A stretch of 64,000 bases of DNA, taken from NCBI GenBank assembly GCA_035539375.1, contig DATLIP010000099.1:1394-65393 (forward strand), read 5' to 3'. The stretch is from Bdellovibrionota bacterium (lineage in GTDB: Bacteria > Bdellovibrionota > UBA2428). The position numbers and the translations under genes are program-made. Of the stretch, positions 1-64,000 are shown piece after piece. The notes under the pieces are model-generated. The model ran no database searches. It was not told where the DNA came from and was given only the letters and a program-made list of their open reading frames with translations. How positions within the stretch are numbered: the first letter of the stretch is position 1; the number at the start of each line of letters is the position of its first letter.

Positions 1-1599
1 TCCAAATGGTTCGAGGCCACCAAGTTCACGCTCACCGAGATCGAAACCGGCAAGGAGATCTTGCCGCAGATCAAATCGCGACTAAGTTTTCTCCTGCGTG
101 TGGGCCTTGATTACCTCACGCTCTCACGTCTCGCAAAGACGCTGTCGGGTGGTGAGGCCCAGCGGATCGCACTCGCCAACCAGCTCGGCGCGCGTCTCAC
201 GCAAACCTGTTACGTACTCGACGAACCCAGTATTGGACTACATCCGCGCGATACCGAGCGACTCATCGGTGTGCTCAAGGAACTCGCCGAGCTCAAAAAT
301 ACGGTGGTGGTGGTGGAGCACGATCCGGACCTCATTAAGCAATCTGAATACCTCATCGACATCGGTCCGCGCGCTGGCGAGCACGGTGGTCAACTCATGT
401 ACCAAGGCGCTTACCAAAAATTTCTAAAGGCCAAAGACGTGGACTCTTCAACGTTGAGATTTTTGACAGGCGTCGATGCCACGCCCGTGCCCAAGCGTCG
501 TCGTATGGATCGATTCAAAGACAAAAAGCGTAGCGTGCATTGGCTCGAACTCAAGGGGTTGCGCGAAAACAACCTGAGCAATGTGAACCTCAAGCTGCCG
601 CTCCAGATGCTCACCTGTGTGACGGGGGTTTCGGGCAGTGGCAAGTCGTCGGCTGTGCGAAAAACTCTCTATCCGGCGCTCTCTCGCATCTTCGGCAATC
701 CCGAAGGTGAGGTGGGGGCATTCAAATCCATATCAGGCTTTGAGTCGCTGCGATCCACCATTCTCATCGATCAGCAACCCATCGGCCGCTCGCCCCGTTC
801 GAACCCTATCACCTATATGAAGGGTTTCGACGAAATCCGCACGCTCTTTGCCTCCACTATCGAGGCACGCAAGAAGTCCTATCATCCAGGTTTTTTCTCG
901 TTCAACGTTCCCGGTGGACGCTGCGAAACCTGCGAGGGCGAAGGGTACACTCGCGTTGAAATGCTCTTTATGGAAGACATGTTCGTGCTCTGCGATGCCT
1001 GCGAAGGCAAGCGCTTCAAACCTGGCGTGCTAGAAATCAAGTACAACGGCAAGAGCATTCACGAGGTGTTGCAGCTGACCGTCGGCGAAGCCAAGGTTTT
1101 TTTCGGTGCCAATTTAAAGCTCAATAAAATTTTCCGTATCCTAGAGAAGGTCGGTCTTGGTTATCTGCGACTTGGGCAGCCCGCGACCACACTTTCGGGC
1201 GGGGAATCCCAGCGTCTCAAAATCGCAAAAGAGCTCTCTCAGGGCGATGTTGCGAACGTGCTTTATGTGCTCGACGAACCCACGACGGGCCTTCACTTTG
1301 GCGATGTCAAAATGCTCGTCAAAGTACTGCACGAACTCGTTGAGCGCGGTGGCACGGTAGTGGTCATCGAACACAACACCGATGTGATGAAGGTCGCCGA
1401 CTGGGTGGTAGATTTCGGCCCCGGCGGTGGGGTGCACGGTGGGGACATCGTCGCCGAAGGCACTCCCGAAGAGGTCATTAAAGTTCGTGCCTCTCAAACC
1501 GCTCCGTTTTTAAAGGAAGCTCTCGCCAATGCCCCAGTTTTGGCGATGACGGAGATCCTTGACGAGGCAGATTTTGAGGCAGCTGAGCTCTCTCCTTAA
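1..1599 (+). CDS. uvrA: Excinuclease ABC subunit A (UvrA), C-terminal ~530 aa; 5' end lies outside the window
   Basis: Frame 1 is open from nt 1. The translation has ABC signature [16 protein letters not shown], a zinc-finger pair (CETCEGEGY...CDACEGKRF), a second Walker [10 protein letters not shown] and a second signature [15 protein letters not shown]. This is the UvrA-specific layout. Confidence 0.95.
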
Positions 1600-1645
1600 C
1601 CAAAGTTTTGCGCAATCTTAGTGGCCCTTGGGGTACACTGGGACT

Positions 1646-2890
1646 ATGAGATCGAAACGAGGGTTTTCACTCATCGCCGTACTCGTCGCCGCAGCGTTGA
1701 TTGGCATCTTGAGCCTCGTGTTCACGTCGATGTTCAAACATTCTAACGAAATGCAAAAGCACGTGGAACGCGGCACGGAGTTCTCCACGGTTCTCAACTC
1801 ACTAAACCTGGTGCTCGCCGACCCGGCCAGCTGCTCGCAGGCCCTCATCAAAAACAACGCAGCCATTCAGGTGACGCTGCCAGTGCCCCTGGGTACGGTG
1901 ATCGATCTCGATTCAGTAAACTTTGCGAGTGCTCCGATCATCAAAAAAGACGAAAAGCTTTTGTCCGGCATCATCATAAAAAGCATCAAGCTTGAGTTTC
2001 CTACGGCTGGAACCGCAGCTACGGTTGCCGATCCCTTGAACCCGGGAACGAACGTGCCCACCACACGCTTTTTGACAAACTTCTCAGCGACAGGTGAAAA
2101 ACCGCCACAGATCAACGGCCCGCGTATCGCGTACAACACACCAGCTATGCCTGTAGCGCTTTATGTGGATGCCACCGGTAAGGTCGTCAGTTGCTCGTCG
2201 CATTCTACGGTGACGGCAGATTTCCCTGACATCGACTGCGAAGTCGAGGGCACCTTTTTGTTTTCCTATATCGATGGTGAAAAGGACTGCCGTCCGGTTG
2301 ATGCCGAGCAGGGATCTAAGAAGCTGAGCTTCTCACAACCCGCAGCTCCAGGTGACATGCCAGTTAGCTGCGAATACACGTATGGTGCCTCGACCCGTTC
2401 GTACAATTGCTCCGCTAAAGGCTTTAGTTGCACTTATCTCAACGCCGCCGATGCGCTGGCCAAAGGCTCTGGCGCGGGTTCGGGTTGGTACTATATTAAA
2501 GACGGTAACGGCAAGCTCGTGAGGTCCTGCTCGCAAGGCGTGACCACGACTGACTCTAGTAAAGAAGTGATCGTCGGTGTGGAAGAGGCGCTGCCTTCGG
2601 GCGTCTCCGCGGACACACACACCACAAACTGTCGTATCGACGGCTCAGCCAAAGGCGAAGTAGCGTGTGACTCGATGGTCACCGATTTGACCGATGCCGC
2701 GGGCAACCCGGCCTATACGAATATCAACCAGCCCTTTGCGGCGGCACCACAACCCGTGATTGGTCTTTGCTATCGCAAGGTCGTGAACGGAAAAAACCTC
2801 TGGTTTTACGTCAAGAACGTGAACACGAAAAAAGGCAAAGTTTCAAAAGAACAACAGTGCGTGGCCGGAGTACGCTCCGTAACTGACTGA
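1646..2890 (+). CDS. Prepilin-type N-terminal cleavage/methylation domain protein (large, Cys-rich pilin/pseudopilin-like, 414 aa)
   Basis: N-terminus is MRSKRGFSLIAVLVAAALIGILSLVF: a basic leader, G|F cleavage motif and hydrophobic helix. Position +5 is Ala, not the usual Glu. The C-terminal ~380 aa is Cys-rich with no recognisable family. ATG at 1646 was chosen inside ORF 1628-2890. Confidence 0.7.
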   Translation: MRSKRGFSLIAVLVAAALIGILSLVFTSMFKHSNEMQKHVERGTEFSTVLNSLNLVLADPASCSQALIKNNAAIQVTLPVPLGTVIDLDSVNFASAPIIKKDEKLLSGIIIKSIKLEFPTAGTAATVADPLNPGTNVPTTRFLTNFSATGEKPPQINGPRIAYNTPAMPVALYVDATGKVVSCSSHSTVTADFPDIDCEVEGTFLFSYIDGEKDCRPVDAEQGSKKLSFSQPAAPGDMPVSCEYTYGASTRSYNCSAKGFSCTYLNAADALAKGSGAGSGWYYIKDGNGKLVRSCSQGVTTTDSSKEVIVGVEEALPSGVSADTHTTNCRIDGSAKGEVACDSMVTDLTDAAGNPAYTNINQPFAAAPQPVIGLCYRKVVNGKNLWFYVKNVNTKKGKVSKEQQCVAGVRSVTD

Positions 2891-2988
2891 TGTTGACTGA
2901 ATTGGTTAACTTAAAAGATCGAAATACCTAAGGAAGTAAAGGGTTTTTGCCTTGCTTATTATCAGACCCACGAATAGCGTTTCTCGCC

Positions 2989-3810
2989 ATGTTGAGCCCG
3001 GGTTTGTTTTTGAAAGAGATCATTCGGCTTAAGATTCTTAAAAATCCCAGCCTGTCGATTCGTTCCATCGCTCGGGCTACGGGCGTCAGCGGCGCCTATT
3101 TGAGTCGCGTGATGTCGGGCAAGAGCACGATTTCCATCCAAAGGGCCGATGCCATCGCCGACAAACTCAAATTCAGCCGCATCGAGCGCGCCGCCTTTTT
3201 GCAATCGGTTGCCGTATACTCGGCCCGCGGTGAGGCTCGCGTAACTCTGTTGAAAGCCTTGGACGAAGTTGCCAATGCTGCAACGCCCTTCACGCTTCAG
3301 GAATACGCTCTGCTCGATGAAAACGCTCAGAGCGGATTGCTGGCGCGTTGGTACTTGCCTGCACTCCTCGACCTGGTCACCTGCACGAATTTTGAACCCA
3401 ATGTGGAGTGGATTGCCAAGCGCTTGAGTTTAAGCTCCGAAGAGGTGTCGTGGGGCCTGGCGCATCTCGAGCGTATTGGACTCCTCGATCGTTCTTCGCC
3501 GAAATGGCGCAAAAACGCCGACGCCATTTATTGCGCCACCGAAGAGTCGCGTCAAGCAGTGCGACACTTTCACACGCAGATGTCGCAGAAGGCCGTTGAG
3601 CAACTCAATACCGCCACCGACAAATCGGCTTACGAGCGTCGCAGCGTAACGGGACTTACTCTCGCTGTGGACTCTGCAAAGTTGCCCGTGGCAAAAAGAC
3701 TGATCGAACGTTTTCAGCACCGATTAGCCAATCACTTGACCCTGGGCAATTGCACCGAAGTTTATCATTTGAACGTTCAGCTTTTTCCGCTGACGAGAGG
3801 AGCTGAGTGA
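2989..3810 (+). CDS. TIGR02147/DUF4423-like helix-turn-helix protein (putative local regulator)
   Basis: LKNPSLSIRSIARATGVSGAYLSRVMSGKSTISIQRADAIADKLKFSRIERAAFLQSV matches the N-terminal HTH layout I recall for the TIGR02147 paralogous family. A ~180-aa C-terminal domain follows. Start is ATG 2989; an upstream TTG at 2947 is possible. Confidence 0.6.
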   Translation: MLSPGLFLKEIIRLKILKNPSLSIRSIARATGVSGAYLSRVMSGKSTISIQRADAIADKLKFSRIERAAFLQSVAVYSARGEARVTLLKALDEVANAATPFTLQEYALLDENAQSGLLARWYLPALLDLVTCTNFEPNVEWIAKRLSLSSEEVSWGLAHLERIGLLDRSSPKWRKNADAIYCATEESRQAVRHFHTQMSQKAVEQLNTATDKSAYERRSVTGLTLAVDSAKLPVAKRLIERFQHRLANHLTLGNCTEVYHLNVQLFPLTRGAE

Positions 3811-4421
3811 TGCTCAAAGGACTTTTGTCGCTGGCAATCTTTATGGGCTCTGCAAGTGCTTTGGCGCAAGTCGGTGGGGGCCGCACCGCCATCGGAGGTG
3901 GCGGCGACCCTCGCGCCATCAAAATTTATGGAATCGCCAATAGCATTTGGAATGCCTACCATTGGGCCTTCTCCTTTGATTACCTCAGGATCGAAGCGTT
4001 GCCGAAAATGGCTCAAAGTCGTATCGACTCCCTCATGGGAAAGACGGGCCAGCTGGAAGTCATCGTCGAGTCGCGGCTCTTCATTCGTGAGGAGATTCAT
4101 GCGCACCGTTGGACTCGCATTAGCCAGGCAGAATTCGAAGAGGCCCAAAAGCTTCGCCAAGAACCTGGGGTAGTGGTGCGTGAAGTTTCGGCCATCAATT
4201 ATCCCGTGTTGAACATGCTTTACATCAGTTACGAACGCTGGAAAACGCACTCGGACAATGAAAGAATTTTCCTCCTCTTTCACGAACTCGTGAGTCTTGG
4301 CAATGTCCAAGAAACCCCGCACTACCGCTACACGCGCAGTTTTATGAATTGGCTCGCCCGCAATCCGGGGCAATACTCCTATCTCGTCTTGCAAATCAAT
4401 CCGCAGTACCCACTTCCTTAA
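3810..4421 (+). CDS. Secreted hypothetical protein, translationally coupled to the upstream HTH gene
   Basis: Signal peptide MLKGLLSLAIFMGSASALAQ. The start ATG overlaps the upstream stop (TGATG at 3808-3812). No recognisable family. Confidence 0.55.
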   Translation: MLKGLLSLAIFMGSASALAQVGGGRTAIGGGGDPRAIKIYGIANSIWNAYHWAFSFDYLRIEALPKMAQSRIDSLMGKTGQLEVIVESRLFIREEIHAHRWTRISQAEFEEAQKLRQEPGVVVREVSAINYPVLNMLYISYERWKTHSDNERIFLLFHELVSLGNVQETPHYRYTRSFMNWLARNPGQYSYLVLQINPQYPLP

Positions 4422-4506
4422 GTGCAGCGGCCTGTCGCGTTTCGCGGACGTTTTCTTGCGTTAAGATTTTATGAAGGCTCTCATTTCAGACGCTTGAGCG
4501 TCTTAT

Positions 4507-4615
4507 GAACCAAATCTTAACTGTTTCGCTCCACACAAAGCGCCGAGAATGATCAAACCAGCTAAGCGGTACGTTTCGGAAGTAGCAGGAAATTTTGAAT
4601 CTTTACGGAGCGTAC
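4507..4615 (+). promoter_or_regulatory. Conserved leader, copy A (shared with 7242-7350): GAACCAAA..TTAACTGTTT ... GCCGAGAAT ... hairpin ... GGAGCGTAC-ATG
   Basis: Hand alignment with 7242-7353 gives 57/80 identical positions in the first 80 nt, plus an identical SD context GGAGCGTAC. It contains a sigma-28-like -10 element, GCCGAGAAT, at 4542-4550. Confidence 0.5.
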
Positions 4616-7192
4616 ATGTCACTCAAAAAAAATATCTTTAATTATGGTCTGATGACCTTTATCAGCGTGGCTGTTTTTACGGCCTGCGATGTGCAATTGT
4701 CTCCCAACGACCAGCCACTGAGTGGTGAGGCCTGCGAAAATCTCAATCACAACCAAACTGTCTATTTGAACCGATATAAAAAGTCTTCGGTCCCCGAAGG
4801 CCAGAGCTGTGAATCCGAACGTGTGACCCTCGAGATGTCGTGCCTCAATGGTACCGTTTCGATCGTTCCAAACGTCGTTAGCTTTCTGAGCTGCGAAGAG
4901 GATTCGAACCCTGAAGAAGAGTATCTCTCGTGCGGCGAGGTTGAACACGGTGGTCCAATTAGCCGAGATGGCTTTAGCGTGCCGCAAGTTGCCCATGTTT
5001 TAGGTTACTCTTGTGATGACCGCCGCGTGAACCGCGTGGTGGCCTCTTGTGTAAACGGTGACGAGGTCCCGGTAGATCCCGCGCCAAGCAATTTTTATCT
5101 CGCGTGTTCAGACTTGCCCGCACCGGGCGGTACCGGAGACCCACTCGTGGCCTTCATGACCGCCAAGAGCCAGTTGGATCTGAGCATCGTCAGTACTACG
5201 GCCGCATTTCAACAGCACAGCTTTACGGCATCTAAAGATTTTGAGCTAAAATTTTTCTACTCTCGCAGTGCGAACAACGTCACGCCAAACACCGTCATCG
5301 CAATTTCCGATCGTCCCCTTATTGCTGGCCGTGAGGATTCGTATTACCAGGCCGCAATCACGATTCGTTGTAACAACGGCGCGTTCGACGTGCGCAGCGG
5401 TTCGTCCGTCGTGCAGATGGACATGACATGTGCTATCGGCAACGCCTATATGATCGACGTTACGGTGCTTGACGCTACCGATCGTCGCTTCAATGTGAGC
5501 ATCGAAGACAAGAATGGTGTGGTGGCTACTAAAAATGATCTCGCGTTCCGTACCTCATACAGCGGAGACGTTCGGCTTTCGAAATTAAACTTTATCTCTG
5601 ACGGTGCGACTTCGAGTGGTAACACTCGAATTGACCGCATTACGAATCATGTTTTTGATAATAACGAAGAGTCCGAAGAAGAACCCGAACCCGGCGAAGC
5701 TTCGTGCTCGAATGGCCTGGCTCACGGCCAATCCCAAACGCAGAGGCTCTACCGCTATCCCTCCGTTCCGAATGGTCAGACGTGTTCTTATGTGGATCAG
5801 TCACGTAGTTGCACGAATGGTCAATTGAGCGCGTACCTGCCCAGCACTACTTATACCAATGCGAATTGCTTCGTGGAGAGCGAAGAAGAGCCCGAGATTC
5901 CCGGTGGTTCTGCTTGTGCTAGTGGTTCGGCATCACAGATCACCCAGCGCGGAGTCACTTGGAAATTCAGCACCGCCGTGCAGTGCGGTCACTACGTGAA
6001 CGGCGACTACTGGGTCAAGGCTCCGGTAACGATCACGCAGATCACAACCGAAGGCGGCGGGGGCACCATGTTAAACCCCGTGCCCGGTGGCAAAAACGGC
6101 TTCCACGCCGACGCCCTGAACTCGTCGAGTCGAGATTACGATGCGTCTCTCAACATCAACTCGCAGCTGCCCAAAACGGTGCAGGCCAATGACATGCTCG
6201 TCTCGGCTTCGACCTACGGCAGTTTCAATTCGAATTACGACACAATCCTCAAACACATTGTAGCGCTGTCGGTAGTGGGCGCTCCTCCTGCCTCTGGCGC
6301 CTTCCGCCCGGCGGTTTTCCGCTCGGCCCACAACCAGTTCAACTACAACAACATCAATTGGTCGAAACTTAAGAACCTTGCCTTGCCTGCAGGCGCGCCG
6401 ACCATCGATTCGGTGCTCTCACAAGTGAGTGTGCTGCCGTGGATCGACTGGTGCGGTAGTTATATCTGTAAAAAAGCGCAGCCGCGCGAGAACACGATTC
6501 ACGAAAACTACGGTCGCGAGATCGCCAAGAAGTTTGCGAACGCCGCCCTGGCGCTCAACATGAACTACGACCAAGACAAAAAGCGTCAACTCGCGATTCG
6601 CGTGATCCAGGCTGGTATCGACATCTACGGTTACCTCAAAAACGGTCAGAAGTTTGATCCAGACGGTGGTCACAAGCACGGTCGTAAAATGCCGATCCTC
6701 CTCGCTGGGGTGCTGCTTAACGACCAAGAGATCCTGAACTACGCGAGCAACCCGAGCATGTTCCAAGAAGACATGCAGACCTTTATGATCACTTCGAGCG
6801 ATGTGGGTCGAAACCTTTCGGACGGTAAAATGGCTTATCAGAGTCACATGGTGGGGTGCCCTGAGTGGGGCGTGCGTCACGGAACGCGCCCCTCTGAAGA
6901 CAACGCGGATTGGGATCAAAACTATCGTACGGTCAATGGTTCTTCGACCATTGGTAGCGTGCTTGCCGCCCGCATCATGGGCATCGAAGCCCAATGGAAT
7001 CACGATGCGATATTCCGATACTGGGATCGCTACTATGAGATTGAAAAAGGCAACGCCGGTGGCGGGGCCAACAGCATCTCGACCTTCGTGAACAACAGCT
7101 GGATCGCCTACCGCAACCTCAACGGGGTGGGCCTGACCTACGACCGCAGCCGCGGTACGAGCGTCGGCAGCGGATGCTTGTTCAAACCTTAA
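4616..7192 (+). CDS. Modular lipoprotein 1: three 4-Cys modules + shared beta-rich domain + unassigned ~425-aa C-terminal domain
   Basis: Lipobox signal MSLKKNIFNYGLMTFISVAVFTAC. 4-Cys modules lie at nt 4733-4894, 4931-5107 and 5705-5869. The shared domain lies at 5162-5659. The C-terminus (GVTWKF..CGHYVNGDYWV, then a helical region) is not recognised. SD GGAG sits 5 nt upstream of ATG 4616. Confidence 0.8.
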   Translation: MSLKKNIFNYGLMTFISVAVFTACDVQLSPNDQPLSGEACENLNHNQTVYLNRYKKSSVPEGQSCESERVTLEMSCLNGTVSIVPNVVSFLSCEEDSNPEEEYLSCGEVEHGGPISRDGFSVPQVAHVLGYSCDDRRVNRVVASCVNGDEVPVDPAPSNFYLACSDLPAPGGTGDPLVAFMTAKSQLDLSIVSTTAAFQQHSFTASKDFELKFFYSRSANNVTPNTVIAISDRPLIAGREDSYYQAAITIRCNNGAFDVRSGSSVVQMDMTCAIGNAYMIDVTVLDATDRRFNVSIEDKNGVVATKNDLAFRTSYSGDVRLSKLNFISDGATSSGNTRIDRITNHVFDNNEESEEEPEPGEASCSNGLAHGQSQTQRLYRYPSVPNGQTCSYVDQSRSCTNGQLSAYLPSTTYTNANCFVESEEEPEIPGGSACASGSASQITQRGVTWKFSTAVQCGHYVNGDYWVKAPVTITQITTEGGGGTMLNPVPGGKNGFHADALNSSSRDYDASLNINSQLPKTVQANDMLVSASTYGSFNSNYDTILKHIVALSVVGAPPASGAFRPAVFRSAHNQFNYNNINWSKLKNLALPAGAPTIDSVLSQVSVLPWIDWCGSYICKKAQPRENTIHENYGREIAKKFANAALALNMNYDQDKKRQLAIRVIQAGIDIYGYLKNGQKFDPDGGHKHGRKMPILLAGVLLNDQEILNYASNPSMFQEDMQTFMITSSDVGRNLSDGKMAYQSHMVGCPEWGVRHGTRPSEDNADWDQNYRTVNGSSTIGSVLAARIMGIEAQWNHDAIFRYWDRYYEIEKGNAGGGANSISTFVNNSWIAYRNLNGVGLTYDRSRGTSVGSGCLFKP

Positions 7193-7241
7193 TATGGTCG
7201 CCAGGGAAGGCGATGTAAAAATCAGAACTTAGGCGGGGTCT

Positions 7242-7350
7242 GAACCAAAGATTAACTGTTTTGGTGCCCGTAAAATGCCGACAATAGTCTAACTAGCTGA
7301 GAGGTACGTCCGCGGAGCAGCTGAGAGATCAACCCAAAATGGAGCGTACC
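7242..7350 (+). promoter_or_regulatory. Conserved leader, copy B (paralogous to 4507-4615)
   Basis: Block order is the same as copy A. GCCGACAAT lies at 7277-7285. A hairpin at AGCTG...CAGCT (7295-7322) has one compensatory change relative to copy A. GGAGCGTACC precedes ATG 7351. Confidence 0.5.
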
Positions 7351-9510
7351 ATGAAAAATCTTTCAAAATTTCTGTTAGCCATTCCCCTATTCGTTGCCGT
7401 GCTTTCGGGCTGTGAAGTGCAGATTTCCGAAAACGGCAAAGTCAGCATCAAAGGAAGCAAAAACTGTGAAGCCCTCGACCATAACGAGAGCATCCTCTTG
7501 CACCGCTTCTCCGCCCCCAGCGTCGCCGCCGACTTGAGCTGTGATTCGGTTCGGGTGGACGTGACCCTATCTTGCTCGGATGGCGATCTCAGCTACATGC
7601 CCAGCATCCAAACCTATGAAAGTTGTGCCCCCCGTGACCCGGCGGGTGAACCCGACCCCGTGGATCCCCAGGACCCCGTAGATCCGCAAGATCCGGTGGA
7701 CCCCCAAGATCCTGCCGACGTGTTGGAAGTCTTCAGAAACCTCAAGGGCAAGCAGTCACTCGACATCTTCGACACCACGGCAGCTTTCCAATCGCGCAGC
7801 TTCACGCCTTCAAACAAATTCAAAGCGACTTTCTTTTACGCCCGCAGCGCCGACAACTCGCTTCCGAATACGGTAGTCGCCCTCTCGGATCGCAACCTTG
7901 TTGCCGGTCAAGCCAATAGCTTTGACCAAGCGGCCGTGACGGTTCGTTGCAACAGCGGTGCTTTCCAAGCGCGGGGCGTGAGTGGTTTTCAGGATCTCAA
8001 TTTCCCTTGTGTGATTGGCAAAGCCTATATGATTGAGATCAACGTTGATGCCACCTCGACCCCCAAAACGTTCACGGTGAAAATTGAAAACAACTCTGGT
8101 CAAAGCATTCCCGCCAACCAACAGCTTACCGTCGCTTTCCGCAGTACCTATACCGGCAGCGCATCGCTCAGCACCTTTAACGTGGTTTCCGACCGCGGGA
8201 GTAGCGACGGCGACACCCGCTTCGACCGCGTGACCGAGATGGCTTTCCAGAATCTCTCGAGCTCGGGTGGCTCTTCGCCCGATCCCGTAGATCCAGATCC
8301 CGTGGACCCCGTGGATCCCGATCCGGTAGATCCTGTGGATCCCGCACCTACATGCCCTAACTCTACTAACACCTTGACGCCCACCGAAGTCGCTTTCCTT
8401 GGGCCCAACGGCACTCACTGGCCTAAGATGTTCCCCACACCTTTTATGTACGATTTTAACCCCCAACGGGTTAGCGGCCGCGTTCAACACATCATCAGGA
8501 TTAATCCGAGCTGGACGGCGATTAAGGATGCTCTGATGGCCGTGACCAGCACCCAGGCGGCTGAGGGTACCTTGATCCTGATTCGTCGAGGAACCATCGC
8601 AGGCCCTTCCGAGAAATCCAACGTGCTCGTGGGAGTTGGAAATAAATCTTGGTCGAAGCGGGTGACGGTGGCTCCTGAAAGTGGTTACGGTTCGGTCGTC
8701 TTCACCGGTAAGCCCATCATCGAAGGTATGTATAAAGTGGCTCTGGCCGGCTTCAAGTTCGATAGCATTTGGTGCAAAGACTGTACGCAGTCCGCCATTG
8801 CGTGGTCGAAAGTGGATACCTACCTGCAAGTGTCTTCGAAACGCGGTGCCCCCCTAGCCATGCAAGACGTCGAAGTCGTAGAAGTTGCGATGCCCGATGC
8901 CAAGGTCATCAGTGACGACACTTTCGATATCTATGCGGCGACCGGAGATATCAACAACGTGCACGTCATTGGCTCTTACTTTGCGCCTCGTTTCTTCGAG
9001 TATCCTTACACGGGTGCTAAGCCTCACACCGACACCTTCCAGATCGCCGCAACTGACGGTGGGGCCTATAGCAATCTTACCCTCCGCGACAGCGTGTTCT
9101 ATAGCGCCAACAACTGCTCGATTCAGGTGGGTAACGTCAATGGGCTCAAATTCGAGCACAGCATCGCGATTTCCGGTGCAATGTCGCTCGACCGCTATCC
9201 CTTCATGCCCGGCGGTGCGACCGAAGGCGTGAATAACGCCTTTAACGGGTCGGGTAAGAACTTTGTCGCCAAAGACTCGTTCATCATCGGTGGCATGGCG
9301 CTCAACGATAGGGACTCGAACCAACCGTGGAGTTCCGTCAGCAACACCAAGACCAATAAGGCCTACGGCACTTTGAACCAGCCTGGAAGTGGTAGTTGGA
9401 CAGTGCAAGATGGGTCGGGGAACACCCAGAAGCTAGAAATTACCCAGCCTCATCCACTTCGACCGACCGATGCTCGACTCAATCAGATCTGGAGCAATCC
9501 TTGTGATTAG
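7351..9510 (+). CDS. Modular lipoprotein 2: 4-Cys module + Asp-Pro linker + shared beta-rich domain + probable right-handed beta-helix C-terminus
   Basis: Lipobox MKNLSKFLLAIPLFVAVLSGC. The 4-Cys module lies at 7465-7626 and the shared domain at 7720-8253. It is clearly alignable to protein 1 (for example NTVVALSDRNLVAG / NTVIAISDRPLIAG and AAVTVRCNSGAF / AAITIRCNNGAF). The C-terminus carries HTDTFQI and NNCSIQVGNVNG, typical of pectate-lyase-fold repeats. Start 7351 was chosen by SD conservation with gene 1. Confidence 0.8.
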   Translation: MKNLSKFLLAIPLFVAVLSGCEVQISENGKVSIKGSKNCEALDHNESILLHRFSAPSVAADLSCDSVRVDVTLSCSDGDLSYMPSIQTYESCAPRDPAGEPDPVDPQDPVDPQDPVDPQDPADVLEVFRNLKGKQSLDIFDTTAAFQSRSFTPSNKFKATFFYARSADNSLPNTVVALSDRNLVAGQANSFDQAAVTVRCNSGAFQARGVSGFQDLNFPCVIGKAYMIEINVDATSTPKTFTVKIENNSGQSIPANQQLTVAFRSTYTGSASLSTFNVVSDRGSSDGDTRFDRVTEMAFQNLSSSGGSSPDPVDPDPVDPVDPDPVDPVDPAPTCPNSTNTLTPTEVAFLGPNGTHWPKMFPTPFMYDFNPQRVSGRVQHIIRINPSWTAIKDALMAVTSTQAAEGTLILIRRGTIAGPSEKSNVLVGVGNKSWSKRVTVAPESGYGSVVFTGKPIIEGMYKVALAGFKFDSIWCKDCTQSAIAWSKVDTYLQVSSKRGAPLAMQDVEVVEVAMPDAKVISDDTFDIYAATGDINNVHVIGSYFAPRFFEYPYTGAKPHTDTFQIAATDGGAYSNLTLRDSVFYSANNCSIQVGNVNGLKFEHSIAISGAMSLDRYPFMPGGATEGVNNAFNGSGKNFVAKDSFIIGGMALNDRDSNQPWSSVSNTKTNKAYGTLNQPGSGSWTVQDGSGNTQKLEITQPHPLRPTDARLNQIWSNPCD
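7651..7713 (+). repeat. In-frame 18-nt tandem repeat encoding (DPVDPQ)n linker
   Basis: gaccccgtggatccccag / gaccccgtagatccgcaa / gatccggtggacccccaa, translating to PDPVDPQDPVDPQDPVDPQDP. Confidence 0.85.
8278..8346 (+). repeat. Second Asp-Pro-Val linker repeat (DPVDPDPVDPVDPDPVDPVDP)
   Basis: Direct reading of the translation and of the repeated gatcc(c/a/g)gt(a/g)ga units. Confidence 0.8.
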
Positions 9511-9524
9511 TCCATGACCCCAAG

Positions 9525-9562
9525 ACTCGGTGGTCCCGCTAGGGGCCGCCGAGTTTGTGTTT
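9525..9562 (+). terminator. Rho-independent terminator after lipoprotein gene 2
   Basis: Stem actcggtggtccc / ggggccgccgagt has 13 bp including two G-U pairs. The loop is gcta. It is followed by ttgtgttt. Confidence 0.7.
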
Positions 9563-9612
9563 AAGTAGTAAAAAAGTTTTTAAAAATAAAATTTAAGTAA
9601 AGGCAGAACGAT

Positions 9613-12600
9613 ATGAAGAACGTAAGAAACTTAAAAGGACTATATAGTTTTCTCTACCTAACGCTCTCGATCGCTGTGCTCAGTGGTTGCCAGCTGACCG
9701 ACTCTACCAGCGAACAAGTCAAAGATACCGATCGGGTAGACATTATCATCGACCGCATCGCCCCCGATGCCCCTGCAAGCGTGCGCGTCACGAACGTCAA
9801 CGTTCAGTCGGCGAGCTCCGCTTCGCTGGTGCTTCGCTGGAACGAATCCGAGGACGAGGGTGGCTCGGGCATCAAACGCTACAAGATCTTTTTGAATGAC
9901 AACCTCGTGGGTACCACCACGGGCCTCTCCTATGCCTTTGGCACTCTTGTCGCAGATCGTGAATATGCTTTCGCGGTGCAAGCCGAAGACCGCTCGCTCA
10001 ACGAGTCGACGCTGTCTGTATTACGCTATACGACCCCAGAAGTGGGCTCACAGCCCGATCCCAACCAAGCGCCCTCGGCGCCTACCGGCCTGCAAGCCTC
10101 TAACATTTCGGAGACTGGCTTTACGCTAAGTTGGAACGCCGCCGCCGACGCTGAAGACGGTACGGTGGACGATTACAAAATTCAGCTTGATGGCGTGCTG
10201 ATGCCGCAGCTGATCTCGAATACCCAGTATCAGTTCGAAAACCTCAGCGCCGACACCGTGTATCGCATGCGCGTAGTTGCCATCGACTCCGATGGCGCAT
10301 CATCGGTTCTTTCGGCTCAGTTCTCGCAATCGACGCTGCCTTCGAGCAGCGAAGCCGACGTGACGGCGCCGTCGGTGCCCACAAACGTTGTGGCTAGCCA
10401 AGTTACGGCGCGCACTTTCGTGCTCACCTGGGCGGCCTCCACCGACACCGGCGGCAGCGGCGTGCAAAAGTACGTCGTCAAGCTCAATGGCTCGGCGGTC
10501 GATGAAACCACGTCGACCTCACTACCGCTCAGCGGCCTCACCCCTTCGGCCAACTACCGCGTGAAAGTTGCGGCAGTGGATCGTTCGGGCAACGTCTCGG
10601 CCGATTCTAGCGAAATCCAAGTGCCCATGCTTGCCGAAGGCAGCAACTCGCGCTTTAACACCATCGAAATCGAAGGCGAATCGGCAACGCTTTCGAGCGG
10701 CTGGGTACGCGAAACCTCAAAAGCCGGTTTTTCTGGCACGGGTTATGTGCGCTGGTCGAGCGCCGACAAGATTTATTCTTACGAAGACGCAACTCGCGGC
10801 TGCTTTATGCGCAACGGTTCTTGCGTGCCCCTCGAAGTCAGCTGGTTGAACTACATGTTTCAGGTAGACGAACCGGGTGAATACAAACTGGTGGCGCGCG
10901 TTCGTCGCGATACTGCCTCTACAGATCCCGGCCCGGACGGCTCCAACGACGTCTACCTCCAGGTACCAAATTTCACACCCGTCCGTAAGTTTTTCCCAGA
11001 GTTCCCATTCCCTTGGAACAACTGGGTGACCGTTGGTAAGGTGATGACCTCTAGCGATGAAGCTCGCGAAACCTTGCGTCTCAATTTCACGCAAGCCGGT
11101 TCCTATACCTTGAAACTCGCGGGTCGTTCGCAAGGCTTCACGGTAGATAAAGTGTACGTTACCAACGACTTCGAACCACTCTCGTTGCCTCGCAACGTGC
11201 GCCTCGCTTCGCGCAGCGGAAACTCCGTTCGTTTTGAGTGGGATGCTTCGGTCGACCCCGAAGGTTACCCCATTAGCCACTACGGTTATTACCTCGACGA
11301 CTCACCCGTTGGCGTGGCGATGACCAACTCGGTCACACTCACGAACGTCAGCGCTTCGGATTCGCGCACCTTCCGCGTGCGGGTCTTCGACCACGTCTTC
11401 AACCGCTCGTCGGCTTCGGAGATCGTGCGCCTGAACGCGCCCGTCGGCACCACTTCGGGTAGCGGCGACACGGGCGGTGGCAACACCGGTGGCGGCACCA
11501 GCGGCAACGGCACTTACGTGTCGACCGCGAGCTTCCAGAACATCGCCATTAGCCCTGCCAAAACAGAGGCCTTCCGTTTTGAATTCGACGTGCTCGCCTC
11601 GTCGTCTCCGATCGACGCCCTCGTGGGCCTGTCGGATTCGCCGCCTTCGCCGAGCGATATCGAGAACGGGTTCAAAGAACTTGCCGCAATCGTTCGCTTC
11701 TCGAACACGGGCAAAGTGGATGCTTATAACAACACCGGCTACGCCGCGGTGAACACGCTCATGCACACCGCCCAAAAGAGCTATCACGTGGTGATGGACA
11801 TCGATGTGCCCCTCAAGAAATACTCCGTGCGCATCACCCCGCAGGGTGGCTCTGAGGTGGTTATCGCGAGCAACTACTTGTACCGCACGCAGCAGGCCGA
11901 TACCACGAGCATCACACACATCTCGCTCATCGCCCTCACCGGCACGTTGACCATGTCGAACCTGAGCTTCTCCGCGCTGAACGGCGAACCCCTCGGATGC
12001 GGCACAGGCTTTGCTCATGGCGCGACCCGTACGCTCTCAGGCTTTGAATCGGTGGCTTATGCAACGGACCCCGATCTCTGCTCGAACCACGCCATCACGG
12101 TATCGCAGAGCTGCTCGAACGGAGTGATCACCTCGACGCCGAGCACCTATTACGATTGCCAAGACCTCGCCGATGGCGGTCAAGCTACAGGCACCTTTAT
12201 CCAGCATCAGGCTAGCGTGATCAACTTCGAGGGTCCTTCGACCCAAGAAGATGCGAACCCTAGTCCCAACCTTCAGTACCGTCTTAACGTAACGGTCAGG
12301 CACGTCGCCTCGGGCAAGGAGTACGTAGTGCCAGGTTTCTACGACGGTAACGGCAATGGCGGCGGTACGGGCAACGTGTGGCGCATTCGCTTCACACCCG
12401 AACTCGCCGGTCGCTGGAACTTCGTGGCCTCGTTCCGCACAGGTACCAACGTCAACGTGAGCCTCGACCCCAACGCGGGCACGGCCACCAGCTTCAACGG
12501 CCAGACGGGTTACTTTGTGGTGTCCAACAAAAACGCGAGCGCTCCGGGCTTCCTCAAGTACGGCACGCTCGAACACGTGAACGACTACTACCTGAAGTTT

Positions 12601-13926
12601 AAAGACGGTCCGTACTGGATCAAAACCGGATCCGGCGATCCCGAAGATTTCCTCGGGTACGCGGGTTTCGACAACACCAAGCCGGACCACGACTACGCGG
12701 CCCACGCGGCGCATTTTAACCTCGACCCCGTGGCCGGTACTTGGGCTACCGGTGCGGGCAAGAACATCCTCGGACTCTTGAACTACTTCGGCTCGGTGGG
12801 TGTGAACAACATCTACTTCCTGCCGATGAACATTGGCGGTGACGGTAAGAACACGCACCCCTTCGTGAAAACGACGAACAGCTACACGGGCGGCAACACC
12901 AGCAACGACAACACGCACTACGACATCTCGAAGCTGGCGCAGTGGGAGATCGTCTTCGCCCACGCGCAGCGCAAAGGCATTCAGTTGCACTTCGTGCTCG
13001 CCGAGGGTGAGCTGAATAACAAAGCCGAGCTCAGCGGTGGCGGTTCGATGAGTGGTTTTGACTACCTCACGGTCGAACGCGCTCTCTTCTATCGCGAAAT
13101 GGTCGCTCGTTTCGGCCATCACCAGGCCGTACAGTGGAACATCTCCGAGGAATATGATTATCCGAGTTCGAGCAGCACGACCCGCGACCCTTGGTCGGCG
13201 GATAAGGTGCTCGAATTTGCGGGTTACATTCAATCGGTCGACCCGATGAAGCACCCCATTACGGCGCACAACAACTTGCGCGCGCAGACGTCTTACGCGG
13301 ATCTCCTGGGCAAACCGCAAATCTCGTCCACTTCGCTACAGTACACGGGTAGTGACCCCGCGGGTAGCAACGCCGGCAAGGGCTCCGAAGTGGAGTGGTT
13401 CCGTTCGCACTCGGCGAGTGCGGGACGTAAGCTGGCTATTTACCTCGACGAGTTCAAAGAACTGAACTCCACCTCGATGGTGGCCCTGCGTAAGGAACTC
13501 CTCTGGCCGTCGCTGCTCTCGGGCGGCGCGGGCCTCGAGTATTACATGGGCTCCACGGCCTTCGACCGCAACGACTTCACGGATTTCGAAGATATCTGGC
13601 TCTGGTCGTCGCGGGCGCGCAAATTTATGGAAGACAACCTGCCTTTCCACCAAATGGCGCCGGCCGACTCGCTGACTTCGGTCACGGGCGACCAAGTTTA
13701 CGCTAAGACCAACGAAGTCTACGCGATTTACTTCCCGGCGGCTTCGGCGAGTTCTAACGGAACGATCAACCTCTCGGCGGCGAGCGGATCGTTCACCGCG
13801 CGCTGGTTCAACCCGCGCGACGGAGCGTTCCAGGGTTCGAGCACCACGATCACCGGCGGCAGCAGCACGCAGGCTATCGGCGGCGCTCCGAGCGCGGACG
13901 ACTGGGTTCTCTTGATCAAAAAATAG
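9613..13926 (+). CDS. Modular lipoprotein 3 (1437 aa): 3x FN3, CBM6/35-like, FN3, shared beta-rich domain, 4-Cys module, DUF5060 + TIM-barrel glycosidase-like + collagen-binding-like tail
   Basis: Lipobox LSIAVLSGC. FN3 repeats lie at about 9760-10032, 10069-10332, 10360-10626 and 11185-11436 (for example SLVLRWNESEDEGGSGIKRYKIF). A CBM-like block IEIEGESATLSSGW...GTGYVRW is present. The shared domain lies at 11512-11976 and the 4-Cys module at 11998-12159. The DUF5060-like block is NLQYRLNVTV...WRIRFTPELAGRWNF. The C-terminal block FTARWFNPRDGAF resembles the Collagen_bind_2 tail of DUF4038/GH140-type enzymes. Confidence 0.8.
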   Translation: MKNVRNLKGLYSFLYLTLSIAVLSGCQLTDSTSEQVKDTDRVDIIIDRIAPDAPASVRVTNVNVQSASSASLVLRWNESEDEGGSGIKRYKIFLNDNLVGTTTGLSYAFGTLVADREYAFAVQAEDRSLNESTLSVLRYTTPEVGSQPDPNQAPSAPTGLQASNISETGFTLSWNAAADAEDGTVDDYKIQLDGVLMPQLISNTQYQFENLSADTVYRMRVVAIDSDGASSVLSAQFSQSTLPSSSEADVTAPSVPTNVVASQVTARTFVLTWAASTDTGGSGVQKYVVKLNGSAVDETTSTSLPLSGLTPSANYRVKVAAVDRSGNVSADSSEIQVPMLAEGSNSRFNTIEIEGESATLSSGWVRETSKAGFSGTGYVRWSSADKIYSYEDATRGCFMRNGSCVPLEVSWLNYMFQVDEPGEYKLVARVRRDTASTDPGPDGSNDVYLQVPNFTPVRKFFPEFPFPWNNWVTVGKVMTSSDEARETLRLNFTQAGSYTLKLAGRSQGFTVDKVYVTNDFEPLSLPRNVRLASRSGNSVRFEWDASVDPEGYPISHYGYYLDDSPVGVAMTNSVTLTNVSASDSRTFRVRVFDHVFNRSSASEIVRLNAPVGTTSGSGDTGGGNTGGGTSGNGTYVSTASFQNIAISPAKTEAFRFEFDVLASSSPIDALVGLSDSPPSPSDIENGFKELAAIVRFSNTGKVDAYNNTGYAAVNTLMHTAQKSYHVVMDIDVPLKKYSVRITPQGGSEVVIASNYLYRTQQADTTSITHISLIALTGTLTMSNLSFSALNGEPLGCGTGFAHGATRTLSGFESVAYATDPDLCSNHAITVSQSCSNGVITSTPSTYYDCQDLADGGQATGTFIQHQASVINFEGPSTQEDANPSPNLQYRLNVTVRHVASGKEYVVPGFYDGNGNGGGTGNVWRIRFTPELAGRWNFVASFRTGTNVNVSLDPNAGTATSFNGQTGYFVVSNKNASAPGFLKYGTLEHVNDYYLKFKDGPYWIKTGSGDPEDFLGYAGFDNTKPDHDYAAHAAHFNLDPVAGTWATGAGKNILGLLNYFGSVGVNNIYFLPMNIGGDGKNTHPFVKTTNSYTGGNTSNDNTHYDISKLAQWEIVFAHAQRKGIQLHFVLAEGELNNKAELSGGGSMSGFDYLTVERALFYREMVARFGHHQAVQWNISEEYDYPSSSSTTRDPWSADKVLEFAGYIQSVDPMKHPITAHNNLRAQTSYADLLGKPQISSTSLQYTGSDPAGSNAGKGSEVEWFRSHSASAGRKLAIYLDEFKELNSTSMVALRKELLWPSLLSGGAGLEYYMGSTAFDRNDFTDFEDIWLWSSRARKFMEDNLPFHQMAPADSLTSVTGDQVYAKTNEVYAIYFPAASASSNGTINLSAASGSFTARWFNPRDGAFQGSSTTITGGSSTQAIGGAPSADDWVLLIKK

Positions 13927-13941
13927 CGGGGCGAGGGTGGA

Positions 13942-15321
13942 CTAAATCCACTCAAAGCGCGCCGTAAAGTGGCGAAGCACGCGGGGTTTGTAAGTGAACT
14001 TTACCCCCCGTAGCTTCGCCGCTTCGTTTTGTTTGAAGCTCGAGAGCGCCTCGAGCACGTAGTCGATGTGCGACTGCGTGTACACCCGTCGGGGCACCGC
14101 GAGGCGCACCAGCTCTTGGCGGTGCGGAATCTCTTTGCCCTCAGCGTCTTCGGAACCAAACATCACCGAACCGATCTCCACGCCGCGGATGCCCGCGTAT
14201 TCGTAGAGCTTGGCGACGAGTGCCTGGCCGGGGAATTCCCCGGGGCTCAGGTGCGGGCAGAGGCGCTTGGCGTCGATGTAAATCGCGTGTCCGCCCGGAG
14301 GGTTCACGATGGGCACGCCGGCCCTCAGCAGGCCTTCGCCCAGGTACTTGATGCTCTGGATACGGTACTTGAGGTAATCCGGTTCGAGGGCTTCGTAGAT
14401 GCCCACGGCGATGGTGTCGAGGTCGCGACCCGAGAGTCCTCCGTAAGTCGGAAACCCTTCGGTGAGGATCAAATTGTTGCGGCAGGCCTGTGCCAGTTCG
14501 GGGTCGTTCATCGTGAGAAATCCGCCGATGTTGCCCATGCCGTCTTTTTTGGCCGAGACGCTGATGACGTCGGCGAGGGCAAAAACCTTGCGTGCAATAT
14601 CGATGGGCGACACGTTCTCAAATCCCGGCTCGCGCTGCTTGATGAACCAGGCGTTCTCAGCAAAACGGCAGCCATCCACCACAAAGGGAACCTTGTATTG
14701 TTTGCAGAGTTTTGCCGCGCCTTCGATGTTGGAGAAAGAGGCGGGCTGACCACCGCCTGAGTTGTTGGTGATGGTGAGCACCACGCAGCCCACGTCGCTC
14801 GCGTTCTCGGCAAGGCGCGCCTCGAGCTTGCCCAGATCGATGTTGCCCTTGAAGGGTGCGGCTTCCGAGGTGTTTGCGAGCTCGGGGCAGGGCAGGTCGA
14901 GTGGCGTGCAGCCCGAAGCCATGCAATTGGCCTTGGTGGTGTCAAAGAGCATGTTCGAGATCACGGTTTGGCCGGGTTTGGTGAGCGTGGCAAAAAGAAT
15001 GCGTTCGGCGGCGCGTCCCTGGTGCGTGGGAATGATCTCGCGATGGCCCGTGACGTCGCGCAGAGCTTTTTCAAAGCGCAAATAGCTGGGCGAGCCGGCG
15101 TAGGATTCGTCGCCGCGCATGACCCCGGCCCACTGCTCGGTGCTCATGGCCGTGGTGCCCGAATCGGTGAGCAGGTCGATCAGCACATTTGCCGAATCGA
15201 TGAGAAAGGGATTCAGCCCCGCTTCGTTCAGGTAACGGCGGCGGTCTTCGGCGCTCGTCATTTTGATGGGTTCGACGCTCTTGATGCGAAAGGGTTCGAT
15301 GATGGTGCTGAATTCGTTCAT
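13942..15321 (-). CDS. tnaA: Tryptophanase / tyrosine phenol-lyase family beta-eliminating lyase (closer to TnaA)
   Basis: EPFRIKSVEP, IDLLTDSGT, TITNNSGGGQP, RFAENAWFIKQRE, PLP-lysine motif SAKKDG, EGFPTYGGL and RHFTARFEWI all align with E. coli TnaA and Citrobacter TPL from memory. ATG 15321 is preferred over TTG 15327. Confidence 0.85.
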   Translation of the reverse strand: MNEFSTIIEPFRIKSVEPIKMTSAEDRRRYLNEAGLNPFLIDSANVLIDLLTDSGTTAMSTEQWAGVMRGDESYAGSPSYLRFEKALRDVTGHREIIPTHQGRAAERILFATLTKPGQTVISNMLFDTTKANCMASGCTPLDLPCPELANTSEAAPFKGNIDLGKLEARLAENASDVGCVVLTITNNSGGGQPASFSNIEGAAKLCKQYKVPFVVDGCRFAENAWFIKQREPGFENVSPIDIARKVFALADVISVSAKKDGMGNIGGFLTMNDPELAQACRNNLILTEGFPTYGGLSGRDLDTIAVGIYEALEPDYLKYRIQSIKYLGEGLLRAGVPIVNPPGGHAIYIDAKRLCPHLSPGEFPGQALVAKLYEYAGIRGVEIGSVMFGSEDAEGKEIPHRQELVRLAVPRRVYTQSHIDYVLEALSSFKQNEAAKLRGVKFTYKPRVLRHFTARFEWI

Positions 15322-15333
15322 GAACAAAAAAAT

Positions 15334-15990
15334 TTATCCATAGCTCGGCGTATCGGCAAGCAGCGCCGCGGCTGAAACCGTGATGCCCTGTGTACTAAGC
15401 GCTTTGATGGCGGCGCGTAAGGTTTCGCCCGTGGTGCACACGTCGTCGACAATCACGATGCGTTCTCCTTCGGGCAGAGCCCCAGAGGACCTTGGCACGC
15501 AAAAGTCTGGCGGCTCGAGCACACGCATGACGCGCCGGCGCTCTTTTTGCGGTGTGCGGAAGTAGGATTTCAGCGGCCACGCGTGACGCAGCAGCTGCGC
15601 GTGACACGGCACTTGCAACTGCGAGGCCAGCAGCTGCGCAAAGTCCCGCGCGAGTCGGCGCCGGCTGTCGAGACCGTATCGAGGCTCTGGCAGCGGCACG
15701 ATGAGCGAAGGGCGCAGCCCCAGCAGTGAGTCCCCGAGCCGCGAGGCGGCGAGCCAGAGCCAAGGGTCGAGCAGCTCTGAGCGCTCCAGGCGCAGGCCCT
15801 TGGCGATGCGCACCAGATCGCGAACCACACCGTGGTACGAAGCAAAGGAGTAAATGGGCACGAGGGTTCCCGGCACGCGACGCAAGGGTTCGGTACGCGA
15901 ATGCACGAGCGCCGAGACCTGCGCCGAGCAAAGGGCGCAGAGTGCCTTCGGAGCGGGGCGGTGGCAGAGCAGGCATTGTGGCGTGAACAT
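15334..15990 (-). CDS. comF: ComF family phosphoribosyltransferase-domain protein
   Basis: N-terminal Cys pairs CLLC...CALC and a C-terminal PRTase motif IVIVDDVCTTGETL. ATG 15990 lies 2 nt after the comM stop. The longer ORF-track N-terminus is Arg-rich read-through. Confidence 0.8.
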   Translation of the reverse strand: MFTPQCLLCHRPAPKALCALCSAQVSALVHSRTEPLRRVPGTLVPIYSFASYHGVVRDLVRIAKGLRLERSELLDPWLWLAASRLGDSLLGLRPSLIVPLPEPRYGLDSRRRLARDFAQLLASQLQVPCHAQLLRHAWPLKSYFRTPQKERRRVMRVLEPPDFCVPRSSGALPEGERIVIVDDVCTTGETLRAAIKALSTQGITVSAAALLADTPSYG

Positions 15991-15992
15991 GG

Positions 15993-17411
15993 CTAACGCC
16001 GCCATCCGTCTTCGGAACTTTGCATCAGGGCGAGCATGCCGAGCCACTCTTCGGCACCGTGCGAAGGCTCGAGCACCTGAAGTGCGCACCACACGCGGGT
16101 TTTGAGTTCACGATTGCGCGGAGAGGTTTCGGCAAAAATCGAGTGTGTGGCAAGTGACTCGCGATCGCGTGTGAGGCGCTCGGCGTAGGGCTCGCGGCAC
16201 TCGAGCAGATGCTGATGAAGCAGTGGGGCGGGAGCGTCGAGCCGCTGGGCGACTTGCGCGGAGAGAGGCAGCGTCGCACCACTTCTTTTGTCGACAAAAA
16301 GTTTCAGTCCGAGGCGATCCCAAATGGGACCCGAAAGTCGATTGCGGTATGCTAGACGTACCGTCTCGCTGCAGCGGCATTTGCTGAAATCTTCGCCAAT
16401 GGAATAGCCGCAGGGACAGGGGTTTGAAGTTGCGATGAACCAAAAATTTGCGGGCCACACCACATTGCCCGCTCGCGAAAAGCGCATGAAGGTTTTCTCG
16501 TCGAGAATGAAGCGCAAAATCTCTCGGCAGTCCTTGGAGAGCTCGGTGAATTCGTCCACGAGTAGGGTGCCGCGGTGGGAGAGCGAAAAGTAGCCAGGAC
16601 GCGTGGCGCCGAGCGAAGCGGTGCCGGTGAATTCGCTCAAATGCGCGCGCGGTTGCGGTGTCACAAGGGGGTTGCGGCTGGGCAGACTCATGCCGGCGAG
16701 CGACCAAATCTGCTGCAGCTCTTCGAGCTCAGTCCCCGGAGGCGCCGGCACCTTGGTGCTCGCGGCCCAGCGCGCCAGGTGACTCTTGCCCACGCCCGGC
16801 GGCCCCATGAGCAGCACCGGCACTTCGGCGAGCGAAGCGGCGAGCAGTAGCAGTCGCTCCCATTGCCGTTCTTTGACAAGCGGAGTGGGGGTGAGGGTCT
16901 CTGGCGGCGGGGAAGCTGCGTCGCTGCGCGTGGGCAGAGTTTCGGGATTGAGCAGCCACAACCACAAGTCTTCGAGATGTCGCATGCGCTGGGGGCCGAT
17001 GGCGTTCTCGTTGGCAGCTTCTACCATCGAAGAGATAGGCGTCGGCACCAGCGAACCGTCGAGGCTCAGTGCGCCGACAAAGACATGCTCCCGCAGCACT
17101 TGCTGTGTTGCCTCGCTCAGCAGATCGGGGTGACAGAGCACCATGCAGGCCACCGCGATAGGCACTTCGAGGTGAGCGCCGGATTTGTTCACTTCGGGCG
17201 GCATCAAGTGTATCAGCAGCCGCTCTACGGGGGACCAGGGCACGAAATCCTGTATCACCTGTGCGATTTTTTCGCGCGAGTCGCGCAGCCCGGTGTCGGC
17301 CAGGCCTGTGAGGTGCAGCTGCTTGAGCCCGCGGGTTTTGATGCCTTCGATTCGAATTTCTTTTTGTTCAAGTCCGTGAATTTGGGCCGATTTGATGGAA
17401 ATCATGTTCAT
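15993..17411 (-). CDS. comM: YifB/ComM family Mg-chelatase-like ATPase
   Basis: A Lon-like N-domain, Walker A LLMGPPGVGKSHLA, Walker B LLVDEF and the Cys cluster NPCPCGY...CRC are typical of ComM/YifB. Confidence 0.9.
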   Translation of the reverse strand: MNMISIKSAQIHGLEQKEIRIEGIKTRGLKQLHLTGLADTGLRDSREKIAQVIQDFVPWSPVERLLIHLMPPEVNKSGAHLEVPIAVACMVLCHPDLLSEATQQVLREHVFVGALSLDGSLVPTPISSMVEAANENAIGPQRMRHLEDLWLWLLNPETLPTRSDAASPPPETLTPTPLVKERQWERLLLLAASLAEVPVLLMGPPGVGKSHLARWAASTKVPAPPGTELEELQQIWSLAGMSLPSRNPLVTPQPRAHLSEFTGTASLGATRPGYFSLSHRGTLLVDEFTELSKDCREILRFILDEKTFMRFSRAGNVVWPANFWFIATSNPCPCGYSIGEDFSKCRCSETVRLAYRNRLSGPIWDRLGLKLFVDKRSGATLPLSAQVAQRLDAPAPLLHQHLLECREPYAERLTRDRESLATHSIFAETSPRNRELKTRVWCALQVLEPSHGAEEWLGMLALMQSSEDGWRR

Positions 17412-17435
17412 AGGATCAGGGCCCTTACAAGATTC

Positions 17436-18323
17436 ATGCCTGCTGCTAAGCTAGAGCGCATGTTAGAACTCTCGAAATGGAATTCGCAGACGGACGCGCG
17501 CTTTGGCTCTCGCCGCGTGTGGGCCTTCGATCTCGACGACACTTTGACCCACGAAGGGGTCGTGCCTTCCGAAATCTTTGCGGCGCTCGAAAAGTTGCAA
17601 GAGCTGGGGCACCACACGGTGATGGTTAGCGGGCGTCCCACGTCTTGGGCGCAGCCCTTTACCAAAGTTTTGCCCTTTGATGCGGTTGTCGCCGAAAACG
17701 GGGCCGCACTTTGTTTTTGGCCCGGCGGCAAGCTCGCCCGTCGCAGCGGCGAAGAGCCGCGCTCGCTCTTTTGGACTCCCACGGCCTACGTGAATTACGA
17801 GGAGTACCTCAAATCTGCGCCGGCCTCTGAGCGCGCGCGCCGCATGCGCGAAGTGGAGCGCGAGGTCTTCGCCAAATTTCCGAAGATGACGCTAGCCTCA
17901 GATCAAGCCTTTCGCATTTTTGATCTCGCGATCGACTTTGCTGAATCCGTCACGCCACCCCGGCCCCTTGCCGAAGCTCAGGCGGTGAAAAAGATTTTCG
18001 AATCGCACGGCGCGGTGGCCAAGGTCTCTAGCATCCACGTCAATGGCTGGTGGGGAGATTTCGACAAATCGCTAGGCTTGCGCACGCTCTTCGCGAACGT
18101 GCGTTGGCCGCTGGGTCTCGACACCACGATTTACTTTGGCGACTCGCCCAACGATGCGCCGCTCTTTGCCTTCGCTCCGGTGTCCGTGGGGGTGGCCAAT
18201 TTGCAAATCTTTGCGGACGATCAGAGCTGGCAGCGTCCGAGCTTCATCACTCGCGGAAGGTCGGCGCACGGTGTTTTGGAAGCGATGGCCCACTACTTAT
18301 CTGCTAAAGAGGAGACGCTATGA
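17436..18323 (+). CDS. HAD-IIB family hydrolase
   Basis: Motif I is WAFDLDDTLTHEG. Also present are VSGRP and a C-terminal FGDSPNDAPLF. The N-terminal 191 codons of ORF 16863-18323 are antisense to comM and were discarded. Confidence 0.75.
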   Translation: MPAAKLERMLELSKWNSQTDARFGSRRVWAFDLDDTLTHEGVVPSEIFAALEKLQELGHHTVMVSGRPTSWAQPFTKVLPFDAVVAENGAALCFWPGGKLARRSGEEPRSLFWTPTAYVNYEEYLKSAPASERARRMREVEREVFAKFPKMTLASDQAFRIFDLAIDFAESVTPPRPLAEAQAVKKIFESHGAVAKVSSIHVNGWWGDFDKSLGLRTLFANVRWPLGLDTTIYFGDSPNDAPLFAFAPVSVGVANLQIFADDQSWQRPSFITRGRSAHGVLEAMAHYLSAKEETL

Positions 18324-19567
18324 GTGAATCTTTAACCCTTCCGTCGCTGCGCCAAGTGCCTCCGACCCCCTTTTATGTGTATTCAGAGTCCAACCTCAAC
18401 GCCATGGTACGCAAGATTCGCGGCGCTTTGCCGGCGGGCGTGGATGTGCACTTTGCCCTCAAGTCCAATCACAACCCGCGTGTGCTTCAGCTTTACCGAG
18501 AGCAGGGCTTTGGCATCGATATCGTCAGCGGTGGTGAGCTGCGCTACGCATTGGCGCAATCGTTTCGCCCCGAGCAAATTGTCTTTTCGGGCGTCGGCAA
18601 GAGTCTGCCCGAGCTAGAGCTGGCGATAGAAAGTGGCGTCGGACTTATCAACATCGAATCCGAGTTTGAGCTGCACGACGTTGTGGCCGTGGCTCGTCGC
18701 CTTGGCAAGCGCGCCCGTGTGGGGTTTCGCCTCAATCCCGACGTCGACGCCAAAACACATCCTTACATCGCCACAGGTCTGCGCGCGCACAAGTTCGGTA
18801 TCTCCTTTGAAGACTCACGTCAGATACTTGCGGGTCTCGCGGATCTTGCCGACGCTGTGGAGCTTTGCGGTCTCAGCATGCACATCGGCTCGCAGATTCG
18901 CGACCTCTCGGCGATTCGCGAAGCGGCGTTCAAGTTGCTCGGAGAGGCGAAGCCCTGGTGTGCACGTTATCCGAGCCTCAAGGTGCTCGACTTGGGCGGT
19001 GGCCTGGGCATCTCTTATGAAAATCCCACGGAGATGGCCGATTTTGCCAGCTACGCCGCCATTTTGTCTGAAGTGCGCACCGAGTGGTGTGCCGTGGCCG
19101 GCACTGAGGCGCGCTTGGCACTTGAACTCGGCCGTTCATTGGTGGCGGGAGCCGGCTTTCTCTTTACGCGCGTGCTCGGCATCAAGAGCAATCGCGGTAC
19201 GAATTTTTGCGTTGTGGACGCTTCGATGACCGAGTTGATGCGTCCGGCGCTCTACCAGGCCCATCATGAAATCTTGCCGCACGGAGCGTCCAAGCAGGGG
19301 AACGCCAAAGTTTTCGACATCGTGGGTCCGGTTTGTGAGAGCTCCGACGTGCTCGGGCGTGAGCGCCGCTTGCCCGAAGCTCTCGCCGTGGGCGATGTGC
19401 TTGTGATCTGCTCGGCCGGGGCTTACGGTTATGTGCTCTCGAGCGTTTACAACATGCGCCGTTTGCCAGCGGAATATTGGCTCGATGAGCGCGGAAATTT
19501 GCATCAGGTCCGTCGCGCTATGGAATGGGACGAGTTAAATGGTATGCTAACGGTGATCACACCTTAG
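18320..19567 (+). CDS. lysA: Diaminopimelate decarboxylase
   Basis: FYVYSE..., the PLP-lysine region HFALKSNHN, DIVSGGEL, HIGSQ, LDLGGGLG and the C-terminal CESSD/GAYG motifs are present. The ATGA start overlaps the upstream HAD gene. Confidence 0.92.
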   Translation: MSESLTLPSLRQVPPTPFYVYSESNLNAMVRKIRGALPAGVDVHFALKSNHNPRVLQLYREQGFGIDIVSGGELRYALAQSFRPEQIVFSGVGKSLPELELAIESGVGLINIESEFELHDVVAVARRLGKRARVGFRLNPDVDAKTHPYIATGLRAHKFGISFEDSRQILAGLADLADAVELCGLSMHIGSQIRDLSAIREAAFKLLGEAKPWCARYPSLKVLDLGGGLGISYENPTEMADFASYAAILSEVRTEWCAVAGTEARLALELGRSLVAGAGFLFTRVLGIKSNRGTNFCVVDASMTELMRPALYQAHHEILPHGASKQGNAKVFDIVGPVCESSDVLGRERRLPEALAVGDVLVICSAGAYGYVLSSVYNMRRLPAEYWLDERGNLHQVRRAMEWDELNGMLTVITP

Positions 19568-19578
19568 GAGGTTAAATT

Positions 19579-20055
19579 ATGAGACTTAAGAATATTTTTA
19601 TGCTAGTTATGATCGCCCCTTTGGGGATGAGCGCTTGTAAGAAATCTGACGAAGCTGCCACTGGTGGAGCCGAAGCTCCCGCGGCCGTTTCGAGCGCTCA
19701 GACAGGAGCACAGATGGAAAAAGAAGGCGTTATTATCGAAGAAAAACTCGTGGGTAGCGGTGACCTGGCTACCGCCGGCCAAAACGTGACCGTGCACTAT
19801 ACAGGCACGCTCAAAGAGGGCGGCAAAAAGTTCGACTCGTCGGTAGATCGCGGTCAGCCTTTTTCTTTTGTGCTCGGCTCGGGCATGGTGATCCGCGGCT
19901 GGGACGTGGGCGTTGAGGGTATGAAAGTTGGCGGCAAACGCGTGCTGACCATTCCCCCCGAAAAAGCTTATGGTGACCAAGCCGTTGGCAATGGTCTGAT
20001 CCCTGCTCGTTCGACCCTTGTATTTGAAGTCGAACTTCTTAAAGTAGGAGCCTAA
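19579..20055 (+). CDS. FKBP-type peptidyl-prolyl cis-trans isomerase, lipoprotein/secreted
   Basis: VTVHYTGTLKEGGKKFDSSVDRGQPFSFVLGSGMVIRGWDVGVEGMKVGGKRVLTIPPEKAYG is a canonical FKBP domain. The signal ends in MSAC. Strong SD TAGGAGG. Confidence 0.92.
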   Translation: MRLKNIFMLVMIAPLGMSACKKSDEAATGGAEAPAAVSSAQTGAQMEKEGVIIEEKLVGSGDLATAGQNVTVHYTGTLKEGGKKFDSSVDRGQPFSFVLGSGMVIRGWDVGVEGMKVGGKRVLTIPPEKAYGDQAVGNGLIPARSTLVFEVELLKVGA

Positions 20056-20063
20056 AGATTCCG

Positions 20064-20912
20064 ATGACCGTCAAAACGCTGATCGTCTCGGATCTCGACG
20101 GCACGCTGATGCGCGACGATGGTCAAGTTTCTGAGTATTCCAAATCGGTGATCCGACGCCTCTTGGCGGAGGGTCACCTCTTCACAGTGGCGAGCGCTCG
20201 CTCGCTCGTGTCCATTCGCCGCATTTTTTCGGATCTGGACATCCAGCTGCCCGTGGTTTCCTACAACGGTGCGGTGATCACGCATCTCAAAAGTTCCGAT
20301 TACGAATCCGTCAGCGCGCTCGACGTCAGCGTCTTTCGCGAATTGATTCGGATCATCGACGATATGGGCCTTGAGCCCTTCGTTTCGACCTACTCGCGCG
20401 GTGCAGAACACCGGTATTTCCGTAAGATTCGTAACGAAGGCATGAACTATGTCATGCACGACCTTGTAGAAAATCGCGATCGTCGACTCGTGCAGGTCGA
20501 GGACTTTGCTCAGGCGATGCAAGAGCCGCTGCTCGAGGTCAACGTCATCGGCACGGCCGTTGAGGCCGAGGCGTTTTACAATCGTCTGCAACGCGAGATC
20601 GGCCAGCGCGTGGGCTACGTACGTTTTGAATCGCGCTACCAGCCGGGCTCGCACTGGGTTTCGCTCGCCTCACCCATGGTCTCCAAGGCTTTCGGCTGTG
20701 AAAAGCTCGTGCTCGAACTCGGACTCAAGGCCGAGAACCTTTTGGTTTTTGGCGATGAGGACAACGACAAAAAGATGTTCGAATACGCAGGTCACGCGGT
20801 GGCCACGGCGAACGCCATCTTGCCCGTCAAAGCGCTCGCAAGCGAAGTCATCGGTCACTGCAACGAAGACGCGGTGGCACGTTATCTCGCCAAACGTTTT
20901 CTCGGCGAGTAG
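20064..20912 (+). CDS. Cof-type HAD-IIB phosphatase
   Basis: Motif I VSDLDGTLM and the C-terminal FGDEDNDKKMFEYAG are present, with Cof-like length. Confidence 0.8.
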   Translation: MTVKTLIVSDLDGTLMRDDGQVSEYSKSVIRRLLAEGHLFTVASARSLVSIRRIFSDLDIQLPVVSYNGAVITHLKSSDYESVSALDVSVFRELIRIIDDMGLEPFVSTYSRGAEHRYFRKIRNEGMNYVMHDLVENRDRRLVQVEDFAQAMQEPLLEVNVIGTAVEAEAFYNRLQREIGQRVGYVRFESRYQPGSHWVSLASPMVSKAFGCEKLVLELGLKAENLLVFGDEDNDKKMFEYAGHAVATANAILPVKALASEVIGHCNEDAVARYLAKRFLGE

Positions 20913-20915
20913 AGA

Positions 20916-21905
20916 TCATCCCGAACTTTGAATCCAGCGCAGCAGCTCATCGCGGTTGCTTGCCAAAAATCGGTGTGGATTGGTGCCGTCGCTCGACTGC
21001 GCCATGGCCTGCACAAATGATTTCCAGGCGTCCAGTGGCATGCCGGGGTCGAGTTGTGTGCGGTAGGTGCGGATCGTAAACAAAAAGGCCTTCTCCGCTG
21101 CAAAACCCACCGTGCACTGCCGCTCGAATCTCAGGTAGAGGTGCGCGTTGTCGCGGTGGTGAAAGGGCACGTGACGCTTTTCTTCGGGGATCTCGGGGTG
21201 GCGGTTGAGCTGCGCTGAGGTGCGAAAGTTCACCGCGCCGATGCGCTCCATGACTGCGGGAGACTCCACAATGGCGCGCAAAATTTTGGCCGTGTCGCGG
21301 ATGATGGTTTCGATGCGCGGCACGCGTGCATGGATGGCGTCAAAGCTCTTGCCAATGGCCCACTCGGCCGACCAACCATTGGCGTGGCAGAGGTGCACCT
21401 GTTGGCACTCGTCCTGAGAGTAGTCATCCGCACAGCCCTGCACCACGAGATCTTCGGGCACCTGCATCGCCAGAGCATCGAAAAGATCCACGGCTTCTAC
21501 GGCAAAAGAATTCAGCTGGGAGCGCGTGCGGTCGAGATCGCCTTCGGCGCTCGCTGCGATCACGTCGCCCGTATGTTTGGCGTGCAAAGACGGGCCAGAG
21601 GGGGATTGCGAGAGCGCAAATAAGTCTGGGTATTCGGCGGCGAGCTCGTTCATGATCCATAGCGAAATGGCGCGGGGCGGCCGCGCTGCGTGGCTCTGGT
21701 AGTACTTGCCGAGGCGTTCGACGCGACAGAGCCGCTTATTTTCAAGGCACTCTTGCCAATCGGTACCCATTTGGAAGATCTTATTTCTCGCGTCCTGTCG
21801 ATCCGTCGGCAGTCGGCGCAAGCCGATTTGAGAGGGAGAGAGGCCATGACGAATGGGAAAGTAGTCCAAAAAGTCCGTGTTAAGCCGCTCGGTCATTCGT
21901 CGCAT
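20916..21905 (-). CDS. DUF3445 (heme-dependent oxidative N-demethylase alpha-like) family protein
   Basis: VHLCHANGWSAEWAIGKSFDAIHARVP matches the conserved LCFPS.W...K.G.....IH.PVP block of DUF3445. The start is uncertain (ATG 21905 or 21896). Confidence 0.6.
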   Translation of the reverse strand: MRRMTERLNTDFLDYFPIRHGLSPSQIGLRRLPTDRQDARNKIFQMGTDWQECLENKRLCRVERLGKYYQSHAARPPRAISLWIMNELAAEYPDLFALSQSPSGPSLHAKHTGDVIAASAEGDLDRTRSQLNSFAVEAVDLFDALAMQVPEDLVVQGCADDYSQDECQQVHLCHANGWSAEWAIGKSFDAIHARVPRIETIIRDTAKILRAIVESPAVMERIGAVNFRTSAQLNRHPEIPEEKRHVPFHHRDNAHLYLRFERQCTVGFAAEKAFLFTIRTYRTQLDPGMPLDAWKSFVQAMAQSSDGTNPHRFLASNRDELLRWIQSSG

Positions 21906-22691
21906 TCTACACCAATTGTTTTCGTCGGGGCAGGGAACTTGGGCGGCGCGGTGATCAAGGCGCTTGTCGCCAAACGCGTATACGCCAAATCCAAAATCCT
22001 CGTGATCACCGCGAGCCAAGCTTCTGCAGCGCGCTGGCGCCGCTGGGGCGTGCGCGCCGTGGCCGGTGATTATTCGGCCCTTGCGAGCGCCCGCGAGGTG
22101 TGGCTCGCGGTGAAGCCCGCCCAAATTCGCGAGCTCGCCCCCTCGCTTAAAATCAAAAGCGGCGCCCGTGTGATTTCGCTGTTGGCGGGGTGGACGCCGT
22201 CTGCTTTGGCCAAAGTTCTAAAACAAAACTCCGTCGTGATCACTGTGATGACCAACACCGCGGCTCGTGCCAATGCGGGGCTCTACGCCGTGTTTTACGC
22301 GAAAGCTTTGGCTCCGTCTTTTCGTGCCGAGCTCTCGCGGTTGTTCGCCAAACTCGGGCATTTTTGCGGATTCTACGGCGAAGCTCAAATGCCCGAAGTG
22401 ACCGCTCTTGTGGGGTCTGCACCAGCCTTTTTGCTGCATCTGCAGCGTGAGTACGAAAGTTTCGCCGCGCAGAGTGGCGTGACGCCCAAGGTGGCTCGCG
22501 CCTGGTGGGCGGCGCTGGGTCGTGCCAACGAAGCTCTCGTTACTGAGCAGCCGGATTTGGCGCAATTGATGCGCGAGATCGCCACGCCTGGGGGCTGCAC
22601 CGAACGCGGCCTTTCGGCCCTCGACAAGTTTACGGCTCTCGAGCGCGCTCTAGGTGACTGTGCGGTGCGAGCCAAGGAGATGGGTACATGA
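21846..22691 (+). CDS. proC: Pyrroline-5-carboxylate reductase
   Basis: Rossmann motif IVFVGAGNLGGA, then VKPQ-like LAVKPAQ, VMTNTAA, SAPAF and ATPGGCTERG are present. The only in-frame ATG/GTG/TTG upstream of the Rossmann motif is 21846, which overlaps the divergent gene's 5' end. Confidence 0.85.
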   Translation: MTNGKVVQKVRVKPLGHSSHSTPIVFVGAGNLGGAVIKALVAKRVYAKSKILVITASQASAARWRRWGVRAVAGDYSALASAREVWLAVKPAQIRELAPSLKIKSGARVISLLAGWTPSALAKVLKQNSVVITVMTNTAARANAGLYAVFYAKALAPSFRAELSRLFAKLGHFCGFYGEAQMPEVTALVGSAPAFLLHLQREYESFAAQSGVTPKVARAWWAALGRANEALVTEQPDLAQLMREIATPGGCTERGLSALDKFTALERALGDCAVRAKEMGT

Positions 22692-23506
22692 TTCGATTTT
22701 TGCGATCCGCTTTGTCGGTGCTTGTGCTCGCTCTTTCTTTTGGCACTCTCAATGTTTTTCAAATCTTTAGCCTTTTGATCGGAATCTTCTCCAAGCCCGC
22801 AATGCGCAGATTTCGTTTTTATCTCGCCGAGCTCTGCTCAGACGTTTGCATTTGGTGGCTTGTGCGTGTTTACGGGATGCGCCCGAAATTCCACTTTGAT
22901 CACCTGCCACCGGGAGAGAATGCCCTGCTCATCGCCAACCATCAGGTCTTCGCTGACGTGTGCGTTCTGATGCACTTTGGCTCGATCTTTCGCCGTGTGG
23001 GCGACCTGAAGTTTTTTGCCAAAGATTCGCTGCGCTGGCTGCCTGGGCCGGGCTGGAGTCTGTGGTTTTACGATTCGATTTTTTTAAAGCGCAATTGGGA
23101 TTCCGATACGAGCCGCATTGAAAAGACCTTTGCGCACATCAAGAACAACGATTTGCCCTTTTGGATTGTCTCCTTTCCCGAGGGCACTCGGGCAACGCCT
23201 GCCAAGTTGGCAGCTTCGACGCGTTATATGCAGACCCTCGGCATCGAGCCCCTGCGCCACCATCTGTGCCCACGCACCAAAGGCGTGTGGGCCACGCTCG
23301 ACCAGCTTCGGGGGCGCGTGGAAGCCGTTTACGATCTGACTATCGATTATCATTTGCCCAAGGCCCCCAGCTTGTGGAGTTTTATCTCGGGCACACTCCC
23401 TAACTATTCGCTAACGGTGAAGCGTTATCCTATCTCGGAAGTGCCAAGCGAGCCCGAGGCTCAGAAGCAATGGCTCATCGATCGTTTCCGTGAAAAAGAG
23501 TCTTGA
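22688..23506 (+). CDS. Lysophospholipid (1-acyl-sn-glycerol-3-phosphate) acyltransferase family protein
   Basis: HX4D motif NHQVFAD, FPEGTR, and a C-terminal extension resembling the eukaryote-type Acyltransf_C region. The ATGA start overlaps proC. Confidence 0.8.
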   Translation: MIRFLRSALSVLVLALSFGTLNVFQIFSLLIGIFSKPAMRRFRFYLAELCSDVCIWWLVRVYGMRPKFHFDHLPPGENALLIANHQVFADVCVLMHFGSIFRRVGDLKFFAKDSLRWLPGPGWSLWFYDSIFLKRNWDSDTSRIEKTFAHIKNNDLPFWIVSFPEGTRATPAKLAASTRYMQTLGIEPLRHHLCPRTKGVWATLDQLRGRVEAVYDLTIDYHLPKAPSLWSFISGTLPNYSLTVKRYPISEVPSEPEAQKQWLIDRFREKES

Positions 23507-23546
23507 CCAGATTCGAATAAAAGCCAGACGTGTTATTCTCGACGGG

Positions 23547-24770
23547 ATGAAGAGTTTTGCGACGCACGCCGTGTTGTTGTCCACCATCTTTTCGGCGAGT
23601 GCCGCTCGGGCTCTCGAGATGAGTTACAAAGACGCCGAGACTCGGATGCTCACGCAGAGTTTCGAACTCAAACAAAAAATCCAGGAAGTCGAGATTTCTG
23701 AGGCCAATCTCAAGCTGGCCTACGCCGCACGCTTGCCCACGGTCTCAGCGAATTGGACTCATCAAAAGCGCGGTGAAGAGAGCTGGTCGAGTGGTTATTC
23801 GCTCGACGCGGAGATGTCGCTCTTCGCCGGTGGAGCCGAATACGCCACGATTGCGGCGCTCAAAGCGCGTCGACGCGCTTCGGAATTGGCGCTCGAAGAT
23901 TATAAAGATACCCTGCGTGTGCGCCTTGCGGGCATCATGCTTGCAGGCTCACTCGCCACCGGAAAAATCGAAATCCTCAAGAAAACGCAAAAGACCATCG
24001 ACAACCGCGTCAACGAACAGCGTCGTCGTCTGCGTCTGGGACAAGTGCGCGAGCCCGATCTGCTGCAAACCGAAATGGAATCGCTGCGGCTCGGACGCAG
24101 CACCATCAGTTTAGAACAAGAGCTGCTCCAGGCGGGATCAGATCTCAAGAGCCTTCTCGGCATGGCTTCGGATGAAGCGGTGGTTTTTGCGCCGCTCGAA
24201 AAGCTCGCCTCCGAAATCACCGCGCAGCTCAAACCGCGCGCCGAGTATCGCCTTGAAGCGTTGCGCCAAGAACACCGCGGGCTCGAGTACGACGCTCGCA
24301 GCACGTGGCGCTCGCACTTGCCCACAGTGGGTGCCTTTGCGGGTTATGGCAATGCGGGCTCTTCTGGAGCTACAGGGCGCGATGCGGAATTTGGCATGGG
24401 CCTGCGCGCCCAGTGGGTTTTCTTTCAGGGCTTTGCTCTGCCGGCTGAGATGCGCCGGGCGAATGCGCAGTCGCGTGTGCTAGAAGAGCAAATCAAACAG
24501 GCCACGCTCGACCGCGAAATCCAAACCGAACTCAAGCGTTCCGAGATCAAAACGTTCGTCGATCGTCACGATTCTGTGAAACGAGCCAGCGAAATGGCTC
24601 GCAAAGCCTTTCAGGTACAGCAAACGGATTACCGTCGCGGCATTGTCACCGAACTCGAAGTGCTCTCGAGCATCCAAAACTATTTGGAATTACAAACCGA
24701 AGACATCGATCTCGTGAACCAAATCACGCGCGCTCGCGTCAGCGGGCTGGAACTGGGAGCTAAGCTATGA
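23547..24770 (+). CDS. TolC-family outer-membrane efflux protein
   Basis: Signal MKSFATHAVLLSTIFSASAARA. Two internally repeated coiled-coil/beta halves are typical of OEP family proteins. Confidence 0.8.
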   Translation: MKSFATHAVLLSTIFSASAARALEMSYKDAETRMLTQSFELKQKIQEVEISEANLKLAYAARLPTVSANWTHQKRGEESWSSGYSLDAEMSLFAGGAEYATIAALKARRRASELALEDYKDTLRVRLAGIMLAGSLATGKIEILKKTQKTIDNRVNEQRRRLRLGQVREPDLLQTEMESLRLGRSTISLEQELLQAGSDLKSLLGMASDEAVVFAPLEKLASEITAQLKPRAEYRLEALRQEHRGLEYDARSTWRSHLPTVGAFAGYGNAGSSGATGRDAEFGMGLRAQWVFFQGFALPAEMRRANAQSRVLEEQIKQATLDREIQTELKRSEIKTFVDRHDSVKRASEMARKAFQVQQTDYRRGIVTELEVLSSIQNYLELQTEDIDLVNQITRARVSGLELGAKL

Positions 24771-27700
24771 GTCTGCCGCTAATTTCGATCAAACGTCCGG
24801 TCTTCGGCTGGATGGCCACCATCGCTCTCTTCTTGTTCGGAGCGATCTCGCTCAACAATCTCGGTGTTTCACAATATCCTGATGTCGACTACCCCATGGT
24901 GAGTGTGCGGGTGGGGTATCCAGGAACGGCACCCGAACTTATGGAAACCGACGTCGTGGAGCCACTTGAGAGCGCGCTCACCACGGTCGAGGGCGTGCAG
25001 CGCATCACTTCGAGCGCGTCTTATGGTTCGGCTTCGGTGACCCTCGAGTTCGACATTTCTAAAGATATCAATATCGCGGTTCAAGACGTCAACGCTGCCG
25101 TGCAGGCGGCGATCCGTCAGCTCCCCGAGGACATCGACCCACCCACCATTCAAAAGCGCAATCCGGAAGATCGCCCGATCTTGTGGCTCGGACTCTCGGC
25201 CGATGTGCCAACGCGCGATCTGATGTTTTTTGCCAAGAACAGCGTCTCGGATCGTTTCGCGACGGTTGAAGGCGTTTCGGCGGTGGACCTGGGTGGTTTT
25301 TTGGAGCCCGTGGTTCGCGTGTGGCTCGATCCCAACAAGCTCGCGCAGTACGAGCTCACCTACGACGACGTGCTCGCCTCACTCAAGAGCGAGCACAAGG
25401 AAATCCCCACGGGTCAAATCGTGGGCGCCAAGAGTGAAAAGGCTCTACGGTTTTTGGGCGAGGCCGCCACGGTCAAAGAGATCTCAGAGTTGATGATCAC
25501 CAAACGTTCGGGCTCGCTGCTCTACACCAAGATCACCCTCGGCGAATTGGGCAAGGTTCAGGCGGGACTCGAAGACCAGCGCCGCTTTGCTCGCATCGAT
25601 GGCAAGCGTTCGGTGGGCATTTCGATCCAAAAGCAACGGGGCGAAAACTCGGTGGCCGTGGCTGAGCGTGTGCGCGAGCGCATGGCGCAGATTTCCTTAC
25701 CCGAAGGTTATAAGTTGAGCGTAAACTTCGACACGACCCATGAAATTCAAAAATCGATTCACGAGCTCGGCGTGACACTCATCATCTCCATCTTGCTCAC
25801 GGGTGTCGTGTGCTGGCTCTTTCTGGGGTCGATTTCCTCAACCATCAACATCATCATCGCCATTCCGACGAGCATCTTTGGCACCTTCATCGTCATGCAG
25901 TGGCTGGGCTATACGCTGAACCTCTTTACGATGCTGGCGCTCATTTTGTCGGTGGGGATCATCGTGGACGACGCCATCATGGTGCTCGAGAACATCTTTA
26001 AAAAGCGCGAGACCGAGAAAAATCCCGCGCGCGCCGCCTGGCTCGGCGCCGAGCAAGTGCAGTTTGCGGCCATCGCCACGTCGATTGCCATTGTGGCCAT
26101 TTTCTTGCCCGTGATCTACGTGAGCGGCATGGTCGGAGCCTATCTCACGCAGTTCGGCATCGTGCTCAGTGTGGCGGTGCTTTTTAGCACTTTCGAAGCG
26201 CTGACCTTCACGCCAATGCGTATGGCGGGTTTCAAGGACGAGGGCGAGCCGAATGGCATCCCGGGAATCTTTTCGAGATTCGTCAAACGCGCGGCCAATC
26301 GCTACGCTGCCTGGGCAGAATCCACCTTCCGTTCGCGTTCCAAACCTTTCGCATTTTACGCCGCCGCGCTGGTGCTCTTTGGCGCCTCGCTAGCCACGGT
26401 GCTTTCGATTCCCACGGAATTAATTCCTCAAGAAGAAACCGGCACGATGATGGTGCGCTCGGAGCTTCCGCTCGGAACTTCGCTCGAAGAAAATTCGCGC
26501 CGCCTCGAAGACGTTGAAAAAATCATCAAAGAACAAGAAGGCATTCTGCGCTCGTACTCGATTCTCGGTTCGGGCGGTGTGAACCAAGCGATGCTCATGG
26601 TCACCCTTAAGGATCGTGAAGATCGCAAATTGACTCAGGCACAGATCGAGTCTCAGTTGCGTGAAAAGCTTCGTACCCTGGGCAAAGACTTTAAAGTGCG
26701 ACTGCAGCCCACGGGCGGCGTGAGTATTGGTGGTCAGAGCGGTTATCCTGTGGATCTCACTCTGCGGGGTGGGGCGTGGCCGGATCTTATCAAATCGGCT
26801 CAGAACCTAGAAAGCAAAATGCAAGCTTCGGGGCTCGTGGTTGACGTACGACAGAGCTTTGATCAAGGAAATCCCGAAATCGCCATCATTCCGAACCGTG
26901 AGCAGGCTCGTCTCTACGGCGTTTCCGTGGAGACGATCGCCGAGACGCTGGCGTTTTTCTATAACGGCATCGATGCGGCCAAGTACAACGACGAAGGCAA
27001 GCGCGTTGATGTCATCGTCAAGGCCGATCCCCAGGCTGCTCCGACAAACATTGAGGGGCTCAAGAAGCTCGTCATCCGCAATTCGCGCGGTCAACTCGTG
27101 CCGCTCGCGACGTTGATTCAGGCGAGGGACACGCTCGCTCCGGTTTCGATCAATCGCGAAAACCGCGAGCGCAAAATCTCGCTCTCGGCGAACCTCGCGG
27201 ACGGACAATATCTCGGCCCCGTGCTTGAGCACATGAAAAAGCTCGCCAACGAATCGGTGGTGGGCGACGTGCGCTACGACGAGAGCTCGGGCGCGAGTGG
27301 CGACTTCAATCAAATCTTTAAAGATCTGATCTTTGCGCTGGTGCTCGGCATCGCGGTGGCCTACATGGTGCTCGGCTCGCAGTTCAACTCCTACATTCAC
27401 CCCGTGACGGTGCTCTTGGCGCTGCCCTTTAGTGTGTCGGGCGCGTTTTTCGCATTGTGGGTAACGGGTTCGACGCTCAACCTCTTTTCGATGATCGGTT
27501 TGCTTTTGCTGATGGGCATCGTCAAGAAGAACTCCATTATGCTCGTAGAGTTTGCTAACCAAGGCCGCGAAACGAAAGGACTCAGCGCAGCGGCCGCCAT
27601 GGTGGAGTCGTGTCGCAATCGTTTTCGACCTATCCTCATGACCGCTTTCACGACGGTCGCCGCGGCTCTGCCGCCGGCCCTCAAGATCGGCACTGACACC

Positions 27701-27835
27701 GCTTCGAGTTCGATGATGTCGATCGGCATCGTGGGGGGCGTCATTTTTTCGACGTTTATGACGTACTTTGTCGTGCCCATTGCCTACGTGCACATGAGCC
27801 GTTTCGAGAAACCGCACCACGATTTGGGGCTCTAA
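24767..27835 (+). CDS. RND (AcrB/AcrD/AcrF-type) efflux transporter permease
   Basis: 1022 aa. It starts with RPVFGWMATIALFLFG...QYPDVDYPMVSV and has 12-TM architecture with two large periplasmic loops. The ATGA start overlaps the tolC-like gene. Confidence 0.92.
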   Translation: MSLPLISIKRPVFGWMATIALFLFGAISLNNLGVSQYPDVDYPMVSVRVGYPGTAPELMETDVVEPLESALTTVEGVQRITSSASYGSASVTLEFDISKDINIAVQDVNAAVQAAIRQLPEDIDPPTIQKRNPEDRPILWLGLSADVPTRDLMFFAKNSVSDRFATVEGVSAVDLGGFLEPVVRVWLDPNKLAQYELTYDDVLASLKSEHKEIPTGQIVGAKSEKALRFLGEAATVKEISELMITKRSGSLLYTKITLGELGKVQAGLEDQRRFARIDGKRSVGISIQKQRGENSVAVAERVRERMAQISLPEGYKLSVNFDTTHEIQKSIHELGVTLIISILLTGVVCWLFLGSISSTINIIIAIPTSIFGTFIVMQWLGYTLNLFTMLALILSVGIIVDDAIMVLENIFKKRETEKNPARAAWLGAEQVQFAAIATSIAIVAIFLPVIYVSGMVGAYLTQFGIVLSVAVLFSTFEALTFTPMRMAGFKDEGEPNGIPGIFSRFVKRAANRYAAWAESTFRSRSKPFAFYAAALVLFGASLATVLSIPTELIPQEETGTMMVRSELPLGTSLEENSRRLEDVEKIIKEQEGILRSYSILGSGGVNQAMLMVTLKDREDRKLTQAQIESQLREKLRTLGKDFKVRLQPTGGVSIGGQSGYPVDLTLRGGAWPDLIKSAQNLESKMQASGLVVDVRQSFDQGNPEIAIIPNREQARLYGVSVETIAETLAFFYNGIDAAKYNDEGKRVDVIVKADPQAAPTNIEGLKKLVIRNSRGQLVPLATLIQARDTLAPVSINRENRERKISLSANLADGQYLGPVLEHMKKLANESVVGDVRYDESSGASGDFNQIFKDLIFALVLGIAVAYMVLGSQFNSYIHPVTVLLALPFSVSGAFFALWVTGSTLNLFSMIGLLLLMGIVKKNSIMLVEFANQGRETKGLSAAAAMVESCRNRFRPILMTAFTTVAAALPPALKIGTDTASSSMMSIGIVGGVIFSTFMTYFVVPIAYVHMSRFEKPHHDLGL

Positions 27836-27910
27836 GGGAACCTCTGACCAGCGCGTCGTAGGAAAATTGTCATATATATAGTCAGATTCTCTGGTTACAC
27901 TGGAGGCATC

Positions 27911-28687
27911 ATGATGAAACTCGCGATGGCCACGGTTTTATTTGCGGTGAGCGCAGGGGGCGGCCGTTTTGGTTGCGTCCCCACCGATTTCAAAGGCGAA
28001 GGCTCCGGCTCTTCGAATCACGGTGGTGGTGGAGGCGGCGGCTGGTCGCTCTCTTCTCTTTTCGGTGGTGGGTCTGGCGGCGGCGGCGACGCGCACAGCG
28101 ATATGGATGGCATTGAACTCTTGGGTGCCAAAGGCAAATGGCCTGATTACGTAAATGCAATGGCGAGCAAAGAAATCGACTCGCACCCCAATCTCGTGAA
28201 CGGCATTCCCGGCCGCGGCAACCCCCTGGCGGGGATCTGCGATAACTACATGTCGCTGAATACCGAACAGCGTAAAACCGTTCTGATGAAAGTGGCGCCT
28301 CCACTCTCTTACGGCGAAAGTCATTTCGGATTCAAGGGCAATGGCGGCGAGCACAATCGCTACCGCCGCTCCTACGGCCCTTTCCAGATTTCACACGGAG
28401 CCGAAAGCTGGGGCTGCTGGCAAGGTGGCTACAAGCCCATGGACTGGCGTTCGAACCTCGACTGCGTTTACAAAATTTTTGATGGTCAATACACTCGCAA
28501 GGGCCTGCCTATTGCGAACAATCAATCGTACTGGTCGGTCATGCGCCCGAGCAGGTACTTGAGTTCGCGCTTTATGAAAACCTTTAAGGATCTCGCACCA
28601 GAGTGCAACTCTTCGGTCGCTGTGCGTCCTACGAAAGCGTTTCCGGGGGCGAAGGTCATCGACAGCAATAACACCGGAGCGGGTTAG
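27911..28687 (+). CDS. Secreted Gly-rich protein with putative lysozyme-like/SLT-type transglycosylase domain
   Basis: A signal peptide is followed by GGGGGGG and GGGSGGGG tracts. YGESHFGF...SYGPFQIS resembles the catalytic E-S...G-L-M-Q arrangement of SLT domains. The match is weak. Confidence 0.4.
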   Translation: MMKLAMATVLFAVSAGGGRFGCVPTDFKGEGSGSSNHGGGGGGGWSLSSLFGGGSGGGGDAHSDMDGIELLGAKGKWPDYVNAMASKEIDSHPNLVNGIPGRGNPLAGICDNYMSLNTEQRKTVLMKVAPPLSYGESHFGFKGNGGEHNRYRRSYGPFQISHGAESWGCWQGGYKPMDWRSNLDCVYKIFDGQYTRKGLPIANNQSYWSVMRPSRYLSSRFMKTFKDLAPECNSSVAVRPTKAFPGAKVIDSNNTGAG

Positions 28688-28695
28688 GAAATTAT

Positions 28696-29313
28696 ATGCA
28701 AAAAATGTGGATTCCATCAAAGTGCTTCGGGTTCCTGATGTTGGCCATGGCGATGCCTGCGCTTGCGCAAAATTTAGAGCCTGTCGTTGAACTAGGGAAT
28801 TTTTTAAAATCGCAGCCCGCCCCGCAAAGCGGTGTCTTCTCTTTTACTTCTGAGAACGATGACGACGATGGCGACGAGTTCATCACTCACGACGCCATTC
28901 TCTCTTGGAACACTGAGGGACAAACGTTTTCGCTAAACCTCCTTTCCAACGAAAATGCGAAAAAGACGTTCGCTATCTTTGAGTTTTCTCTTAAGCAGGG
29001 GTTTCGCTATACCGAAGGCACCAAGCCGGCTGAGAAAAGCGGCGCGCTGGACACGTTCTACAGCAAGTTGTGGGGCGGCGACGGAAAATTCGATCTCGCC
29101 AAGGCCTTTAGCGTCAAGCGTGAAGCGGTGATGGAAGATGGCGATTTGCTTTTTTATCGCTACAAACTCGAGCCCAAGGGCACGGTAAAAAATCTTCCTG
29201 TAAAGAACATCGAAGTGCAGATGTACCCAGGCCTCAAAAAAATCAAATTGCTGCGTTTCTTCGTCGCGAAAAAGGCCTATATTTGGGCCGAGGAACCGAA
29301 AGTAGAAGAATAA
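28696..29313 (+). CDS. Secreted hypothetical protein
   Basis: Signal FGFLMLAMAMPALAQ and an acidic tract ENDDDDGDEF. No family recognised. Confidence 0.55.
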   Translation: MQKMWIPSKCFGFLMLAMAMPALAQNLEPVVELGNFLKSQPAPQSGVFSFTSENDDDDGDEFITHDAILSWNTEGQTFSLNLLSNENAKKTFAIFEFSLKQGFRYTEGTKPAEKSGALDTFYSKLWGGDGKFDLAKAFSVKREAVMEDGDLLFYRYKLEPKGTVKNLPVKNIEVQMYPGLKKIKLLRFFVAKKAYIWAEEPKVEE

Positions 29314-29337
29314 GTTCCTCGCGAGGAGATCCATCAT

Positions 29338-29781
29338 ATGCGCGCACTATTTATCTTAGCACTCAGCCTTGGCGTTTCTGGCGCCGCCTCTGCCGCCGAC
29401 CTCACGGACATCGCCGGCAAATGGCGCACCATCGACGACGAAACCAACAAACCCAAATCGATCGTGGAGATCACCAAAGTCGGTGAGGCCTATGAAGGCA
29501 AAGTGGTGCAGCTCTTCCGTGAGCCCACCCAAGATCAAAACCCCAAGTGCGACAAGTGCAAGGACGAGCGCAAGGATCAACCGATTCTCGGGCTCAAAAT
29601 CATCGACAGCCTGAAGAAGCGCGAATCGGATTGGGGCGAGGGCAACATCCTCGACCCTAACAACGGCAAAACCTACGACGTCAAAATGGAGCTCACCGAA
29701 GGCGGCCAACGCCTCAAAGTCCGAGGCTTCCTCGGCTTCTCGCTCCTGGGTCGCACCCAAACCTGGGAACGCGCCAACTAG
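29338..29781 (+). CDS. DUF2147 domain-containing secreted protein
   Basis: G.W...DDETNKPKSIVEI, ...G.I.DP.NGKTY and ...LKVRGF.G.S.LGRTQTW are the hallmark blocks of DUF2147. A signal peptide and SD GAGGAG are present. Confidence 0.8.
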   Translation: MRALFILALSLGVSGAASAADLTDIAGKWRTIDDETNKPKSIVEITKVGEAYEGKVVQLFREPTQDQNPKCDKCKDERKDQPILGLKIIDSLKKRESDWGEGNILDPNNGKTYDVKMELTEGGQRLKVRGFLGFSLLGRTQTWERAN

Positions 29782-29796
29782 CGTACCCGTCCCCAA

Positions 29797-29854
29797 AGTT
29801 CCAGCTACCGAGTATCCAGGTACCGCGGTACCTGGATACTCGGTAGCTGGAACT
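29797..29854. repeat. Perfect 58-bp palindrome (29+29, no loop)
   Basis: agttccagctaccgagtatccaggtaccg|cggtacctggatactcggtagctggaact, verified base by base. It lies 16 nt after the DUF2147 stop and 39 nt before the Fur box. No trailing T-tract. Confidence 0.95.
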
Positions 29855-29892
29855 AAGCGCACGCTGCGTTATCTATTGTTCGCATCCTAATC

Positions 29893-29911
29893 GATAATAA
29901 TTATCATTAAC
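29893..29911 (+). promoter_or_regulatory. Fur box upstream of the Fe(III) ABC transporter operon
   Basis: GATAATAATTATCATTAAC matches the 19-bp consensus GATAATGATAATCATTATC at 16/19 positions. It lies 66 nt upstream of the fbpA start. Confidence 0.75.
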
Positions 29912-29976
29912 GCAAAAGAAGGCTTGAAAGTGGTCTTAAAGTCTATAGGTTTGCCTCCTATAAGGAGATTCCTACG

Positions 29977-30996
29977 ATGCAAAGCCGAATTTTGAGCGTT
30001 CTCACCCCGCTGTTCTGCGCCGTGACCCCCTTGGCCCTTGCCGGTGGCGCCGCAAAAAGTACTGATGCTCTGACGATCTACACCTCTTCCAACGAAGAGT
30101 TCATCCGTCCCATTTTTGAAAAATTCACCCAAGAGAGCGGCATCAAGATCAACTTCGTTGCCGACAAGGGGCCCGTGCTTATCGAAAAGCTCAAGGCCGA
30201 GGGCGCGAATAGCCCTGCGGATCTGCTGACTACGGTCGACGTGGGCAACCTCTGGCTCGCTGGCGAGGCGGGCCTTCTGGCGCCTACCCAAAGCGCTGAG
30301 CTTGAAGCCAATCTCCCCGCGCAGTACCGCGCCCCGCACAACGAATGGGTAGGGCTCTCGATCCGCGCGCGCACGATTTTCTACAATCCCAAAAAGGTCA
30401 AAGCCTCGCAGCTCAGCACCTACGAAGACCTTGCCTCGCCCAAGTGGAAAGGCAAGCTCTGCCTGCGCACCAGCAACAACGTTTATAACCAGTCGCTCGT
30501 CGCCTCCTTTATCGAAAACTGGGGCGAGAAGAAAACCGAAACCGTGCTCAAGGGCTGGGTGCGCAACCTCGCCGCGCCGGTCTTCGCTAGCGACACTCCG
30601 ATGCTTGAAGCCATCGCTGCTGGTCAGTGCGCCGTGGGCATTTCGAACTCCTATTACTTTGCCCGTCTCATCAAAGACAAACCCAGCCTCGACGTGAAAC
30701 TCTTTTGGGCCGACCAGGGTGGTCGCGGCACTCACGTGAACGTGATGGGCGGCGGCGTGCTCAAGGCTTCCAAGAAAAAAGAACTCGCCACACAGTTCCT
30801 CGTTTGGGCTTCGCGCCTCGAAGCTCAGAAGCTGCTTTCGGCGATGAACTACGAGTATCCCGTGAACCCCAAGGCCGAGGTGAGTCCGCAAATCCAAGCT
30901 TTCGGCAACTTCAAGCCCGATGCAATGCCTCTCTACAAAGCCGGCGAAAAACAGCGCGCCGCTGTGCAGTTGATGGATCGTGTGGGTTACAAGTAG
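29977..30996 (+). CDS. fbpA: Fe(III) ABC transporter periplasmic substrate-binding protein
   Basis: Aligns from memory with Haemophilus/Neisseria FbpA (SPKWKGK, SNSYYF, GGGVLKASKKKE). Signal peptide, SD AAGGAG and an upstream Fur box are present. Confidence 0.8.
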   Translation: MQSRILSVLTPLFCAVTPLALAGGAAKSTDALTIYTSSNEEFIRPIFEKFTQESGIKINFVADKGPVLIEKLKAEGANSPADLLTTVDVGNLWLAGEAGLLAPTQSAELEANLPAQYRAPHNEWVGLSIRARTIFYNPKKVKASQLSTYEDLASPKWKGKLCLRTSNNVYNQSLVASFIENWGEKKTETVLKGWVRNLAAPVFASDTPMLEAIAAGQCAVGISNSYYFARLIKDKPSLDVKLFWADQGGRGTHVNVMGGGVLKASKKKELATQFLVWASRLEAQKLLSAMNYEYPVNPKAEVSPQIQAFGNFKPDAMPLYKAGEKQRAAVQLMDRVGYK

Positions 30997-31018
30997 CAAA
31001 TCTCAAGGAGGGCGATCT

Positions 31019-32593
31019 ATGGCTCGCTCTCTGCTCAGGCTTATCGCCTACCTTCCGGGGCTGCTGCTCGTGGCTCCGCTCGGCTTTTTGTTGATTCAGT
31101 CTCTCGGCTCCTCGGCCGAACTCATCGCGCATGTCAGCTCCACGCAAATGCAAGACGCGCTCGTCACCACAAGTGAAATGCTTGTGGGGGTGACGCTGCT
31201 CTGCCTCGTGCTGGGCGGCGCGAGCGCGTGGCTGCTCTCGCGCTACGAGTTTTGGGGCGCCTCGTTTTGGCGCTGGTCGCTGCTGCTCTCGCTCGCGCTG
31301 CCAGCCTACGTGCAGTCCTTTTTGTGGATCTCATGGCTCGATTACTCCGGCCTCGTGCCCACCTGGCTGCGCGATCACACCGGCGCCACGTGGACTGGAG
31401 TCTTTTCGAATTACCGTTCGCTACCGGGTCTTTTGGTGCCCGTTGCCCTCGCGCAATTTCCCTACATGTATCTTTTGATCTTTGAGGGCCTCGAAACCCA
31501 GAGCCGCAACCTCTCCGATGCCGCGCGCAGTCTGGGGCTTGGCCGCTGGCGCCGCTTTTACAAACTCGATCTGCCGATCCTCGTGCCTTGGATCGCCTCC
31601 GGGGTGCTGCTCGTGGGTATGGAAACCCTCGCAGACTTCGGTTCCGTGAGCGTCTTTAATCTGAACGTTTTCACCACGGTGGTGTACCGTGCGTGGTTTG
31701 GTTTGCAATCCATCGAAACCGCCTCTTTCTTCGCTATGATTCACGTGCTTTTTCTCTCGCTCTTCGTGGGAGTGGTGCTGTGGTTCGCGCGTCGAAAAAA
31801 GTACACAGACCCTTATGCGGGCCGCCTTAAGATGGAACGCCGTCGCTTGAACAAAACGCCATCGCTTGCGGCGAACCTCTTTATTGGCGTTCTCTGGCTC
31901 ATTTCCTTTGTGCTGCCAGTGCTGCAACTGATTTATTGGTCTTTCTCGCGCCCCGAAACCTTTCTCGACCCGCGTTTGCTGGAGCGCGCCACCAACTCGC
32001 TGCTCGTGGCTGGGCTTGCGGCATTCATCGCGGTGCTCTTTGCAGCCTTTCTCGTGTTTGCTCATCGGTTTTTAAAGAGCGCGGACATCGCGTGGGCCGA
32101 AAAGATTTCCTCTCTCGGCTATGGCATTCCCGGAACGGTGATTGCCGTCGGATGGATGGCCGCCGTCACGCGGCTCTGGGGAGCTTCGCTGCAATCCACC
32201 GCGCTCGTGGCGCTCGTGACAATGCTCATCGGACTTGCGACGCGATTTCTGGCGCTCGCGCAGCGCCCCGTGATGAGCGCCGCAAGTCGTATCTCCACAT
32301 CTATCGAAGAATCCTCTCAGAGCACGGGCGCTTCGCTGTGGCGCACCTTATGGCATATTCACGTGCCGCTTCTGAAGAACGCCTTTCTCATCGGCTTTCT
32401 TTTTGTGTTCATCGACACGCTCAAGGAAATGCCCATGACGCTGCTCATGCGCCCCTATGGTTGGGATACGCTCGCGGTACGCGTCTATCAGTACACTTCG
32501 GACTTCATGTGGCGCGAAGCTGCGGCTCCCTCGCTGATGATCGTTGTGGCTTCTATCGTTCCCATTTTTTTGCTGAGGAGACGCATTCAATGA
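31019..32593 (+). CDS. fbpB: Fe(III) ABC transporter permease (duplicated permease domains)
   Basis: About 525 aa with two tandem MalFG-type permease halves, as in FbpB. SD AAGGAGG precedes ATG 31019. Confidence 0.8.
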   Translation: MARSLLRLIAYLPGLLLVAPLGFLLIQSLGSSAELIAHVSSTQMQDALVTTSEMLVGVTLLCLVLGGASAWLLSRYEFWGASFWRWSLLLSLALPAYVQSFLWISWLDYSGLVPTWLRDHTGATWTGVFSNYRSLPGLLVPVALAQFPYMYLLIFEGLETQSRNLSDAARSLGLGRWRRFYKLDLPILVPWIASGVLLVGMETLADFGSVSVFNLNVFTTVVYRAWFGLQSIETASFFAMIHVLFLSLFVGVVLWFARRKKYTDPYAGRLKMERRRLNKTPSLAANLFIGVLWLISFVLPVLQLIYWSFSRPETFLDPRLLERATNSLLVAGLAAFIAVLFAAFLVFAHRFLKSADIAWAEKISSLGYGIPGTVIAVGWMAAVTRLWGASLQSTALVALVTMLIGLATRFLALAQRPVMSAASRISTSIEESSQSTGASLWRTLWHIHVPLLKNAFLIGFLFVFIDTLKEMPMTLLMRPYGWDTLAVRVYQYTSDFMWREAAAPSLMIVVASIVPIFLLRRRIQ

Positions 32594-33699
32594 CCTTTCG
32601 TGAAGACGACTTGCGCATCGATGGACTGAGTTTTTTTCGCGGCGAAACGGTGATCTTAAAAAACATCTCGCTGCGACTCCCTGCTCACGCTCTCGGTGCG
32701 CTCGTAGGGCCGAGTGGTTCGGGCAAGACAACGCTCCTGCGGCTCATCGCGGGCTTCGAACGCCCTGCTGAAGGCAGCATCGTTCTCGGTGGCGAGACCT
32801 ATTCCTCACCAGTCCATGTGCTCCCTCCCGAACGACGTGGCATCGGCATCGTCTTCCAAGACTTCGCGCTTTTTCCGCATCTCAGTGTCGAAGAGAACGT
32901 CGCTTACGGCCTTTTTCGCGCCACTTCCGAGCAGCGTCGTCAGCGTAGTGCCTACGTGCTTGAACTCTTGGGCCTAGCGCCTTTTGCCAAGCGCTATCCG
33001 CAACAACTCTCCGGTGGTCAGCAGCAGCGAGTTGCCCTGGGCCGCGCGCTCGCGCCCAACCCCAAACTCCTGCTCCTTGATGAACCCTTTTCGCAGCTCG
33101 ATCCCGAATTGCGCGAAGAGCTCATCCAGGTCATGAACCTCGTGCTGCGTGAGACCAAGATCACCACGCTCCTTGTCACTCACCATCAAGAAGACGCCTA
33201 CGACCTAGCCGAACATCTTGGAGTTCTCGAGGGTGGTGACCTGCTGCAGTGGGGAGATCCCTTTGAGCTCTACCACTCACCTCGAAATCGTTTTGTCGCG
33301 GATTTTCTCGGCAAAGGGGCGCTCCTACCTGCCACGGTCGAGAGTGCGGGCTTTGTGCAAACTGAAATCGGTCGCCTGCCCTGCGCCAAAGAATGGCCTA
33401 TTGGCGAGGTGTGCGAATTGCTCGTGCGCCCCGATGATTTGGTGCACGTCGACGGCGATGGCCACTTTAGCGGCACACTGCTCAAGAAGCGTTTTCGCGG
33501 TTCTGCGCACCTCTATACCATCGAACTCCCGAGCCGGCGTCAGGTGCTCGCACTCGTGCCCAGCCACCACAACCACCGTGTTGGTGAGAGGGTGGGGCTT
33601 GAGGTCGACATGCGGCACGTGAATCTTTATCCCTTTTCGGGCGAGCTAAGGTCCTTCAACTTCGACACGCTCATCACACGTGGTCACGAAGATCTCTGA
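32590..33699 (+). CDS. fbpC: Fe(III) ABC transporter ATP-binding protein
   Basis: Walker A GPSGSGKTT, signature LSGGQQQRVALGRAL, Walker B LLLDEP and a C-terminal TOBE-like region. The ATGA start overlaps fbpB. The upstream part of ORF 31936-33699 is out-of-frame read-through of fbpB. Confidence 0.88.
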   Translation: MTFREDDLRIDGLSFFRGETVILKNISLRLPAHALGALVGPSGSGKTTLLRLIAGFERPAEGSIVLGGETYSSPVHVLPPERRGIGIVFQDFALFPHLSVEENVAYGLFRATSEQRRQRSAYVLELLGLAPFAKRYPQQLSGGQQQRVALGRALAPNPKLLLLDEPFSQLDPELREELIQVMNLVLRETKITTLLVTHHQEDAYDLAEHLGVLEGGDLLQWGDPFELYHSPRNRFVADFLGKGALLPATVESAGFVQTEIGRLPCAKEWPIGEVCELLVRPDDLVHVDGDGHFSGTLLKKRFRGSAHLYTIELPSRRQVLALVPSHHNHRVGERVGLEVDMRHVNLYPFSGELRSFNFDTLITRGHEDL

Positions 33700-34139
33700 A
33701 GCCTGCGCCGGATCACAATGCGATTGTAGCGTAACGCGCAGATGCAGGGCAGATTTGCGAGTACGGCGTAGGCAAGCATCACGAGCTTCGCCCAAAGCGG
33801 ATTCCATATAAAAAAGATCGGGCACGTGGCAAGGGTCACCCAATGGGCCGCTTCGCCGCGGCAGGTTTCCCTCGCAAAACGTTCTAAGTACGCAGGTTCT
33901 CGTGAGAGGATCTTGCCCTTAGGAAAGCCGCCACGAAACCAAGCGGCGGCGTCGGGCAAATGCGATTTCCAAAATTTGATACGCAATCCTCGGCTGTACA
34001 GATCGCCACCGAGTTCCCAGCGGCGCTCACGAAAGAGCGGTGAGTTCGGGTCAAAGATTCGAAGGGGCAAATCCGTGAAGATCTTGGACACCAGGAGATG
34101 CAGAATGGGCCAGCCAAGAAGGTTTGCGATCCAGACCAT
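33684..34139 (-). CDS. crtO: Glycosyl-4,4'-diaponeurosporenoate acyltransferase-like (CrtO-type) membrane protein
   Basis: A 151-aa membrane protein. PLFRERRWELGGDLY...FWKSHLPD...RETCRGEAAHW... matches the CrtO family as I recall it. It is the last gene of the crt operon. The upstream 110 codons of the ORF overlap crtQ and were discarded. Confidence 0.65.
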   Translation of the reverse strand: MVWIANLLGWPILHLLVSKIFTDLPLRIFDPNSPLFRERRWELGGDLYSRGLRIKFWKSHLPDAAAWFRGGFPKGKILSREPAYLERFARETCRGEAAHWVTLATCPIFFIWNPLWAKLVMLAYAVLANLPCICALRYNRIVIRRRLQRSS

Positions 34140-34141
34140 CG

Positions 34142-35215
34142 TCACGTGAGGGTCCGTCCTTTCCAGGTCTTCGGCGTCGCACCAATGCCCAGGGATTTCG
34201 CAAAAACGAATTGATAAAAAAACCACGCCACAGGAAAGAGTACCGCCGTAAGCAGGCGAAAGGATCCCAGGCGTCTCGCGAGCCAGGCCAGCTGACCGGC
34301 AAACAAGACATATGCCACCAGGAGTCCTTCCCGCACGCCGGGCATGGGCACAACGAGTGTCACGAGCGCAGCGAAGATCACCGTACCAAAGCCGGTGAGC
34401 CAGAGTACCGATGCGAGGAGCGCGCGTTTGTCCGTGTGCCGCGCGCCGCGTGCGAAAGCCTTGGTCCAACCTTCGATCAGCGAGTCCAGTCCCCCTGGGA
34501 ACATGCGCACTGAGAGCACGCCGCGCCCGAGGCGAGTCACAGTGCGTACCTTGGCGCTGTGAAAGCGTTCGGTCATGAAAAAGTTTTCCAACACTTCTCC
34601 ACTCACGGCCTGGTGCCCCCCGGCGCGTTCATAGTCGGCACGTCGAACCACAAGGCTCTGGCCCACGAGGCGCCGTGAGCCGGCAGACATCATGAGATTG
34701 AAAAAGATCGAAAGCTCTTCGTAGGCGTGCACCACGCGATGCCATGGCAGCACGGAAAGCGCGGTGGGAGCTTCGCGGTTGAGCTCTTCAAAATGAGTGA
34801 GGATCGATTGGAAGCCGTTGGCCTCGAAGCACACATCGGCATCCACAAAGAAAAAGAGCTCACCTCTCGCTGCCGTGGCACCTTGGTGGCAGGCCCAGTT
34901 TTTTCCCGTCCATCCCGCGGCGGGTAGTGGCTGAGCCCGAATCACGTGCGCACCGAGCTCGGTTGCCACGGAGGCGGTGTCATCATTCGAATCGTCGTCT
35001 ACGACAAGGACTTCTTCGGGGCGATGAGAGGTGGCAAAGATCGAGGGCAGGAGAACGCGCAGATTTTCCGCTTCATTGCGAGCGGGAATGATGATCGACA
35101 CGCGGAGCGCAGAAGGGGCGTTTGACTTGGGGACGCCACGTCGAGCTCCGATCACTCCAAAGCCCGCGAGCCAAGTGAGGGCGAGTCCCAGCATCAGCCA
35201 CGCGAGAGCGCTCAT
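34142..35215 (-). CDS. crtQ: Family 2 glycosyltransferase, CrtQ-like (diaponeurosporenoate glycosyltransferase)
   Basis: VSIIIPARNEAENL, VVDDDSNDDT and a membrane-spanning C-terminus. The position between crtP-like and crtO-like genes supports the call. Confidence 0.7.
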   Translation of the reverse strand: MSALAWLMLGLALTWLAGFGVIGARRGVPKSNAPSALRVSIIIPARNEAENLRVLLPSIFATSHRPEEVLVVDDDSNDDTASVATELGAHVIRAQPLPAAGWTGKNWACHQGATAARGELFFFVDADVCFEANGFQSILTHFEELNREAPTALSVLPWHRVVHAYEELSIFFNLMMSAGSRRLVGQSLVVRRADYERAGGHQAVSGEVLENFFMTERFHSAKVRTVTRLGRGVLSVRMFPGGLDSLIEGWTKAFARGARHTDKRALLASVLWLTGFGTVIFAALVTLVVPMPGVREGLLVAYVLFAGQLAWLARRLGSFRLLTAVLFPVAWFFYQFVFAKSLGIGATPKTWKGRTLT

Positions 35216-36720
35216 GAGCGGGATCCACGCTCGTCGCGATCGATGAGATCCGCCACATGTCGTCCACAGAGAACCACCATCGGCATGCCACCTCCGGGGT
35301 TCACGCTACCGCCCGCAAAAAACAAATTGCGGTATTTGTTGCTGCGCTTGGGTGCCTTGAACGCGAAATTTTTGAAACGATCGGAGACGACGCCGTATAT
35401 CGAACCTCCGTTGGAGCGGTAGCGCTTTTCGATGTCGAAGGGCGTCCAAAAGTCTTCCACCACGGTGTGCTTGCGCAATCCCTCGAGTCCCATGCGCTCC
35501 AACTTGTCGAGAACCCGTTCTTTGAGTGCGAGACAGTCTTCGCGGGTGTACTTGCCGTTGAGATAGGGAATGTGCGGAAGGATCTTGATGTTGTCATGCC
35601 CCTCGGGAGCCTGCGAAGGGTCTGTGCGCGTGGGGGCTACGAGATAAATCGTAGGATCGTCTGGCAACTTGCCCTCACGAAAAACACGATCGAAGTGTCG
35701 ATGCTGATCTTTAGAGTAAAAGAAATTGTGGTGCGCCAGTTGCGGGTAGGTGCGGTTGAGGCCCAGGTGCAAAACAATTCCGGAGCAAGCGGGTTCGAAT
35801 TTTTCTAGCTTGCGCATAAAACCGTCGCTCTCACCAAGCAGCTCGCGGTAGGCGGGAAGCACTTCCATGTTGGAGACCACGTAGTCGGCCTCAAAGTCAC
35901 GGCTGGGGCCGCGTTCGATACGGGAGCGGATTCCGGTGACGCGATCGCCCTGGCGGGTGATCGATTCCACTTCGGCGTTCAGGTGCACGGTCACACCGAG
36001 TTCGCTGAGACGTGTCTCAAAAGCGTGCGCCAATTCGTAGAGGCCGCCCTGAATGTACCACAGGCCAAATTCGAGTTGAATGTTGGGCATGAGGTTCATA
36101 AATCCTGGCGCATCGTTGGCCGAAGCGCCGACGTACTTGATGAAGTACTCAAAGATGGCCTGCAGGTATGGGTCGCGCGTGCGCTTGGCGATGCCGCCGC
36201 GCATGGAGTGCCAAAAGTCAAAGCCCCGCCCGTCGCGCCAGCCGTAAAACTTCACAAAATCCCAAAAGGTATCGAGTCCTTTTGCGAAGTATCCCCGCTC
36301 TGTGATGTCGTACTGTGCTTTGGAGTAGCGCAGCATCTCGCGGTATTCGGCAAAGGCGTGGGGGCCAAGGCGTTCGAGCTCACGCTCCATGTCCGCTTCG
36401 CGTTCCCACAAATCCACGGTGGTGCCGTCTTCAAAGAAGTTTCGCCACTGCGGATCCACGCGTACGAGCTTGATGTAGTCTTCGAGCCGACGCCCGTTTT
36501 GCTCAAAGAGGGGGCGAAACATATGTGGCAGTGTGAAAATCGAAGGGCCTAGGTCAAAGCTAAAACCTCCTTCGCGTAGCACGTTGAGTTTGCCGCCGAT
36601 GCGATCGTTGCGTTCAAAGATCTCCACGCGGTAGCCCTTCATAGCAAGCGATGTGGCGGCGGCAAGACCACCGAGTCCAGCACCGACAACAATCACCTTG
36701 GGAGTCTTGGGTTTGCTCAT
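35212..36720 (-). CDS. crtP: Phytoene-desaturase-family FAD oxidoreductase, CrtP/CrtNb-like (diapolycopene/diaponeurosporene oxygenase)
   Basis: Dinucleotide fold VIVVGAGLGGLAAA...FERNDRIGGK. The C-terminal GGSIYG...FFAGGSVNPGGGMP block is one I associate with CrtP-type members. Confidence 0.65.
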   Translation of the reverse strand: MSKPKTPKVIVVGAGLGGLAAATSLAMKGYRVEIFERNDRIGGKLNVLREGGFSFDLGPSIFTLPHMFRPLFEQNGRRLEDYIKLVRVDPQWRNFFEDGTTVDLWEREADMERELERLGPHAFAEYREMLRYSKAQYDITERGYFAKGLDTFWDFVKFYGWRDGRGFDFWHSMRGGIAKRTRDPYLQAIFEYFIKYVGASANDAPGFMNLMPNIQLEFGLWYIQGGLYELAHAFETRLSELGVTVHLNAEVESITRQGDRVTGIRSRIERGPSRDFEADYVVSNMEVLPAYRELLGESDGFMRKLEKFEPACSGIVLHLGLNRTYPQLAHHNFFYSKDQHRHFDRVFREGKLPDDPTIYLVAPTRTDPSQAPEGHDNIKILPHIPYLNGKYTREDCLALKERVLDKLERMGLEGLRKHTVVEDFWTPFDIEKRYRSNGGSIYGVVSDRFKNFAFKAPKRSNKYRNLFFAGGSVNPGGGMPMVVLCGRHVADLIDRDERGSRS

Positions 36721-36730
36721 AGAACGATCC

Positions 36731-37159
36731 TCACTTCACCATCCGCACGTTCAGCGGATGGATTTCCTCGTGCACGGTGAACTTGGACTCGTCGTAGTTC
36801 GGTGGTCCGAATCGGTACTTGGGATTGTTTGAGGCCCCCGCAGGTTCGCGCGGAATGCCGAGAAAGTTTTTATTGAGCGCGCCATCACCGTTCAAGTCTT
36901 CGAAAATCACGAGGGCGTATTCCCCAGCTTTGACGTCGTTGATCGAAAAGCGTGCTACGCTCTCACCTTCTTTAAGATCAAAGCGTGCGAAGTCTTTGCG
37001 CAAGGCGTGCTCCTTTTCCGAAGGAAACCCCTTTTTGTTATCAAAAAGCGCGTAAGCGATTTGGCCCGAGCGTCCTGTAAGATTCTCCACCTCAACGCGA
37101 AGTTCGGCAGCTAGGGTGGGCATGGCGATGAGTGTGGTCACGAGAGCCAAGGCTTTCAT
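36731..37159 (-). CDS. DUF2141 domain-containing secreted protein embedded in the carotenoid operon
   Basis: A signal peptide, then L.V.V.NL....G.I..ALF...,  ...DLNGDG.LNKNFLGIPREP.G.SNN, the DUF2141 signature. The ATGA start overlaps the upstream crtN-like gene. Confidence 0.75.
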   Translation of the reverse strand: MKALALVTTLIAMPTLAAELRVEVENLTGRSGQIAYALFDNKKGFPSEKEHALRKDFARFDLKEGESVARFSINDVKAGEYALVIFEDLNGDGALNKNFLGIPREPAGASNNPKYRFGPPNYDESKFTVHEEIHPLNVRMVK

Positions 37160-38700
37160 AGCCTCAACTCCGAGAATTCTTTAGCCTTAGGGAAGGTAAT
37201 GCCGTCGCGTTCGCAGAGCAGGTTTGCCGAAATGCGGGCCGATTCAAAGATCGTAGGCAAGCCGCTTCCTGGATGCGTACCGCCTCCTACCAAGTAGCAA
37301 TCCGAGATTTCTTCGAACTCGTTGTGCGGCCGGCGGTAGAGCATTTGCGAAATGTTATGGCCCATGTTGAAGGTGGCTCCCAAAAATACGGAGCGCTTGT
37401 TCTGCCAGTCGTCCGGGGTGAGTATCAGCTCCGAGCGGATGTGCTGTCGAACATTCTTGTAAGGGCTACGCTCTTCGAGAATCTTGAGAATCCGCTCGCG
37501 GTAGACAGCTTTTTCTGTGGCCCAGTCGATGCCACTCGTGTTGTTGGGCACGGGGCAGAGCACATAGAGAGCCGAATGTCCCTCGGGTGCGCAGCCCGGA
37601 TCGAGGGTTACCGAGTTGCGTACGTAGACGGAGACATCTTCAGAGGCCACCTTGCGATGCGATATGTCTTCGAGGTTTTTTTGGTAATCCTTGGCAAAGA
37701 CAATCATGTGGTGCTCGCAGTCGGGGTAGGTGCGGTCCAGGCCGAGGTACATCATGAAGGTCGAGCAGGAGTAGTTCAAAGTTTTGAGCTTTTCGGGAGC
37801 GTATTTTTTGATTCGTTCACGCGGAAACAGATGTTCCATGGCATGACCGAAGTCCGCATTTACAAAGACCGCATCGGCATCCACCGACTCTCCATCGGCA
37901 AGCTCGACGCCCACGGCGCGCTGACCCTCGAGGCGTACCCGCTTCACTGGGCGCTCGGTATGAATCTGGGCACCGAATTCCTTAGCAACCGTGGCCAGGG
38001 CGTCGGTGATTTTATTAAGTCCACCCATCACATGATAAATGCCATGAGCGTGTTCGGTGTAGGGGATCATTGCAAAGAGCCCCGGACAATCCCAGGGCGA
38101 CATGCCGAGGTATTTGGACTGAAAGGTGAAAGCTAGGCGTAGCTCTTCGGAGCGGAAGTATTCTCCCAGCACATCGTAAAGCGATTTGCCCGCGGCCAAA
38201 TGCGGGAAGGCTTTCAGTAGAGTGGTGCTAAAGAATTGGCTGAGACGGCCGTAGTCGCGCTGCAGGCAGGGGTAGAGGCGTTCGAAGCGCTTTGATTCGC
38301 GCTCGTGAAATTTGTCGAGTGCCGGTCCCTCACCGGGAAAGTGCTTTTCGATCTCGAGCTTCATCCGCTCGCGGTCTTCAGTGACGAGCATCTCCTTGGC
38401 GTCAAAAATCAGTCGATACATAGGGTCGAGACGGCGACAGTCGAGGTAATCGCGGATGTCACGGCCGCATTCTGTAAAGAGCTCGTCGAGCAGATACTTC
38501 ATCATCAGAAAGGTCGGGCCCAGGTCGAAACGGTATTTGCCGTCGAGCACGACCTCGGCATTGCGCCCACCTAGGGCGGATTCTTTTTCGTAGACCGTTA
38601 CCCGGTAACCCCGGGCACCCAGGATCATGGCGGCCGCTAGCCCCCCCGGTCCGGCTCCGATGATCACCACGTGTTTTTGCGCTTGAGAAGATGGGCTCAT
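37156..38700 (-). CDS. crtN: Phytoene/dehydrosqualene desaturase family protein (CrtN/CrtI-like)
   Basis: HVVIIGAGPGGLAAA...YEKESALGGR. YSCSTFMMYLGLD, SVYVRNSVTLDPGCAPEG and LVGGGTHPGSGLP align with S. aureus CrtN blocks from memory. ATG 38700 was chosen. Confidence 0.75.
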   Translation of the reverse strand: MSPSSQAQKHVVIIGAGPGGLAAAMILGARGYRVTVYEKESALGGRNAEVVLDGKYRFDLGPTFLMMKYLLDELFTECGRDIRDYLDCRRLDPMYRLIFDAKEMLVTEDRERMKLEIEKHFPGEGPALDKFHERESKRFERLYPCLQRDYGRLSQFFSTTLLKAFPHLAAGKSLYDVLGEYFRSEELRLAFTFQSKYLGMSPWDCPGLFAMIPYTEHAHGIYHVMGGLNKITDALATVAKEFGAQIHTERPVKRVRLEGQRAVGVELADGESVDADAVFVNADFGHAMEHLFPRERIKKYAPEKLKTLNYSCSTFMMYLGLDRTYPDCEHHMIVFAKDYQKNLEDISHRKVASEDVSVYVRNSVTLDPGCAPEGHSALYVLCPVPNNTSGIDWATEKAVYRERILKILEERSPYKNVRQHIRSELILTPDDWQNKRSVFLGATFNMGHNISQMLYRRPHNEFEEISDCYLVGGGTHPGSGLPTIFESARISANLLCERDGITFPKAKEFSELRL

Positions 38701-38813
38701 GGCTAAAATGTAGGCGCAACCCGCTAGGATGTCGATTGACCTACAAACCAGCTTAAAAATAAGCCAAAATCCTGACGCGTAAACGTTTTTTCTCAAAACA
38801 CCGAAAGAGAGTT

Positions 38814-39677
38814 ATGGAACAGCTCACGATCGGGATGGCCGTCTACGAAGATTTCGACGGCGTGTATTTTTCGATACAGGCTCTGCGCTATTATCACCAA
38901 GAAGCGCCGATGAGTCGCATCAAGTTTCTCGTTGTGGACAACTGTCCATCCGGAAAACATTCTGAGACGATCCGAAAATTCGTCGAAGGCATCGGGGGCA
39001 CATACATCGGCACTGACGAAGTCAAAGGCACGGCCGTACGCAATTTGATTTTTGAACGCGCGCAAACCGAGCTTGTTCTCTGTATGGATTCGCATGTGCT
39101 CATCGAGCCTGGCGCGGTTCGTCAGCTTCTTGAGTATTACGACAAACACCCCCAGAGCCAAGACTTGCTGCAGGGGCCGCTAGTTTACGACGACATTTAT
39201 CACATGGCTTCGCACTTTCAGCCCGAGTGGCGCGGTGGCATGTACGGTACTTGGGCGTGGGACGAACGCGCACGTCACAAGAACGATGCGCCCTTCGCGA
39301 TTCCTTCGCAGGGCCTCGGACTTTTTTCTTGCCGTAAGTCGGCGTGGCTCGGATTCAACCGCCGTTTCTCCGGATTTGGCGGTGAAGAATTTTACATTCA
39401 CGAAAAGTTTCGTCAGGCGGGTCGCCAGGCGCTGTGTCTGCCCTTTCTGCGTTGGCTGCATCGTTTTGGTCGCCCCAATGGCACCATCTACCGCAACAAG
39501 TGGGAAGATCGCATTCGTAATTACCTCATTGGTTGGCGCGAATTGAATTTGCCCACCGAGGAGCTCGAAGCGCATTTTGCGACCATCGTAGGTCCAAAAA
39601 TCGTGGAGCAAGTGAAAGACGGAGTGCTGAGCGAAGATGCGGCGCTTGATCCAGCTGCCAAACGCAAAGCAGCCTAA
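38814..39677 (+). CDS. Family 2-like glycosyltransferase (divergent from crt operon)
   Basis: A GT-A-like N-terminus (IGMAVYEDFDGVYFSIQAL...FLVVDNCPSGKHSE...CMDSH), soluble, 287 aa. Confidence 0.6.
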   Translation: MEQLTIGMAVYEDFDGVYFSIQALRYYHQEAPMSRIKFLVVDNCPSGKHSETIRKFVEGIGGTYIGTDEVKGTAVRNLIFERAQTELVLCMDSHVLIEPGAVRQLLEYYDKHPQSQDLLQGPLVYDDIYHMASHFQPEWRGGMYGTWAWDERARHKNDAPFAIPSQGLGLFSCRKSAWLGFNRRFSGFGGEEFYIHEKFRQAGRQALCLPFLRWLHRFGRPNGTIYRNKWEDRIRNYLIGWRELNLPTEELEAHFATIVGPKIVEQVKDGVLSEDAALDPAAKRKAA

Positions 39678-39688
39678 TCGGTTTCGAC

Positions 39689-39973
39689 TTAGCGTAAAAA
39701 AATCACTCCGAAGAGCGTTCCCGCCATCACCACAAGAATCAGGTTGAAGGCGGCCAGGAGTTTTAGTTTTTTCGTAAGATGCTCGTCTTCGCGAGCTTCA
39801 GGCAGCAATCGTTTGGAGATGTAGATCGCGAGCAAAAGATTTCCCAATCCGGGCAGCGATACGATCGAGATTTTGGTGAGCATGAAAACAATGCCTAGTT
39901 TTTGATTGGGCGGAGGCGGTGCCAGCGTGGGGGGAGCCTCGGGCGGTAGATTTTCGCTGGGGAGGTTCACCAT
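39689..39973 (-). CDS. Small membrane protein (Pro-rich N-terminus, two predicted TM helices)
   Basis: The ORF has an ATG start. Hydrophobic stretches are GIVFMLTKISIVSLPGLGNLLLAIYI and LLAAFNLILVVMAGTLFGVIFL. No family recognised. Confidence 0.45.
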   Translation of the reverse strand: MVNLPSENLPPEAPPTLAPPPPNQKLGIVFMLTKISIVSLPGLGNLLLAIYISKRLLPEAREDEHLTKKLKLLAAFNLILVVMAGTLFGVIFLR

Positions 39974-40138
39974 AATATGATCGCACGTTTTGCTCCAATT
40001 TTGGAGATGAGCATATTGGCGGTCCTTTAGAATGCGGCTATCCTTAAAAGGAGCTTAATTTCAATGGTTTGGCCGCTGCATCAATCTTAATCAAATCTTC
40101 AACGCCCCGCACCCTAATGTTGCCGATACGATAGAGGT

Positions 40139-41641
40139 ATGAAAAAGTCTTCTACATCGCGAAGGGTGCTCCCGGGTCTTGGATCACCACAGTGGCTCAA
40201 TCGCTGCGCGACGTGGGCACTGCTGGTGGTCTCGGTCTCCCAACTCACAAGTTGTGGCTATTATATGGCGACCGCCGACCAAGAAGCGATCCCACCTCTT
40301 GGTGATGAAGACTCGGCTCTTTCGCTTTCGATTCGCGGCAAGGTGAATCTCGACGACGATACCTTGGCCGACATTCTCACCCTCGACCCTAGCGCCAAAC
40401 CCCTCAAAGGTTGGGCGATTCGTTTGACCTCAGTGCTCGGTAGCCCCACGGTATATACAGACACTTCGGTGCTTGTGGCCTTTACCGACGACGAGGGTAA
40501 TTTCACCATTCAAGGCGTTCCCGACGATTCCTATCGCGTGATCGCGGTGCCTCCAGCTGATTTCGTTCCGGCCCTCGACTCCGAAATGGATACCGACGGC
40601 GTCAACGATGGTTCGGTGCTCGGCTATCTGAGCCTCTCGGACACGCCATATTTGACCTTTGATTTTACCAAGAAAGTTCCCTCCACCACACTCGCTCCGG
40701 ATTGCGATCCCAACTGCTTCCGCATCTCCGGTGTGGTGTACATGAACAAATCTAGCGACGCGCAAACGGCACTCGACGGAGCTGACGGCCTCTTCGAAGG
40801 CGCGGTCGTTGAGCTCTATTATGGTCCCTGGGGCTCGCGCACCGAAGGTTCGCGTGTGCTCGACGGTGACGGTTATCCCATACGCGCCGTAACCGACTCC
40901 AATGGTCGTTATGAATTCGAAGTTGCGGCGGACTCCTATAAAGTTGTCGTCGCTCCCGAGCTCACCAACATGCAATTCAACTGGGAATCGACGTCCGACG
41001 GACGCTTCGACGGCGCGACCAACGTGCTCGTGAGCAGCGCCGACGTTGAAAACGTGAACTTCGGTATTGTTTACAATGCCGATCTCGAAGATCGCGCAGC
41101 CATCGTTTACGATCCGAACACCACAATGGATCCGGGGACGACCGCCGACCCCGGCACGACTCCCGCGGTGACCACCACGCCTTACGCAACCACGACTCCG
41201 GAAGCGACAACTGCAGCTCCTACGACTCCGGCGCCTACGACCGCGGCACCGACCACTCCAGCTCCGACAACCGCAGCTCCTACGACTCCGGCTCCGACGA
41301 CGGTTCCTCCGACAACACCGGAACCTACAACCGCAGCTCCTACGACTCCGGCGCCTACGACCGCGGCACCGACCACTCCAGCTCCGACAACCGCAGCTCC
41401 CACGACTCCGGCGCCTACGACCGCGGCGCCTACCACGCCGATGGCAACGACACCGGAACCTACCACTTCGTATTACGCAGGTACGACTTCGGATCCTTAT
41501 GCGACGACGACTTACGATCCTTACGGAACGACACCGTCACCTACCACTTCGTATTATGCCGGTACGACTTCGGATCCGTACGCCACCACAACCTACGACC
41601 CTTACGGTACGACTCCGTGGCCTACCACGACTGGCTACTAA
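40139..41641 (+). CDS. Lipoprotein with two CarboxypepD_reg/SdrD-B-like beta-sandwich domains and a mucin-like Pro/Thr-rich repeat tail
   Basis: Lipobox QLTSC. FTDDEGNFTIQGVPDDSYRVIAVP and VTDSNGRYEFEVAADSYKVVVAP are typical T-D-x-x-G-x-Y-x-F motifs. The C-terminal 150 aa is (TTPAPTTAAP)n followed by 2 x 27-aa Tyr/Thr repeats. Confidence 0.8.
   Translation: MKKSSTSRRVLPGLGSPQWLNRCATWALLVVSVSQLTSCGYYMATADQEAIPPLGDEDSALSLSIRGKVNLDDDTLADILTLDPSAKPLKGWAIRLTSVLGSPTVYTDTSVLVAFTDDEGNFTIQGVPDDSYRVIAVPPADFVPALDSEMDTDGVNDGSVLGYLSLSDTPYLTFDFTKKVPSTTLAPDCDPNCFRISGVVYMNKSSDAQTALDGADGLFEGAVVELYYGPWGSRTEGSRVLDGDGYPIRAVTDSNGRYEFEVAADSYKVVVAPELTNMQFNWESTSDGRFDGATNVLVSSADVENVNFGIVYNADLEDRAAIVYDPNTTMDPGTTADPGTTPAVTTTPYATTTPEATTAAPTTPAPTTAAPTTPAPTTAAPTTPAPTTVPPTTPEPTTAAPTTPAPTTAAPTTPAPTTAAPTTPAPTTAAPTTPMATTPEPTTSYYAGTTSDPYATTTYDPYGTTPSPTTSYYAGTTSDPYATTTYDPYGTTPWPTTTGY
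41189..41458 (+). repeat. In-frame 30-nt tandem repeat (about 9 units, TTPAPTTAAP) with a 120-nt higher-order period
   Basis: Units acgactccggcgcctacgaccgcggcaccg/accactccagctccgacaaccgcagctcct recur. The block starting near 41207 is repeated almost exactly 120 nt later. Confidence 0.9.
41459..41620 (+). repeat. 2 x 81-nt tandem repeat encoding PTTSYYAGTTSDPYATTTYDPYGTTP(S/W)
   Basis: Direct reading of nucleotide and protein sequence. The two units differ at only a few positions. Confidence 0.9.
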
Positions 41642-42345
41642 GGCTGAGTCAACAGGGCGTGGGTCTCATACATGGCTTCAGGCTCCATGCGGTGCAGATG
41701 CACTGTGAGATGCTTAGCCAAAAAAGCGCGGTTCGGAAGTTTCATTCCTGAGACTTCGATATAATCCTGCTTGTTCCAAAAGTTTAGGCTAGGCACCAGC
41801 TGGTGATTTGCGTGTAGCACGATGCCGTTCGTATGTAGACATTGCCCGACGGCAAGATCTTCGTAGGGTTGTTGCGCAAAGTTTTCATCTTCCACCACGC
41901 AGCGCATGGCGCGTCTATCAATAAAGTATCCCGCTCCGCCGCTTCCGTACTCGAAGTGGGCTTCGGGAGTGGGCATTGGATAACCCTCGTACGCTGTGTT
42001 CACTTCGTGCGCGGCAAAGGCACGCGCGTTGATCAGGGTGTCGTCGTCGCATTTGAACACGTGGGTGGCCGAGTTTTGCTCGAGCACCCACTTAAAGAAA
42101 AGTTGAGACTTTTGCGCCAGTGCTTCGTAGGTGTCAGGGCAGCGTAGGCTCAGGCGCCCGATATCGCGATCAAAATCAAAGAGCGCATGCTGATTCTCGT
42201 CAGCGATCACCTGCACAACGCGCGTGCGCGGACAGATTTCGAGCAAGTCCGGAATCCAGGTATCGACACAGGCCTGCAGACGATCCACGTATTTTTGGCA
42301 AGAAACCACCCCCACGATCAAATCCAAATTCTCAACTCGAGCCAT
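41638..42345 (-). CDS. Fringe-like / GT31-like glycosyltransferase (cytoplasmic, 235 aa)
   Basis: DTW, PDTYEALAQKSQLFFKWVL, DxD motif KCDDDT, GSGGAGYFI and EDLAVGQCL reproduce the conserved block order of the Fringe/beta-1,3-GalT (GT31) fold. ATG 42345 was chosen; the upstream part of the ORF overlaps the next gene. Confidence 0.6.
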   Translation of the reverse strand: MARVENLDLIVGVVSCQKYVDRLQACVDTWIPDLLEICPRTRVVQVIADENQHALFDFDRDIGRLSLRCPDTYEALAQKSQLFFKWVLEQNSATHVFKCDDDTLINARAFAAHEVNTAYEGYPMPTPEAHFEYGSGGAGYFIDRRAMRCVVEDENFAQQPYEDLAVGQCLHTNGIVLHANHQLVPSLNFWNKQDYIEVSGMKLPNRAFLAKHLTVHLHRMEPEAMYETHALLTQP

Positions 42346-42412
42346 GTGCTTTGCGTATCCCCCGTTATTACAATTGTAGCGCGCGCTCCGGCCAAGGTAA
42401 ACGCCATCGCGC

Positions 42413-43297
42413 TTAGCGCATGGCGCGCAGAAGCTCTGGAGGATTGGCCACGAGATCAAGCAAGCGATCGCAACGCTCAGAAAGTCTGCGGATACCGCGG
42501 TGCACATGCAGCAGGCGGATTTCGGCGTTCTTTTCGGCGACGAGCTCGCGAAAGCTGCGCTGGTTGGCGGGGGCGGCGAGCGCATCGAGCGCTTCCATGA
42601 TGATGTTATAAGCCCGGTAGAGCCGGAAGTGATGGCGCAACCACTCCTCTTCGTTGGGCGGCACCAGGGCTTTTGCACCTTCAATATGGTAGTTCTCCCG
42701 CAGCCATGAGCGGGCCTCGGCGTAAGTGGCAAACGGCACGTAGGCCTTGCCCAGGCCCAGCACGTTGCCTCGTTGGTCGTCGGGCACGAAATCCACCCAA
42801 TCGTCGATCAGGATGACATTTTCGAGGTCGTCATGCGCTAGGCGCAAATCTTTTTTGCCGCGGCGAAAAAAAACGTCGTCCCAATCGAGCACTGGGGATC
42901 CGTCGGGTTTTTTGAGGTGGTGCTTGGAGAAAACTTCGTGGCCGAGTTCCCTAAAGGTGCGCTCTGGTCCATCTTCGGTGTTGAGCTTGTCTAGCAAGCT
43001 GTGGTTGCGCTCTTCGCTCCCGCCGCTGAAATAAGACTGCGAGGCTACCAGGGGGTGGGCAGCCAGGGCGGGCAAGATCCAGCTCGCTCCCGCAGCGATC
43101 TTGTAGCGCCGGCCGTAAACTTCCACGAGGCCCGGGGTGTCCTCGGGCAAATCGTCGGCGTGGTCCACCAGGGTGCCGTCCAGATCCCAGATCAGATGTA
43201 CGCGCCCTGGGGTTTCGCGCGCGTGCGTGTTGGGAATCAAGAAAAGCCCGCAAATCCCCAAAATTACGAACCTTAAGCGCCGCCGAGTCACGTCCAC
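42413..43297 (-). CDS. Secreted HAD-superfamily phosphatase, NIF/FCP1-like
   Basis: Signal RLRFVILGICGLFLIPNTHA. HAD motif I is WDLDGTLVDH. GKKDLRL...NVILIDDW...P...NVL resembles the NLI-interacting-factor-like phosphatase layout. Confidence 0.45.
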   Translation of the reverse strand: MDVTRRRLRFVILGICGLFLIPNTHARETPGRVHLIWDLDGTLVDHADDLPEDTPGLVEVYGRRYKIAAGASWILPALAAHPLVASQSYFSGGSEERNHSLLDKLNTEDGPERTFRELGHEVFSKHHLKKPDGSPVLDWDDVFFRRGKKDLRLAHDDLENVILIDDWVDFVPDDQRGNVLGLGKAYVPFATYAEARSWLRENYHIEGAKALVPPNEEEWLRHHFRLYRAYNIIMEALDALAAPANQRSFRELVAEKNAEIRLLHVHRGIRRLSERCDRLLDLVANPPELLRAMR

Positions 43298-43339
43298 GCA
43301 GATAGCGAAGGCACGGGCGGATCGTCCAGAAAAAAATCC

Positions 43340-44275
43340 TTAAATGAGTCGTTCCGGACCAATCGGCACGATGCGGTAGGGGTTAATGGAGGGCTGAGAG
43401 TAGTAATAGTGCTGCTTGATGTGGTTGAAATGCGTGCTCTCGCGGAAGGGTTTGCGCTGGTAGAGAGCGTTGAGGTAGCGGTGCAGGTCAGGGTACTCGC
43501 GGATCATCTTGTGGTTGCATTTGAAGTGTCCGTAGTAAACGCTGTCAAAGCGTACGAGCGTGACAAAGAGCCGAACGTCGGCCTCGGTCAAGCGCTCACC
43601 CACAAGATAGCTTTTGCCCTTGAGCCGCTCTTCGATCTTGTCGAGGGCATCAAAAAGGCCCTTCACGTTTTTGTCGTAGGCGGCCTGGGTCTGGGCAAAG
43701 CCCGCCTTGTAGACCCCGTTGTTGATGTTTTCGTAGACAAAGGCGTTCACCTTGTCGATTTCCTGGCGCAGCTCTACAGGGTAGTAGTCGTCGCGATTGC
43801 CCGTAAGCTCGTCGAAGGCCGAATTGAAAATTCTCACAATCTCCGACGACTCGTTGTTGACGATGGTCTTGAGTTTGGTGTCAAAAAGCACCGGTACGGT
43901 AACCTTCCCCGTGTAGGTGGGGCTCGCTTCGGTATAGATCTGGTAGAGATAGTTCTTACCCATTAGGTTATCTGCCGTCACGCCGGCGAAGTCCGCCAAG
44001 AAACTCCACCCGTGGTCTCCGAGATTCGGTGAGACCAGCGAAAGCGAGACGACCTCTTCGAGTTGCTTCAGCTTGCGCATGATCAAAGTGCGCGTGGCCC
44101 AGGGGCAAGCGTACGACACGTAAAGGTGGTAGCGACCAGATTCGGGTTTGTGTACGGAATTTTTGTTGTCGATGGTTTCGCGAAAGCTCGATTCGTGTCG
44201 AAGGAATTCACCGTTCGAGGCCGCTTTGGGCACGACGTCCCCCACCATCCATTTGCCGTGTTCTAGATATCCCAT
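43340..44275 (-). CDS. yqjG: Glutathionyl-hydroquinone reductase (Xi-class GST, YqjG/ECM4 family)
   Basis: GRYHLYVSYACPWATRTLIMRKLK, VTVPVLFD, NNESSEI, NNGVYKAGFA, TEADVRLFVTLVRFD and HFKCN align block for block with E. coli YqjG. Confidence 0.93.
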   Translation of the reverse strand: MGYLEHGKWMVGDVVPKAASNGEFLRHESSFRETIDNKNSVHKPESGRYHLYVSYACPWATRTLIMRKLKQLEEVVSLSLVSPNLGDHGWSFLADFAGVTADNLMGKNYLYQIYTEASPTYTGKVTVPVLFDTKLKTIVNNESSEIVRIFNSAFDELTGNRDDYYPVELRQEIDKVNAFVYENINNGVYKAGFAQTQAAYDKNVKGLFDALDKIEERLKGKSYLVGERLTEADVRLFVTLVRFDSVYYGHFKCNHKMIREYPDLHRYLNALYQRKPFRESTHFNHIKQHYYYSQPSINPYRIVPIGPERLI

Positions 44276-44469
44276 GGGCTCAACTCTAGCGGGCCTCTTC
44301 GCAACGGCTCAAGCGAAGTTCTCTTTATAAAGATCTCTTATTAAGACCGCCGAAGTTTCCGCCTCGAAGCTTCTGGATTCAACAAGTTTTCTTATTGAGA
44401 CCTTTATCCATCCCGCAACATGTCGTCTTTACAATGAACGTGGTTCGTAACCTTAAAAAAGGAGCAGGT

Positions 44470-45429
44470 ATGGGAGAGATGATCAAAACCACCGGAAAAA
44501 TATTCGGCAGCGTTCTCAATCACAACAATTACTTTAGAACGAGTGAAGGTGTGACACTTTACTTCGAAGATTGGGGTCAAGGCAAACCCATCGTGCTCAT
44601 CCACGGCTGGCCGCTGAACTGTGATATGTGGGAATACCAAGCTTCGGGTCTCGTCGAACAGGGCTTTCGTGTGATCAAGTACGATCGTCGTGGATTCGGG
44701 CGCTCGTCCAAACCCTTCCAGGATTATCATTTCGATCAACTCGCTACGGACCTGCACGAGCTGATCGTTCACCTCAACTTGAGCGATATCACGCTCGTGG
44801 GTTTCTCAATGGGGGGCGGCGAGATTGCGCGTTACCTCAAAAAGTACGGCCATGCACGCGTGGAGAAAGCCGTGCTCGTCTCCTCGGTCGTTCCCTACTT
44901 GCTCAAGACCTACGACAATGCGGAGGGTGTGGACGAGAGCGTTTTTGAAAAGATCCAAGCCTCGCTCAAAGACGACCGCCAACACTTCGTACGAAACTTC
45001 ACCAAGGATTTTTACGGAGTGGGGCTGCTGACCTCTCCAGTCTCCGAAGAAATCATGCATTGGACCTTCGGCATGGCCATGCAAGCCTCGCCCAAAGCCA
45101 CTTACGAGTGTGTAAGTTCCTATGCCCTGACGGATTTTCGTGAAGACCTCAGCGCCTTCACCATGCCGACGCTCGTGATTCACGGCACCGAAGACAAAAC
45201 CGTTCCGATGGAAGCCACGGGCTTGCAGGCTGCGATGGCGATTCCGGGAGCCTCGCTCAAAAAATACGAAGGTGCTCCACACGGCCTTTTCATCACGCAT
45301 AAGGACGAGTTGCTCGAGGACATCGCTGCGTTTGTGAGTTCGCAGCGTCATCTCGATCACCTCAGTCCCCATCGCATCGAAGAACCCCGGTCACGTCCCC
45401 TTCGACCCGAAATCAATCCGGGACTTTGA
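44470..45429 (+). CDS. Alpha/beta hydrolase, non-heme chloroperoxidase/arylesterase-like
   Basis: LYFEDWGQGKPIVLIHGWPL, nucleophile elbow GFSMGGGE, HGTEDKTVP and PHGL are present. SD AAGGAG precedes ATG 44470. There is a ~45-aa C-terminal extension. Confidence 0.88.
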   Translation: MGEMIKTTGKIFGSVLNHNNYFRTSEGVTLYFEDWGQGKPIVLIHGWPLNCDMWEYQASGLVEQGFRVIKYDRRGFGRSSKPFQDYHFDQLATDLHELIVHLNLSDITLVGFSMGGGEIARYLKKYGHARVEKAVLVSSVVPYLLKTYDNAEGVDESVFEKIQASLKDDRQHFVRNFTKDFYGVGLLTSPVSEEIMHWTFGMAMQASPKATYECVSSYALTDFREDLSAFTMPTLVIHGTEDKTVPMEATGLQAAMAIPGASLKKYEGAPHGLFITHKDELLEDIAAFVSSQRHLDHLSPHRIEEPRSRPLRPEINPGL

Positions 45430-45432
45430 GCG

Positions 45433-46161
45433 ATGGTCAAAAGTTTTGGCGACGAGCCTCCGCTCTGTATGGTGAGCGGAGGCTCGGGGCTCATTGGCAT
45501 CGCTGTGTGCAAATTGTTTCTTAAGGAAGGCTACCGAGTGGTCTGCGTCGATCGGGCGGGGCCCGCCAAGGGAAGCTTTTCACCGGGGGATCCCTTTGAT
45601 TTTGTCAAATGCGACGTTCGCAAACCTCCGCAGATCGCCGCCGCTGTCAAACGCTGTGCGCGGCTGGACGTTTTGATCAATTTGGTGGGCATCTCGGATC
45701 CCAACGCGGGCCCTCTCGAGCGCCTCTCTCTGGAAACCTGGAACGAATATCTGCAGACCAATCTCACGAGCTACTTTTTGTTTATGAAGCACGCGAGCCC
45801 CAAGCTCAAAGCGGCTCGGGGCAGCATCGTCAACGTCAGTTCTACCCGTGCCATCATGTCGGAACCCGATTGCGAGGCCTATGCGGCCACCAAGGGCGGC
45901 ATCGTCGGTCTCAGCCATGCGGCAGCCATCAGTCTCGGGCCTGAGGTCAAGGTGAATTGCATCAGCCCCGGGTGGATCGGCGACCCGCAAAAAAAATACA
46001 AAGCCGCAGAAAGCGCCCAGCATCCCGCCGGTAGGGTGGGCCGCCCTGAGGACATCGCCGAGCTCTGCATCTTTCTTGCCTCTGCCACCAAGAGCGGCTT
46101 CATCCGTGGTCAGAACATTGTTTGCGACGGCGGCATGATCAGGAAGATGATTTATATTTGA
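45433..46161 (+). CDS. SDR family oxidoreductase
   Basis: VSGGSGLIGIAV (TGxxxGxG-like), NLVG, the SSTRA...YAATKGG catalytic tetrad region, and PGWI. Confidence 0.85.
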   Translation: MVKSFGDEPPLCMVSGGSGLIGIAVCKLFLKEGYRVVCVDRAGPAKGSFSPGDPFDFVKCDVRKPPQIAAAVKRCARLDVLINLVGISDPNAGPLERLSLETWNEYLQTNLTSYFLFMKHASPKLKAARGSIVNVSSTRAIMSEPDCEAYAATKGGIVGLSHAAAISLGPEVKVNCISPGWIGDPQKKYKAAESAQHPAGRVGRPEDIAELCIFLASATKSGFIRGQNIVCDGGMIRKMIYI

Positions 46162-46245
46162 TGCGCTCAGTCCTAGTGCGATCGTTTTGAGAGTCTTGCT
46201 TAGCCTCTCTAGTCTTCAAAATCCCAAGCCATTATACTGAGGAGC

Positions 46246-47499
46246 GTGGACACTCCTCAGAAAAAACCTCGCAGCGCCAGCATCGCCTTCATCTTCGTCA
46301 CCCTGGCCATTGATGCCATCGGTCTTGGTATCATTCTTCCCGTCTTGCCCGATGTGGTTCGCAAATTTGTGGCCCATGAAGCTTCGGTCGCCCAAATCTA
46401 CGGATACTTCATTGCGGTTTACGCCCTCTTGCAATTCGTCAGCTCTCCGCTGCTCGGTCGACTCTCCGATCGCTATGGTCGCCGGCCGATTCTGCTGCTC
46501 TCGCTTTTTGGGGCTGGCATCGACTATATCTTCATGGCCTTCGCGCCTACGCTTCCACTGCTCTTCGTGGGTCGCGTCATCGCCGGCATCAGTGGAGCGA
46601 GCTTTACCGTAGCGTCGGCTTATATCGCCGACATCAGCGACGACAGCAACCGCTCTAAAAACTTCGGAGTGCTTGGTGCAGGCTTCGGCATTGGCTTCAT
46701 TTTAGGGCCGGCCATTGGAGGAGTGCTCGCCACGCACGGTGCGATGATGCCCTTTCTTGCTGCCGCCGCCTTCAACCTTTTGAACTTTGCCTTTGGCTAT
46801 TTTGTGTTGCCCGAGTCGCTGAACGCTGAGCGCCGCCGCAATTTCACACTGCGCGATTTGAATCCGCTCAAATCTCTGGCTGCCCTGGCCCGGATGCCTG
46901 CTGTCAACGGCCTCATTTTCGCCTATGTGTTGATGCAGCTTGCCGGCCACACGCACCCTTCGATCTGGACGCTCTATACGGAGCATCGCTACGGTTGGAG
47001 CGCGGCTCAGGTGGGCATCTCCTTTGCGGTGGTGGGAATTCTTTCGGCCCTTTCGCAGGGTGTTTTGACGGGCCCCCTGGTGGCTCGTTTCGGCGAACGC
47101 AGAGTGATCCGCTGGGGTAGCTTCGGCGAATTTGTGAGTTTCACACTCTTTGGTCTCGCCGCTACCGGTACGATGCTCTACGTGGTCCTCGTGGGATCCG
47201 CGATTTTCTGGGCGGCACATCCGGCGTTGCAGGCGCTGATCAGCAAACAGATCCCTCCCAACGAGCAGGGGGAGCTTCAGGGCGCACTGATGAGTCTCAC
47301 GAGCCTCACGGCCATTGTGAATCCTCTCATCATGACAGCGCTCTTTGCTGCGACTTCAGATCGCAGCAAAGACGTCTACTTTCCAGGCTCGCCCTACGTG
47401 GTGGCCGCACTTTTGTTTTTTTGCGCGTGGCTTTCTATTCGGCGATGGAATCGCCGTCATGGGGAATCTAGCGAAATGCAGCCGAGCGTGACGACTTAG
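46246..47499 (+). CDS. MFS transporter, TCR/Tet (DHA1) family
   Basis: 12 TM. PVLP, motif A LGRLSDRYGRRPILL and ISGASF are typical of TetA-like efflux pumps. GTG start as in the ORF track. Confidence 0.85.
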   Translation: MDTPQKKPRSASIAFIFVTLAIDAIGLGIILPVLPDVVRKFVAHEASVAQIYGYFIAVYALLQFVSSPLLGRLSDRYGRRPILLLSLFGAGIDYIFMAFAPTLPLLFVGRVIAGISGASFTVASAYIADISDDSNRSKNFGVLGAGFGIGFILGPAIGGVLATHGAMMPFLAAAAFNLLNFAFGYFVLPESLNAERRRNFTLRDLNPLKSLAALARMPAVNGLIFAYVLMQLAGHTHPSIWTLYTEHRYGWSAAQVGISFAVVGILSALSQGVLTGPLVARFGERRVIRWGSFGEFVSFTLFGLAATGTMLYVVLVGSAIFWAAHPALQALISKQIPPNEQGELQGALMSLTSLTAIVNPLIMTALFAATSDRSKDVYFPGSPYVVAALLFFCAWLSIRRWNRRHGESSEMQPSVTT

Positions 47500-47558
47500 G
47501 CATTATTCAGAAGGGTTTAAGGCCACCCCAAGCCGTCCGCTCGACTGTAGAAGTGGGG

Positions 47559-48092
47559 CTAAGCTCTAGCCCCACCTTGATGAGATTTGCTATGGCTAGG
47601 CACCATGAGGGCGTCGCGGTTTACTGAACTCAGTGCAATGTCATTGAGCGCCGTGTCGGCAGACCTTTCTTCTTCAAGAGTTTCCGTCAGCACATCCACG
47701 TCTTCCACAAAGCCCAACATCTCGGCGTAGCAGCGTGCGGTACCGTAGCCCGCCATTTCGTAATGCTCTACGCGTTGAGCGCTGGCGATGATGGCGGCGT
47801 CCTTGACCTCAGGTGAGGCTTTCCATTCGGAAATTTCTTTTTCGCCTTCAGCGATGAGTCCTTGCATGGCTTTGCAAGATTCCCGCTCCGCTTTCATGCC
47901 ATGAGTTTCAAAAATGGATTTGAGGCGGGTGACATGACCCTTGGTTTCTTCGAGGTGTTTGTTGAGGCCTCGTTGCAACTCCTTTGACGAAGCGGCATCC
48001 ATCATTTTGGGAAGGGCTTCTACAAGTCGGTATTCGGCGTCGTATAGGTCTTTAAGTTGTTCAAAGTAGAGGTCTTTTAATGAGGTGGTCAT
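47559..48092 (-). CDS. Ferritin-like DUF892 (YciE/YciF family) protein
   Basis: LYFEQLKDLYDAEYRLVEALPKM...HLEETKGHVTRL...AQRVEHYEMAGYGT is canonical DUF892. SD AAGGAG. Confidence 0.88.
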   Translation of the reverse strand: MTTSLKDLYFEQLKDLYDAEYRLVEALPKMMDAASSKELQRGLNKHLEETKGHVTRLKSIFETHGMKAERESCKAMQGLIAEGEKEISEWKASPEVKDAAIIASAQRVEHYEMAGYGTARCYAEMLGFVEDVDVLTETLEEERSADTALNDIALSSVNRDALMVPSHSKSHQGGARA

Positions 48093-48166
48093 GGGGATGG
48101 GTCTCCTTTTTGGCTGTTTTTATGACGCGAGTCTGAGCCTCGCGTTGGCATCGCCTCAGACCTAGT

Positions 48167-48182
48167 TGCAAAGGAAATGCCA
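48167..48182 (-). promoter_or_regulatory. Sigma-54 (-24/-12) promoter driving the DUF892 gene
   Basis: The minus strand reads TGGCATTTCCTTTGCA. GG and GC are separated by exactly 10 nt, as in the consensus TGGCAC-N5-TTGCA. It lies about 75 nt upstream of ATG 48092 and next to a divergent sigma-54 activator gene. Confidence 0.8.
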
Positions 48183-48361
48183 AGACTGAGAACGCCTGAG
48201 AGACTCCTCTATGGCATCTAGAAGCTTGTGGGGATGAGAACTCGCCCCAAAAAAGACCAAAGCCTCTGCAAAACGCCTCACCAAAATTTGTTGAGATGGT
48301 GTCAGGAAAACTTAACCCATACGTGCTTGATGCCCCACGAGGTTAGATTAAAAATAGCCCC

Positions 48362-49378
48362 ATGATGAAGCATGAAAATTTGAGAAAGATCATTGGTAAT
48401 TCCCCGTCCATGCAAGATCTCTTTCAGACCATGGCAAAAGTGGCTCCCTCTTCTGCCAACGTTTTGATTCAGGGTGAAAGTGGTACAGGAAAAGAGCTTG
48501 TTGCACGCGCGATTCACGATATGAGTGATCGGTGTGACAAACCTTTCCGGGCCATCAATTGCGCCTCCATCCCGAGCGATTTGCTTGAATCAGAACTTTT
48601 TGGTCACCGAAAGGGCGCTTTCACCGGGGCAAGTGTTCAACACCAGGGGCTCTTCGAAGCCTCTACTGGCGGCACCATTTTCTTAGATGAAATTGGCGAT
48701 ATGCCTATACTCCTGCAGTCCAAGCTTTTGCGTGTGCTGCAAGAATCGAAAGTCAGGCCCGTGGGGTCCAACGACGAAATTCAAGTCGACGTACGCATTG
48801 TGGCCGCTACCCACCAAAACCTCGGTGATCTCGTGCGGAAAAAGAAATTTCGCGAAGATCTCTACTTCCGCCTTAATGTGATCCCCCTAGTCATTCCGCC
48901 TCTGCGTATGCGCGAAGAGGATATGCAGGTGCTTACCGAACACTTTTTAGAAAAGTTTTCACATCTACACATGAAGTCGGTGACTCAAGTCAGTCCCGAC
49001 GTCATCGAAGCCTTTAAAAAGTACGGTTGGCCAGGCAACGTGCGTGAGCTTGAGAACTCCATCGAACGCGCGGTGCTGCTCACCGAGCGCAACGAACTTC
49101 GCATGGAAGATTTTGGTTGGCTCTCGGCCAAACTCAGCATGCCGGGTGAGAACTTTGCCTTGCCGGTCATTGAGAATGGCGTCTTTAAAATCCCTCTGAG
49201 CGTTTCGCTCAAAGAGCTCGAAGGACGTTATATCAAAGCCTATTGTCAGGCACATCCGAACATGACTCAAGAAGACGTGGCCACCGGACTCGGCATCAAC
49301 CGCAAAACTTTGTACCGAAAGTTCCAGGCCGAAAAACGCGCGGCCGCCGCCAAGGCAGCAACCTCGCTACCCACTTAG
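48362..49378 (+). CDS. Sigma-54-dependent transcriptional activator lacking any N-terminal sensory/receiver domain (AAA+ + Fis-type HTH only)
   Basis: The AAA+ domain starts within about 10 aa of the N-terminus (IGNSPSMQDLF...). Walker A GESGTGKE, GAFTGA loop (RKGAFTGA), Walker B FLDEI and a C-terminal HTH (QEDVATGLGINRKTLYRK) are present. Confidence 0.9.
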   Translation: MMKHENLRKIIGNSPSMQDLFQTMAKVAPSSANVLIQGESGTGKELVARAIHDMSDRCDKPFRAINCASIPSDLLESELFGHRKGAFTGASVQHQGLFEASTGGTIFLDEIGDMPILLQSKLLRVLQESKVRPVGSNDEIQVDVRIVAATHQNLGDLVRKKKFREDLYFRLNVIPLVIPPLRMREEDMQVLTEHFLEKFSHLHMKSVTQVSPDVIEAFKKYGWPGNVRELENSIERAVLLTERNELRMEDFGWLSAKLSMPGENFALPVIENGVFKIPLSVSLKELEGRYIKAYCQAHPNMTQEDVATGLGINRKTLYRKFQAEKRAAAAKAATSLPT

Positions 49379-49393
49379 AATCTATCCTTCTCT

Positions 49394-49450
49394 AGAGCCT
49401 CGTTAACGAAATCCAAGTTCGGATTTGGTTAACGAGGCTCTGATCTTTTT
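49394..49450 (+). terminator. Rho-independent terminator after the activator gene
   Basis: The 21-bp stem agagcctcgttaacgaaatcc / ggatttggttaacgaggctct has one mismatch. The loop is aagttc. It is followed by gatcttttt. Confidence 0.75.
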
Positions 49451-49563
49451 AAACCCCAGAATGACTATGGCTAGAGGACTCACGGTGAGTCTTTTTGTCG
49501 CGACTTTTGCTGCCTTCGGCCCCCGCAGCTTTGTGGAAGTGTCAAATTCGATCAGGGGGCCTC

Positions 49564-49579
49564 TGGCATCTCTCTTGCA
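49564..49579 (+). promoter_or_regulatory. Sigma-54 (-24/-12) promoter driving the DUF2383-like gene
   Basis: TGGCATCTCTCTTGCA has canonical GG-N10-GC spacing and is nearly identical to the promoter at 48167-48182. It lies 59 nt upstream of ATG 49638. Confidence 0.8.
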
Positions 49580-49637
49580 ACTTCTTTGTGTAAAATTGTG
49601 GGCTCGCCATGCGAGTCATCAAAACAAAGGAGAAAGC

Positions 49638-50123
49638 ATGAATACCGGAAACTACAACACCAATCGAGAATTCAACCGAGATCTCAATCCCGAAGCCACC
49701 GCGGACAAGCTCAACGAGCTTATCCGGGGCGAACGTTCGGCAGTGGAAACCTATCAACAAGCCTTTGCGAAGGTCGGCAACGACCCGCGTGTGCAGGATT
49801 TGCGTCCCCTCTTTGCCGATCACGAGCAAGCCGTTCGTTTGCTGACCGACAAAGTTCAAGCCTGCGGTGCCAAGCCGTCTGTGGATAGCGGTGCCTGGGG
49901 AACATGGGCGGAAACCGTGATGGGCACAGCAAAATTCTTCGGAGATCGTGCGGCTCTCGGTGCGCTTAAGCAAGGTGAGGAGCATGGCATCAAGCAATAC
50001 GAAGACGCTCTGCAGAGTGAGACTCTCGACGCCTCCGCTCGCAGCATCATTCAAAATCAGCTACTGCCTCAGCAGCGCGCTCACGTGGTGGCGCTCGACC
50101 GTATCATCAGCACTTTAAACTAA
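49638..50123 (+). CDS. Ferritin-like four-helix-bundle protein, DUF2383/PA2169-like
   Basis: KLNELIRGERSAVETYQQAF...LFADHEQAV...GAWGTW...ALKQGEEHGIKQYEDAL fits the PA2169-family pattern. SD AAAGGAG precedes ATG 49638. The upstream part of ORF 49425-50123 was discarded. Confidence 0.65.
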   Translation: MNTGNYNTNREFNRDLNPEATADKLNELIRGERSAVETYQQAFAKVGNDPRVQDLRPLFADHEQAVRLLTDKVQACGAKPSVDSGAWGTWAETVMGTAKFFGDRAALGALKQGEEHGIKQYEDALQSETLDASARSIIQNQLLPQQRAHVVALDRIISTLN

Positions 50124-50152
50124 GTTCATTTAACCCGTTCATCGTTACACGG

Positions 50153-50193
50153 AGACCCCCCGGAACCTCTCTTGGTTTTGGGGGTCTTTCTTT
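50153..50193 (+). terminator. Putative terminator after the DUF2383-like gene
   Basis: The stem agaccccc / gggggtct has 8 bp and a long 19-nt loop. It is followed by ttcttt. Confidence 0.45.
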
Positions 50194-50485
50194 AAAAAAG
50201 GGGAGGGGAGATCCCCGAATTCAAGTTTTCATAAGGAAATGAGGCCTTTGCCCCTAGTTCCTAGGGCCGGGGCTTCAAGTTGTTAAGAAAGCATGACTGG
50301 ATATCAAGGGCGAAAGTACTTTAAGTTCCTATCGTTTGGCAGAACGAGTATTGGGGCTTGTTCAGTAGTTCTCGACATTGGGATCGAAAATCGCGTATCA
50401 TGCCTCCACGTCTCCTTTCCGGCACGTGTTAACGGTGTTTGAAGATTGTAAAAAGCCCAAGAATCCAGGAGGATTCATAACTGAT

Positions 50486-50872
50486 ATGACTAGCGCTTCC
50501 GGCAAAACTATTCTCGTGATTGAAGATCATCCTGACACTTTGATGTTCATGTCTTTGGCCCTCGAAAAAGAGGGATTTTCCGTGATCGAAGCCACCAACG
50601 GCAACGACGCTCTTAGTCGCATCCAAGGCGGTGAAACCCCCGACCTCGTGCTCGTGGATTTCTGCATGCCAGGCTGTAATGGCAAAGAGTTTATCGAAAG
50701 GTTCCGCAACCAGCCGGGCTTTGAGAAGACTCCTGTTTATTTCACTTCGGGTTGGGGAGACCTCGACGAAGTGACCCGCGACTGTGGCGCTCAAGGCTAC
50801 ATTGAAAAGCCTGTGGATTTGGACAAGCTCATCAACAAAGTGGGTGAAGTCTTGGCCCCCAACGCCAACTGA
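50486..50872 (+). CDS. Stand-alone response-regulator receiver domain protein
   Basis: TILVIEDHPDT...PDLVLVDFCMPGCNG...YFTSGW...GYIEKP has the acidic pair, phospho-Asp, T/S and K positions. SD AGGAGG precedes ATG 50486. Confidence 0.88.
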   Translation: MTSASGKTILVIEDHPDTLMFMSLALEKEGFSVIEATNGNDALSRIQGGETPDLVLVDFCMPGCNGKEFIERFRNQPGFEKTPVYFTSGWGDLDEVTRDCGAQGYIEKPVDLDKLINKVGEVLAPNAN

Positions 50873-50898
50873 AATTCTGAATACTGATTTATAAAAAA

Positions 50899-50932
50899 GC
50901 CTCCGGATTCTCGCGAATCCGGAGGCTTTTTT
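50899..50932. terminator. Bidirectional rho-independent terminator between convergent genes
   Basis: aaaaaa-gcctccggattc-tcgc-gaatccggaggc-tttttt: a 12-bp GC-rich stem flanked by an A-tract and a T-tract. Confidence 0.9.
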
Positions 50933-50953
50933 GTGCCTTTTCGTTTGTCTGTA

Positions 50954-51337
50954 TTAAGACTGACGACGTCCCTGCTGGTGACGCACGCGAGAGCGGACGG
51001 CGCCCTGGATGCGCGAGGTGCCAGAATGCGCAAATTTGTTGAGGTTGCGCTGGTCGTTGGTGATCTCCGAATGCGGATGAACATTGGCCGGCATTTGATC
51101 CGGGCTGCGCTGGTTGAATCCCTGATTTACCGAGGGTGACTCACGCGGAGTGCCCCCGCTCGCCGTCGGGGAGGGCTTTTGTTTGTTAGAGGTTTTGGCG
51201 CTCAATTTGCGTGACGTGATCTTTGTCGGAGATTTGGAACTTTTGGTGGCGACTTTTTTGCGGGTGGTTTTTTGGCTCGTGGCGCCCCGTTTGGTGCTTT
51301 TACTGGGATGGGTGGTTTTGGTTGCCATAATATTCAC
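50954..51337 (-). CDS. Highly basic Lys/Ser/Thr-rich low-complexity protein (histone-H1-like N-terminal half)
   Basis: MATKTTHPSKSTKRGATSQKTTRKKVATKSSKSPTKITSRKLSAKTSNKQK..., then a Gln/Arg-rich tail. It ends at the bidirectional terminator. No family recognised. The start may be 51328. Confidence 0.5.
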   Translation of the reverse strand: MNIMATKTTHPSKSTKRGATSQKTTRKKVATKSSKSPTKITSRKLSAKTSNKQKPSPTASGGTPRESPSVNQGFNQRSPDQMPANVHPHSEITNDQRNLNKFAHSGTSRIQGAVRSRVRHQQGRRQS

Positions 51338-51451
51338 TCCCTAAGTGTCGGCGCGACGCGATTGTCGCGCGCAAACTTAGGTTAACGGCCGCCGAACAAA
51401 TTCCTGCCAAGGTTATGCAAGGATTTCTCCATACGGCGACCGTTGCGTGAA

Positions 51452-51949
51452 CTACTGTCTTTGCGAATTGATAGTGTAGGAACCGAGCACGGGCACTTTG
51501 TACATGGTGAGCGTCAGTCGTCCCCATCCTGTGGCTGGTATCTCCGGGTGAAAGTAGGCAACCGCGCGCCACTCACCGCTCTTGTCGATCTGCACTTTGT
51601 GGCCATTGCGGTGGCCGTCGAAGTTCACTCGGCCCAGGTGGGTGATGATGACGTCTTCAAAACGCACCGATCCGGCCGCTTCGACTTCGCGGTAACCCAC
51701 CTCGTTGAGATATTTGCTGGGCATGGACTGCGACTCGGTGCCTTTTTGGTCGCCCACCGGCGCGTACCACGTGGTTTTGAGTTCGTAATTGATGTTCACC
51801 ATGGTTTTGCCGCCGCGATCGGGACCCGTTTTGAGGGTGACGTGACCGCTTTTGACCATTTTGGTGGGTTCTACTCGGTGTACGAGCGTTTGGTTGGGGC
51901 CCGAAAACGTGCCCACAAGACTCAGGAACAAAATTTGAAGAATATCCAT
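51452..51949 (-). CDS. Secreted hypothetical protein
   Basis: Signal-like MDILQILFLSLVGTFSGP, then a beta-rich sequence. No family recognised. Confidence 0.5.
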   Translation of the reverse strand: MDILQILFLSLVGTFSGPNQTLVHRVEPTKMVKSGHVTLKTGPDRGGKTMVNINYELKTTWYAPVGDQKGTESQSMPSKYLNEVGYREVEAAGSVRFEDVIITHLGRVNFDGHRNGHKVQIDKSGEWRAVAYFHPEIPATGWGRLTLTMYKVPVLGSYTINSQRQ

Positions 51950-52021
51950 CGAACGAGGTCCTCCCACTTCTCAGATTAACTGATTTTTGGGGGAACGGAA
52001 CCGGTTCTTGGGGACATCCTC

Positions 52022-52885
52022 TCAACGGGAATACGCAGGAGCGCCGGATTTCTCGTGCCTCAAACGGCGATGAGGAGTGAGCGTGTTTGTGATCTCAGCG
52101 CCGATAAAGAGGATCATCGCCGAGTAGTACACCCACACAAGAAAAACGAGCAGCGATCCAGTGGCGCCATAGGCGGAACCCACGGCGTTCTGTCCAAGGT
52201 AGAGCCCGATGAGTTGCTTACCCAGGGCAAAGAGCATCGCGGTGACGAAGCCTCCCTTAAAGGCTTCGCGCCAACGCAGAAAGGTGTCGGGTAGCACTTT
52301 GTAGATCGAAGCAAAGAGGATGGTGAAGATGAATACCGTTCCGACTTGATTGACGAGATCCCAGGTGGTCCCTTCGTTTGGAAAGACAAAGCTCAGCACA
52401 GCACTGACGGCGAGTGAAACGGCCGACAAAAAACCGAGCGAGAGCACCATGCCCATCGATACCAGTCGACGGCGCAGCCACGGCCACAGGCCACTCGGTG
52501 CGTTGGCTTTGACTTCCCATATCGAGTTCAACGAATACTGCAGCTGCGAAAAGACACCACTTGCGCTGAAGAGCAAAAATAAAATCCCCAGCACGCCGCC
52601 GAGTTTCGACAAGTCGGCTCGATCTTTGGCGCTATCCACCACAAGCTGTACAGCCTCTGCCGCCTGAGATCCGAGGAGGGCCTGGATTTGCTCGGTGAGC
52701 TTTATTTGGGATTCGGTACCCAGAAGCCCTAGGGCCGAAATCGTGATCAGCAGCAGCGGGGCGAGCGAGAGCGCGGTATAGAAGGCCAGCGCCGCCGCCA
52801 GGGTGAGCACCTCATGCTTGTTGAAGTTGTCGATAAAGCGATTGATGTAGTCCTTCATCGGGCGCCACGTTGATTTTAGACTCAT
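52022..52885 (-). CDS. YihY/BrkB (virulence factor BrkB) family membrane protein
   Basis: LAAALAFYTALSLAPLLL near the N-terminus and six hydrophobic segments give the YihY-type layout. Confidence 0.82.
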   Translation of the reverse strand: MSLKSTWRPMKDYINRFIDNFNKHEVLTLAAALAFYTALSLAPLLLITISALGLLGTESQIKLTEQIQALLGSQAAEAVQLVVDSAKDRADLSKLGGVLGILFLLFSASGVFSQLQYSLNSIWEVKANAPSGLWPWLRRRLVSMGMVLSLGFLSAVSLAVSAVLSFVFPNEGTTWDLVNQVGTVFIFTILFASIYKVLPDTFLRWREAFKGGFVTAMLFALGKQLIGLYLGQNAVGSAYGATGSLLVFLVWVYYSAMILFIGAEITNTLTPHRRLRHEKSGAPAYSR

Positions 52886-52965
52886 AGAAAAAATAGTATG
52901 CGCGCCTCTTCGAGCGATCAACGTGGAAGTCCATCGTTAAGCAATCTTAACTATGAAAAGACTCT

Positions 52966-54072
52966 TTATGCGCCGTTCGCTTCGTCGAGCCATGAGAGCT
53001 GTGCTGAGGGCCTCCGAAATGCGGAAGTGGAGAGCGAGGGAAAGACGTTGCTCATACCTATCTTTTTGCATGAGAGCTTGAAGAGCGCGCGAATCTGCTC
53101 GGCAAAGATTCCCTCACCGTGCATGCGTGAGCCAAATTCTGCCGTGTTCAACTTGCCATCGCGCATGGAGCGAATGCGATTGAGAACTTTCTCGGCGCGA
53201 TCGGGGTACTCTCGCTTCACCCAATCTTCGAAGAGGTCTTTGACGCCGTAGGGTAGCCTCAGCATCGTAAATCCCGCAAAGCGGGCCCCGGCCTGGTGGG
53301 CGGCTTCGAGAATGGCGGGGATCTCTTCGTCGGTGAGGCCGGGAATCACGGGAGCCACGTTAACCCCCACAGGGATGCCCGCATCGGCCAGTTGACGAAT
53401 GGCATCGAGTCGGAAGGCGGGGCGCGAGGTACGCGGTTCGAGTTTGGAGCAGAGATCGCTGTTCAAGGTGGTCACTGAGAGAATCACCATCGCCGCGTGG
53501 GATTTGGCGAGGGTTTTGAGCACATCGATGTCGCGTGTGACCAGATGATTTTTGGTGATGATGCTCACCGGGTTGCGGAACTCTGCGAGCACTTCAAGGC
53601 AGCGCCGGGTGAGAAAGTATTTGCGTTCGGCAGGTTGGTAGCAATCTGTCACTCCGCTCATCATGATGACCTGGGGTTGCCACGATTTGCCAAGTAGCTT
53701 TTCACGCAGGAGCTCGGGGCCTCGTTCTTTGACGAAGATTTTGGACTCAAAATCCTCACCGGCTGAAAGTCCAAAGTACTCGTGCGTGGGCCTGGCGTAG
53801 CAGTAAATGCACCCGTGCTCACAGCCGCGGTAGGAATTGATACCGTAGTCGAAACCCACGTCGGGGCTGTCGTTTTTGGTGACGATCGTGCGGGAAGCAT
53901 CGGTGTAAAAGGTGGTGCGCAGGCGAGGACCGCTGTCCATTTCGTCCGGATAGGCTTCGTCGATCACCTGAGTGGCGTCGTAGCGAACCTCGTTAAAGCG
54001 TCCTGTGGGGTTGAGGCCCGTGCCGCGGCCACGTTTGGGATCTAGGGGGAGGGGGATGAAGGCGTTTTTCAT
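52966..54072 (-). CDS. PA0069-family radical SAM protein
   Basis: N-terminus is ...KRGRGTGLNPTGRF. The radical SAM cluster is CEHGCIYCYAR. Length and tail are typical of the PA0069/SPL-related family. Confidence 0.82.
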   Translation of the reverse strand: MKNAFIPLPLDPKRGRGTGLNPTGRFNEVRYDATQVIDEAYPDEMDSGPRLRTTFYTDASRTIVTKNDSPDVGFDYGINSYRGCEHGCIYCYARPTHEYFGLSAGEDFESKIFVKERGPELLREKLLGKSWQPQVIMMSGVTDCYQPAERKYFLTRRCLEVLAEFRNPVSIITKNHLVTRDIDVLKTLAKSHAAMVILSVTTLNSDLCSKLEPRTSRPAFRLDAIRQLADAGIPVGVNVAPVIPGLTDEEIPAILEAAHQAGARFAGFTMLRLPYGVKDLFEDWVKREYPDRAEKVLNRIRSMRDGKLNTAEFGSRMHGEGIFAEQIRALFKLSCKKIGMSNVFPSLSTSAFRRPSAQLSWLDEANGA

Positions 54073-54233
54073 GGGGGGTAGGATCAGTATACCATACAAA
54101 TGTATGGTTTCAAAAACCCGATCGGAGCGTGGCATTAAAATGCTGCAACAAAGGCTCAGGGGCGACCGTTGGGAGTTCTCGCCTAAAGAACTTTCATTGA
54201 CGCTCTGGGTCTATCATGTTATTTCTCCCCGAA

Positions 54234-54710
54234 ATGAAGTCTTGGGTCTTGGTCATTTTTTTCTTGTTGAGCATGGTAGCCAAGGCGAACGTGATTTTTG
54301 CTCAGATGATCATTCAGGTTCAAGTTTCTTGGGGCGACGGAGAGAACGCTTCTTCGCAGGACAAATTCTTTTTCAAATTGGCTTCCGACGCCTCTAGTCC
54401 CAAAGCTTTTGCACTCAACCGCGTGGCCATCACGCGCACTCAGCTTGAGGGTGCCCTTGCCAAGCTCGAAGAAGAAGCGCTCAAACTGCGTGCCAAAGAT
54501 AAAGTTCTCTACGATCGCAAAAAAGCCCTCATCGATGAGATGAAGAGCATGCTCTACACCTCACTGGCTTCAAAATTTGAAGCCATCGAATTCAGTGAAG
54601 AGTTCGTGGCCCTCATCACTTCTATCGACGCCAAAAACGCGGCCACCAAGGCCGAAGTCAAAGCCGAAGTCGATCGGCTCAAAAAAATTCCTGCTCCCGT
54701 CCGACGCTAA
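54234..54710 (+). CDS. Secreted hypothetical coiled-coil protein
   Basis: Signal MKSWVLVIFFLLSMVAKA, then a Lys/Glu/Ala-rich helical C-terminus. An upstream ATG at 54216 is possible. Confidence 0.5.
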   Translation: MKSWVLVIFFLLSMVAKANVIFAQMIIQVQVSWGDGENASSQDKFFFKLASDASSPKAFALNRVAITRTQLEGALAKLEEEALKLRAKDKVLYDRKKALIDEMKSMLYTSLASKFEAIEFSEEFVALITSIDAKNAATKAEVKAEVDRLKKIPAPVRR

Positions 54711-54766
54711 TCTATCTTTTGCAGTCGCATTCGTTATTCTGAGCTCTTAGGGAGGAGCTTGGTATT

Positions 54767-55168
54767 ATGAAAAAAATGATTATTGGTGTTCGTATGCTCT
54801 TGGGCTTGGGATTCGTGGTTTTCGGAGCTGATGGCTTGATGCGTGCGATCACAGGACAGGGGTTCTTTCCGGAACCGACAAACCTTTCTCCTGAACTCGT
54901 CACGGTGATGACCGGCCTGATGGGGATGAAGTATCTCTTTCCGCTCGCCAAGGGCATTGAGTTTGTGGCTGGGCTGACCTTTCTCTTGGGTCGTTACGTG
55001 AATCTCGGCATCGTTCTCTTGACGCCCGTGATGGTGAATATCCTCGGCATCAATCTCTTCGTTGCGCCCGAAGGCGCGCCGATGGCGATTGCGCTGTCGA
55101 TCATGCTCGTCATTGTGATTTGGGATCGTTGGGCTTATTTCCGCCCGCTCGTCGTTACCAATAGGTAG
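54767..55168 (+). CDS. Small four-TM membrane protein (DoxX-like)
   Basis: It has four hydrophobic segments. The resemblance to the DoxX-type fold is loose. Confidence 0.45.
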   Translation: MKKMIIGVRMLLGLGFVVFGADGLMRAITGQGFFPEPTNLSPELVTVMTGLMGMKYLFPLAKGIEFVAGLTFLLGRYVNLGIVLLTPVMVNILGINLFVAPEGAPMAIALSIMLVIVIWDRWAYFRPLVVTNR

Positions 55169-55245
55169 TTCGCAAAAAAAAAACGCCACAAGGATCATTC
55201 CCTTGGTTCATCACCTCGGGGCGATCCTCGTGGCGGCTGGGTGCC

Positions 55246-55425
55246 TTAGACCTTGTGTGGATGATTCGGGTTCGAATGACTTTTTTCGATCTTATCACCC
55301 AGGTCGTGCACCTTTTGACCGAGTTTGGGGGCGCCTTTTTCGGCAATTTTGTGTCCTGCTTTTTCAACAGCGCCACCAATACGGTCTCTCAAGGAAGTTT
55401 TTTTGTTTTTGTTTTTTGGGTTCAT
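55246..55425 (-). CDS. Small basic Lys-rich hypothetical protein (59 aa)
   Basis: An ORF with an ATG start but no convincing SD. The translation is MNPKNKNKKTSLRDRIGGAVEKAGHKIAEKGAPKLGQKVHDLGDKIEKSH. Confidence 0.3.
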   Translation of the reverse strand: MNPKNKNKKTSLRDRIGGAVEKAGHKIAEKGAPKLGQKVHDLGDKIEKSHSNPNHPHKV

Positions 55426-55577
55426 GCCTAGAAAACTGCAACCGTCGTGCCAGCGCTGAAGCCTTCTTGTAGCGCCAGTAGACAAAGATTTGGGGCGAAA
55501 TCATCACAAAGTTTACGGGGCATTCCTGAATTTTGGTCCATTTTGCACCTTGCGCGCCCTGCGCTATGATGTGCCGC

Positions 55578-56570
55578 ATGAAAGTCGCGATCTTTTCTTT
55601 TCACAAATTCGAAAAGCCCTTTCTTGTCGCCGCCAACGAAATGTGGCGCCACGAATGGACGCCCTTCGAGGCGCATCTCAGCGCCTCGACCGTGAAACTC
55701 GCCGAAGGCTATCCGGCAGTGTCCGCCTTCGTCAGTGATTGTCTGAGCGGGGAAGTGATCCGCGCTTTGGCTGCAGGTGGCACGCGCTTTGTTGCGCTGC
55801 GCTCGGCGGGATTTAATCATGTCGACCTGGCGGCAGCGCGCGAGTGCGGCCTACGTGTGACGCGGGTACCGGCTTATTCACCTTATTCCGTGGCTGAGCA
55901 CACGGTAGCCATGATGCTGGCGCTCAACCGCAAACTCTACAAGGCCTACAATCGCGTGCGCGAGGCCAACTTTTCTCTCGATGGGTTGCTCGGTTTTGAC
56001 ATGCACGGCAAAACGGCCGGGGTGATTGGCACGGGCAAGATCGGCACGATCGTGGTGCGCATCCTGCGCGCATTTGGCTGTCGCGTGCTGGCTTACGACA
56101 CTTATCCCAGTGAAGAATGCCGCAAGCTAGGTGCTGAATACGTTTCGTTGCCGGAACTCTACCGCGCTTCGGACATTGTGACTTTGCACTGCCCGCTGAA
56201 CGCGGAGACGCACCACTTGCTAAACGAGGCCGCCATTGCGCAGATGAAGCATGGTGTGATGATCGTGAACACTGGACGCGGTGGATTGGTGGACACCCGG
56301 GCTTTGATCGAGGGGCTGAAGTCGGGCCAGGTGGGACACCTGGGTCTCGACGTTTACGAAGAAGAGGAGAACCTTTTCTTTGAAGACTACTCAGCGAGCG
56401 TGGTGCGCGACGATGTCTTCATGAGGCTGCTGACCTTTCCGAACGTGCTGATCACGGGACATCAGGGTTTCTTTACCGACACCGCCCTTCGCAACATCTG
56501 CGAGACCACGCTACAGAATCTCGCCGACTTCGAGGCCGGTCGCGAGCTCGTGAACGAAGTCAAAGTCTAA
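55578..56570 (+). CDS. ldhA: D-lactate dehydrogenase / D-isomer-specific 2-hydroxyacid dehydrogenase
   Basis: MKVAIFS..., RSAGFNHVDL, VPAYSP.SVAEH, GVIGTGKIG, NTGRGGLVD and TGHQGFFT are LdhA-type motifs. Confidence 0.9.
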   Translation: MKVAIFSFHKFEKPFLVAANEMWRHEWTPFEAHLSASTVKLAEGYPAVSAFVSDCLSGEVIRALAAGGTRFVALRSAGFNHVDLAAARECGLRVTRVPAYSPYSVAEHTVAMMLALNRKLYKAYNRVREANFSLDGLLGFDMHGKTAGVIGTGKIGTIVVRILRAFGCRVLAYDTYPSEECRKLGAEYVSLPELYRASDIVTLHCPLNAETHHLLNEAAIAQMKHGVMIVNTGRGGLVDTRALIEGLKSGQVGHLGLDVYEEEENLFFEDYSASVVRDDVFMRLLTFPNVLITGHQGFFTDTALRNICETTLQNLADFEAGRELVNEVKV

Positions 56571-57127
56571 GTCGCGGCGATTTCTCGGGTACGGAGCTTT
56601 TCTTTGTAGAAATCTTTTTTGGCGACGTAGAGAACCTTGTCGAATTCGGCGAAGACCGTACCCGAGGCGTTTTTGTAGTGTAGCGGCCAGGTGAAGGTGA
56701 TCTCATTCTGGGCGGCGACGTCGCTGATGATCTTTTCGATCATCGCGGGGCTGATTTCGAAGCGGGCGTGGATGGTCTCGCGCGCAGGGCGTTTGAAGCG
56801 AATGGTGCAACCCTTGTCCCACACCACATAATCGGGGCCTAGGATCTGCATAAGCATCAGCATATAATAGGGATCTGTGGAGGCGTAGATGCTGCCACCG
56901 AAGATGGTGCCCACGATATTGCGGGTTTTCCAGTTGAGGTCCAGTCGCACGTCGAGGCGGGTGAAGTCTTCGGCGATGTGGGTCACGCGTCCGCCGGCAC
57001 GCCTCAGGCACGGCCAAATGTTAAAAGAGAGGCGCCAGACGGCGGCTCGCAGTTTTCGGCGCAGGGGGGAACTCAGCATCGCGTGGTTCATAAACTTAGA
57101 ATACCGCAGCTCCCCGGCGAAAGACAT
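56567..57127 (-). CDS. DUF4442 (hot-dog/thioesterase-like) domain protein
   Basis: LDLNWKTRNIVGTIFGGSIYASTDPYYMLMLM...VWDKGCTIRFKRPA fits DUF4442 as I recall it. The start is uncertain (57127 or 57091). Confidence 0.6.
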   Translation of the reverse strand: MSFAGELRYSKFMNHAMLSSPLRRKLRAAVWRLSFNIWPCLRRAGGRVTHIAEDFTRLDVRLDLNWKTRNIVGTIFGGSIYASTDPYYMLMLMQILGPDYVVWDKGCTIRFKRPARETIHARFEISPAMIEKIISDVAAQNEITFTWPLHYKNASGTVFAEFDKVLYVAKKDFYKEKLRTREIAAT

Positions 57128-57175
57128 CGTGCGTGGGTGCTTGTCGCGTGAAGGTCGGTGCTCTAGAATTTACCT

Positions 57176-57964
57176 ATGAGCGTTGGCGTGTTTGACAGTG
57201 GACTCGGCGGCCTTTCTGTTCTGCACGAGATGCGCAAACGATTGCCCGAAGAGGACTTTGTCTACGTGGCCGACAGCGGGCACGTTCCCTACGGCGACAA
57301 AGCCCCTGAATACATCAATGAGCGTTCGCTGCGGATCGGCGAATTCTTGGTAGATCAGCACGACGTGCGGGCCATTGTCATTGCCTGCAATACGGCTTCG
57401 GCCACCGCGATCATGCCCCTGCGCAATCGTTTTCCGGGCGTGCCTGTGATTGGCATGGAGCCTGCTGTGAAACCCGCCATGGCCGTCACTCGCACACGCC
57501 GGGTAGGGGTGCTTGCCACGGTGGGCACCCTCAAGAGTGCTCGTTTTGCGGCACTGCTAGATCGTTTTGCTGACACGGTTGAGGTGGTGATGCAGCCCGC
57601 GCCGGGACTCGTGGAATGCGTGGAGCGCGGAGATCTGACGGGAGCCGAAACACGCCGGCTCGTAGAATCCTTTGTGCGCCCGCTGCGGGAACGTGGGGTC
57701 GACGTGATCGTGCTCGGCTGCACCCATTACCCCTTTTTGCGCGAGGCGATAGCCGAAGTGGCCGGCGAGGGGGTGTCTCTCATCGACACCGGTGCTGCCG
57801 TGGCGCGCCAGGTGCAGCGCAAGCTCGAAGAGGTGAATGGCCGACGTCTCGAGGGCCACGGCCGAGAGCTTTTCTTTAGCTCGGGGGATCTGAGCGTTGG
57901 CGAGGGCGCCCTGCGCAAGCTTTGGGGGCCCGGGGCGCAGCTCGCTGGGCTTCCGAGCGAATAA
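57176..57964 (+). CDS. murI: Glutamate racemase
   Basis: VGVFDSGLGGLSV, YVADSGHVPYG, IACNTAS and LGCTHYP are present. Confidence 0.95.
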   Translation: MSVGVFDSGLGGLSVLHEMRKRLPEEDFVYVADSGHVPYGDKAPEYINERSLRIGEFLVDQHDVRAIVIACNTASATAIMPLRNRFPGVPVIGMEPAVKPAMAVTRTRRVGVLATVGTLKSARFAALLDRFADTVEVVMQPAPGLVECVERGDLTGAETRRLVESFVRPLRERGVDVIVLGCTHYPFLREAIAEVAGEGVSLIDTGAAVARQVQRKLEEVNGRRLEGHGRELFFSSGDLSVGEGALRKLWGPGAQLAGLPSE

Positions 57965-58015
57965 ATCATTGGCCGGTCTCGGCAGACCCTCGAAAATGGT
58001 AAATAATGCTCATAT

Positions 58016-58414
58016 ATGGGCCATAGTGATTTGCGAGTCCTCATCGTCGACGACAACCAAAGTGACCGATTGCTGTGCAAGGCCCTCGTTTCGAACCTCG
58101 GTGTGACGCAGATTCAGGGTGCCGAGAACGGATCCATTGCCGAGACCAAAATGGTGGCCGCCGTGGACGTTGGCCAAGCCTACGATCTTGTGATTCTGGA
58201 TTGGAATATGCCTCGAGCCAATGGGCTCAAGTTGCTGCAGTACGTGCGCCACAATCGCCGTTTGAAACAGACAAAGATCATCATCATGACAGCCACGGCA
58301 GAGCGCGAGCTCGTGGATGAGGCGATCAAGCACGGCGCAGATGACTTTATTGTGAAGCCATTAAAGGCCGAACCGCTGCACGAAAAAATCAAAAAACTTT
58401 TTGAAAAACACTAA
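58016..58414 (+). CDS. CheY-like single-domain response regulator
   Basis: RVLIVDDNQSDR, DLVILDWNMPRANG, IIMTA and DFIVKP are present. Confidence 0.9.
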   Translation: MGHSDLRVLIVDDNQSDRLLCKALVSNLGVTQIQGAENGSIAETKMVAAVDVGQAYDLVILDWNMPRANGLKLLQYVRHNRRLKQTKIIIMTATAERELVDEAIKHGADDFIVKPLKAEPLHEKIKKLFEKH

Positions 58415-61400
58415 GCCGCCTGTTTTTGGCGCGCTGTCCATTTCTCAATGGCCGCACGCAGCGACTCTTTTTTGATGGGCTTAGCGAGATAATCGTCCAT
58501 GCCCGCCGCGAGACACTTTTTGTCATCGCCCGAAAGTGCGTTGGCCGTGAGGGCTACGATGGGGATCGTGCGGATACGCTCGTTTTCCGAATCGCGGATG
58601 CGGCGGGTGGCTTCGAAGCCATCCATTTCTGGCATCTGACAATCCATCAGAACGAGGTCGAAGGACATTTTTTCTAGAGCGTCGAGCACTTCGAGACCGT
58701 TGGCCACGACGGACACCGTATAGCCAAAGCTCTGTAGGATTTTCTTCACGAGCATTTGGTTCACGGCAACGTCTTCGGCCACGAGGATGCGTGTGCCCAC
58801 GCTCACTGTATCGTTGACTTGAGAGCCCGCACTCAGGAGTCTCGGCGACGTGTCGGCGGTGGCGTTTTCGCCATGGGCAGTAACGCGAACGATGGCGTTG
58901 TAGAGATCCGATTGCTTGATGGGCTTGGTGACCACGTCGTCAAAGCCGTGTTCATTGAGCGTTTCGGGCTTGAGGGACTTGCCAAAATCCGCCATGAGCA
59001 CCGCTTTAAGGCGCGGATAACCTTCGCGCAGCGAAGTGAGGACTTTGCGTAAGTCCGATTTGCGCGAATGCGTACCCGAGAATACCACTTCAAAGCGTCT
59101 TTCCGCGGCGGGTAGGGCTTTGAGCTTTTGAGGCGCCTCGGCGAGCGAGGTGAAGAGCACGTTGTGAATGCTCCATGACTTGAGGTAACTGCAAACCGAG
59201 CTCCGCACGCTTTCGTTGTCTTCGATGACGAGAATGCGCAGGTGGCTTAGCAGGCGTACTTGTTCGGATCGCGTGGCGGCATCGTTTTCTTGGGCAACCG
59301 TCATCGGAATCTCAAACCAAAAGGTCGAACCTGCGCCCACTTCGCTCGTGACGCCGATCTTGCCGTGCATGGCTTCCACAAGGCGGCTGCAAATCGAGAG
59401 ACCAAGTCCTGTTCCACCGTATTTGCGGGAGGTGTCGTTCTCGCCCTGCGAAAAGGCCCGAAAGAGTTTGCCCATAGTGCTCTCACTCATGCCGATGCCT
59501 GTGTCTTGAACTTCAAAGCGCACTCGCGGAGCGCTGTAAGCATTTTCGGAGGCCGTGTTGAAGACACGCACCGAGATGCCGCCCTTTTGAGTGAATTTGA
59601 GAGCGTTGCCCACGAGGTTTAGCAAGATTTGGCCGATGCGCCCCGAATCGCCGACGACGAGCTTTGGCAAGTCCGGAGAGATGAAAGCGCTCAGGCCCAC
59701 GCGTTTTTGTCTTGCTTTGGGCATGAGGATGTCGACTTGGCTCTCCACCACTTGCACGAGGCTTAAAGGTGTCTCTTCGAGCACAAGACGACCGGCCTCG
59801 ATTTTGGAGAAGTCGAGGATATCATTGATCAGGTTCAAGAGCGCAGTTCCGGAATGCTGTACGATTTCGGCGTAGTTGCGCTGTTCATGATCTAGCTTGG
59901 TTTCGAGAATCAAGTCCGTCATGCCGATGATGCCGTTGAGCGGCGTGCGGATCTCGTGACTCATGTTAGCGAGGAAGGCCGACTTTGCCTGAGTGGCGGT
60001 TTCGGCGGCGTCGAGCGCAGCGAGCAGCTCGTGTCGCGAGTGTACGGCAGCCGTGACATCTCCAATGGTGGCTACGAGGCGTTGGCGCTTGCCATCTTCG
60101 CGCACGATTTGCCCAAAGGCACGCACCCAGCGAACGCCGCAGCCGGGTCCCGGCGTGACGCGAAACTCGACATCGATGTTAGGCGAAGCGCCGCTGACAT
60201 AGGCCTCGACGGCGCGAACAAGTTTGCTTCGATCCGCAGCTTCTACGCGCTCATTGACCTCGGCGAAGGTCGGGTTTTCGTGGGCGGCGTAGCCAAAGAT
60301 GTTCTTTGCCTGATCATCCATGAACTGGATCTCGCCACTCTCAAAATCGCGCTCCCAAATGCCCTCCTGAGTAGAATCGATCACGCGCAACAAGCGCTCG
60401 TGCGTGATGCGCAGTTCTTCTTCGGCTTTTTTGCGTTCGGTAAGGTCCGCGGCGATGCCCAGGTAACCGGTCACTTCGCCGTCGGCGTTGTGTAGAGCGG
60501 TAACGGTGAGTGAAACCGGAAGGCGAGTGCCATCTTTACGCACATAGGTCCATTCATGCTCGTCGGTAGCGCCTGTGAGCTGTGTTTTGGCCACAAAGAC
60601 TTTGAATCCGGGTTCGATGCTGAAGCCGAGTTCTCGGCTCAACTGTACGGCTCGGGCCTTCACTTCGTCGGGATCGTGGAAGATGCCGGGATGGGTTTTA
60701 CCGACAACTTCGTCTTCGGAATAACCGAGCATTTGAGAAGCGGTGCGGTTGAAGGTTTGGATCATGCCCTGCGCGTCGCTCGAGATGATCGAATAGCTGG
60801 CAGCGTTTAGTAGCGTGCGTTTCCAGAGAAGGTCTTGCTTGTCTTTAGCCTCTTTTTCTTTTTGAGCTCGGCTGGCAATTTCGAGCAGTCCACCCACGAC
60901 AAAAGCAAAGAGGAAGCCCGCTAGGAGCAGAATGTGAGGAATGTTGGAGGCCCTGCTTTTGACGAAGCTTTCAGTGGGAACGATGGTGATGTTCCAGGAC
61001 GCGAGACCGTGGCGCAAACGCACCTTGCTTGAGAGAAGTTCTACGGGCGAGGATTTGCCGTTTTGTTGGAAAACCAGATGGCCAGACTCTTGCACGCTCA
61101 CAAAAAAATCTCGAGCATCGAAAACAGCGCCGAAAAGCTTTTGGGTTTGTACAGTGGCGTAAATCGCACCGGTGGCACGACCATTTTTGTAGAGTGCCAC
61201 GGGGAGAATGTTGCCGATGCCGCCCGATCGTAGTTTCACGGTACGGCTCAGTGAGGGTTGATGCATGTCTTTGGCGTTTTCAAAGGCCTCGCGCCGCGTA
61301 GCTATAGTGGCCTGACTAAAGTTCTTTACCTGATTGCTTAAAAACTCAGGGTAGGACCAGGTGACTTCCCAGCGCTCATTGACCACGCCAATGCGAGTGA

Positions 61401-62289
61401 GGATGGGCAGCTGGCTAAGGTAGCTCTGGCTGTCGAGCTCTAAGAACTTGTGATTTTGGGTTCCCAGAAGTTCCACGCGCTTGGCATAACGCGAAAGGGC
61501 GAGCGAGGTTTGTTCGATGGTCTCGCTGAGTTTGTCGCGCGACTTGCTGTTGAGGAATTTTACCTGCTCGCGGATGTGGTTGGACTCCATGCCCAGGGCG
61601 TATTGCCAGATGAAGACCGTGATCGTGAAGAGCATGGTGGTGATCAGTGTGGGTTGGAGCAAATAGCGGAGCTCTTTTTTTCGGCGTAGCTGAAGGAGAT
61701 TGCTGAGGGTGACAAAGGCACCGAAAAGGGTGAAGTTTGTAGAGGCTGGTACGGACATGTGTACGAAAGAGGTCATGTCGGGGTTGGGTTTCAGACCCAG
61801 CCCGGCGCTCGCCAGCGTTATGATTCCCAGCGACGTGGTGAGGGCACCGAGCAGGGTACGAAAGCGCGAGGCTTCGGGCAGTAGGTAGCACGCGCCGAGA
61901 AGTGAGAGGCCCACCGCCGAGTTGAAGGACATCCGTCCCGGGTGTCCTTGGTAGATAGAGATCAAGCTTTCGCGAAAGAGGGTGTCGATGCCGAGGTTTA
62001 GATTGCCCAAATGTTCCATGAGCGTTGCGACACCGAGTGTGAGGGCGATAGCCGCCAGAGCGCGCGCTTTCCGCAGGCGCCCTTTAATCTCGAGAAGATG
62101 AGCGAAGACCACAAGAGCAAAGCCGAGGGCGGTGTTGAACTGAAAAGGCACCCAAAGTTTCCACATCGAATCGCCAGAAGCATCGACAATGCCGAGGAGT
62201 GTGGGTGCCGACACCAAGAGCACTAAGGTCGGAATGAGGAGGGTGAGGGGAAAATGCTTGGCTTTGATCATCTTAGGTCGCCTTTGCAC
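58411..62289 (-). CDS. Hybrid sensor histidine kinase (membrane N-domain, periplasmic sensor, 2x PAS, HisKA, HATPase_c, degenerate receiver, canonical receiver)
   Basis: H-box FLANMSHEIRTPLNG. N/G boxes are NLVGNALKFT, DTGIGM and GGTGLGLSI. The pseudo-receiver at 58882-59241 has Ser in place of the phospho-Asp (EVVFSGTH). The receiver at 58414-58794 has DLVLMDCQMPEMDG. Confidence 0.92.
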   Translation of the reverse strand: MQRRPKMIKAKHFPLTLLIPTLVLLVSAPTLLGIVDASGDSMWKLWVPFQFNTALGFALVVFAHLLEIKGRLRKARALAAIALTLGVATLMEHLGNLNLGIDTLFRESLISIYQGHPGRMSFNSAVGLSLLGACYLLPEASRFRTLLGALTTSLGIITLASAGLGLKPNPDMTSFVHMSVPASTNFTLFGAFVTLSNLLQLRRKKELRYLLQPTLITTMLFTITVFIWQYALGMESNHIREQVKFLNSKSRDKLSETIEQTSLALSRYAKRVELLGTQNHKFLELDSQSYLSQLPILTRIGVVNERWEVTWSYPEFLSNQVKNFSQATIATRREAFENAKDMHQPSLSRTVKLRSGGIGNILPVALYKNGRATGAIYATVQTQKLFGAVFDARDFFVSVQESGHLVFQQNGKSSPVELLSSKVRLRHGLASWNITIVPTESFVKSRASNIPHILLLAGFLFAFVVGGLLEIASRAQKEKEAKDKQDLLWKRTLLNAASYSIISSDAQGMIQTFNRTASQMLGYSEDEVVGKTHPGIFHDPDEVKARAVQLSRELGFSIEPGFKVFVAKTQLTGATDEHEWTYVRKDGTRLPVSLTVTALHNADGEVTGYLGIAADLTERKKAEEELRITHERLLRVIDSTQEGIWERDFESGEIQFMDDQAKNIFGYAAHENPTFAEVNERVEAADRSKLVRAVEAYVSGASPNIDVEFRVTPGPGCGVRWVRAFGQIVREDGKRQRLVATIGDVTAAVHSRHELLAALDAAETATQAKSAFLANMSHEIRTPLNGIIGMTDLILETKLDHEQRNYAEIVQHSGTALLNLINDILDFSKIEAGRLVLEETPLSLVQVVESQVDILMPKARQKRVGLSAFISPDLPKLVVGDSGRIGQILLNLVGNALKFTQKGGISVRVFNTASENAYSAPRVRFEVQDTGIGMSESTMGKLFRAFSQGENDTSRKYGGTGLGLSICSRLVEAMHGKIGVTSEVGAGSTFWFEIPMTVAQENDAATRSEQVRLLSHLRILVIEDNESVRSSVCSYLKSWSIHNVLFTSLAEAPQKLKALPAAERRFEVVFSGTHSRKSDLRKVLTSLREGYPRLKAVLMADFGKSLKPETLNEHGFDDVVTKPIKQSDLYNAIVRVTAHGENATADTSPRLLSAGSQVNDTVSVGTRILVAEDVAVNQMLVKKILQSFGYTVSVVANGLEVLDALEKMSFDLVLMDCQMPEMDGFEATRRIRDSENERIRTIPIVALTANALSGDDKKCLAAGMDDYLAKPIKKESLRAAIEKWTARQKQAA

Positions 62290-62489
62290 ATGCTGTTTTG
62301 ATCGGTTCTTGGAGGGTGAAACTTAAGAAGGCTAGCAGGTCTTTGAGTGTCAATTTGCCGTCAGCGATCATGTTTCGCTCGCTCAGGAACCTGGAGTGGA
62401 TATTCTCTTTGAGATGGATTTTAATGGGACAAGATTTTAGCAGCGAAGTACCGGTTTGCGACGCTGTGAGATGGGTGGGAGACAAGCAA

Positions 62490-62843
62490 ATGACACCGTT
62501 TGATAGCAGCGTACTTGAAGAACTCAAACAACTCGAAGGCGATCGTTATCCGACGCTTCTGCAGGATTTGCTCGAACTCTATGTCGACTGGGCCCCCGGA
62601 GTGGTGGCAAAGATCGAAGAAGCCGTGAAGACCCAAGATCATCCTACGCTCGAGAGCGAAGCGCATTCGCTCAAGTCAAGCAGCGGCAATCTGGGCGCCA
62701 CCAAACTACAGCAGCTTTGTCATGATCTTGAAAAGTGCGGTGTCAAGCACGACCAGGCGGGTGCTGAGCGCACTTTTGTGCTCTTTAAGAGCGAATGCCA
62801 AAAGGTTGTGGCGGCCGCGCAGGCCCTGCTCGCGAAGTATTAG
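62490..62843 (+). CDS. Hpt (histidine phosphotransfer) domain protein
   Basis: ESEAHSLKSSSGNLGATKL is the H-x-x-K-G/S Hpt signature. SD GGGAG lies 8 nt upstream of ATG 62490. An alternative ATG lies at 62424. Confidence 0.85.
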   Translation: MTPFDSSVLEELKQLEGDRYPTLLQDLLELYVDWAPGVVAKIEEAVKTQDHPTLESEAHSLKSSSGNLGATKLQQLCHDLEKCGVKHDQAGAERTFVLFKSECQKVVAAAQALLAKY

Positions 62844-63000
62844 GGTTATAGAAAGTTGCTAGTGGCTAACCTAAGCCGTTCTGCAGATTAAAAAAACATC
62901 GCAACATCTTTGCTGGGACTCCATCTTTCTCCGCTTTAATGGCGCCTTCGAGATTCTATTCTCGCATTGTTTCAAAACGTATTTTTTTAAAGGAGAAATC

Positions 63001-63558
63001 ATGTCATTAGAATCTATCCAAGACCTCTTAGTCGACGAAGTGAAGGACCTCTACAGCGCTGAGCTGCAGCTCATGGTGGCGCTTCCGAAAATGGCCAAAG
63101 CCGCGAGCAATGCCCAGCTGCGCAGCGGTATCGAAACCCACCTACGAGAAACTCAGCGGCAGGTCTCTCGCCTGGAGCAAGTTTTTGAATTGATGGACGT
63201 GCCCGCCAAGGCCAAGCACTGCAAGGCGATGGAAGGCCTCATCAAAGAAGGCTCCGAAGTGATCGAGGAGAAAAAGGCCGATCCCGCAGTAAAAGATGCC
63301 GCTTTGATCGCGGCTGCGCAAAAGGTCGAGCATTACGAAATTGCCTCGTACGGCAGTGCCATTGCACATGCCAATCTATTGGGACTTGGCAACGTTTCTA
63401 AGGTGCTGGAGCAAACGCTCGTCGAAGAAAAATCTACGGACCAAAAACTCACGAGCCTCGCCGAAGGTCGGGTGAATCTTGACGCTGCAGGAGCCTCTAG
63501 TTCCCAGCAGAGTTCCAAACGACATAGCGTCGAAGGTGGTCCCTCTCCGATGTACTAG
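63001..63558 (+). CDS. Ferritin-like DUF892 (YciE/YciF family) protein, second paralog
   Basis: LLVDEVKDLYSAELQLMVALPKM...HLRETQRQVSRL...AQKVEHYEIASYGS. SD AAAGGAG. Confidence 0.88.
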   Translation: MSLESIQDLLVDEVKDLYSAELQLMVALPKMAKAASNAQLRSGIETHLRETQRQVSRLEQVFELMDVPAKAKHCKAMEGLIKEGSEVIEEKKADPAVKDAALIAAAQKVEHYEIASYGSAIAHANLLGLGNVSKVLEQTLVEEKSTDQKLTSLAEGRVNLDAAGASSSQQSSKRHSVEGGPSPMY

Positions 63559-63572
63559 AGGGTTGTGATGTT

Positions 63573-64000
63573 TTAGGAGGCGCGTTTCTGGCGGTGTCGG
63601 TGTTCCCATGGTGGAATGGCATTCTTGTTTTTCCACAATCCAACCCTGTTAGTTCGCGCCCACGTTTCCAGTTTGTCTAATTTACGTCGGCGATCGGCGG
63701 AGAGTGGGCGGTAGTATTTGCGTGCTACCCATGCGTGTCCACATTTCACCATGTATTCGTTCACGTTGATGGACTCTGATTCATCGATTAAAAAAAGTGT
63801 CGCTAAGGTTCGTCCGTATATATCTCGCCCATGGGTTTCGATTTTAACAAAACGATTCAGGATGAGTTTTTGAAGTTTCCATGTAGCGACGTCTCCCCAC
63901 TCTTGATCACCTTCGGGACAATCGATAGCAAAAAATCGAACGCAGAGGTTTTCTGAAAGAGCTTTGACCAAGATGGTGTCGCCGTCGTAGATGTGCAGCA
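63573..64000 (-). CDS. Thermonuclease (staphylococcal nuclease, SNase-like) family protein; 5' end outside the window
   Basis: The frame is open to nt 64000 (…HIYDGDTILVKAL…). VRFFAIDCPE, YGRTLA and the WARTNRVGLW ending are SNase-family blocks. GC is visibly lower than in neighbouring genes. Confidence 0.8.
   Translation of the reverse strand, partial: LHIYDGDTILVKALSENLCVRFFAIDCPEGDQEWGDVATWKLQKLILNRFVKIETHGRDIYGRTLATLFLIDESESINVNEYMVKCGHAWVARKYYRPLSADRRRKLDKLETWARTNRVGLWKNKNAIPPWEHRHRQKRAS

What the first reader, a model, noticed from the sequence alone, without database searches (positions are those of the whole stretch)
33684..38700. Staphyloxanthin-type C30 carotenoid glycoside-ester operon without a synthase gene
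Five co-directional, tightly packed genes, mostly with ATGA overlaps, encode:
- a CrtN/CrtI-like desaturase;
- a DUF2141 protein;
- a CrtP-like oxygenase;
- a CrtQ-like GT2;
- a CrtO-like acyltransferase.

This is the tailoring half of the Staphylococcus crtOPQMN pathway. No dehydrosqualene/phytoene synthase (crtM/crtB) and no aldehyde dehydrogenase (aldH) are present in the operon or elsewhere in the window.

The precursor may come from an unlinked squalene or dehydrosqualene synthase, as in the squalene route to C30 carotenoids described for some Planctomycetes and Methylobacterium. An acylated glycosyl C30 carotenoid in this kind of organism would be unusual.
Basis: partly seen in the sequence, partly recalled or inferred. 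Interest (0 to 1): 0.6.

Follow-up and report, generated by a model that had tools for sequence, protein, structure and literature searches.

The report
C30 carotenoid operon lacking backbone synthase
An uncultured Bdellovibrio-group bacterium carries an intact operon of a known type for finishing a sugar- and fatty-acid-decorated C30 carotenoid pigment, but neither it nor three nearly complete relatives encode any known enzyme for the pigment's backbone, so the source of the starting material is open.

Summary
Five co-directional minus-strand genes (38700 to 33684) encode CrtN, a DUF2141 protein, CrtP, a membrane GT2 (CrtQ-like) and CrtO, joined by ATGA, a 10-nt spacer, ATGA and GTGA.

The operon is orthologous (about 65% identity, same order) to the crtN-aldH-crtP-GT2-crtO operons of Acidobacteriota, the published squalene-route C30 type. 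It is a reduced variant. In Acidobacteriota DUF2141 is the periplasmic C-terminal domain of the operon's aldehyde dehydrogenase (at least 43 fusion proteins found). Here only DUF2141 remains.

No SQS_PSY-family synthase (CrtM, CrtB, HpnC/D or Sqs) exists in this 79%-complete assembly. None exists in three relatives that carry the same operon and are 90-94% complete. A tRNA-Arg slot that holds an Sqs-like island in one relative is intact and empty in all four. Three other operon-bearing relatives do have a divergent, unlinked Sqs-like gene. crtN and crtP look to be under purifying selection.

The cluster itself is a known kind in a new phylum. Where its substrate comes from is unresolved: an unassembled accessory synthase, scavenged squalene or an unknown enzyme.

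The parts
37156..38700 (-). crtN: FAD-dependent C30 carotenoid (squalene or 4,4'-diapophytoene) desaturase, 514 aa, with the motif GAGPGGLAAA
   Evidence: It scores 448 bits on TIGR02734 (cut-off 238). It is 64.5% identical to the first gene of the Terriglobus roseus crtN-aldH-crtP-GT2-crtO operon and only 28% identical to that operon's CrtP. It falls in the CrtN clade of the tree. The solved CrtI structure 4dgk scores only 238 bits.
36731..37159 (-). DUF2141 protein, 142 aa, with an N-terminal signal peptide or anchor (MKALALVTTLIAMPTLAA). It is a periplasmic beta-sandwich and a stand-alone remnant of the AldH-DUF2141 gene of related operons.
   Evidence: It scores 104 bits on PF09912. The AlphaFold model has pLDDT 92.3 and is all-beta, and no PDB fold matches above TM 0.47. 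Fusion proteins AldH-TM-DUF2141 occupy the same operon position in L061 and in Silvibacterium acidisoli, and at least 43 such fusion clusters were found. The motif D-x-N-G-N-x-K-L-D...GIPRE...RFGPP is conserved.
35212..36720 (-). crtP: CrtI-family oxidase that converts a terminal methyl of the C30 polyene to an aldehyde, 502 aa
   Evidence: It scores 362 bits on TIGR02734. It is 65.3% identical to the third gene (crtP position) of the T. roseus operon and 27% identical to its CrtN. It falls in the CrtP clade.
34142..35215 (-). crtQ-like membrane GT2 glycosyltransferase, 357 aa
   Evidence: It matches PF00535 at 4e-19. It is 43% identical to the GT2 of the T. roseus operon. It has hydrophobic segments at residues 1-19, 264-282 and 321-339.
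33684..34145 (-). crtO-like glycosyl-carotenoate acyltransferase, 153 aa. The start is GTG in a GTGA overlap, with an alternative ATG at 34139.
   Evidence: It scores 93.9 bits on PF18927 (cut-off 27.3). It is 36.6% identical to T. roseus CrtO and 50-55% identical to the relatives' copies.
38707..38735 (-). Promoter-like site (TCGACA-17-TACATT) in the 113-bp region between crtN and the divergent GT2 gene. It would give a very short or absent leader.
   Evidence: This is a consensus scan only. The number of sites in the region does not exceed that found in shuffled sequence, so the evidence is weak. The sequence was read.

Best explanation
This is a functional operon, inherited or laterally shared with soil Acidobacteriota, for the late steps of an acylated glycosyl C30 carotenoate.

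Inferred steps, by orthology:
1. CrtN desaturates a C30 tail-to-tail triterpene. This is most likely squalene, as in the related operons, and otherwise 4,4'-diapophytoene. The product is 4,4'-diaponeurosporene or 4,4'-diapolycopene.
2. CrtP oxidises a terminal methyl group to an aldehyde.
3. An aldehyde dehydrogenase encoded elsewhere makes the acid. The class-3 ALDH on contig C113 is only a candidate.
4. The membrane GT2 esterifies a sugar to the carboxyl group.
5. CrtO acylates the sugar.

DUF2141 is an exported beta-sandwich module. In the ancestral operon it is tethered by one transmembrane helix to the cytoplasmic AldH. It probably handles the carotenoid or its sugar head on the periplasmic side, but its function is not shown.

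The backbone synthase is not encoded in the operon, the window or the assembly.
- My odds for this genome are about 25% that an accessory, island-borne Sqs-like gene exists but was not assembled or binned, and about 75% that it is truly absent.
- If it is absent, taking up squalene made by other bacteria (prey) is the leading guess. An undiscovered synthase or a conditionally idle operon are the alternatives.
For: -
- The operon is collinear with, and about 65% identical to, the T. roseus and S. acidisoli operons. These have the gene set shown genetically in Planctopirus limnophila (PMC9907078).
- The operon is conserved in G004, G006, G014, G008 and the metagenome contigs L052 and L061.
- dN is 0.17-0.23 while dS is saturated, and all ORFs are intact. 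This indicates purifying selection.
- Polyprenyl synthases are present, so FPP is plausible.
- SQS_PSY is absent from G000, G004, G006 and G014.
- The slot FAA-hydrolase/tRNA-Arg(CCT)/membrane-protein holds a 4-gene Sqs-like island in G008. It is intact and empty in G014, G004 and G006. In this genome contigs C18 and C34 join there by an exact 141-nt overlap.
- Prey lipid A is taken into the Bdellovibrio outer membrane (review PMC13689555). This gives a precedent for the reuse of prey lipids.
Against: - No pigment, transcript or enzyme data exist.
- This MAG is only 79% complete. Accessory islands are lost from MAGs more often than marker-based completeness suggests.
- Three operon-bearing relatives (G008, G005, G009) do have an Sqs-like gene, so a cognate synthase exists in the family.
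- No operon-type AldH ortholog was found in the assembly. The best match is 31% identical and belongs to another subfamily. The acid needed by the GT2 step is therefore not secured.
- The predatory lifestyle and the phylum name rest on earlier unchecked notes.
Confidence: 0.72

Rival explanations
1. This is an ordinary squalene-route cluster. The genome has an unlinked Sqs-like (or HpnCD) gene that simply lies in the missing 21% of the MAG or on an unbinned island.
For: - Completeness is 79%.
- The family does have Sqs-like genes, in G008, G005 and G009 together with the operon.
- These genes sit on short contigs or near contig ends and in variable contexts. Such regions assemble and bin poorly.
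- In all characterised squalene-route organisms the synthase is unlinked.
Against: - Three relatives with the operon are 90-94% complete and also lack it. The naive joint chance of missing it in all four is about 8e-5 (0.21 x 0.06 x 0.10 x 0.06).
- The only slot known to hold the island in a same-genus pair is intact and empty in all four genomes.
- The co-occurrence of the operon and the Sqs-like gene in the family (3 genomes with both, 7 with each, out of 20) is no better than chance.
Confidence: 0.25
2. The synthase is truly absent. The operon is fed with squalene, or a C30 carotenoid intermediate, taken from prey or the environment.
For: - SQS_PSY is consistently absent from four operon-bearing genomes of four genera, while the operon stays intact under purifying selection.
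- No squalene-hopene cyclase was found in any of the 20 family genomes, so there is no other internal use for squalene.
- The nearest homologues are in Acidobacteriota, which are soil squalene and C30-carotenoid producers.
- CrtN accepts squalene (PMC9907078).
- Bdellovibrio reuses prey lipid A.
- CrtN without any synthase is also reported in Clostridia and in some Fusobacteria and Fibrobacteria.
Against: - This is purely inferential.
- No uptake system is linked to the operon. The neighbouring ABC importer is of a solute type, SBP_bac/TOBE_2.
- Squalene is a minor lipid in most bacteria.
- The lifestyle of this family is unknown.
Confidence: 0.25
3. An undiscovered head-to-head C15+C15 synthase, unrelated to SQS_PSY, supplies the backbone.
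For: The evidence is the same absence pattern. Rubritalea squalenifaciens and other exceptions in PMC9907078 already hint at unknown routes.
Against: No conserved extra gene accompanies the operon in any of the seven loci compared. No candidate was identified.
Confidence: 0.1
4. The operon is conditionally idle or decaying in this strain. Both the operon and the synthase island are accessory genes that come and go, and pigment is made only by strains that have both.
For: - G008 and G014 belong to the same genus and differ by a clean 4-gene island that carries the Sqs-like gene.
- The operon's flanks differ between genera.
- aldH has also been lost from the operon.
Against: - All five ORFs are intact in five genomes.
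- dS is saturated while dN is low.
- Retention across four genera without the synthase argues for function.
Confidence: 0.12

Closest known systems
Acidobacteriota C30 operons: Terriglobus roseus LT629690.1 (crtN-aldH-crtP-GT2-crtO) and Silvibacterium acidisoli CP085323.1 (crtN-aldH::DUF2141-crtP-GT2-crtO)
   Same: The gene order and orientation are the same. CrtN is 64.5% identical, CrtP 65.3%, GT2 43% and CrtO 37%. DUF2141 sits at the same position.
   Different: - The AldH half is missing here and DUF2141 stands alone with its own signal peptide.
- The host phylum differs.
- According to PMC9907078, Acidobacteria have HpnCDE. This genome has no SQS_PSY gene and no HpnE.
Planctopirus limnophila squalene route (hpnCDE + crtN, crtP, aldH, crtQ, crtO; PMC9907078)
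   Same: It has the same tailoring enzyme set and the same expected product class, acylated glycosyl C30 carotenoates. The synthase is not in the tailoring operon.
   Different: hpnC, hpnD and hpnE are present and essential there. None was found here. P. limnophila has no DUF2141 gene described.
Staphylococcus aureus crtOPQMN plus unlinked aldH (staphyloxanthin)
   Same: It has CrtN, CrtP, CrtQ and CrtO homologues, aldH is unlinked, and the product is an acylated glycosyl ester of a C30 carotenoic acid.
   Different: crtM lies in the S. aureus operon and dehydrosqualene is the substrate. The gene order differs. No sequence comparison with the S. aureus proteins was possible with the tools at hand.
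DUF2141 genes next to crtG in Sphingomonadales C40 clusters (PMC5989583)
   Same: A DUF2141 protein of unknown function is encoded beside a carotenoid-oxygenating enzyme.
   Different: That context is a C40 pathway with a different partner enzyme (a 2,2'-beta-hydroxylase). Identity to those proteins is only 27-32%.

Membership tests
C30 carotenoid acid glycoside-ester pathway (crtN, crtP, aldH, crtQ, crtO + CrtM or HpnCDE/Sqs) | CrtN-type desaturase | tested here: met
   It scores 448 bits on TIGR02734. It is 64.5% identical to the crtN-position gene of T. roseus. It forms a clade separate from CrtP.
C30 carotenoid acid glycoside-ester pathway (crtN, crtP, aldH, crtQ, crtO + CrtM or HpnCDE/Sqs) | CrtP-type terminal oxidase | tested here: met
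   It scores 362 bits on TIGR02734 and is 65.3% identical to the crtP-position gene of T. roseus.
C30 carotenoid acid glycoside-ester pathway (crtN, crtP, aldH, crtQ, crtO + CrtM or HpnCDE/Sqs) | Dedicated aldehyde dehydrogenase | tested here: not met
   There is none in the operon or the window. The best genome hit is C113:34735-36165, 31% identical and of the class-3/MdlD-like subfamily rather than the operon type. The relative G006 and contig L061 do carry it in the operon.
C30 carotenoid acid glycoside-ester pathway (crtN, crtP, aldH, crtQ, crtO + CrtM or HpnCDE/Sqs) | CrtQ-like GT2 and CrtO acyltransferase | tested here: met
   The GT2 matches PF00535 at 4e-19 and is 43% identical to the T. 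roseus GT2. CrtO scores 93.9 bits on PF18927 against a cut-off of 27.3.
C30 carotenoid acid glycoside-ester pathway (crtN, crtP, aldH, crtQ, crtO + CrtM or HpnCDE/Sqs) | Backbone synthase of the SQS_PSY family somewhere in the genome | tested here: not met
   PF00494 gave no hit at E<=10. A family Sqs-like protein used as query gave no hit. An unfiltered local HMM search gave a best E of 0.28. The assembly is 79% complete, so absence from the organism is not proven.
C30 carotenoid acid glycoside-ester pathway (crtN, crtP, aldH, crtQ, crtO + CrtM or HpnCDE/Sqs) | The product is a C30 carotenoid | not testable with these tools
   This needs HPLC-MS of cells or of a heterologous host.
C40 CrtB/CrtI/CrtD pathway | Phytoene synthase CrtB, and CrtI or CrtD equivalog scores | tested here: not met
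   No SQS_PSY gene was found. The CrtID and CrtD equivalog scores of 217-322 bits fall below their cut-offs of 500-640.
DUF2141 (PF09912) | Match to the Pfam model above the gathering score | tested here: met
   It scores 104.1 bits against a cut-off of 24.4.

The most novel reading that the evidence does not exclude
A family of Bdellovibrio-group bacteria keeps a complete carotenoid-finishing operon under purifying selection although it has no enzyme for the C30 backbone. It makes its pigment from squalene or carotenoid intermediates taken from the bacteria it consumes, or else it uses a head-to-head synthase unrelated to the SQS_PSY family.
Probability: 0.3. Interest if true: 0.8.

Novelty: new variant of a known kind. 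Interest (0 to 1): 0.45.

Why it matters
- The operon type is already understood, so the cluster on its own is routine annotation.
- Operon-bearing genomes that repeatedly lack any known backbone synthase would matter if the absence holds up. Three of the four checked here are of good quality, and a syntenic slot is empty in all four. A real absence means either a pigment pathway fed by lipids taken from other organisms or an unknown route to C30 triterpenes.
- PMC9907078 left similar CrtN-only cases in Clostridia, Fusobacteria and Fibrobacteria unexplained.
- The link between DUF2141 and the carotenoid aldehyde dehydrogenase gives this unstudied domain family its first concrete pathway context. 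At least 43 fusions were found, each with a membrane-spanning linker.

Tried and rejected
1. I first took the contig break beside the FAA-hydrolase gene, together with the missing soluble pyrophosphatase, as a sign that the sqs region was simply unassembled here. I rejected this. The pyrophosphatase occurs only in G008. Contigs C18 and C34 join by an exact 141-nt overlap across tRNA-Arg with no room for an island.
2. A third CrtI-like hit on C101 was considered as HpnE. It is a HemY-like gene directly after hemE.
3. A scan of metagenome contigs with the family's Sqs-like alignment gave 80 loci, at most 32% identical. None carried crtN, crtP, GT2, crtO or DUF2141 nearby, so no linkage was found.
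4. Fold searches of DUF2141 with a weak model and a strong model gave only generic beta-sandwich matches with TM at most 0.47. A sequence search of the PDB gave nothing.
5. dN/dS could not be computed because dS is saturated in both pairs. The 92%-identical contig L060 was fetched but not analysed.
6. The genome-contig scan with CrtO returned only one locus, a MAG labelled Haliangium.
7. The supplementary tables of PMC9907078 are not held.
8. Organism names could not be obtained for the relatives.
10. Misbinning of the contig was considered and rejected. Five independent MAGs of the family carry the operon on contigs of 20-179 kb.
Full report
**What is there**

On the minus strand, five genes run from 38700 to 33684.
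- The first is a CrtI-family flavoprotein of 514 aa (38700..37156).
- The second is a 142-aa DUF2141 protein (37159..36731).
- The third is a second CrtI-family flavoprotein of 502 aa (36720..35212).
- The fourth is a 357-aa GT2 (35215..34142).
- The fifth is a 153-aa protein of the CrtO family (34145..33684).

Pfam and NCBIfam scores are all well above the cut-offs:
- TIGR02734 gives 448 and 362 bits for the two flavoproteins (cut-off 238).
- PF09912 gives 104 bits for the DUF2141 protein.
- PF00535 matches the GT2 at E 4e-19.
- PF18927 gives 93.9 bits for CrtO (cut-off 27.3).

The junctions are ATGA, a 10-nt spacer with GAGGA, ATGA and GTGA. The GT2 and CrtO have hydrophobic segments, as expected for membrane enzymes. 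A weak promoter-like site lies just upstream of crtN in the 113-bp divergent intergenic region. Downstream, a convergent SBP-permease-ATPase importer (29989-33696) ends 16 bp inside crtO.

**Which family it belongs to**

The nearest named homologues of the first enzyme, at 64-67% identity, are all from Acidobacteriota: Granulicella, Edaphobacter, Silvibacterium and Terriglobus.
- In Terriglobus roseus the gene heads an operon crtN-aldH-crtP-GT2-crtO.
- The window's proteins match that operon gene for gene: 64.5%, 65.3%, 43% and 37% identity. Cross-matches between the two oxidases are only 27-28%.
- A tree places the two window proteins in separate clades with the T. roseus CrtN and CrtP.
- This gene set was shown by mutants and reconstitution in Planctopirus limnophila to make acylated glycosyl C30 carotenoates from squalene. 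That paper lists Acidobacteria among the carriers (PMC9907078).
- C40 assignments fail. CrtD and CrtID equivalog scores are far below their cut-offs, and there is no CrtB.

**The DUF2141 gene**

It has a signal-peptide-like N-terminus.
- With a 53-sequence alignment it folds with pLDDT 92.3 into a beta-sandwich. No solved structure matches it closely (TM at most 0.47).
- On a metagenome contig whose CrtN is 76% identical to the window's, the gene between crtN and crtP is a 626-aa fusion of an aldehyde dehydrogenase with DUF2141.
- At least 43 such fusion clusters of about 620 aa exist. One is in the complete genome of Silvibacterium acidisoli, where it sits between crtN and crtP.
- Of these 43, 40 have a hydrophobic stretch between the two domains. 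This implies a cytoplasmic AldH, one membrane pass and a periplasmic DUF2141.
- The relative G006 has AldH and DUF2141 as adjacent overlapping genes.

The window's operon is therefore a reduced form in which the AldH half has gone and DUF2141 remains. DUF2141 genes also sit beside crtG in Sphingomonadales (PMC5989583). What the domain does is unknown. A role on the periplasmic side in handling the carotenoid or its head group is an inference.

**The aldehyde dehydrogenase step**

No operon-type AldH ortholog is in the assembly. The best hit (C113:34735-36165, 31% identity) belongs to a class-3/MdlD-like subfamily. It is a candidate only. In S. aureus the aldH of this pathway is also unlinked (my knowledge of the literature).

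**The missing synthase**

The window lies on a 73-kb contig of a 2.89-Mb, 116-contig MAG that is 79% complete. Earlier notes of this scan call it an uncultured Bdellovibrionota bacterium. I could not check the name.

No SQS_PSY-family gene was found by any of four searches:
- PF00494 gave nothing at E<=0.01 or at E<=10.
- tblastn with relatives' homologues gave nothing.
- A family Sqs-like protein used as query gave nothing.
- An unfiltered hmmsearch of all 30,474 six-frame ORFs gave a best E of 0.28, while a held-out control scored 7.6e-60.

No HpnE and no squalene-hopene cyclase were found either. Polyprenyl synthases are present.

**Relatives**

Among 401 sampled genomes of the phylum, CrtO occurs only in this family. 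The family has 20 genomes.

| Group | Genomes | Notes |
|---|---|---|
| Same operon with DUF2141 | G000, G004, G006, G014, G008 | G008's contig ends inside the GT2 gene |
| Divergent crtN-ALDH-crtP version | G005, G009 | 34-43% identity to the window's oxidases |
| Divergent Sqs-like gene | G003, G005, G008, G009, G012, G013, G015 | best model TIGR01559, 81-102 bits, below its cut-off; DxxxD motifs kept; never next to crt genes; varied contexts |

- Three operon carriers have the Sqs-like gene: G008, G005 and G009.
- Four do not: G000 (79% complete), G004 (94%), G006 (90%) and G014 (94%).
- From marker completeness, the naive chance of missing it in all four is about 8e-5. Accessory islands are lost from MAGs more often than that figure assumes.

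**A direct test of absence**

In G008 the Sqs-like gene lies in a 4-gene block: pentapeptide protein, Sqs-like, esterase and soluble pyrophosphatase. The block sits between an FAA-hydrolase gene and tRNA-Arg(CCT).
- In G014, which is in the same genus, the hydrolase and the tRNA are adjacent and the block is absent.
- In G004 and G006 the same interval is intact and holds other genes but no Sqs-like gene.
- The pyrophosphatase is found in none of the other six operon carriers. The block is therefore an insertion in G008, not a core region.
- In this genome, contig C18 ends and contig C34 begins with the same 141 nt spanning that tRNA. The slot is continuous and empty.

**Selection**

Between this genome and contig L052, and between G014 and G008, crtN and crtP have dN of 0.17-0.23 while synonymous sites are saturated. 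All ORFs are intact. The operon has therefore been kept by selection, including in lineages without a detectable synthase.

**Reading**

The operon's identity and chemistry are well supported by orthology. The product is inferred, not shown. The substrate source is unresolved.
- For this genome I put about 25% on an unassembled accessory synthase.
- If the synthase is truly absent, the alternatives are squalene taken up from other bacteria, an unknown synthase, or a conditionally idle operon in a pan-genome where operon and synthase islands come and go.
- Uptake has some precedent. CrtN uses squalene (PMC9907078). Bdellovibrio reuses prey lipid A (PMC13689555). The closest homologues belong to squalene-producing soil Acidobacteriota.
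- PMC9907078 already notes CrtN carriers without any synthase in Clostridia and in some Fusobacteria and Fibrobacteria. The puzzle therefore has precedent but no answer.
- Carotenoids with a normal synthase are known elsewhere in the phylum, in Silvanigrellales (PMC12321486).
- No paper in the held library links Bdellovibrionota with this C30 operon.

**Limits**

- Relatives' genomes could be searched only through the capped genome search.
- Reference CrtN and CrtP proteins from S. aureus or P. limnophila were not available for the tree.

**Verdict**

This is a real operon of a known kind, in a reduced variant and in a new phylum. It comes with a reproducible and unexplained lack of any known backbone synthase, and with a useful new context for DUF2141.

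Noticed in passing
L061:9591-11471; L142:7001-8863 (Silvibacterium acidisoli CP085323.1); proteins P0132-P0176: AldH-DUF2141 fusion proteins of about 620 aa sit between crtN and crtP in many C30 carotenoid operons. Where an organism is named, it is an acidobacterium. In 40 of 43 fusions a hydrophobic linker separates the domains, implying a periplasmic DUF2141. I found no description of this in the papers searched.
   Followed up: partly
L037 (G008:C124) 1742-5254: A four-gene island (pentapeptide-repeat protein, divergent Sqs-like synthase, esterase, soluble inorganic pyrophosphatase) is inserted between an FAA-hydrolase gene and tRNA-Arg(CCT). It is absent from the same slot in G014, G004, G006 and this genome.
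   Followed up: yes
Family genomes G003, G012, G013, G015 (L013, L041, L039, L040): Sqs-like genes occur in family members that have no crtN/crtP, and none of the 20 genomes has a squalene-hopene cyclase. What these synthases feed is unclear. In G013 and G015 the gene overlaps a GH3-family and an enolase-superfamily gene in one operon.
   Followed up: partly
L033 (G005:C9) and L036 (G009:C24): A second, divergent carotenoid cluster type exists in the same family: crtN-like, a different ALDH subfamily, crtP-like and a distant GT2. It has no DUF2141 and no CrtO, and identity to the window's oxidases is 34-43%.
   Followed up: partly
L020:3880-5115 (G004) and L052:2607-4115: Photolyase-family genes lie 3-6 kb upstream of crtN in two relatives, which hints at a light-protection context. 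There is none near the operon in this window.
   Followed up: partly
window 38814-39677 (+) and 41638-42732 (-): A soluble GT2 is divergently transcribed from crtN, with a Fringe/GT31-like glycosyltransferase further on.
   Followed up: partly
genome contigs C18 (end) and C34 (start): The two contigs share an exact 141-nt end overlap across tRNA-Arg(CCT) and can be joined. The break at a tRNA may reflect strain variation at an island integration site.
   Followed up: partly
L005, L006, L007 (G022, G030, G038; another family of the phylum): An 813-aa ORF contains an SQS_PSY domain fused to something else, probably a carotenoid enzyme fusion. It was used only as a positive control.
   Followed up: no

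Follow-up and report, generated by a model that had tools for sequence, protein, structure and literature searches.

The DNA analysed here, a stretch of 64 kb referred to as the window, comes from a genome that belongs to a group of predatory bacteria. The locus under study comprises the following genes and features:

38814-39677, + strand: GT2-like glycosyltransferase, an ORF of 287 aa annotated as 'glycosyltransferase' (HVJ65795.1)
39689-39973, - strand: small ORF with two transmembrane (TM) segments, taken from the ORF list and overlooked in an earlier note on this DNA
40139-41641, + strand: lipoprotein, an ORF of 500 aa with a Pfam CarboxypepD_reg match, a lipobox and a Thr/Pro/Ala-rich tail
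40253-40255, + strand: Cys39 codon of the lipobox LTSC, which goes with the signal peptide
about 41129-41638, + strand: C-terminal Thr/Pro/Ala-rich tail (residues ~331-500), whose last residue is aromatic
41192-41628, + strand: tail-encoding tandem DNA repeats with 30-nt and 81-nt units (Tandem Repeats Finder)
41638-42345, - strand: GT31-like glycosyltransferase, 235 aa from the MARVENLDL start, with Pfam matches to Galactosyl_T and Fringe
42413-43297, - strand: HAD/NIF-like phosphatase, 294 aa, with a DLDGT motif and a sub-threshold Pfam NIF match

The ORF list and a check of the stop codons confirmed the positions that the earlier note had assigned to four of these genes, to the Pro/Thr repeats and to a convergent stop overlap, and all motifs quoted in it (DTW, KCDDDT, GGAGY, EDLAVGQC, DLDGTLV, and ILIDDW) were found in the ORF translations. 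The lipoprotein and GT31 genes are convergent with overlapping stop codons, the TAA of the former occupying 41639-41641 and the stop of the latter (CTA on the + strand) 41638-41640. The phosphatase-like gene is located on the same strand as the GT31 gene and 67 bp upstream of it.

In the lipoprotein, a hydrophobic stretch precedes the lipobox (L-T-S-C39), which three orthologues retain. The protein contains two transthyretin/CarboxypepD_reg-like beta-sandwich regions (CarboxypepD_reg 35.3 bits, two stretches), and Pfam also gives weak SdrD_B and SpaA matches. That its tail is mucin-like, as had been claimed, is borne out by the Pro/Thr repeats and by the composition of the last 170 residues (65 Thr, 39 Pro, 29 Ala, and 12 Tyr); it is the sole ORF in the window with at least 10 Thr per 20-aa segment. 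For the 30-nt repeat, which encodes TTPAPTTAAP and is assigned to 41192-41436, Tandem Repeats Finder detected 7.8 copies at 41192-41424, with super-periods of 60 and 120 nt and a score of up to 406, and 2.3 copies of the 81-nt repeat, which encodes a 27-aa Tyr/Thr-rich unit, at 41446-41628. The N-terminal part of the lipoprotein is 92% identical to the orthologue in L001 and 57% identical to P0157. The orthologue tails vary either in repeat number (window versus L001) or in the repeat unit itself (TSTTEEPTTTSGP in P0157), but are Thr-rich in every case. Such conservation of Thr-richness, but not of the repeat unit, fits a compositional acceptor, and the lipoprotein is proposed to be the acceptor.

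The GT2 protein (Pfam PF00535 Glycos_transf_2, 34.1 bits; GA 23.3) is a soluble enzyme of the GT-A type without TM segment or signal peptide. Within its family D92-x-H94 and H216 are invariant, and GFGGEE at positions 187-192 is near-invariant. It shares 78% identity with the orthologue in a relative (L054) and 40-70% with 40+ proteins from viral contigs; no match to the family was found in 50,697 GenBank phage records, and there is no PHROG family for it. It belongs to a phage-rich GT2 branch that had not been characterised before. Its best-scoring PDB profile matches, the wall-teichoic-acid GlcNAc transferases TarP and TarS, were limited to the N-terminal half, whereas the sole PDB chains aligned across both halves were ppGalNAc-transferases (ppGalNAc-T10, T7, T4, and PGANT9; E = 3.7e-4 to 0.045). 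This similarity is weak, with an E-value of 3.7e-4 for a 9-sequence profile versus 0.018-0.045 for a 20-sequence profile. The DxH, GFGGEE, and distal His of the GT2 align with three elements of ppGalNAc-T10, namely its DxH, its 'Gal/GalNAc-T motif' WGGE, and the histidine of its 'VGH', which we take to be the Mn ligand positions of GT27. GT2 is proposed to be an initiating protein O-glycosyltransferase.

The small ORF next to the GT2 gene codes for two hydrophobic helices. L054 has a homologous ORF (9562-9831; 34% identity) at the corresponding place and in the corresponding orientation, with conservation from MLTK onward. Since the conserved core begins at M31, the start codon is likely near 39883, giving 64 aa; the NCBI version of the protein (HVJ65796.1) also has 64 aa. 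This protein had no match in Pfam or NCBIfam, and the viral loci contain no homologue of it. The trio of GT2, 2-TM ORF, and Thr-rich lipoprotein is retained in order and orientation in L054 (78%, 34%, and 57% identity, respectively) between flanks that all differ: crtN and GT31 in the window versus an uncharacterised gene, lgt, and lspA in L054. These three genes form the conserved bacterial core, for which the evidence comes from two independent lineages and two or three bacterial loci. The claimed clustering of glycosyltransferases around the repeat protein held in this comparison for GT2; GT31 is missing from the L054 cassette.

The GT31 protein is soluble, with neither signal peptide nor TM segment. 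It matched Galactosyl_T with 26.9 bits (GA 23) and Fringe with 22.7 bits (GA 21) in Pfam, and all 30 closest family members matched PF01762. Conserved positions include R22, T29-W30, K98, D100-D101-D102, SGGxGY, and E162-D163, and the RxxxTW, DDD, and EDxxxG motifs are present. The best PDB match of the GT31 profile was C1GalT1 (7q4i; E = 1.6e-21), the enzyme that extends GalNAc-Thr, followed by B3GALT6, B3GNT2, and B3GALT5. The GT31/Fringe identity was supported by the HMMs, and the assignment is solid. The description of the family as predominantly eukaryotic was overstated for GT31, because soluble GT31-like proteins comprise 922 cluster representatives (E <= 0.001) that range over Planctomycetota, Acidobacteriota, Verrucomicrobiota, and phages. 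Their neighbours in these three phyla are mostly other glycosyltransferases (GT2, GT4, GT11, GT6), sulfotransferases, and sugar-nucleotide enzymes, a setting typical of glycan loci. An 88% identical orthologue (P0001) shares the MARVENLDL start, and its locus (L001) has the same convergent arrangement with the lipoprotein gene. GT31 is an accessory, lineage-specific component and no conserved member of the bacterial cassette; it is proposed to act as the second-step (elongating) enzyme.

The viral-contig relatives of GT2 were dereplicated into 25 lineages. In 10 of the 25, the ORF immediately upstream of GT2 and on the same strand encodes at least 10 Thr per 20-aa segment, at a distance of 4-42 bp in nine lineages and of 334 bp in the tenth (L092). 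The same degree of Thr-richness was reached by 4 of 305 other ORFs of these phage loci (Fisher p = 7.5e-10, odds ratio 50), the p-value being descriptive because the threshold was set after the pattern had been seen. The Thr-rich proteins are encoded after tape-measure genes, which corresponds to a distal-tail or fibre position, and are otherwise unrelated, some being Cys-rich tail proteins and others small proteins of 83 aa. In L103, a Thr-rich protein is followed by GT2 (50% identical) and by GT31, whose start overlaps the GT2 stop, and in L104, L108, and L110 a Thr/Gly-rich protein precedes a single ORF with both Glycos_transf_2 and Galactosyl_T. Adjacency to or fusion with a GT31 domain concerns two phage lineages, and provides Rosetta-stone evidence that both families function in one pathway. 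In the phages closest to the window GT2 (HTVC027P-like, 58-70% identity), the gene lies between portal and GroES-like genes, with no Thr-rich ORF near it within the available flanks. The gene order in the viral contigs is the decisive evidence for the predicted link of GT2 and GT31 to Thr-rich proteins. Together with the GT2-lipoprotein unit, this poly-Thr association and the GT2-GT31 adjacency and fusion support the core idea of the earlier note, which combined two glycosyltransferases with a Thr-rich substrate.

On balance, the locus is probably a compact protein O-glycosylation cassette consisting of GT2, the 2-TM protein, an outer-membrane or surface lipoprotein with a hypervariable Thr/Pro tail and, in this lineage, GT31. 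The genes present, their family assignments, their conserved linkage, and the fusion are observed; we infer which protein is the acceptor, in which order the enzymes act, and which sugars and compartment are involved. In the cytoplasm, GT2 would transfer a first sugar from a nucleotide sugar directly onto the hydroxyl groups of Thr residues in the disordered tract, and GT31 would then attach another one, probably by a beta-1,3 linkage. After export and lipidation, the tail of the glycosylated lipoprotein would form a mucin-like brush at the surface, reaching beyond the two domains of Ig-like or transthyretin-like type, although Sec export of a densely glycosylated tract of 170 residues would be unusual. 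In the uncultured phages, both enzyme families may likewise modify the Thr-rich parts of proteins in the distal tail or fibre; because such virion proteins are synthesised in the cytoplasm, all phage steps would have to be cytoplasmic. No description of direct cytoplasmic O-glycosylation of a Thr tract by a GT2 enzyme, extended by GT31, was found in the literature, and the bacterial locus and the phage pairs point to an undescribed protein-glycosylation system common to bacteria and viruses.

The transferases could instead make a non-protein glycan (a polysaccharide, a decoration of LPS or capsule, or a phage receptor or DNA modification) that the Thr-rich proteins bind, anchor, or recognise. 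This is consistent with the glycan-type surroundings of GT31 in three other phyla, with TarP and TarS as top GT2 matches, and with the HTVC027P-like phages, but appears unlikely because the poly-Thr tract is the sole feature common to the unrelated neighbours and because neither bacterial locus contains a flippase, a polymerase, or a priming transferase. Less probable again is a lipid-linked route, in which the 2-TM protein would anchor GT2, a polyprenyl-phosphate sugar would be made and flipped, and an unlinked GT-C enzyme would glycosylate the exported tail. Human DPM1 is held at the membrane by DPM3, and actinobacterial Ppm1/Pmt and streptococcal GtrB/PgtC2 are lipid-linked periplasmic routes; the conserved small 2-TM partner adjoining GT2 and an acceptor that is extracytoplasmic after export would suit such a scheme. 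However, the phage GT2 homologues have no TM partner and adjoin virion tail proteins, which cross no membrane before lysis, a GT31 fusion makes little sense for a polyprenyl-phosphate-sugar synthase, no DPMS or GtrB structures were among the PDB profile matches of GT2, and a GT-C gene is absent from both bacterial loci (window and L054). A tail that is an unmodified spacer, next to glycosyltransferase genes brought there by chance or shared mobility, is improbable: it would agree with the low number of bacterial loci, the confinement of the GT31 linkage to the window lineage and the 88% relative, and a 53% GT31 homologue in GCA_041443065.1 that is split in two ORFs and convergent with a Peptidase_M64 gene instead, but the enrichment of Thr-rich neighbours over the 25 phage lineages, the fusions adjoining Thr-rich proteins, and the persistence of the trio where all flanking genes have changed speak against it.

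The phosphatase-like protein has an N-terminal signal or anchor sequence; no PDB match was obtained by sequence, and its AF2 model was unusable (pLDDT 42). It contains the DLDGT and ILIDDW motifs; in Pfam, NIF (17.3 bits for the window protein; GA 21.8) is the best match of all three homologues yet below threshold in each. In a relative (L055), 490 kb separate a 48% identical homologue from the lipoprotein; this homologue lies immediately upstream of a crtN-DUF2141-crtP-GT2(crtQ-like)-crtO locus, which carries the same ABC transporter as the window. The third homologue adjoins a response regulator, and the GT2 and GT31 loci surveyed, whether from bacteria or viruses, contained none. By synteny, the phosphatase is judged to belong with the neighbouring C30-carotenoid operon, outside the glycosylation unit, and the window order is best read as the result of an insertion that placed GT31-lipoprotein-TM-GT2 as one block between crtN and the NIF-like gene. 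The four-component module originally envisaged, in which the secreted phosphatase would also act on the glycoprotein or glycan, for example by dephosphorylating a phosphoglycan or phospho-Thr, is thus already disfavoured and very improbable, its short distance to GT31 on the same strand notwithstanding.

The proposed O-glycosylation cassette resembles eukaryotic mucin-type O-glycosylation (GT27, then the GT31 enzyme C1GalT1) in its Thr/Pro-rich tandem-repeat acceptor, in a GT-A initiating enzyme with DxH, [W/F]GGE, and distal His, and in a GT31 as second enzyme. It differs in that GT2 and GT31 are small, soluble, predicted cytoplasmic proteins without type-II anchor, stem, or ricin-type lectin domain, in the marginal GT2-GT27 similarity, and in its bacterial and phage setting instead of the Golgi. 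Soluble cytoplasmic transferases encoded beside a repetitive surface substrate that is modified before secretion are also known from GtfA/GtfB, which glycosylate serine-rich repeat adhesins, from the heptosyltransferases AAH/TibC (AIDA-I/TibA), and from HMW1C, which modifies HMW1 in the cytoplasm prior to export. Those enzymes are, however, GT-B proteins of GT4/GT8-type, GT9-like, or GT41 affiliation with Ser-rich or beta-helix acceptors, whereas here a GT-A GT2 and a GT31 accompany a Thr/Pro-rich protein and no accessory Sec system. Actinobacterial protein O-mannosylation (Ppm1 and Pmt) likewise involves Pro/Thr-rich lipoprotein acceptors and a GT2 enzyme, but depends on a membrane transferase of family GT39 (GT-C) that is coupled to Sec translocation, and none is linked at the window locus. 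[quoted passage not shown] Membrane-anchored proteins or lipoproteins with such tails and a GT2-family enzyme are common to both systems, but in streptococci the sugar is lipid-linked and is transferred outside the cytoplasm by a GT-C enzyme (PMC12041528), whereas the GT2 described here lacks TM helices and its phage relatives imply direct cytoplasmic action. A phage precedent is the virion O-glycosylation encoded by mycobacteriophage Che8, whose glycosyltransferases act in the host cytoplasm on structural proteins of the phage itself (Freeman et al. 2023, as summarised in PMC13445384); the target named in that summary is a capsid protein, whereas poly-Thr tracts in proteins of the distal tail or fibre are the targets suggested by the loci analysed here.

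The window is part of a Bdellovibrionota genome assembled from a metagenome (locus tags VM901_111xx), for which the public annotation names only the soluble GT2-like gene ('glycosyltransferase') and lists the other four genes of interest as 'hypothetical protein'. An earlier note on the sequence had proposed a four-gene glycosylation module here, and all features it described were found in the window. The module reading itself was supported for the GT2, the GT31 and the Thr-rich substrate, but not for the NIF-like phosphatase.

Genes at the locus and its flanks (window coordinates)
33684-38796, minus strand: C30-carotenoid (crt) cluster with CrtO acyltransferase, CrtQ-like GT2, two amine-oxidase-type desaturases and DUF2141
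38814-39677, plus strand: soluble GT2-like protein
39689-39973, minus strand: small hydrophobic ORF with two transmembrane segments (2-TM)
40139-41641, plus strand: lipoprotein
41638-42345, minus strand: GT31-like protein
42413-43297, minus strand: HAD/NIF-like protein, signal or anchor sequence at the N-terminus
43340-44275, minus strand: GST-like protein

The crt cluster is of the staphyloxanthin type; its CrtO acyltransferase belongs to PF18927, its CrtQ-like GT2 is a membrane protein, and its desaturases are amine oxidases of the CrtN/CrtP type. The same cluster with the same flanking ABC transporter occurs in a relative from a JGI assembly (locus L055). A prophage origin of the locus was rejected, as housekeeping or crt genes flank it in both genomes. 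Promoter and terminator counts were not above those of shuffled sequence and thus uninformative, and an NCBIfam search returned nothing useful.

The assignment of gene 42413-43297 to the NIF/FCP1 phosphatases failed in HMM searches, where PF03031 scored 17.3 bits, below the gathering threshold (GA) of 21.8, and all three homologues remained sub-threshold (best E 0.0029). The motif DxDx(T/V), invariant as D38-L-D40-G-T42 in three homologues, occurs throughout the HAD superfamily and is not diagnostic of NIF. No PDB match was obtained beyond a phosphoglycolate phosphatase that aligned at motif I only (E = 0.5), and an AF2 model built from three sequences (pLDDT 42) was too poor for a fold search. 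Only three members of the family, whose proteins are secreted or anchored, could be detected in a set of 5.8 billion proteins, and the family has no solved relative.

Members of the NIF-like family
42413-43297: window
10001-10858: L055, the JGI relative
94-921: locus L056

In two genomes the NIF-like gene heads the crt operon. The homologue in the relative (48%) immediately precedes the crt operon and the ABC transporter, 490 kb from the GT2-lipoprotein trio on the same contig, and this synteny identifies the gene as a neighbour of the carotenoid genes, not of the lipoprotein. Conversely, the soluble GT2 was rejected as a carotenoid gene, as the cluster has a CrtQ-like GT2 of its own (34142-35215) and the relative's cluster lacks the soluble GT2, which is found at the said distance of 490 kb.

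The GT31 assignment of gene 41638-42345 was borne out by its match to Galactosyl_T (PF01762; 26.9 bits, GA 23), a family that was also matched by all 30 of its nearest family members (best E = 1.9e-15). The beta-3-GT motifs RxxxxxxTW, (F/Y)xKxDDD(T/S) (the DxD motif) and EDxxxG are all present, and R22...T29-W30, FKCDDDT (98-103), SGGAGY and E162-D163-LAVG were invariant or near-invariant in a trimmed alignment of 18 sequences. A profile of the family matched the solved structures of C1GalT1 (7q4i; 1.6e-21), B3GALT6 (2.7e-17), B3GNT2 (5e-13) and B3GALT5 (1e-12), and the PDB matches of the single sequence were weak, every one of them being a GT31. Based on the Pfam scores, the conserved motifs and these profile matches, the predicted membership in GT31 can be regarded as secure. 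For the narrower label of a Fringe protein, the subfamily of O-fucose beta-1,3-GlcNAc transferases, the gene itself scored 22.7 bits (PF02434; GA 21), but just 6 of the 30 family members match PF02434, and Manic Fringe (2j0a) reached only 8.4e-6 with the family profile that gave 1.6e-21 for C1GalT1. As judged from these comparisons, the data favour GT31 in general without singling out Fringe.

A k-mer-based homologue search with the GT31 protein recovered only three relatives, and an exhaustive HMMER search 922 cluster representatives (E <= 0.001). The family is no rarity among prokaryotes: species-representative genomes contained 50 loci, mostly in Planctomycetota, Thermoanaerobaculia/Acidobacteriota and Verrucomicrobiota, and viral contigs a further 49. 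At the bacterial loci, the neighbours are chiefly other glycosyltransferases. Three Akkermansia/Verrucomicrobiales MAGs (L050, L051, L052), whose loci resemble the viral contig L148, encode as the latter does GT31-containing proteins of ~670 aa, and one to two genes away Thr- or GT-repeat-rich proteins of ~600 aa that end in '...CNCECAGLLEAIQQAV...'; these loci are possibly a further GT31/Thr-rich pairing, in prophages. In GCA_041443065.1, a GT31 homologue with 53-59% identity is split into two overlapping ORFs (P0021, 102 aa; P0002, 148 aa) and faces a Peptidase_M64 gene in convergent orientation. The split indicates a frameshift, due either to a pseudogene or to an assembly error.

The GT2 protein matched Glycos_transf_2 (PF00535) over residues 9-142 with 34.1 bits (GA 23.3), as did nine of nine tested homologues. 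D92-S-H94 (a DxH rather than a DxD motif) and H216 do not vary among 20 dereplicated family members, in which GFGGEE (187-192) is near-invariant. The DSH aligns to LDSH of GalNAc-T10, and in the HMMER alignment to 2d7i GFGGEE falls on 'WGGEQYEISFKVWMCGG' and H216 on '...SRVGH'; GFGGEE is the counterpart of WGGE(Q/N) with F instead of W as first residue. We take WGGE... to be the Gal/GalNAc-T motif of GT27 and the downstream His to be an Mn ligand. The highest PDB scores were obtained by the wall-teichoic-acid GlcNAc transferases TarP and TarS, which align to the generic N-terminal nucleotide-binding half only; polypeptide GalNAc-transferases (T10, T7, T4, PGANT9) were the only PDB chains aligned over both halves. 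Their E-values were 3.7e-4 (T10), 6.4e-4 (T7) and 2e-3 (PGANT9) with a profile of nine sequences, and weaker with a deeper one of 20 (T4 0.018, T7 0.045). Since these values (3.7e-4 to 0.045) are marginal, and since the 287-aa protein lacks a C-terminal ricin-type lectin domain and a type-II membrane anchor as well as any TM segment or signal peptide, the enzyme was described as GT27-like in its catalytic motifs and was not filed as a GT27 member. Single-sequence PDB searches with the GT2 and NIF-like proteins gave no usable match, and a single-sequence AF2 model of the GT2 (pLDDT 46) was too poor for a fold search. Distant homologues of this GT2 family (24-27%) occur in two Thermoanaerobaculia genomes (L013 18752-19558; L014 11758-12432), 1-9 kb from GT31-like genes.

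The signal peptide of the putative acceptor ends in a lipobox that reads ...ATWALLVVSVSQ-L-T-S-C39-GYY, matching the pattern [LVI][ASTVI][GAS]C, and LTSC with Cys39 is kept in the orthologues of L001, a short ENA contig, and of the JGI relative (P0157). Two CarboxypepD_reg/transthyretin-like beta-sandwich regions were detected by Pfam in the body of the protein, which is followed by a tail of 170 residues with 38% Thr and 23% Pro, coded by 30-nt and 81-nt tandem repeats. The description of this tail as mucin-like proved accurate insofar as tandem Pro/Thr-rich repeats are present; their unit and copy number vary among orthologues, the tail in the relative being built from another unit (TSTTEEPTTTSGP) with equal Thr-richness. 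As had been noted, the TAA of the gene shares nucleotides with the stop of the convergent GT31 gene. An antisense ORF within the repeats (41182-41466, minus strand, 94 aa, 'VVGAGVVGAAVVG' repeats) is a reverse-frame shadow of the Pro/Thr repeat and no gene.

Conservation of gene order was assessed in two relatives. Contig L001 carries an 88%-identical GT31 and retains the convergent overlapping lipoprotein gene, but is too close to the window for its synteny to be informative. On a 2.73-Mb contig of the JGI relative, homologues of the GT2 (78%), the 2-TM ORF (34%) and the lipoprotein (57%, N-terminal part) form a trio arranged and oriented as in the window; conservation of the 2-TM ORF begins at MLTK, in agreement with the 64-aa call of NCBI. 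The flanks of this trio are all different, with a gene of unknown function and lgt on one side and lspA on the other, and neither a GT31 nor a NIF-like gene is present at the locus. Linkage of GT2 and Thr-rich lipoprotein is thus upheld across changed flanks, but does not extend to GT31. As the simplest reading, the lineage of the window would carry a block GT31-lipoprotein-TM-GT2 as an insertion that separates the NIF-like gene from crtN. Only two independent bacterial lineages with the cassette are known, and tblastn searches of the lipoprotein N-domain, the 2-TM, NIF-like and GST proteins across all GT2 and GT31 loci found close relatives only. At the trio locus (L054), lgt (6586-7374) lies two genes upstream and lspA (11608-12144) immediately downstream in convergent orientation. 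The products of lgt and lspA are the two lipoprotein-maturation enzymes, and the placement of the trio between them may be coincidence.

Additional evidence for a functional link between the two glycosyltransferases came from viral contigs. In L103, three consecutive genes code for a Thr-rich Cys-repeat protein, a GT2 (50% identical to that of the window) and a GT31 whose start overlaps the GT2 stop. The Thr-rich protein (67-1146) carries about eight 'GCMDxxAxNYNxxATxDDGSC' repeats and has no confident Pfam family. In three further contigs (L104, L108, L110), the gene of a Thr/Gly-rich protein precedes one single ORF of 523-537 aa, with an N-terminal half of the GT2 family (DSH, GGxE, WxH; Glycos_transf_2 at residues 7-166) and a C-terminal half of GT31 (Galactosyl_T at 332-416). 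The fused gene adds an independent line of evidence for the enzymes flanking the lipoprotein in the window acting in one pathway.

The GT2 family is also widespread in phages apart from these fusions. A metagenome scan retrieved two contigs with 63-70% identity, both of phages and with the gene order terminase, portal, GT2, GroES-like protein and major head protein, whose terminase is ~53% identical to those of the Pelagibacter phages HTVC027P and HTVC023P; IMG/VR scans added 42 loci with 40-64% identity. Neither the GT2 (by tblastn) nor a poly-Thr phage protein used as query had a match among 50,697 GenBank phage records, and the GT2 family has no PHROG. The gene ending just upstream of a phage GT2 often codes for a protein of 360-1300 aa with tracts like TTTTTTTTTTTTAAPTTTTTAAP or ...TTTTTTTPPPPPP. 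After dereplication of the viral GT2s at 85% identity, a Thr-rich upstream neighbour (10 or more Thr within a stretch of 20 aa) was found in 10 of 25 lineages, compared to 4 of 305 other ORFs at the same loci (odds ratio 50; Fisher p = 7.5e-10, a descriptive value because the threshold was set after the pattern had been noticed, and the effect is large). PHROGs searches with the poly-Thr proteins mostly gave no match; where annotated, tape-measure proteins precede them and one matches a 'tail protein' family, which assigns them the place of distal-tail or fibre genes in siphovirus-like modules. No similarity to the bacterial lipoprotein was detectable in them, and the Thr tract is the common denominator of both. 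In the HTVC027P-related phages, which are closest to the GT2 of the window, the available flanks contain no Thr-rich acceptor.

Several architectural variants were observed among the phage genes. In L063 and L064 the GT2 is preceded, within one fusion protein, by another GT2 domain of a different kind, and many phage GT2s carry C-terminal extensions of 200-370 aa lacking a confident Pfam match. Weak matches of these extensions to Methyltransf_24 (L095) and a sulfotransferase (L101) hint at further sugar tailoring. Phage ORFs of 83-84 aa consisting mostly of TTTTTTTAEPTTTTTT repeats are located near the GT2 (L092 9060-9314 and 11226-11477; L094 1645-1896) and possibly represent minimal acceptors or decoration proteins.

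Phage GT2 genes of the two kinds
Head module, between portal and GroES-like gene
L057 4925-5785
L059 6001-6852
L063 3677-5299
With C-terminal extension
L089 9998-11725
L090 9998-11923
L095 6384-8357
L098 9998-11953
L100 9998-11917
L101 9935-11410

In the most economical model, the GT2 would attach an O-linked sugar directly to Thr tracts in the cytoplasm, and the GT31 would lengthen the glycan thus begun. This model builds on phage tail proteins being made and assembled in the cytoplasm, on the solubility of both glycosyltransferases, and on the ability of GT31 to be fused to GT2; it implies that the bacterial lipoprotein would be modified ahead of Sec export. Precedents for modification before export are AIDA-I/AAH and HMW1/HMW1C, and for so dense a tract it would be unusual. 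The alternative is a lipid-linked route, in which a DPM1/DPM3-like or GtrB-like GT2 works with a GT-C transferase. The conserved 2-TM protein of the bacterial cassettes is its main support, but the route fits the phage data poorly, as the phage GT2 loci have no such partner; the GT2 has no TM helices, and DPMS or GtrB chains were absent among the PDB matches of its profiles (E <= 10 or E <= 1).

Under the direct cytoplasmic model, bacteria and tailed phages might even share a two-enzyme pathway with a mucin-type logic and possibly a mucin-type ancestry, in which a ppGalNAc-T-like DxH enzyme would act first on poly-Thr tracts and a C1GalT1-like GT31 would be the extender, a proposition that we put forward as improbable. 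If true, the eukaryotic GT27 -> GT31 core-1 pathway would have a counterpart, or even its source, in prokaryotes or viruses, and phage tail fibres and surface lipoproteins of a predatory-bacterium group would carry true mucin-like glycan brushes. Should the inference of glycosylation hold, the GT2s would form a new protein O-glycosyltransferase family recognising simple poly-Thr tracts, which is invisible to present phage annotation for want of a PHROG, of relatives in GenBank phages and of neighbours other than 'hypothetical protein'. Many uncultured aquatic and environmental phages would then glycosylate distal-tail or fibre proteins, with effects on how they recognise hosts, resist proteases and evade antibodies, and a Bdellovibrionota lineage would apply the same chemistry to a surface lipoprotein. 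Such a pair would also be attractive for glyco-engineering in E. coli, the enzymes being small, soluble and sometimes fused and an acceptor tag such as (TTPAP)n trivially encodable, and would allow ideas on how the GT27/GT31 mucin pathway evolved to be put to the test. No description of a pairing of GT2, GT31 and Thr-rich protein was found in the searchable literature, where the system thus appears to be undescribed. Among known systems, glycosylation of Ser/Thr-rich disordered regions by GtrB-like and GT-C enzymes has been shown in streptococci (PMC12041528), and this system is akin to the lipid-linked route and not to the direct transfer favoured here.

Follow-up and report, generated by a model that had tools for sequence, protein, structure and literature searches.

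A probable sigma-54 stress module in an uncultured Bdellovibrionota genome: a receiver-less activator gene between two -24/-12 promoters of ferritin-fold genes

Some enhancer-binding proteins (EBPs) lack a regulatory domain, among them PspF and HrpR/HrpS. The locus described here, from an uncultured Bdellovibrionota genome and analysed within a 64-kb stretch of DNA (the window), resembles Escherichia coli pspF-pspABCDE in that its EBP consists of AAA+ and helix-turn-helix (HTH) domains only and is divergent from a putative sigma-54 stress gene, with activator sites expected in the common intergenic region. It differs from the pspF locus in that a target promoter flanks the EBP gene on either side and in that the targets are ferritin-fold and not membrane-stress proteins. 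The EBP is not a PspF ortholog (259.8 bits against TIGR02974, cut-off 443.55; 223.3 against NF008622, cut-off 529); its neighbours encode DUF892 and DUF2383 proteins instead of PspA, and it has no PspA/IM30 partner.

The widespread families DUF892 (YciE/YciF) and DUF2383 (PA2169) consist of stress-induced proteins whose function is not known, and the yciGFE genes of E. coli and Salmonella, which encode YciF and YciE, are RpoS-dependent stationary-phase/stress genes. The window DUF892 product is clearly homologous to YciF (4eru, E=1e-37); unlike yciGFE, its gene has a predicted -24/-12 promoter and an adjacent AAA+ activator and not a sigma-S/sigma-70-type promoter. The second product resembles the PA2169 family (TIGR02284)/DUF2383 by a Pfam score above cut-off and a predicted fold that superposes on 4etr and on ferritin-like diiron proteins, and differs from it by a score below the TIGR02284 cut-off, an N-terminal Asn/Gly-rich extension and a conserved DSGAWGTW motif.

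In the searched literature we found no link of DUF892, YciF, DUF2383 or ferritin-like proteins to sigma-54/RpoN, nothing relevant on Bdellovibrio and sigma-54, and no described function or regulation of the DUF2383 family in the papers found to mention it. The wiring, a receiver-less EBP between sigma-54 promoters of ferritin-fold genes, is new to this literature, and every part of it is already known. A compact set of activator and promoters offers a way to learn when DUF892 and DUF2383 proteins are made and, from that, what their role is. If sigma-54 dependence is true, general-stress-type genes have passed in one lineage from the control of an alternative factor of the sigma-70 family to that of sigma-54, which depends on ATP, a shift that bears on the rewiring of stress regulons. 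The sigma-54 system has very low basal activity, and the module could be used as a tightly off, orthogonal promoter/activator pair; because receiver-less EBPs are usually active once expressed, it is directly testable in E. coli.

Gene content of the module

The EBP gene lies between the DUF892 and DUF2383 genes, and a -24/-12 box faces each ferritin-fold gene (Table 1). The DUF892 product, whose original assignment to that family was upheld, matches PF05974 with 172 bits over residues 5-161 and the YciF structures 4eru, 2gs4, 2gyq and 7tmv at E=1e-35 to 1e-37; JGI names it 'ferritin-like metal-binding protein YciE'. A stem-loop across its stop codon may form the 3' end of the transcript.

For the DUF2383 gene, a 232-aa ORF from TTG at 49425 was rejected as an over-extension, the Pfam match being scored from the ATG at 49638. 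The AF2 model of the product (pLDDT 86, pTM 0.80) is a ferritin-like four-helix bundle that resembles PA2169: Foldseek matched it to the ferritin-like diiron protein 2qqy (E=6e-4) and to PA2169 itself (4etr; target-normalised TM 0.88, rmsd 2.0 A). The earlier label 'PA2169-like' thus stands for Pfam family and fold and fails at the NCBIfam PA2169 cut-off (TIGR02284, 37.1 vs 44.8 bits). Conserved residues are E32, E37, H62, E114, E115 and H149, and Glu/His ligand positions are conserved in both ferritin-fold products.

The EBP carries the Walker A/B motifs, GAFTGA loop and arginine-finger region of a sigma-54 activator (GESGTGKE at residues 38-45, GAFTGA at 85-90, TIFLDEIGDM at 105-114 and REDLYFRL at 164-171). 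Its Fis-type HTH is divergent and was recovered marginally (HTH_8, 22.6 bits vs a cut-off of 22) when the C-terminal 66 aa were searched; the whole-length search did not report it at E<=0.001. We found no N-terminal receiver, GAF, PAS or V4R domain in the EBP, whose AAA+ domain begins at residue 10 and whose gene is only 269 bp away from the DUF892 gene, and its receiver-less orthologs (P0004-P0006) likewise lack an N-terminal regulatory domain. It reached no NCBIfam equivalog cut-off, and a genome-collection search returned, among the matches listed, only generic EBPs of 42-52% identity. A metagenome scan with the back-translated GINRKTLYRKF pattern gave 2 contigs, one of them already known. 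The search for rpoN within the 64-kb window was negative, every ORF of ~460-550 aa being another protein; the GAFTGA EBP implies indirectly that the genome encodes it.

Table 1. Coordinates of genes, promoters, candidate activator sites and terminators in the window.
Feature	Position	Strand	Evidence or detail
Stem-loop across DUF892 stop codon	47553..47577	-	RNA fold -18.7 kcal/mol, z=-3.3; without U-tract
DUF892/YciF-like ferritin-fold gene, 177 aa	47559..48092	-	PF05974 E=1e-50; PDB YciF 4eru E=1e-37; orthologs L010 66%, L011 60% identity
Hairpin in predicted 64-nt DUF892 5' leader	48125..48145	-	Fold of 48156-48089, -17.5 kcal/mol, z=-2.2
Predicted sigma-54 promoter of DUF892 gene, TGGCATTTCCTTTGCAAC	48165..48182	-	Exact match; equivalent boxes at DUF892 orthologs L010 3057-3040, L011 1975-1958
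CTATGGC(N0-3)TAGA match, CTATGGCATCTAGA	48209..48222	+	Motif of the original prediction
GGGGC-type box, candidate activator half-site, TTGGGGCGAGTT	48239..48250	-	68 nt upstream of TGGCA
Candidate upstream activator site, GGTGAGGCGTTTTG	48269..48282	-	100 nt upstream of TGGCA; co-oriented with DUF892 promoter
Second GGGGC-type box, CGTGGGGCATCA	48328..48339	-	25 nt before EBP ATG; CCTCGTGGGGCA identical in L010 at 3118-3107
Receiver-less EBP gene, 338 aa (HVJ65805.1)	48362..49378	+	Sigma54_activat (PF00158) E=1e-72; AAA_lid_14
EBP motifs: Walker A; GAFTGA; Walker B; Fis-type HTH	48473-48496; 48614-48631; 48674-48703; 49265-49324	+	
Predicted strong intrinsic terminator of EBP gene	49393..49450	+	Long hairpin and T-run; RNA fold -35.3 kcal/mol, z=-9.8
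Second copy of that motif, coordinates corrected, CTATGGCTAGA	49465..49475	+	Preceded by CCCCAGAAT at 49454-49462
Candidate upstream activator site, GGTGAGTCTTTTTG	49484..49497	+	80 nt upstream of TGGCA; overlaps inverted repeat GACTCACGGTGAGTC at 49477-49491
Predicted sigma-54 promoter of DUF2383 gene, TGGCATCTCTCTTGCAAC	49564..49581	+	Exact match; equivalent boxes at DUF2383 orthologs L010 4392, L011 3293, L019 162, L007 7878, L012 7963
DUF2383 four-helix-bundle ferritin-like gene, 161 aa	49638..50123	+	PF09537 49.4 bits vs gathering cut-off 30.8, read from ATG at 49638
Predicted intrinsic terminator 3' of DUF2383 gene	50151..50194	+	-24.3 kcal/mol, z=-3.5, then TCTTTCTTT
Sigma-70-like site upstream of receiver gene	50372-50401		
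Single-domain response-regulator receiver gene	50486..50872	+	Response_reg (Pfam)
Third putative sigma-54 unit	55174..55452	-	Box TGGCACGACGGTTGCAGT 55452-55435; 59-aa hydrophilic ORF 55425-55246; hairpin and T10 terminator 55234-55174
TTGGGGCGAAAT near third unit	55490-55501	+	38-49 nt upstream of box TGGCACGACGGTTGCAGT

The two promoters and their conservation

Reading the sequence confirmed both 18-mers of the original prediction at their coordinates and on their strands: TGGCATTTCCTTTGCAAC and TGGCATCTCTCTTGCAAC are identical at 15 of 18 positions, and GG and GC are exactly 10 nt apart in each. Both read TGGCAT-N5-TTGCA, in agreement with the tested consensus TGGCAC-N5-TTGCW with its 10-nt GG/GC spacing. 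With up to 2 mismatches, the common pattern TGGCATNTCNNTTGCAAC occurs in the 64 kb at these promoters only (2 sites vs 0.18 expected, and no shuffle reached 2), and the generic TGGC-N7-TTGCW is found 6 times in the window against 1.5 expected. Each box lies upstream of its gene and is oriented toward it. Predicted leaders, from box-to-ATG geometry, are consistent at 45-106 nt; that of the DUF2383 gene would be ~48 nt long and contain AAGGAG as its ribosome-binding site. For the EBP gene we recognised no promoter; TGGCATCTAGAAGC at 48212 was rejected as a candidate because GG and GC are 9 nt apart in it instead of 10.

The claim of a GAFTGA activator flanked by two near-identical -24/-12 promoters of ferritin-like genes extends to relatives. 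In L010 and L011 the EBPs are 66-68% identical to that of the window, and the gene order and both boxes persist while the intergenic DNA around the boxes has diverged; L019 keeps the EBP-to-DUF2383 half, with the EBP end followed by box, DUF2383 gene and receiver gene. Outside the window, boxes of equivalent position and orientation stand at no fewer than 7 orthologous genes, spread over 5 loci whose flanks have diverged: at both genes in L010 and L011 and at the DUF2383 gene in L019, L007 and L012. In L017, from another genome, a DUF2383 ortholog of 70% identity has neither an adjoining EBP nor a box, and the wiring is therefore lineage-specific.

These data also bear on whether the boxes are chance matches or non-functional, the DUF892 and DUF2383 genes being transcribed from unrecognised sigma-70- or ECF-type promoters and the EBP regulating something else. 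Such a reading could draw on how poorly Bdellovibrionota promoter types are catalogued and on the lack of a box at the L017 DUF2383 ortholog and of a properly spaced one upstream of a second DUF892 paralog in the window (63001-63558). Against it stand the excess of two sites over chance expectation, the equivalent boxes at orthologous genes, the failure to see a sigma-70-like match upstream of either gene, and the terminator behind the EBP gene, which is predicted to block read-through into the DUF2383 gene and so to insulate its promoter. Since arrangement and boxes recur in L010, L011 and partly L019, a chance origin is ruled out for practical purposes, and we rate this reading as very improbable. 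The sequence elements, the domain content and their conservation across relatives are seen directly; from them we infer sigma-54 dependence, the pairing with the adjacent EBP, the activator sites, the transcription starts and the input signal.

As the probable explanation we propose a self-contained module in which sigma-54 RNA polymerase would sit as closed complexes on the two outward-facing promoters and the EBP would bind sites located ~80-100 bp upstream of each -24 element, for which GGTGAG-C-TTTTG and GGGGCA-type boxes are the candidates. The EBP would then oligomerise, reach the polymerase by DNA looping and open the promoters by ATP hydrolysis. From box geometry, transcripts would begin at about 48156 on the minus strand and 49590 on the plus strand and have short structured leaders and strong ribosome-binding sites; the DUF2383 transcript would be monocistronic and the DUF892 transcript possibly so. 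The products, a YciF-like DUF892 protein and a PA2169-fold DUF2383 protein, would be ferritin-like four-helix bundles of the type that other bacteria make under general stress.

Input to the activator and its receiver-bearing sisters

Because the receiver has been lost, the output of the EBP would have to depend on its abundance or on a trans factor, as PspA acts on PspF. One candidate is the conserved single-domain receiver encoded downstream of the DUF2383 gene, a possible partner of the EBP, with orthologs at the same position in L010 (72% identity) and L019 (51%) and none in L011. An origin by simple gene fission was rejected, as this receiver has no similarity at E<1e-5 to the receivers of sister EBPs.

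With the same sigma-54 mechanism, the EBP might instead be held inactive by one of the module's own proteins, in the manner of PspA and PspF, until stress releases it; the inhibitor would be a ferritin-like product sensing iron or oxidants via a di-metal site, or the downstream receiver. The PspF-type domain architecture, the divergence from a target gene as in pspF-pspA, the receiver gene behind the DUF2383 gene in 3 of 4 loci and the conserved Glu/His ligand positions of both products are compatible with such control. We nevertheless think it unlikely, given the lack of a PspA-like protein, the lack of the receiver gene in L011, and the apparent sigma-70-like promoter of that gene, which a terminator separates from the DUF2383 gene.

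Receiver-bearing EBPs of the NtrC family (P0002, P0003, P0007 and P0008) share 59-64% identity with the window EBP in protein search and 62-66% over the aligned core. The two kinds form one clade, as sisters, with an identical recognition helix, GLGINRKTLYRKF; linkage to DUF2383 genes and sigma-54 boxes are further likenesses, and the N-terminal receiver domain sets the sister EBPs apart. Strict boxes number 15 in 41.5 kb of receiver-type loci against ~0.3 expected by simple arithmetic, and stand before DUF2383, Dps/ferritin, DUF1328 and outer-membrane beta-barrel genes and small ORFs; a BON gene has a weaker box, of CGGCAC type. An Hpt gene follows the EBP gene in 3 of the 4 loci read beyond it, and a hybrid kinase gene precedes it in L009. 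Small membrane-anchored proteins of these loci had been considered ElaB/DUF883-like, for which Pfam gave no match.

The sister EBPs raise the question of which protein activates the window promoters. These could be genuine sigma-54 promoters served by a receiver-bearing sister (REC-AAA+-HTH, then an Hpt gene), presumably encoded elsewhere in the genome, which would leave the adjacent EBP redundant, acting as competitor or modulator in mixed oligomers, or dedicated to other targets. With its identical recognition helix a sister could act on the promoters alone or jointly, HrpR/HrpS is a precedent for heteromeric pairing among receiver-less EBPs, receiver-type loci also have boxes at DUF2383 orthologs (L007, L012), and a GGGGCA-type motif is common to both kinds of locus. 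The tight linkage of the receiver-less EBP to both targets in L010, L011 and partly L019, and the absence of a receiver-type EBP from the 64-kb window, argue for activation by the adjacent EBP and make a receiver-bearing activator quite unlikely.

Since the window holds a third putative sigma-54 unit (Table 1) and sister EBPs with the same recognition helix lie amid many boxes at other stress genes, the dedicated regulon that had been proposed is probably not closed and not limited to the two genes. The 59-aa ORF of the third unit had no significant Pfam match. A wider reading, which we put forward tentatively and hold to be possible, is that in a Bdellovibrionota clade sigma-54 does the job of RpoS, SigB or EcfG elsewhere: the sister activator pair would put much of the general-stress set under -24/-12 promoters, one activator fed by a hybrid-kinase/Hpt phosphorelay and the receiver-less one controlled in trans, either by the conserved single-domain receiver or by the di-metal ferritin-like proteins of its own module. 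The general-stress set meant here comprises YciF/DUF892, DUF2383, Dps/ferritin, BON/OsmY-like, DUF1328/YtjA-like and small hydrophilic proteins. A comparable association in a Verrucomicrobiales genome (L021) is a hint that such wiring had more than one origin.

Candidate activator sites

The original prediction had pointed to a CTATGGC..TAGA motif upstream of both promoters as a possible activator site. The motif is present twice in the window (CTATGGC(N0-3)TAGA, 2 found vs 0.03 expected), its second copy at 49465-49475 and not at 49474-49488. As such it is specific to the window and not conserved in L010, L011 or L019; only the TATGGC core recurs upstream of sigma-54 boxes, weakly (4 found vs 1.0 expected, p=0.02). 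Both copies are on the plus strand, hence in opposite orientation relative to their promoters, and lie ~27-40 and 89-99 nt from the -24 element. We therefore did not retain it as the best activator site. CCCAGA[AT]T was found upstream of 4 sigma-54 boxes against 0.24 expected.

Two other motifs, found post hoc in few related sequences, are better supported as candidates. GGTGAG-C-TTTTG has only two matches in the window, one per promoter and each co-oriented with its promoter, at offsets that differ by 20 nt, about two helical turns; in a de novo search of the receiver-less group the GGTGAGGCGTTTTG motif was the top 12-mer and part of a 15-mer dyad. The GGGGC-type box was the top motif of a de novo EM search over 15 sigma-54 upstream regions (LL 56.3 vs a null of 34.6 +/- 1.4), although activator-site motifs were degenerate at the window's DUF2383 promoter in this pooled search. 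Seed-and-sum scoring gave a marginal excess over shuffles, the EM search being more decisive. TGGGGC[AG] is enriched upstream of sigma-54 boxes (9 found, 0.91 expected), and de novo searches recovered a GGGGCA-type box or dyad at 45-100 nt before the boxes, with scores far higher than those of shuffled controls. By analogy with PspF, the second GGGGC-type box, just before the EBP gene, may be a site of EBP autoregulation.

Matched -24/-12 boxes around a receiver-less activator

The two -24/-12 boxes that flank the GAFTGA-containing activator gene lie at the coordinates and on the strands of the original prediction, agree with each other at 15 of 18 positions, and have a GG-to-GC distance of exactly 10 nt inside TGGCA-N6-TTGCA, the sigma-54 consensus. 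With up to 2 mismatches allowed, the pattern common to both boxes was found only at these two places in 64 kb (0.18 expected from shuffles; 0 of 100 shuffles gave two matches), and the looser pattern TGGC-N7-TTGCW occurred 6 times in the window versus 1.5 expected. The DUF892 ATG lies 72 nt downstream of the minus-strand box (product of 177 aa; Pfam E = 1e-50), and the DUF2383 ATG, at 49638, lies 56 nt downstream of the plus-strand box with an AAGGAG ribosome-binding site (product of 161 aa; Pfam score 49.4 bits, cut-off 30.8). This ATG was preferred to the start of a 232-aa TTG ORF from 49425, which is an over-extension. Counted from 12 nt past the GC, which would put the transcription starts near 48156 (minus strand) and 49590 (plus strand), the predicted leaders are ~48 nt (DUF2383) and ~64 nt (DUF892) long, with a small hairpin in each. 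Because terminators follow both the activator gene and the DUF2383 gene, DUF2383 needs its own promoter in 49451-49637; a consensus scan found no sigma-70-like site in this interval or upstream of DUF892.

The activator contains Walker A, GAFTGA, Walker B and arginine-finger motifs, and a C-terminal Fis-type HTH that, scanned on its own, scored narrowly above the Pfam cut-off. Its AAA+ domain starts at residue 10, so the protein is without a regulatory domain. The sequence supports standard sigma-54 activation, in which the adjacent activator would drive both divergent promoters; rpoN was not found within the 64-kb window. All parts of the module are from known families and the mechanism is textbook; its unusual feature is the receiver that the activator appears to have lost. 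By analogy with PspF and HrpR/S, which are likewise receiver-less, the activator would be expected to be active whenever present, unless restrained by a partner. It is not an ortholog of PspF, from which the module also differs in having no PspA-like gene nearby. Input might come from regulated expression of the activator itself, from the conserved single-domain receiver encoded 3' of DUF2383, or from feedback by the ferritin-like products. The identical proteins in NCBI (HVJ65803-HVJ65806) have annotated genes, and the NCBI records retrieved for them carry no annotation of promoters or a regulon.

Coordinates of features in the window and, where named, in related loci
Feature	Position	Strand	Description
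Sigma-54 box of DUF892 gene	48182-48165	minus	TGGCATTTCCTTTGCAAC
Sigma-54 box of DUF2383 gene	49564-49581	plus	TGGCATCTCTCTTGCAAC
Activator gene	48362-49378	plus	338 aa; Sigma54_activat AAA+ domain (E = 1e-72) and AAA lid
Activator-gene terminator	49393-49450		very stable hairpin and T-run; -35.3 kcal/mol, z = -9.8
DUF2383 terminator	50151-50194		downstream of DUF2383
Candidate activator site, DUF892 side	48282-48269	minus	GGTGAGGCGTTTTG; 100 nt upstream of TGGCA
Candidate activator site, DUF2383 side	49484-49497	plus	GGTGAGTCTTTTTG; 80 nt upstream of TGGCA
Further GGGGC box	48339-48328	minus	12-mer CCTCGTGGGGCA common to L010; 25 nt before activator ATG
Third sigma-54 unit	55452-55174	minus	consensus box TGGCACGACGGTTGCAGT, 59-aa ORF, hairpin and T10 terminator
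Single-domain receiver gene	58016-58414		near second DUF892 paralog
CHASE-PAS hybrid histidine kinase gene	58411-62289	minus	1292 aa; near second DUF892 paralog
Hpt-domain gene	62298-62843		adjoins second DUF892 paralog
Second DUF892 paralog	63001-63558		Pfam E = 5e-58
L010 boxes	3057-3040 and 4392-4409		correctly oriented, one before each target gene
L011 boxes	1975-1958 and 3293-3310		correctly oriented, one before each target gene
L021 boxes	1599-1616 and ~4940-4955		TGGCACCCTCCCTGCAAA immediately before activator gene; AGGCACGAGGCCTGCG ~55 nt before DUF2383

Receiver-less relatives and their receiver-bearing sister clade

Protein search returned a small group of relatives at 59-72% identity, set off from the bulk of NtrC-like proteins at ≤54%. 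Three members (P0004-P0006) are without a receiver domain, as is the window activator, and the gene order DUF892 <- activator -> DUF2383 recurs in two related loci, L010 and L011, where the remaining intergenic DNA has diverged. A third locus, L019, starts within the last codons of the activator (…LYRKFQ) and continues with TGGCACTTCTTTTGCTGC, DUF2383 and a receiver gene. The single-domain receiver encoded 3' of DUF2383 in the window has orthologs in L010 (72% identity) and L019 (51%), and L011 has none. A DUF2383 ortholog on a 2.7-Mb contig (L017, 70% identity) has neither an adjoining activator nor a box, and a more distant DUF2383 (L020) lies within a hemerythrin/MscS cluster with no boxes. 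In a different phylum, a Verrucomicrobiales locus (L021, GCA_029210205.1) combines a receiver-type sigma-54 activator with DUF2383, DUF1328 and Pmp3 genes.

The window boxes both end in AAC (15/18 shared) and the L010 boxes (3040-3057, 4392-4409) both end in ATC (16/18 shared). Boxes within one of these two genomes are more alike than orthologous boxes between them, pointing to concerted evolution or to selection that keeps the two promoters matched in strength. As a separate observation, in L019 the 13-mer TAGTCGCTATGTT is perfectly duplicated in tandem at ~48-75, from the activator stop codon onward, and the palindrome ACGGGGCACTTTGCCCCGT follows.

Five further relatives (P0002, P0003, P0007, P0008 and P0009) have an N-terminal receiver. 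In a neighbour-joining tree built on the region common to both protein types, the receiver-less and receiver-bearing proteins branch as sister groups, separate from the remaining NtrC-family proteins, and the recognition helix GLGINRKTLYRKF is common to all members of both groups. In the receiver-type loci (L007, L009, L012 and L015), the activator gene is preceded by a conserved PilZ gene and usually followed by an Hpt gene; in L009, a hybrid kinase is likewise encoded upstream. Strict boxes (TGGCA-N6-[TC]TGC[AT]) numbered 15 in the 41.5 kb of these four loci, where ~0.3 would be expected by chance by our arithmetic, and precede DUF2383, Ferritin/Dps, DUF1328 and OMP beta-barrel genes as well as small ORFs that are conserved. 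In L009, a BON-domain gene has a weaker box of the CGGCAC type upstream. Several boxes form back-to-back divergent pairs, such as Ferritin <-> DUF1328 in L015 (5046/5161) and Ferritin <-> OMP beta-barrel in L012 (10346/10481), with a single GGGGCA box between the two promoters of each pair. In L007, an IS200/IS605-type Y1 transposase gene (2032-2631) lies between the PilZ gene and a sigma-54-driven small ORF preceding the activator; this insertion is not present in L009, L012 or L015.

In other bacteria, proteins of the kinds encoded downstream of the sister-clade boxes belong to the RpoS, SigB or EcfG regulons. Since these boxes precede such genes, the module in the window appears to be the receiver-less branch of a lineage-specific stress regulon driven by sigma-54. 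A dedicated sigma-54 regulon for DUF892 and PA2169-type proteins had originally been noted as apparently unusual. In the searched literature, no paper connects sigma-54 with DUF892, YciF, DUF2383 or ferritin-like stress proteins, and none reports a sigma-54 stress regulon in Bdellovibrio; the module is, however, probably part of something larger than a dedicated regulon. Two features make it notable: the apparent transfer of general-stress-type genes to sigma-54 control, and the pairing of receiver-bearing with receiver-less activators.

Candidate activator sites

The motif originally proposed as a possible activator site, CTATGGC(N0-3)TAGA, does occur twice in the window versus 0.03 expected (48209-48222 and 49465-49475, the latter replacing a wrong coordinate). 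We rejected it as the best candidate because each copy lies on the plus strand, which gives the two opposite orientations relative to their promoters, because they lie at very unequal distances from the -24 elements, and because elsewhere nothing but a TATGGC core recurs, and that weakly (4 vs 1.0 expected, p = 0.02). A third near-copy, GCTATGGCTAGG, at 47589-47600 inside the DUF892 coding sequence near its 3' end, is probably coincidental.

Run on 15 independent regions upstream of sigma-54 boxes, an unbiased EM search converged on TTGGGGCAAAAT (log-likelihood 56.3 vs 34.6 +/- 1.4 in shuffles), with sites mostly 45-91 nt upstream of TGGCA. TGGGGC[AG], a pattern picked after the fact, was enriched about ten-fold in these regions (9 vs 0.91 expected). 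A second EM search, limited to seven receiver-less-type regions, yielded GTGAG(G/T)C(G/T)TTTT (36.6 vs 29.4 +/- 1.8) and a 15-nt dyad (45.7 vs 38.5 +/- 2.0) whose L019 copy (GGGGCActtTGCCCC) is perfectly palindromic and whose L011 copy (GGGCAaatTGCCG) is nearly so. The best candidate activator sites, GGTGAGGCGTTTTG and GGTGAGTCTTTTTG, are the window counterparts of these motifs and the sole two matches in 64 kb, each co-oriented with its own promoter, at offsets that differ by about two helical turns; we grade them as candidates, given a small sample of related sequences. The further GGGGC box before the activator gene could mediate autoregulation, as in PspF.

Ferritin-like products and other window features

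Against crystal structures of YciF, the DUF892 product gave E values of 1e-35 to 1e-37. The DUF2383 product had no significant sequence match in the PDB; its AlphaFold model (24 homologs; pLDDT 86, pTM 0.80) is a four-helix bundle that matched the ferritin-like diiron-carboxylate protein 2qqy (E = 6e-4), bacterioferritins and Dps proteins. Its conserved E32, E37, H62, E114, E115 and H149 fit a di-metal site, so that metal binding would be expected. The earlier PA2169-like label holds for the fold, which is common to the PA2169 structure 4etr (TM 0.88, rmsd 2.0 A), but the protein scored 37.1 bits against NCBIfam PA2169, below the cut-off of 44.8.

The second DUF892 paralog shares 44-47% identity with the orthologs that the first has in L010 and L011. 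No properly spaced sigma-54 box precedes it, which would place sigma-54 control on one paralog alone. The phosphorelay encoded next to this second paralog could supply the stress genes with their missing input.

The third sigma-54 unit has a TTGGGGCGAAAT box 38-49 nt upstream of its sigma-54 box. Its hydrophilic, Lys/Gly-rich ORF product had no significant family match, and the public gene call (L001) for this part of the window does not list the ORF. With its start 9 nt past the box, the ORF may be translated from a leaderless mRNA. Elsewhere, a minus-strand ORF at 50954-51337, with no Pfam or NCBIfam match, encodes a basic protein of low complexity, very rich in Lys, Ser and Thr (…KSTKRGATSQKTTRKKVATKSSKSPTK…), that looks like a histone-H1-like or nucleoid protein.
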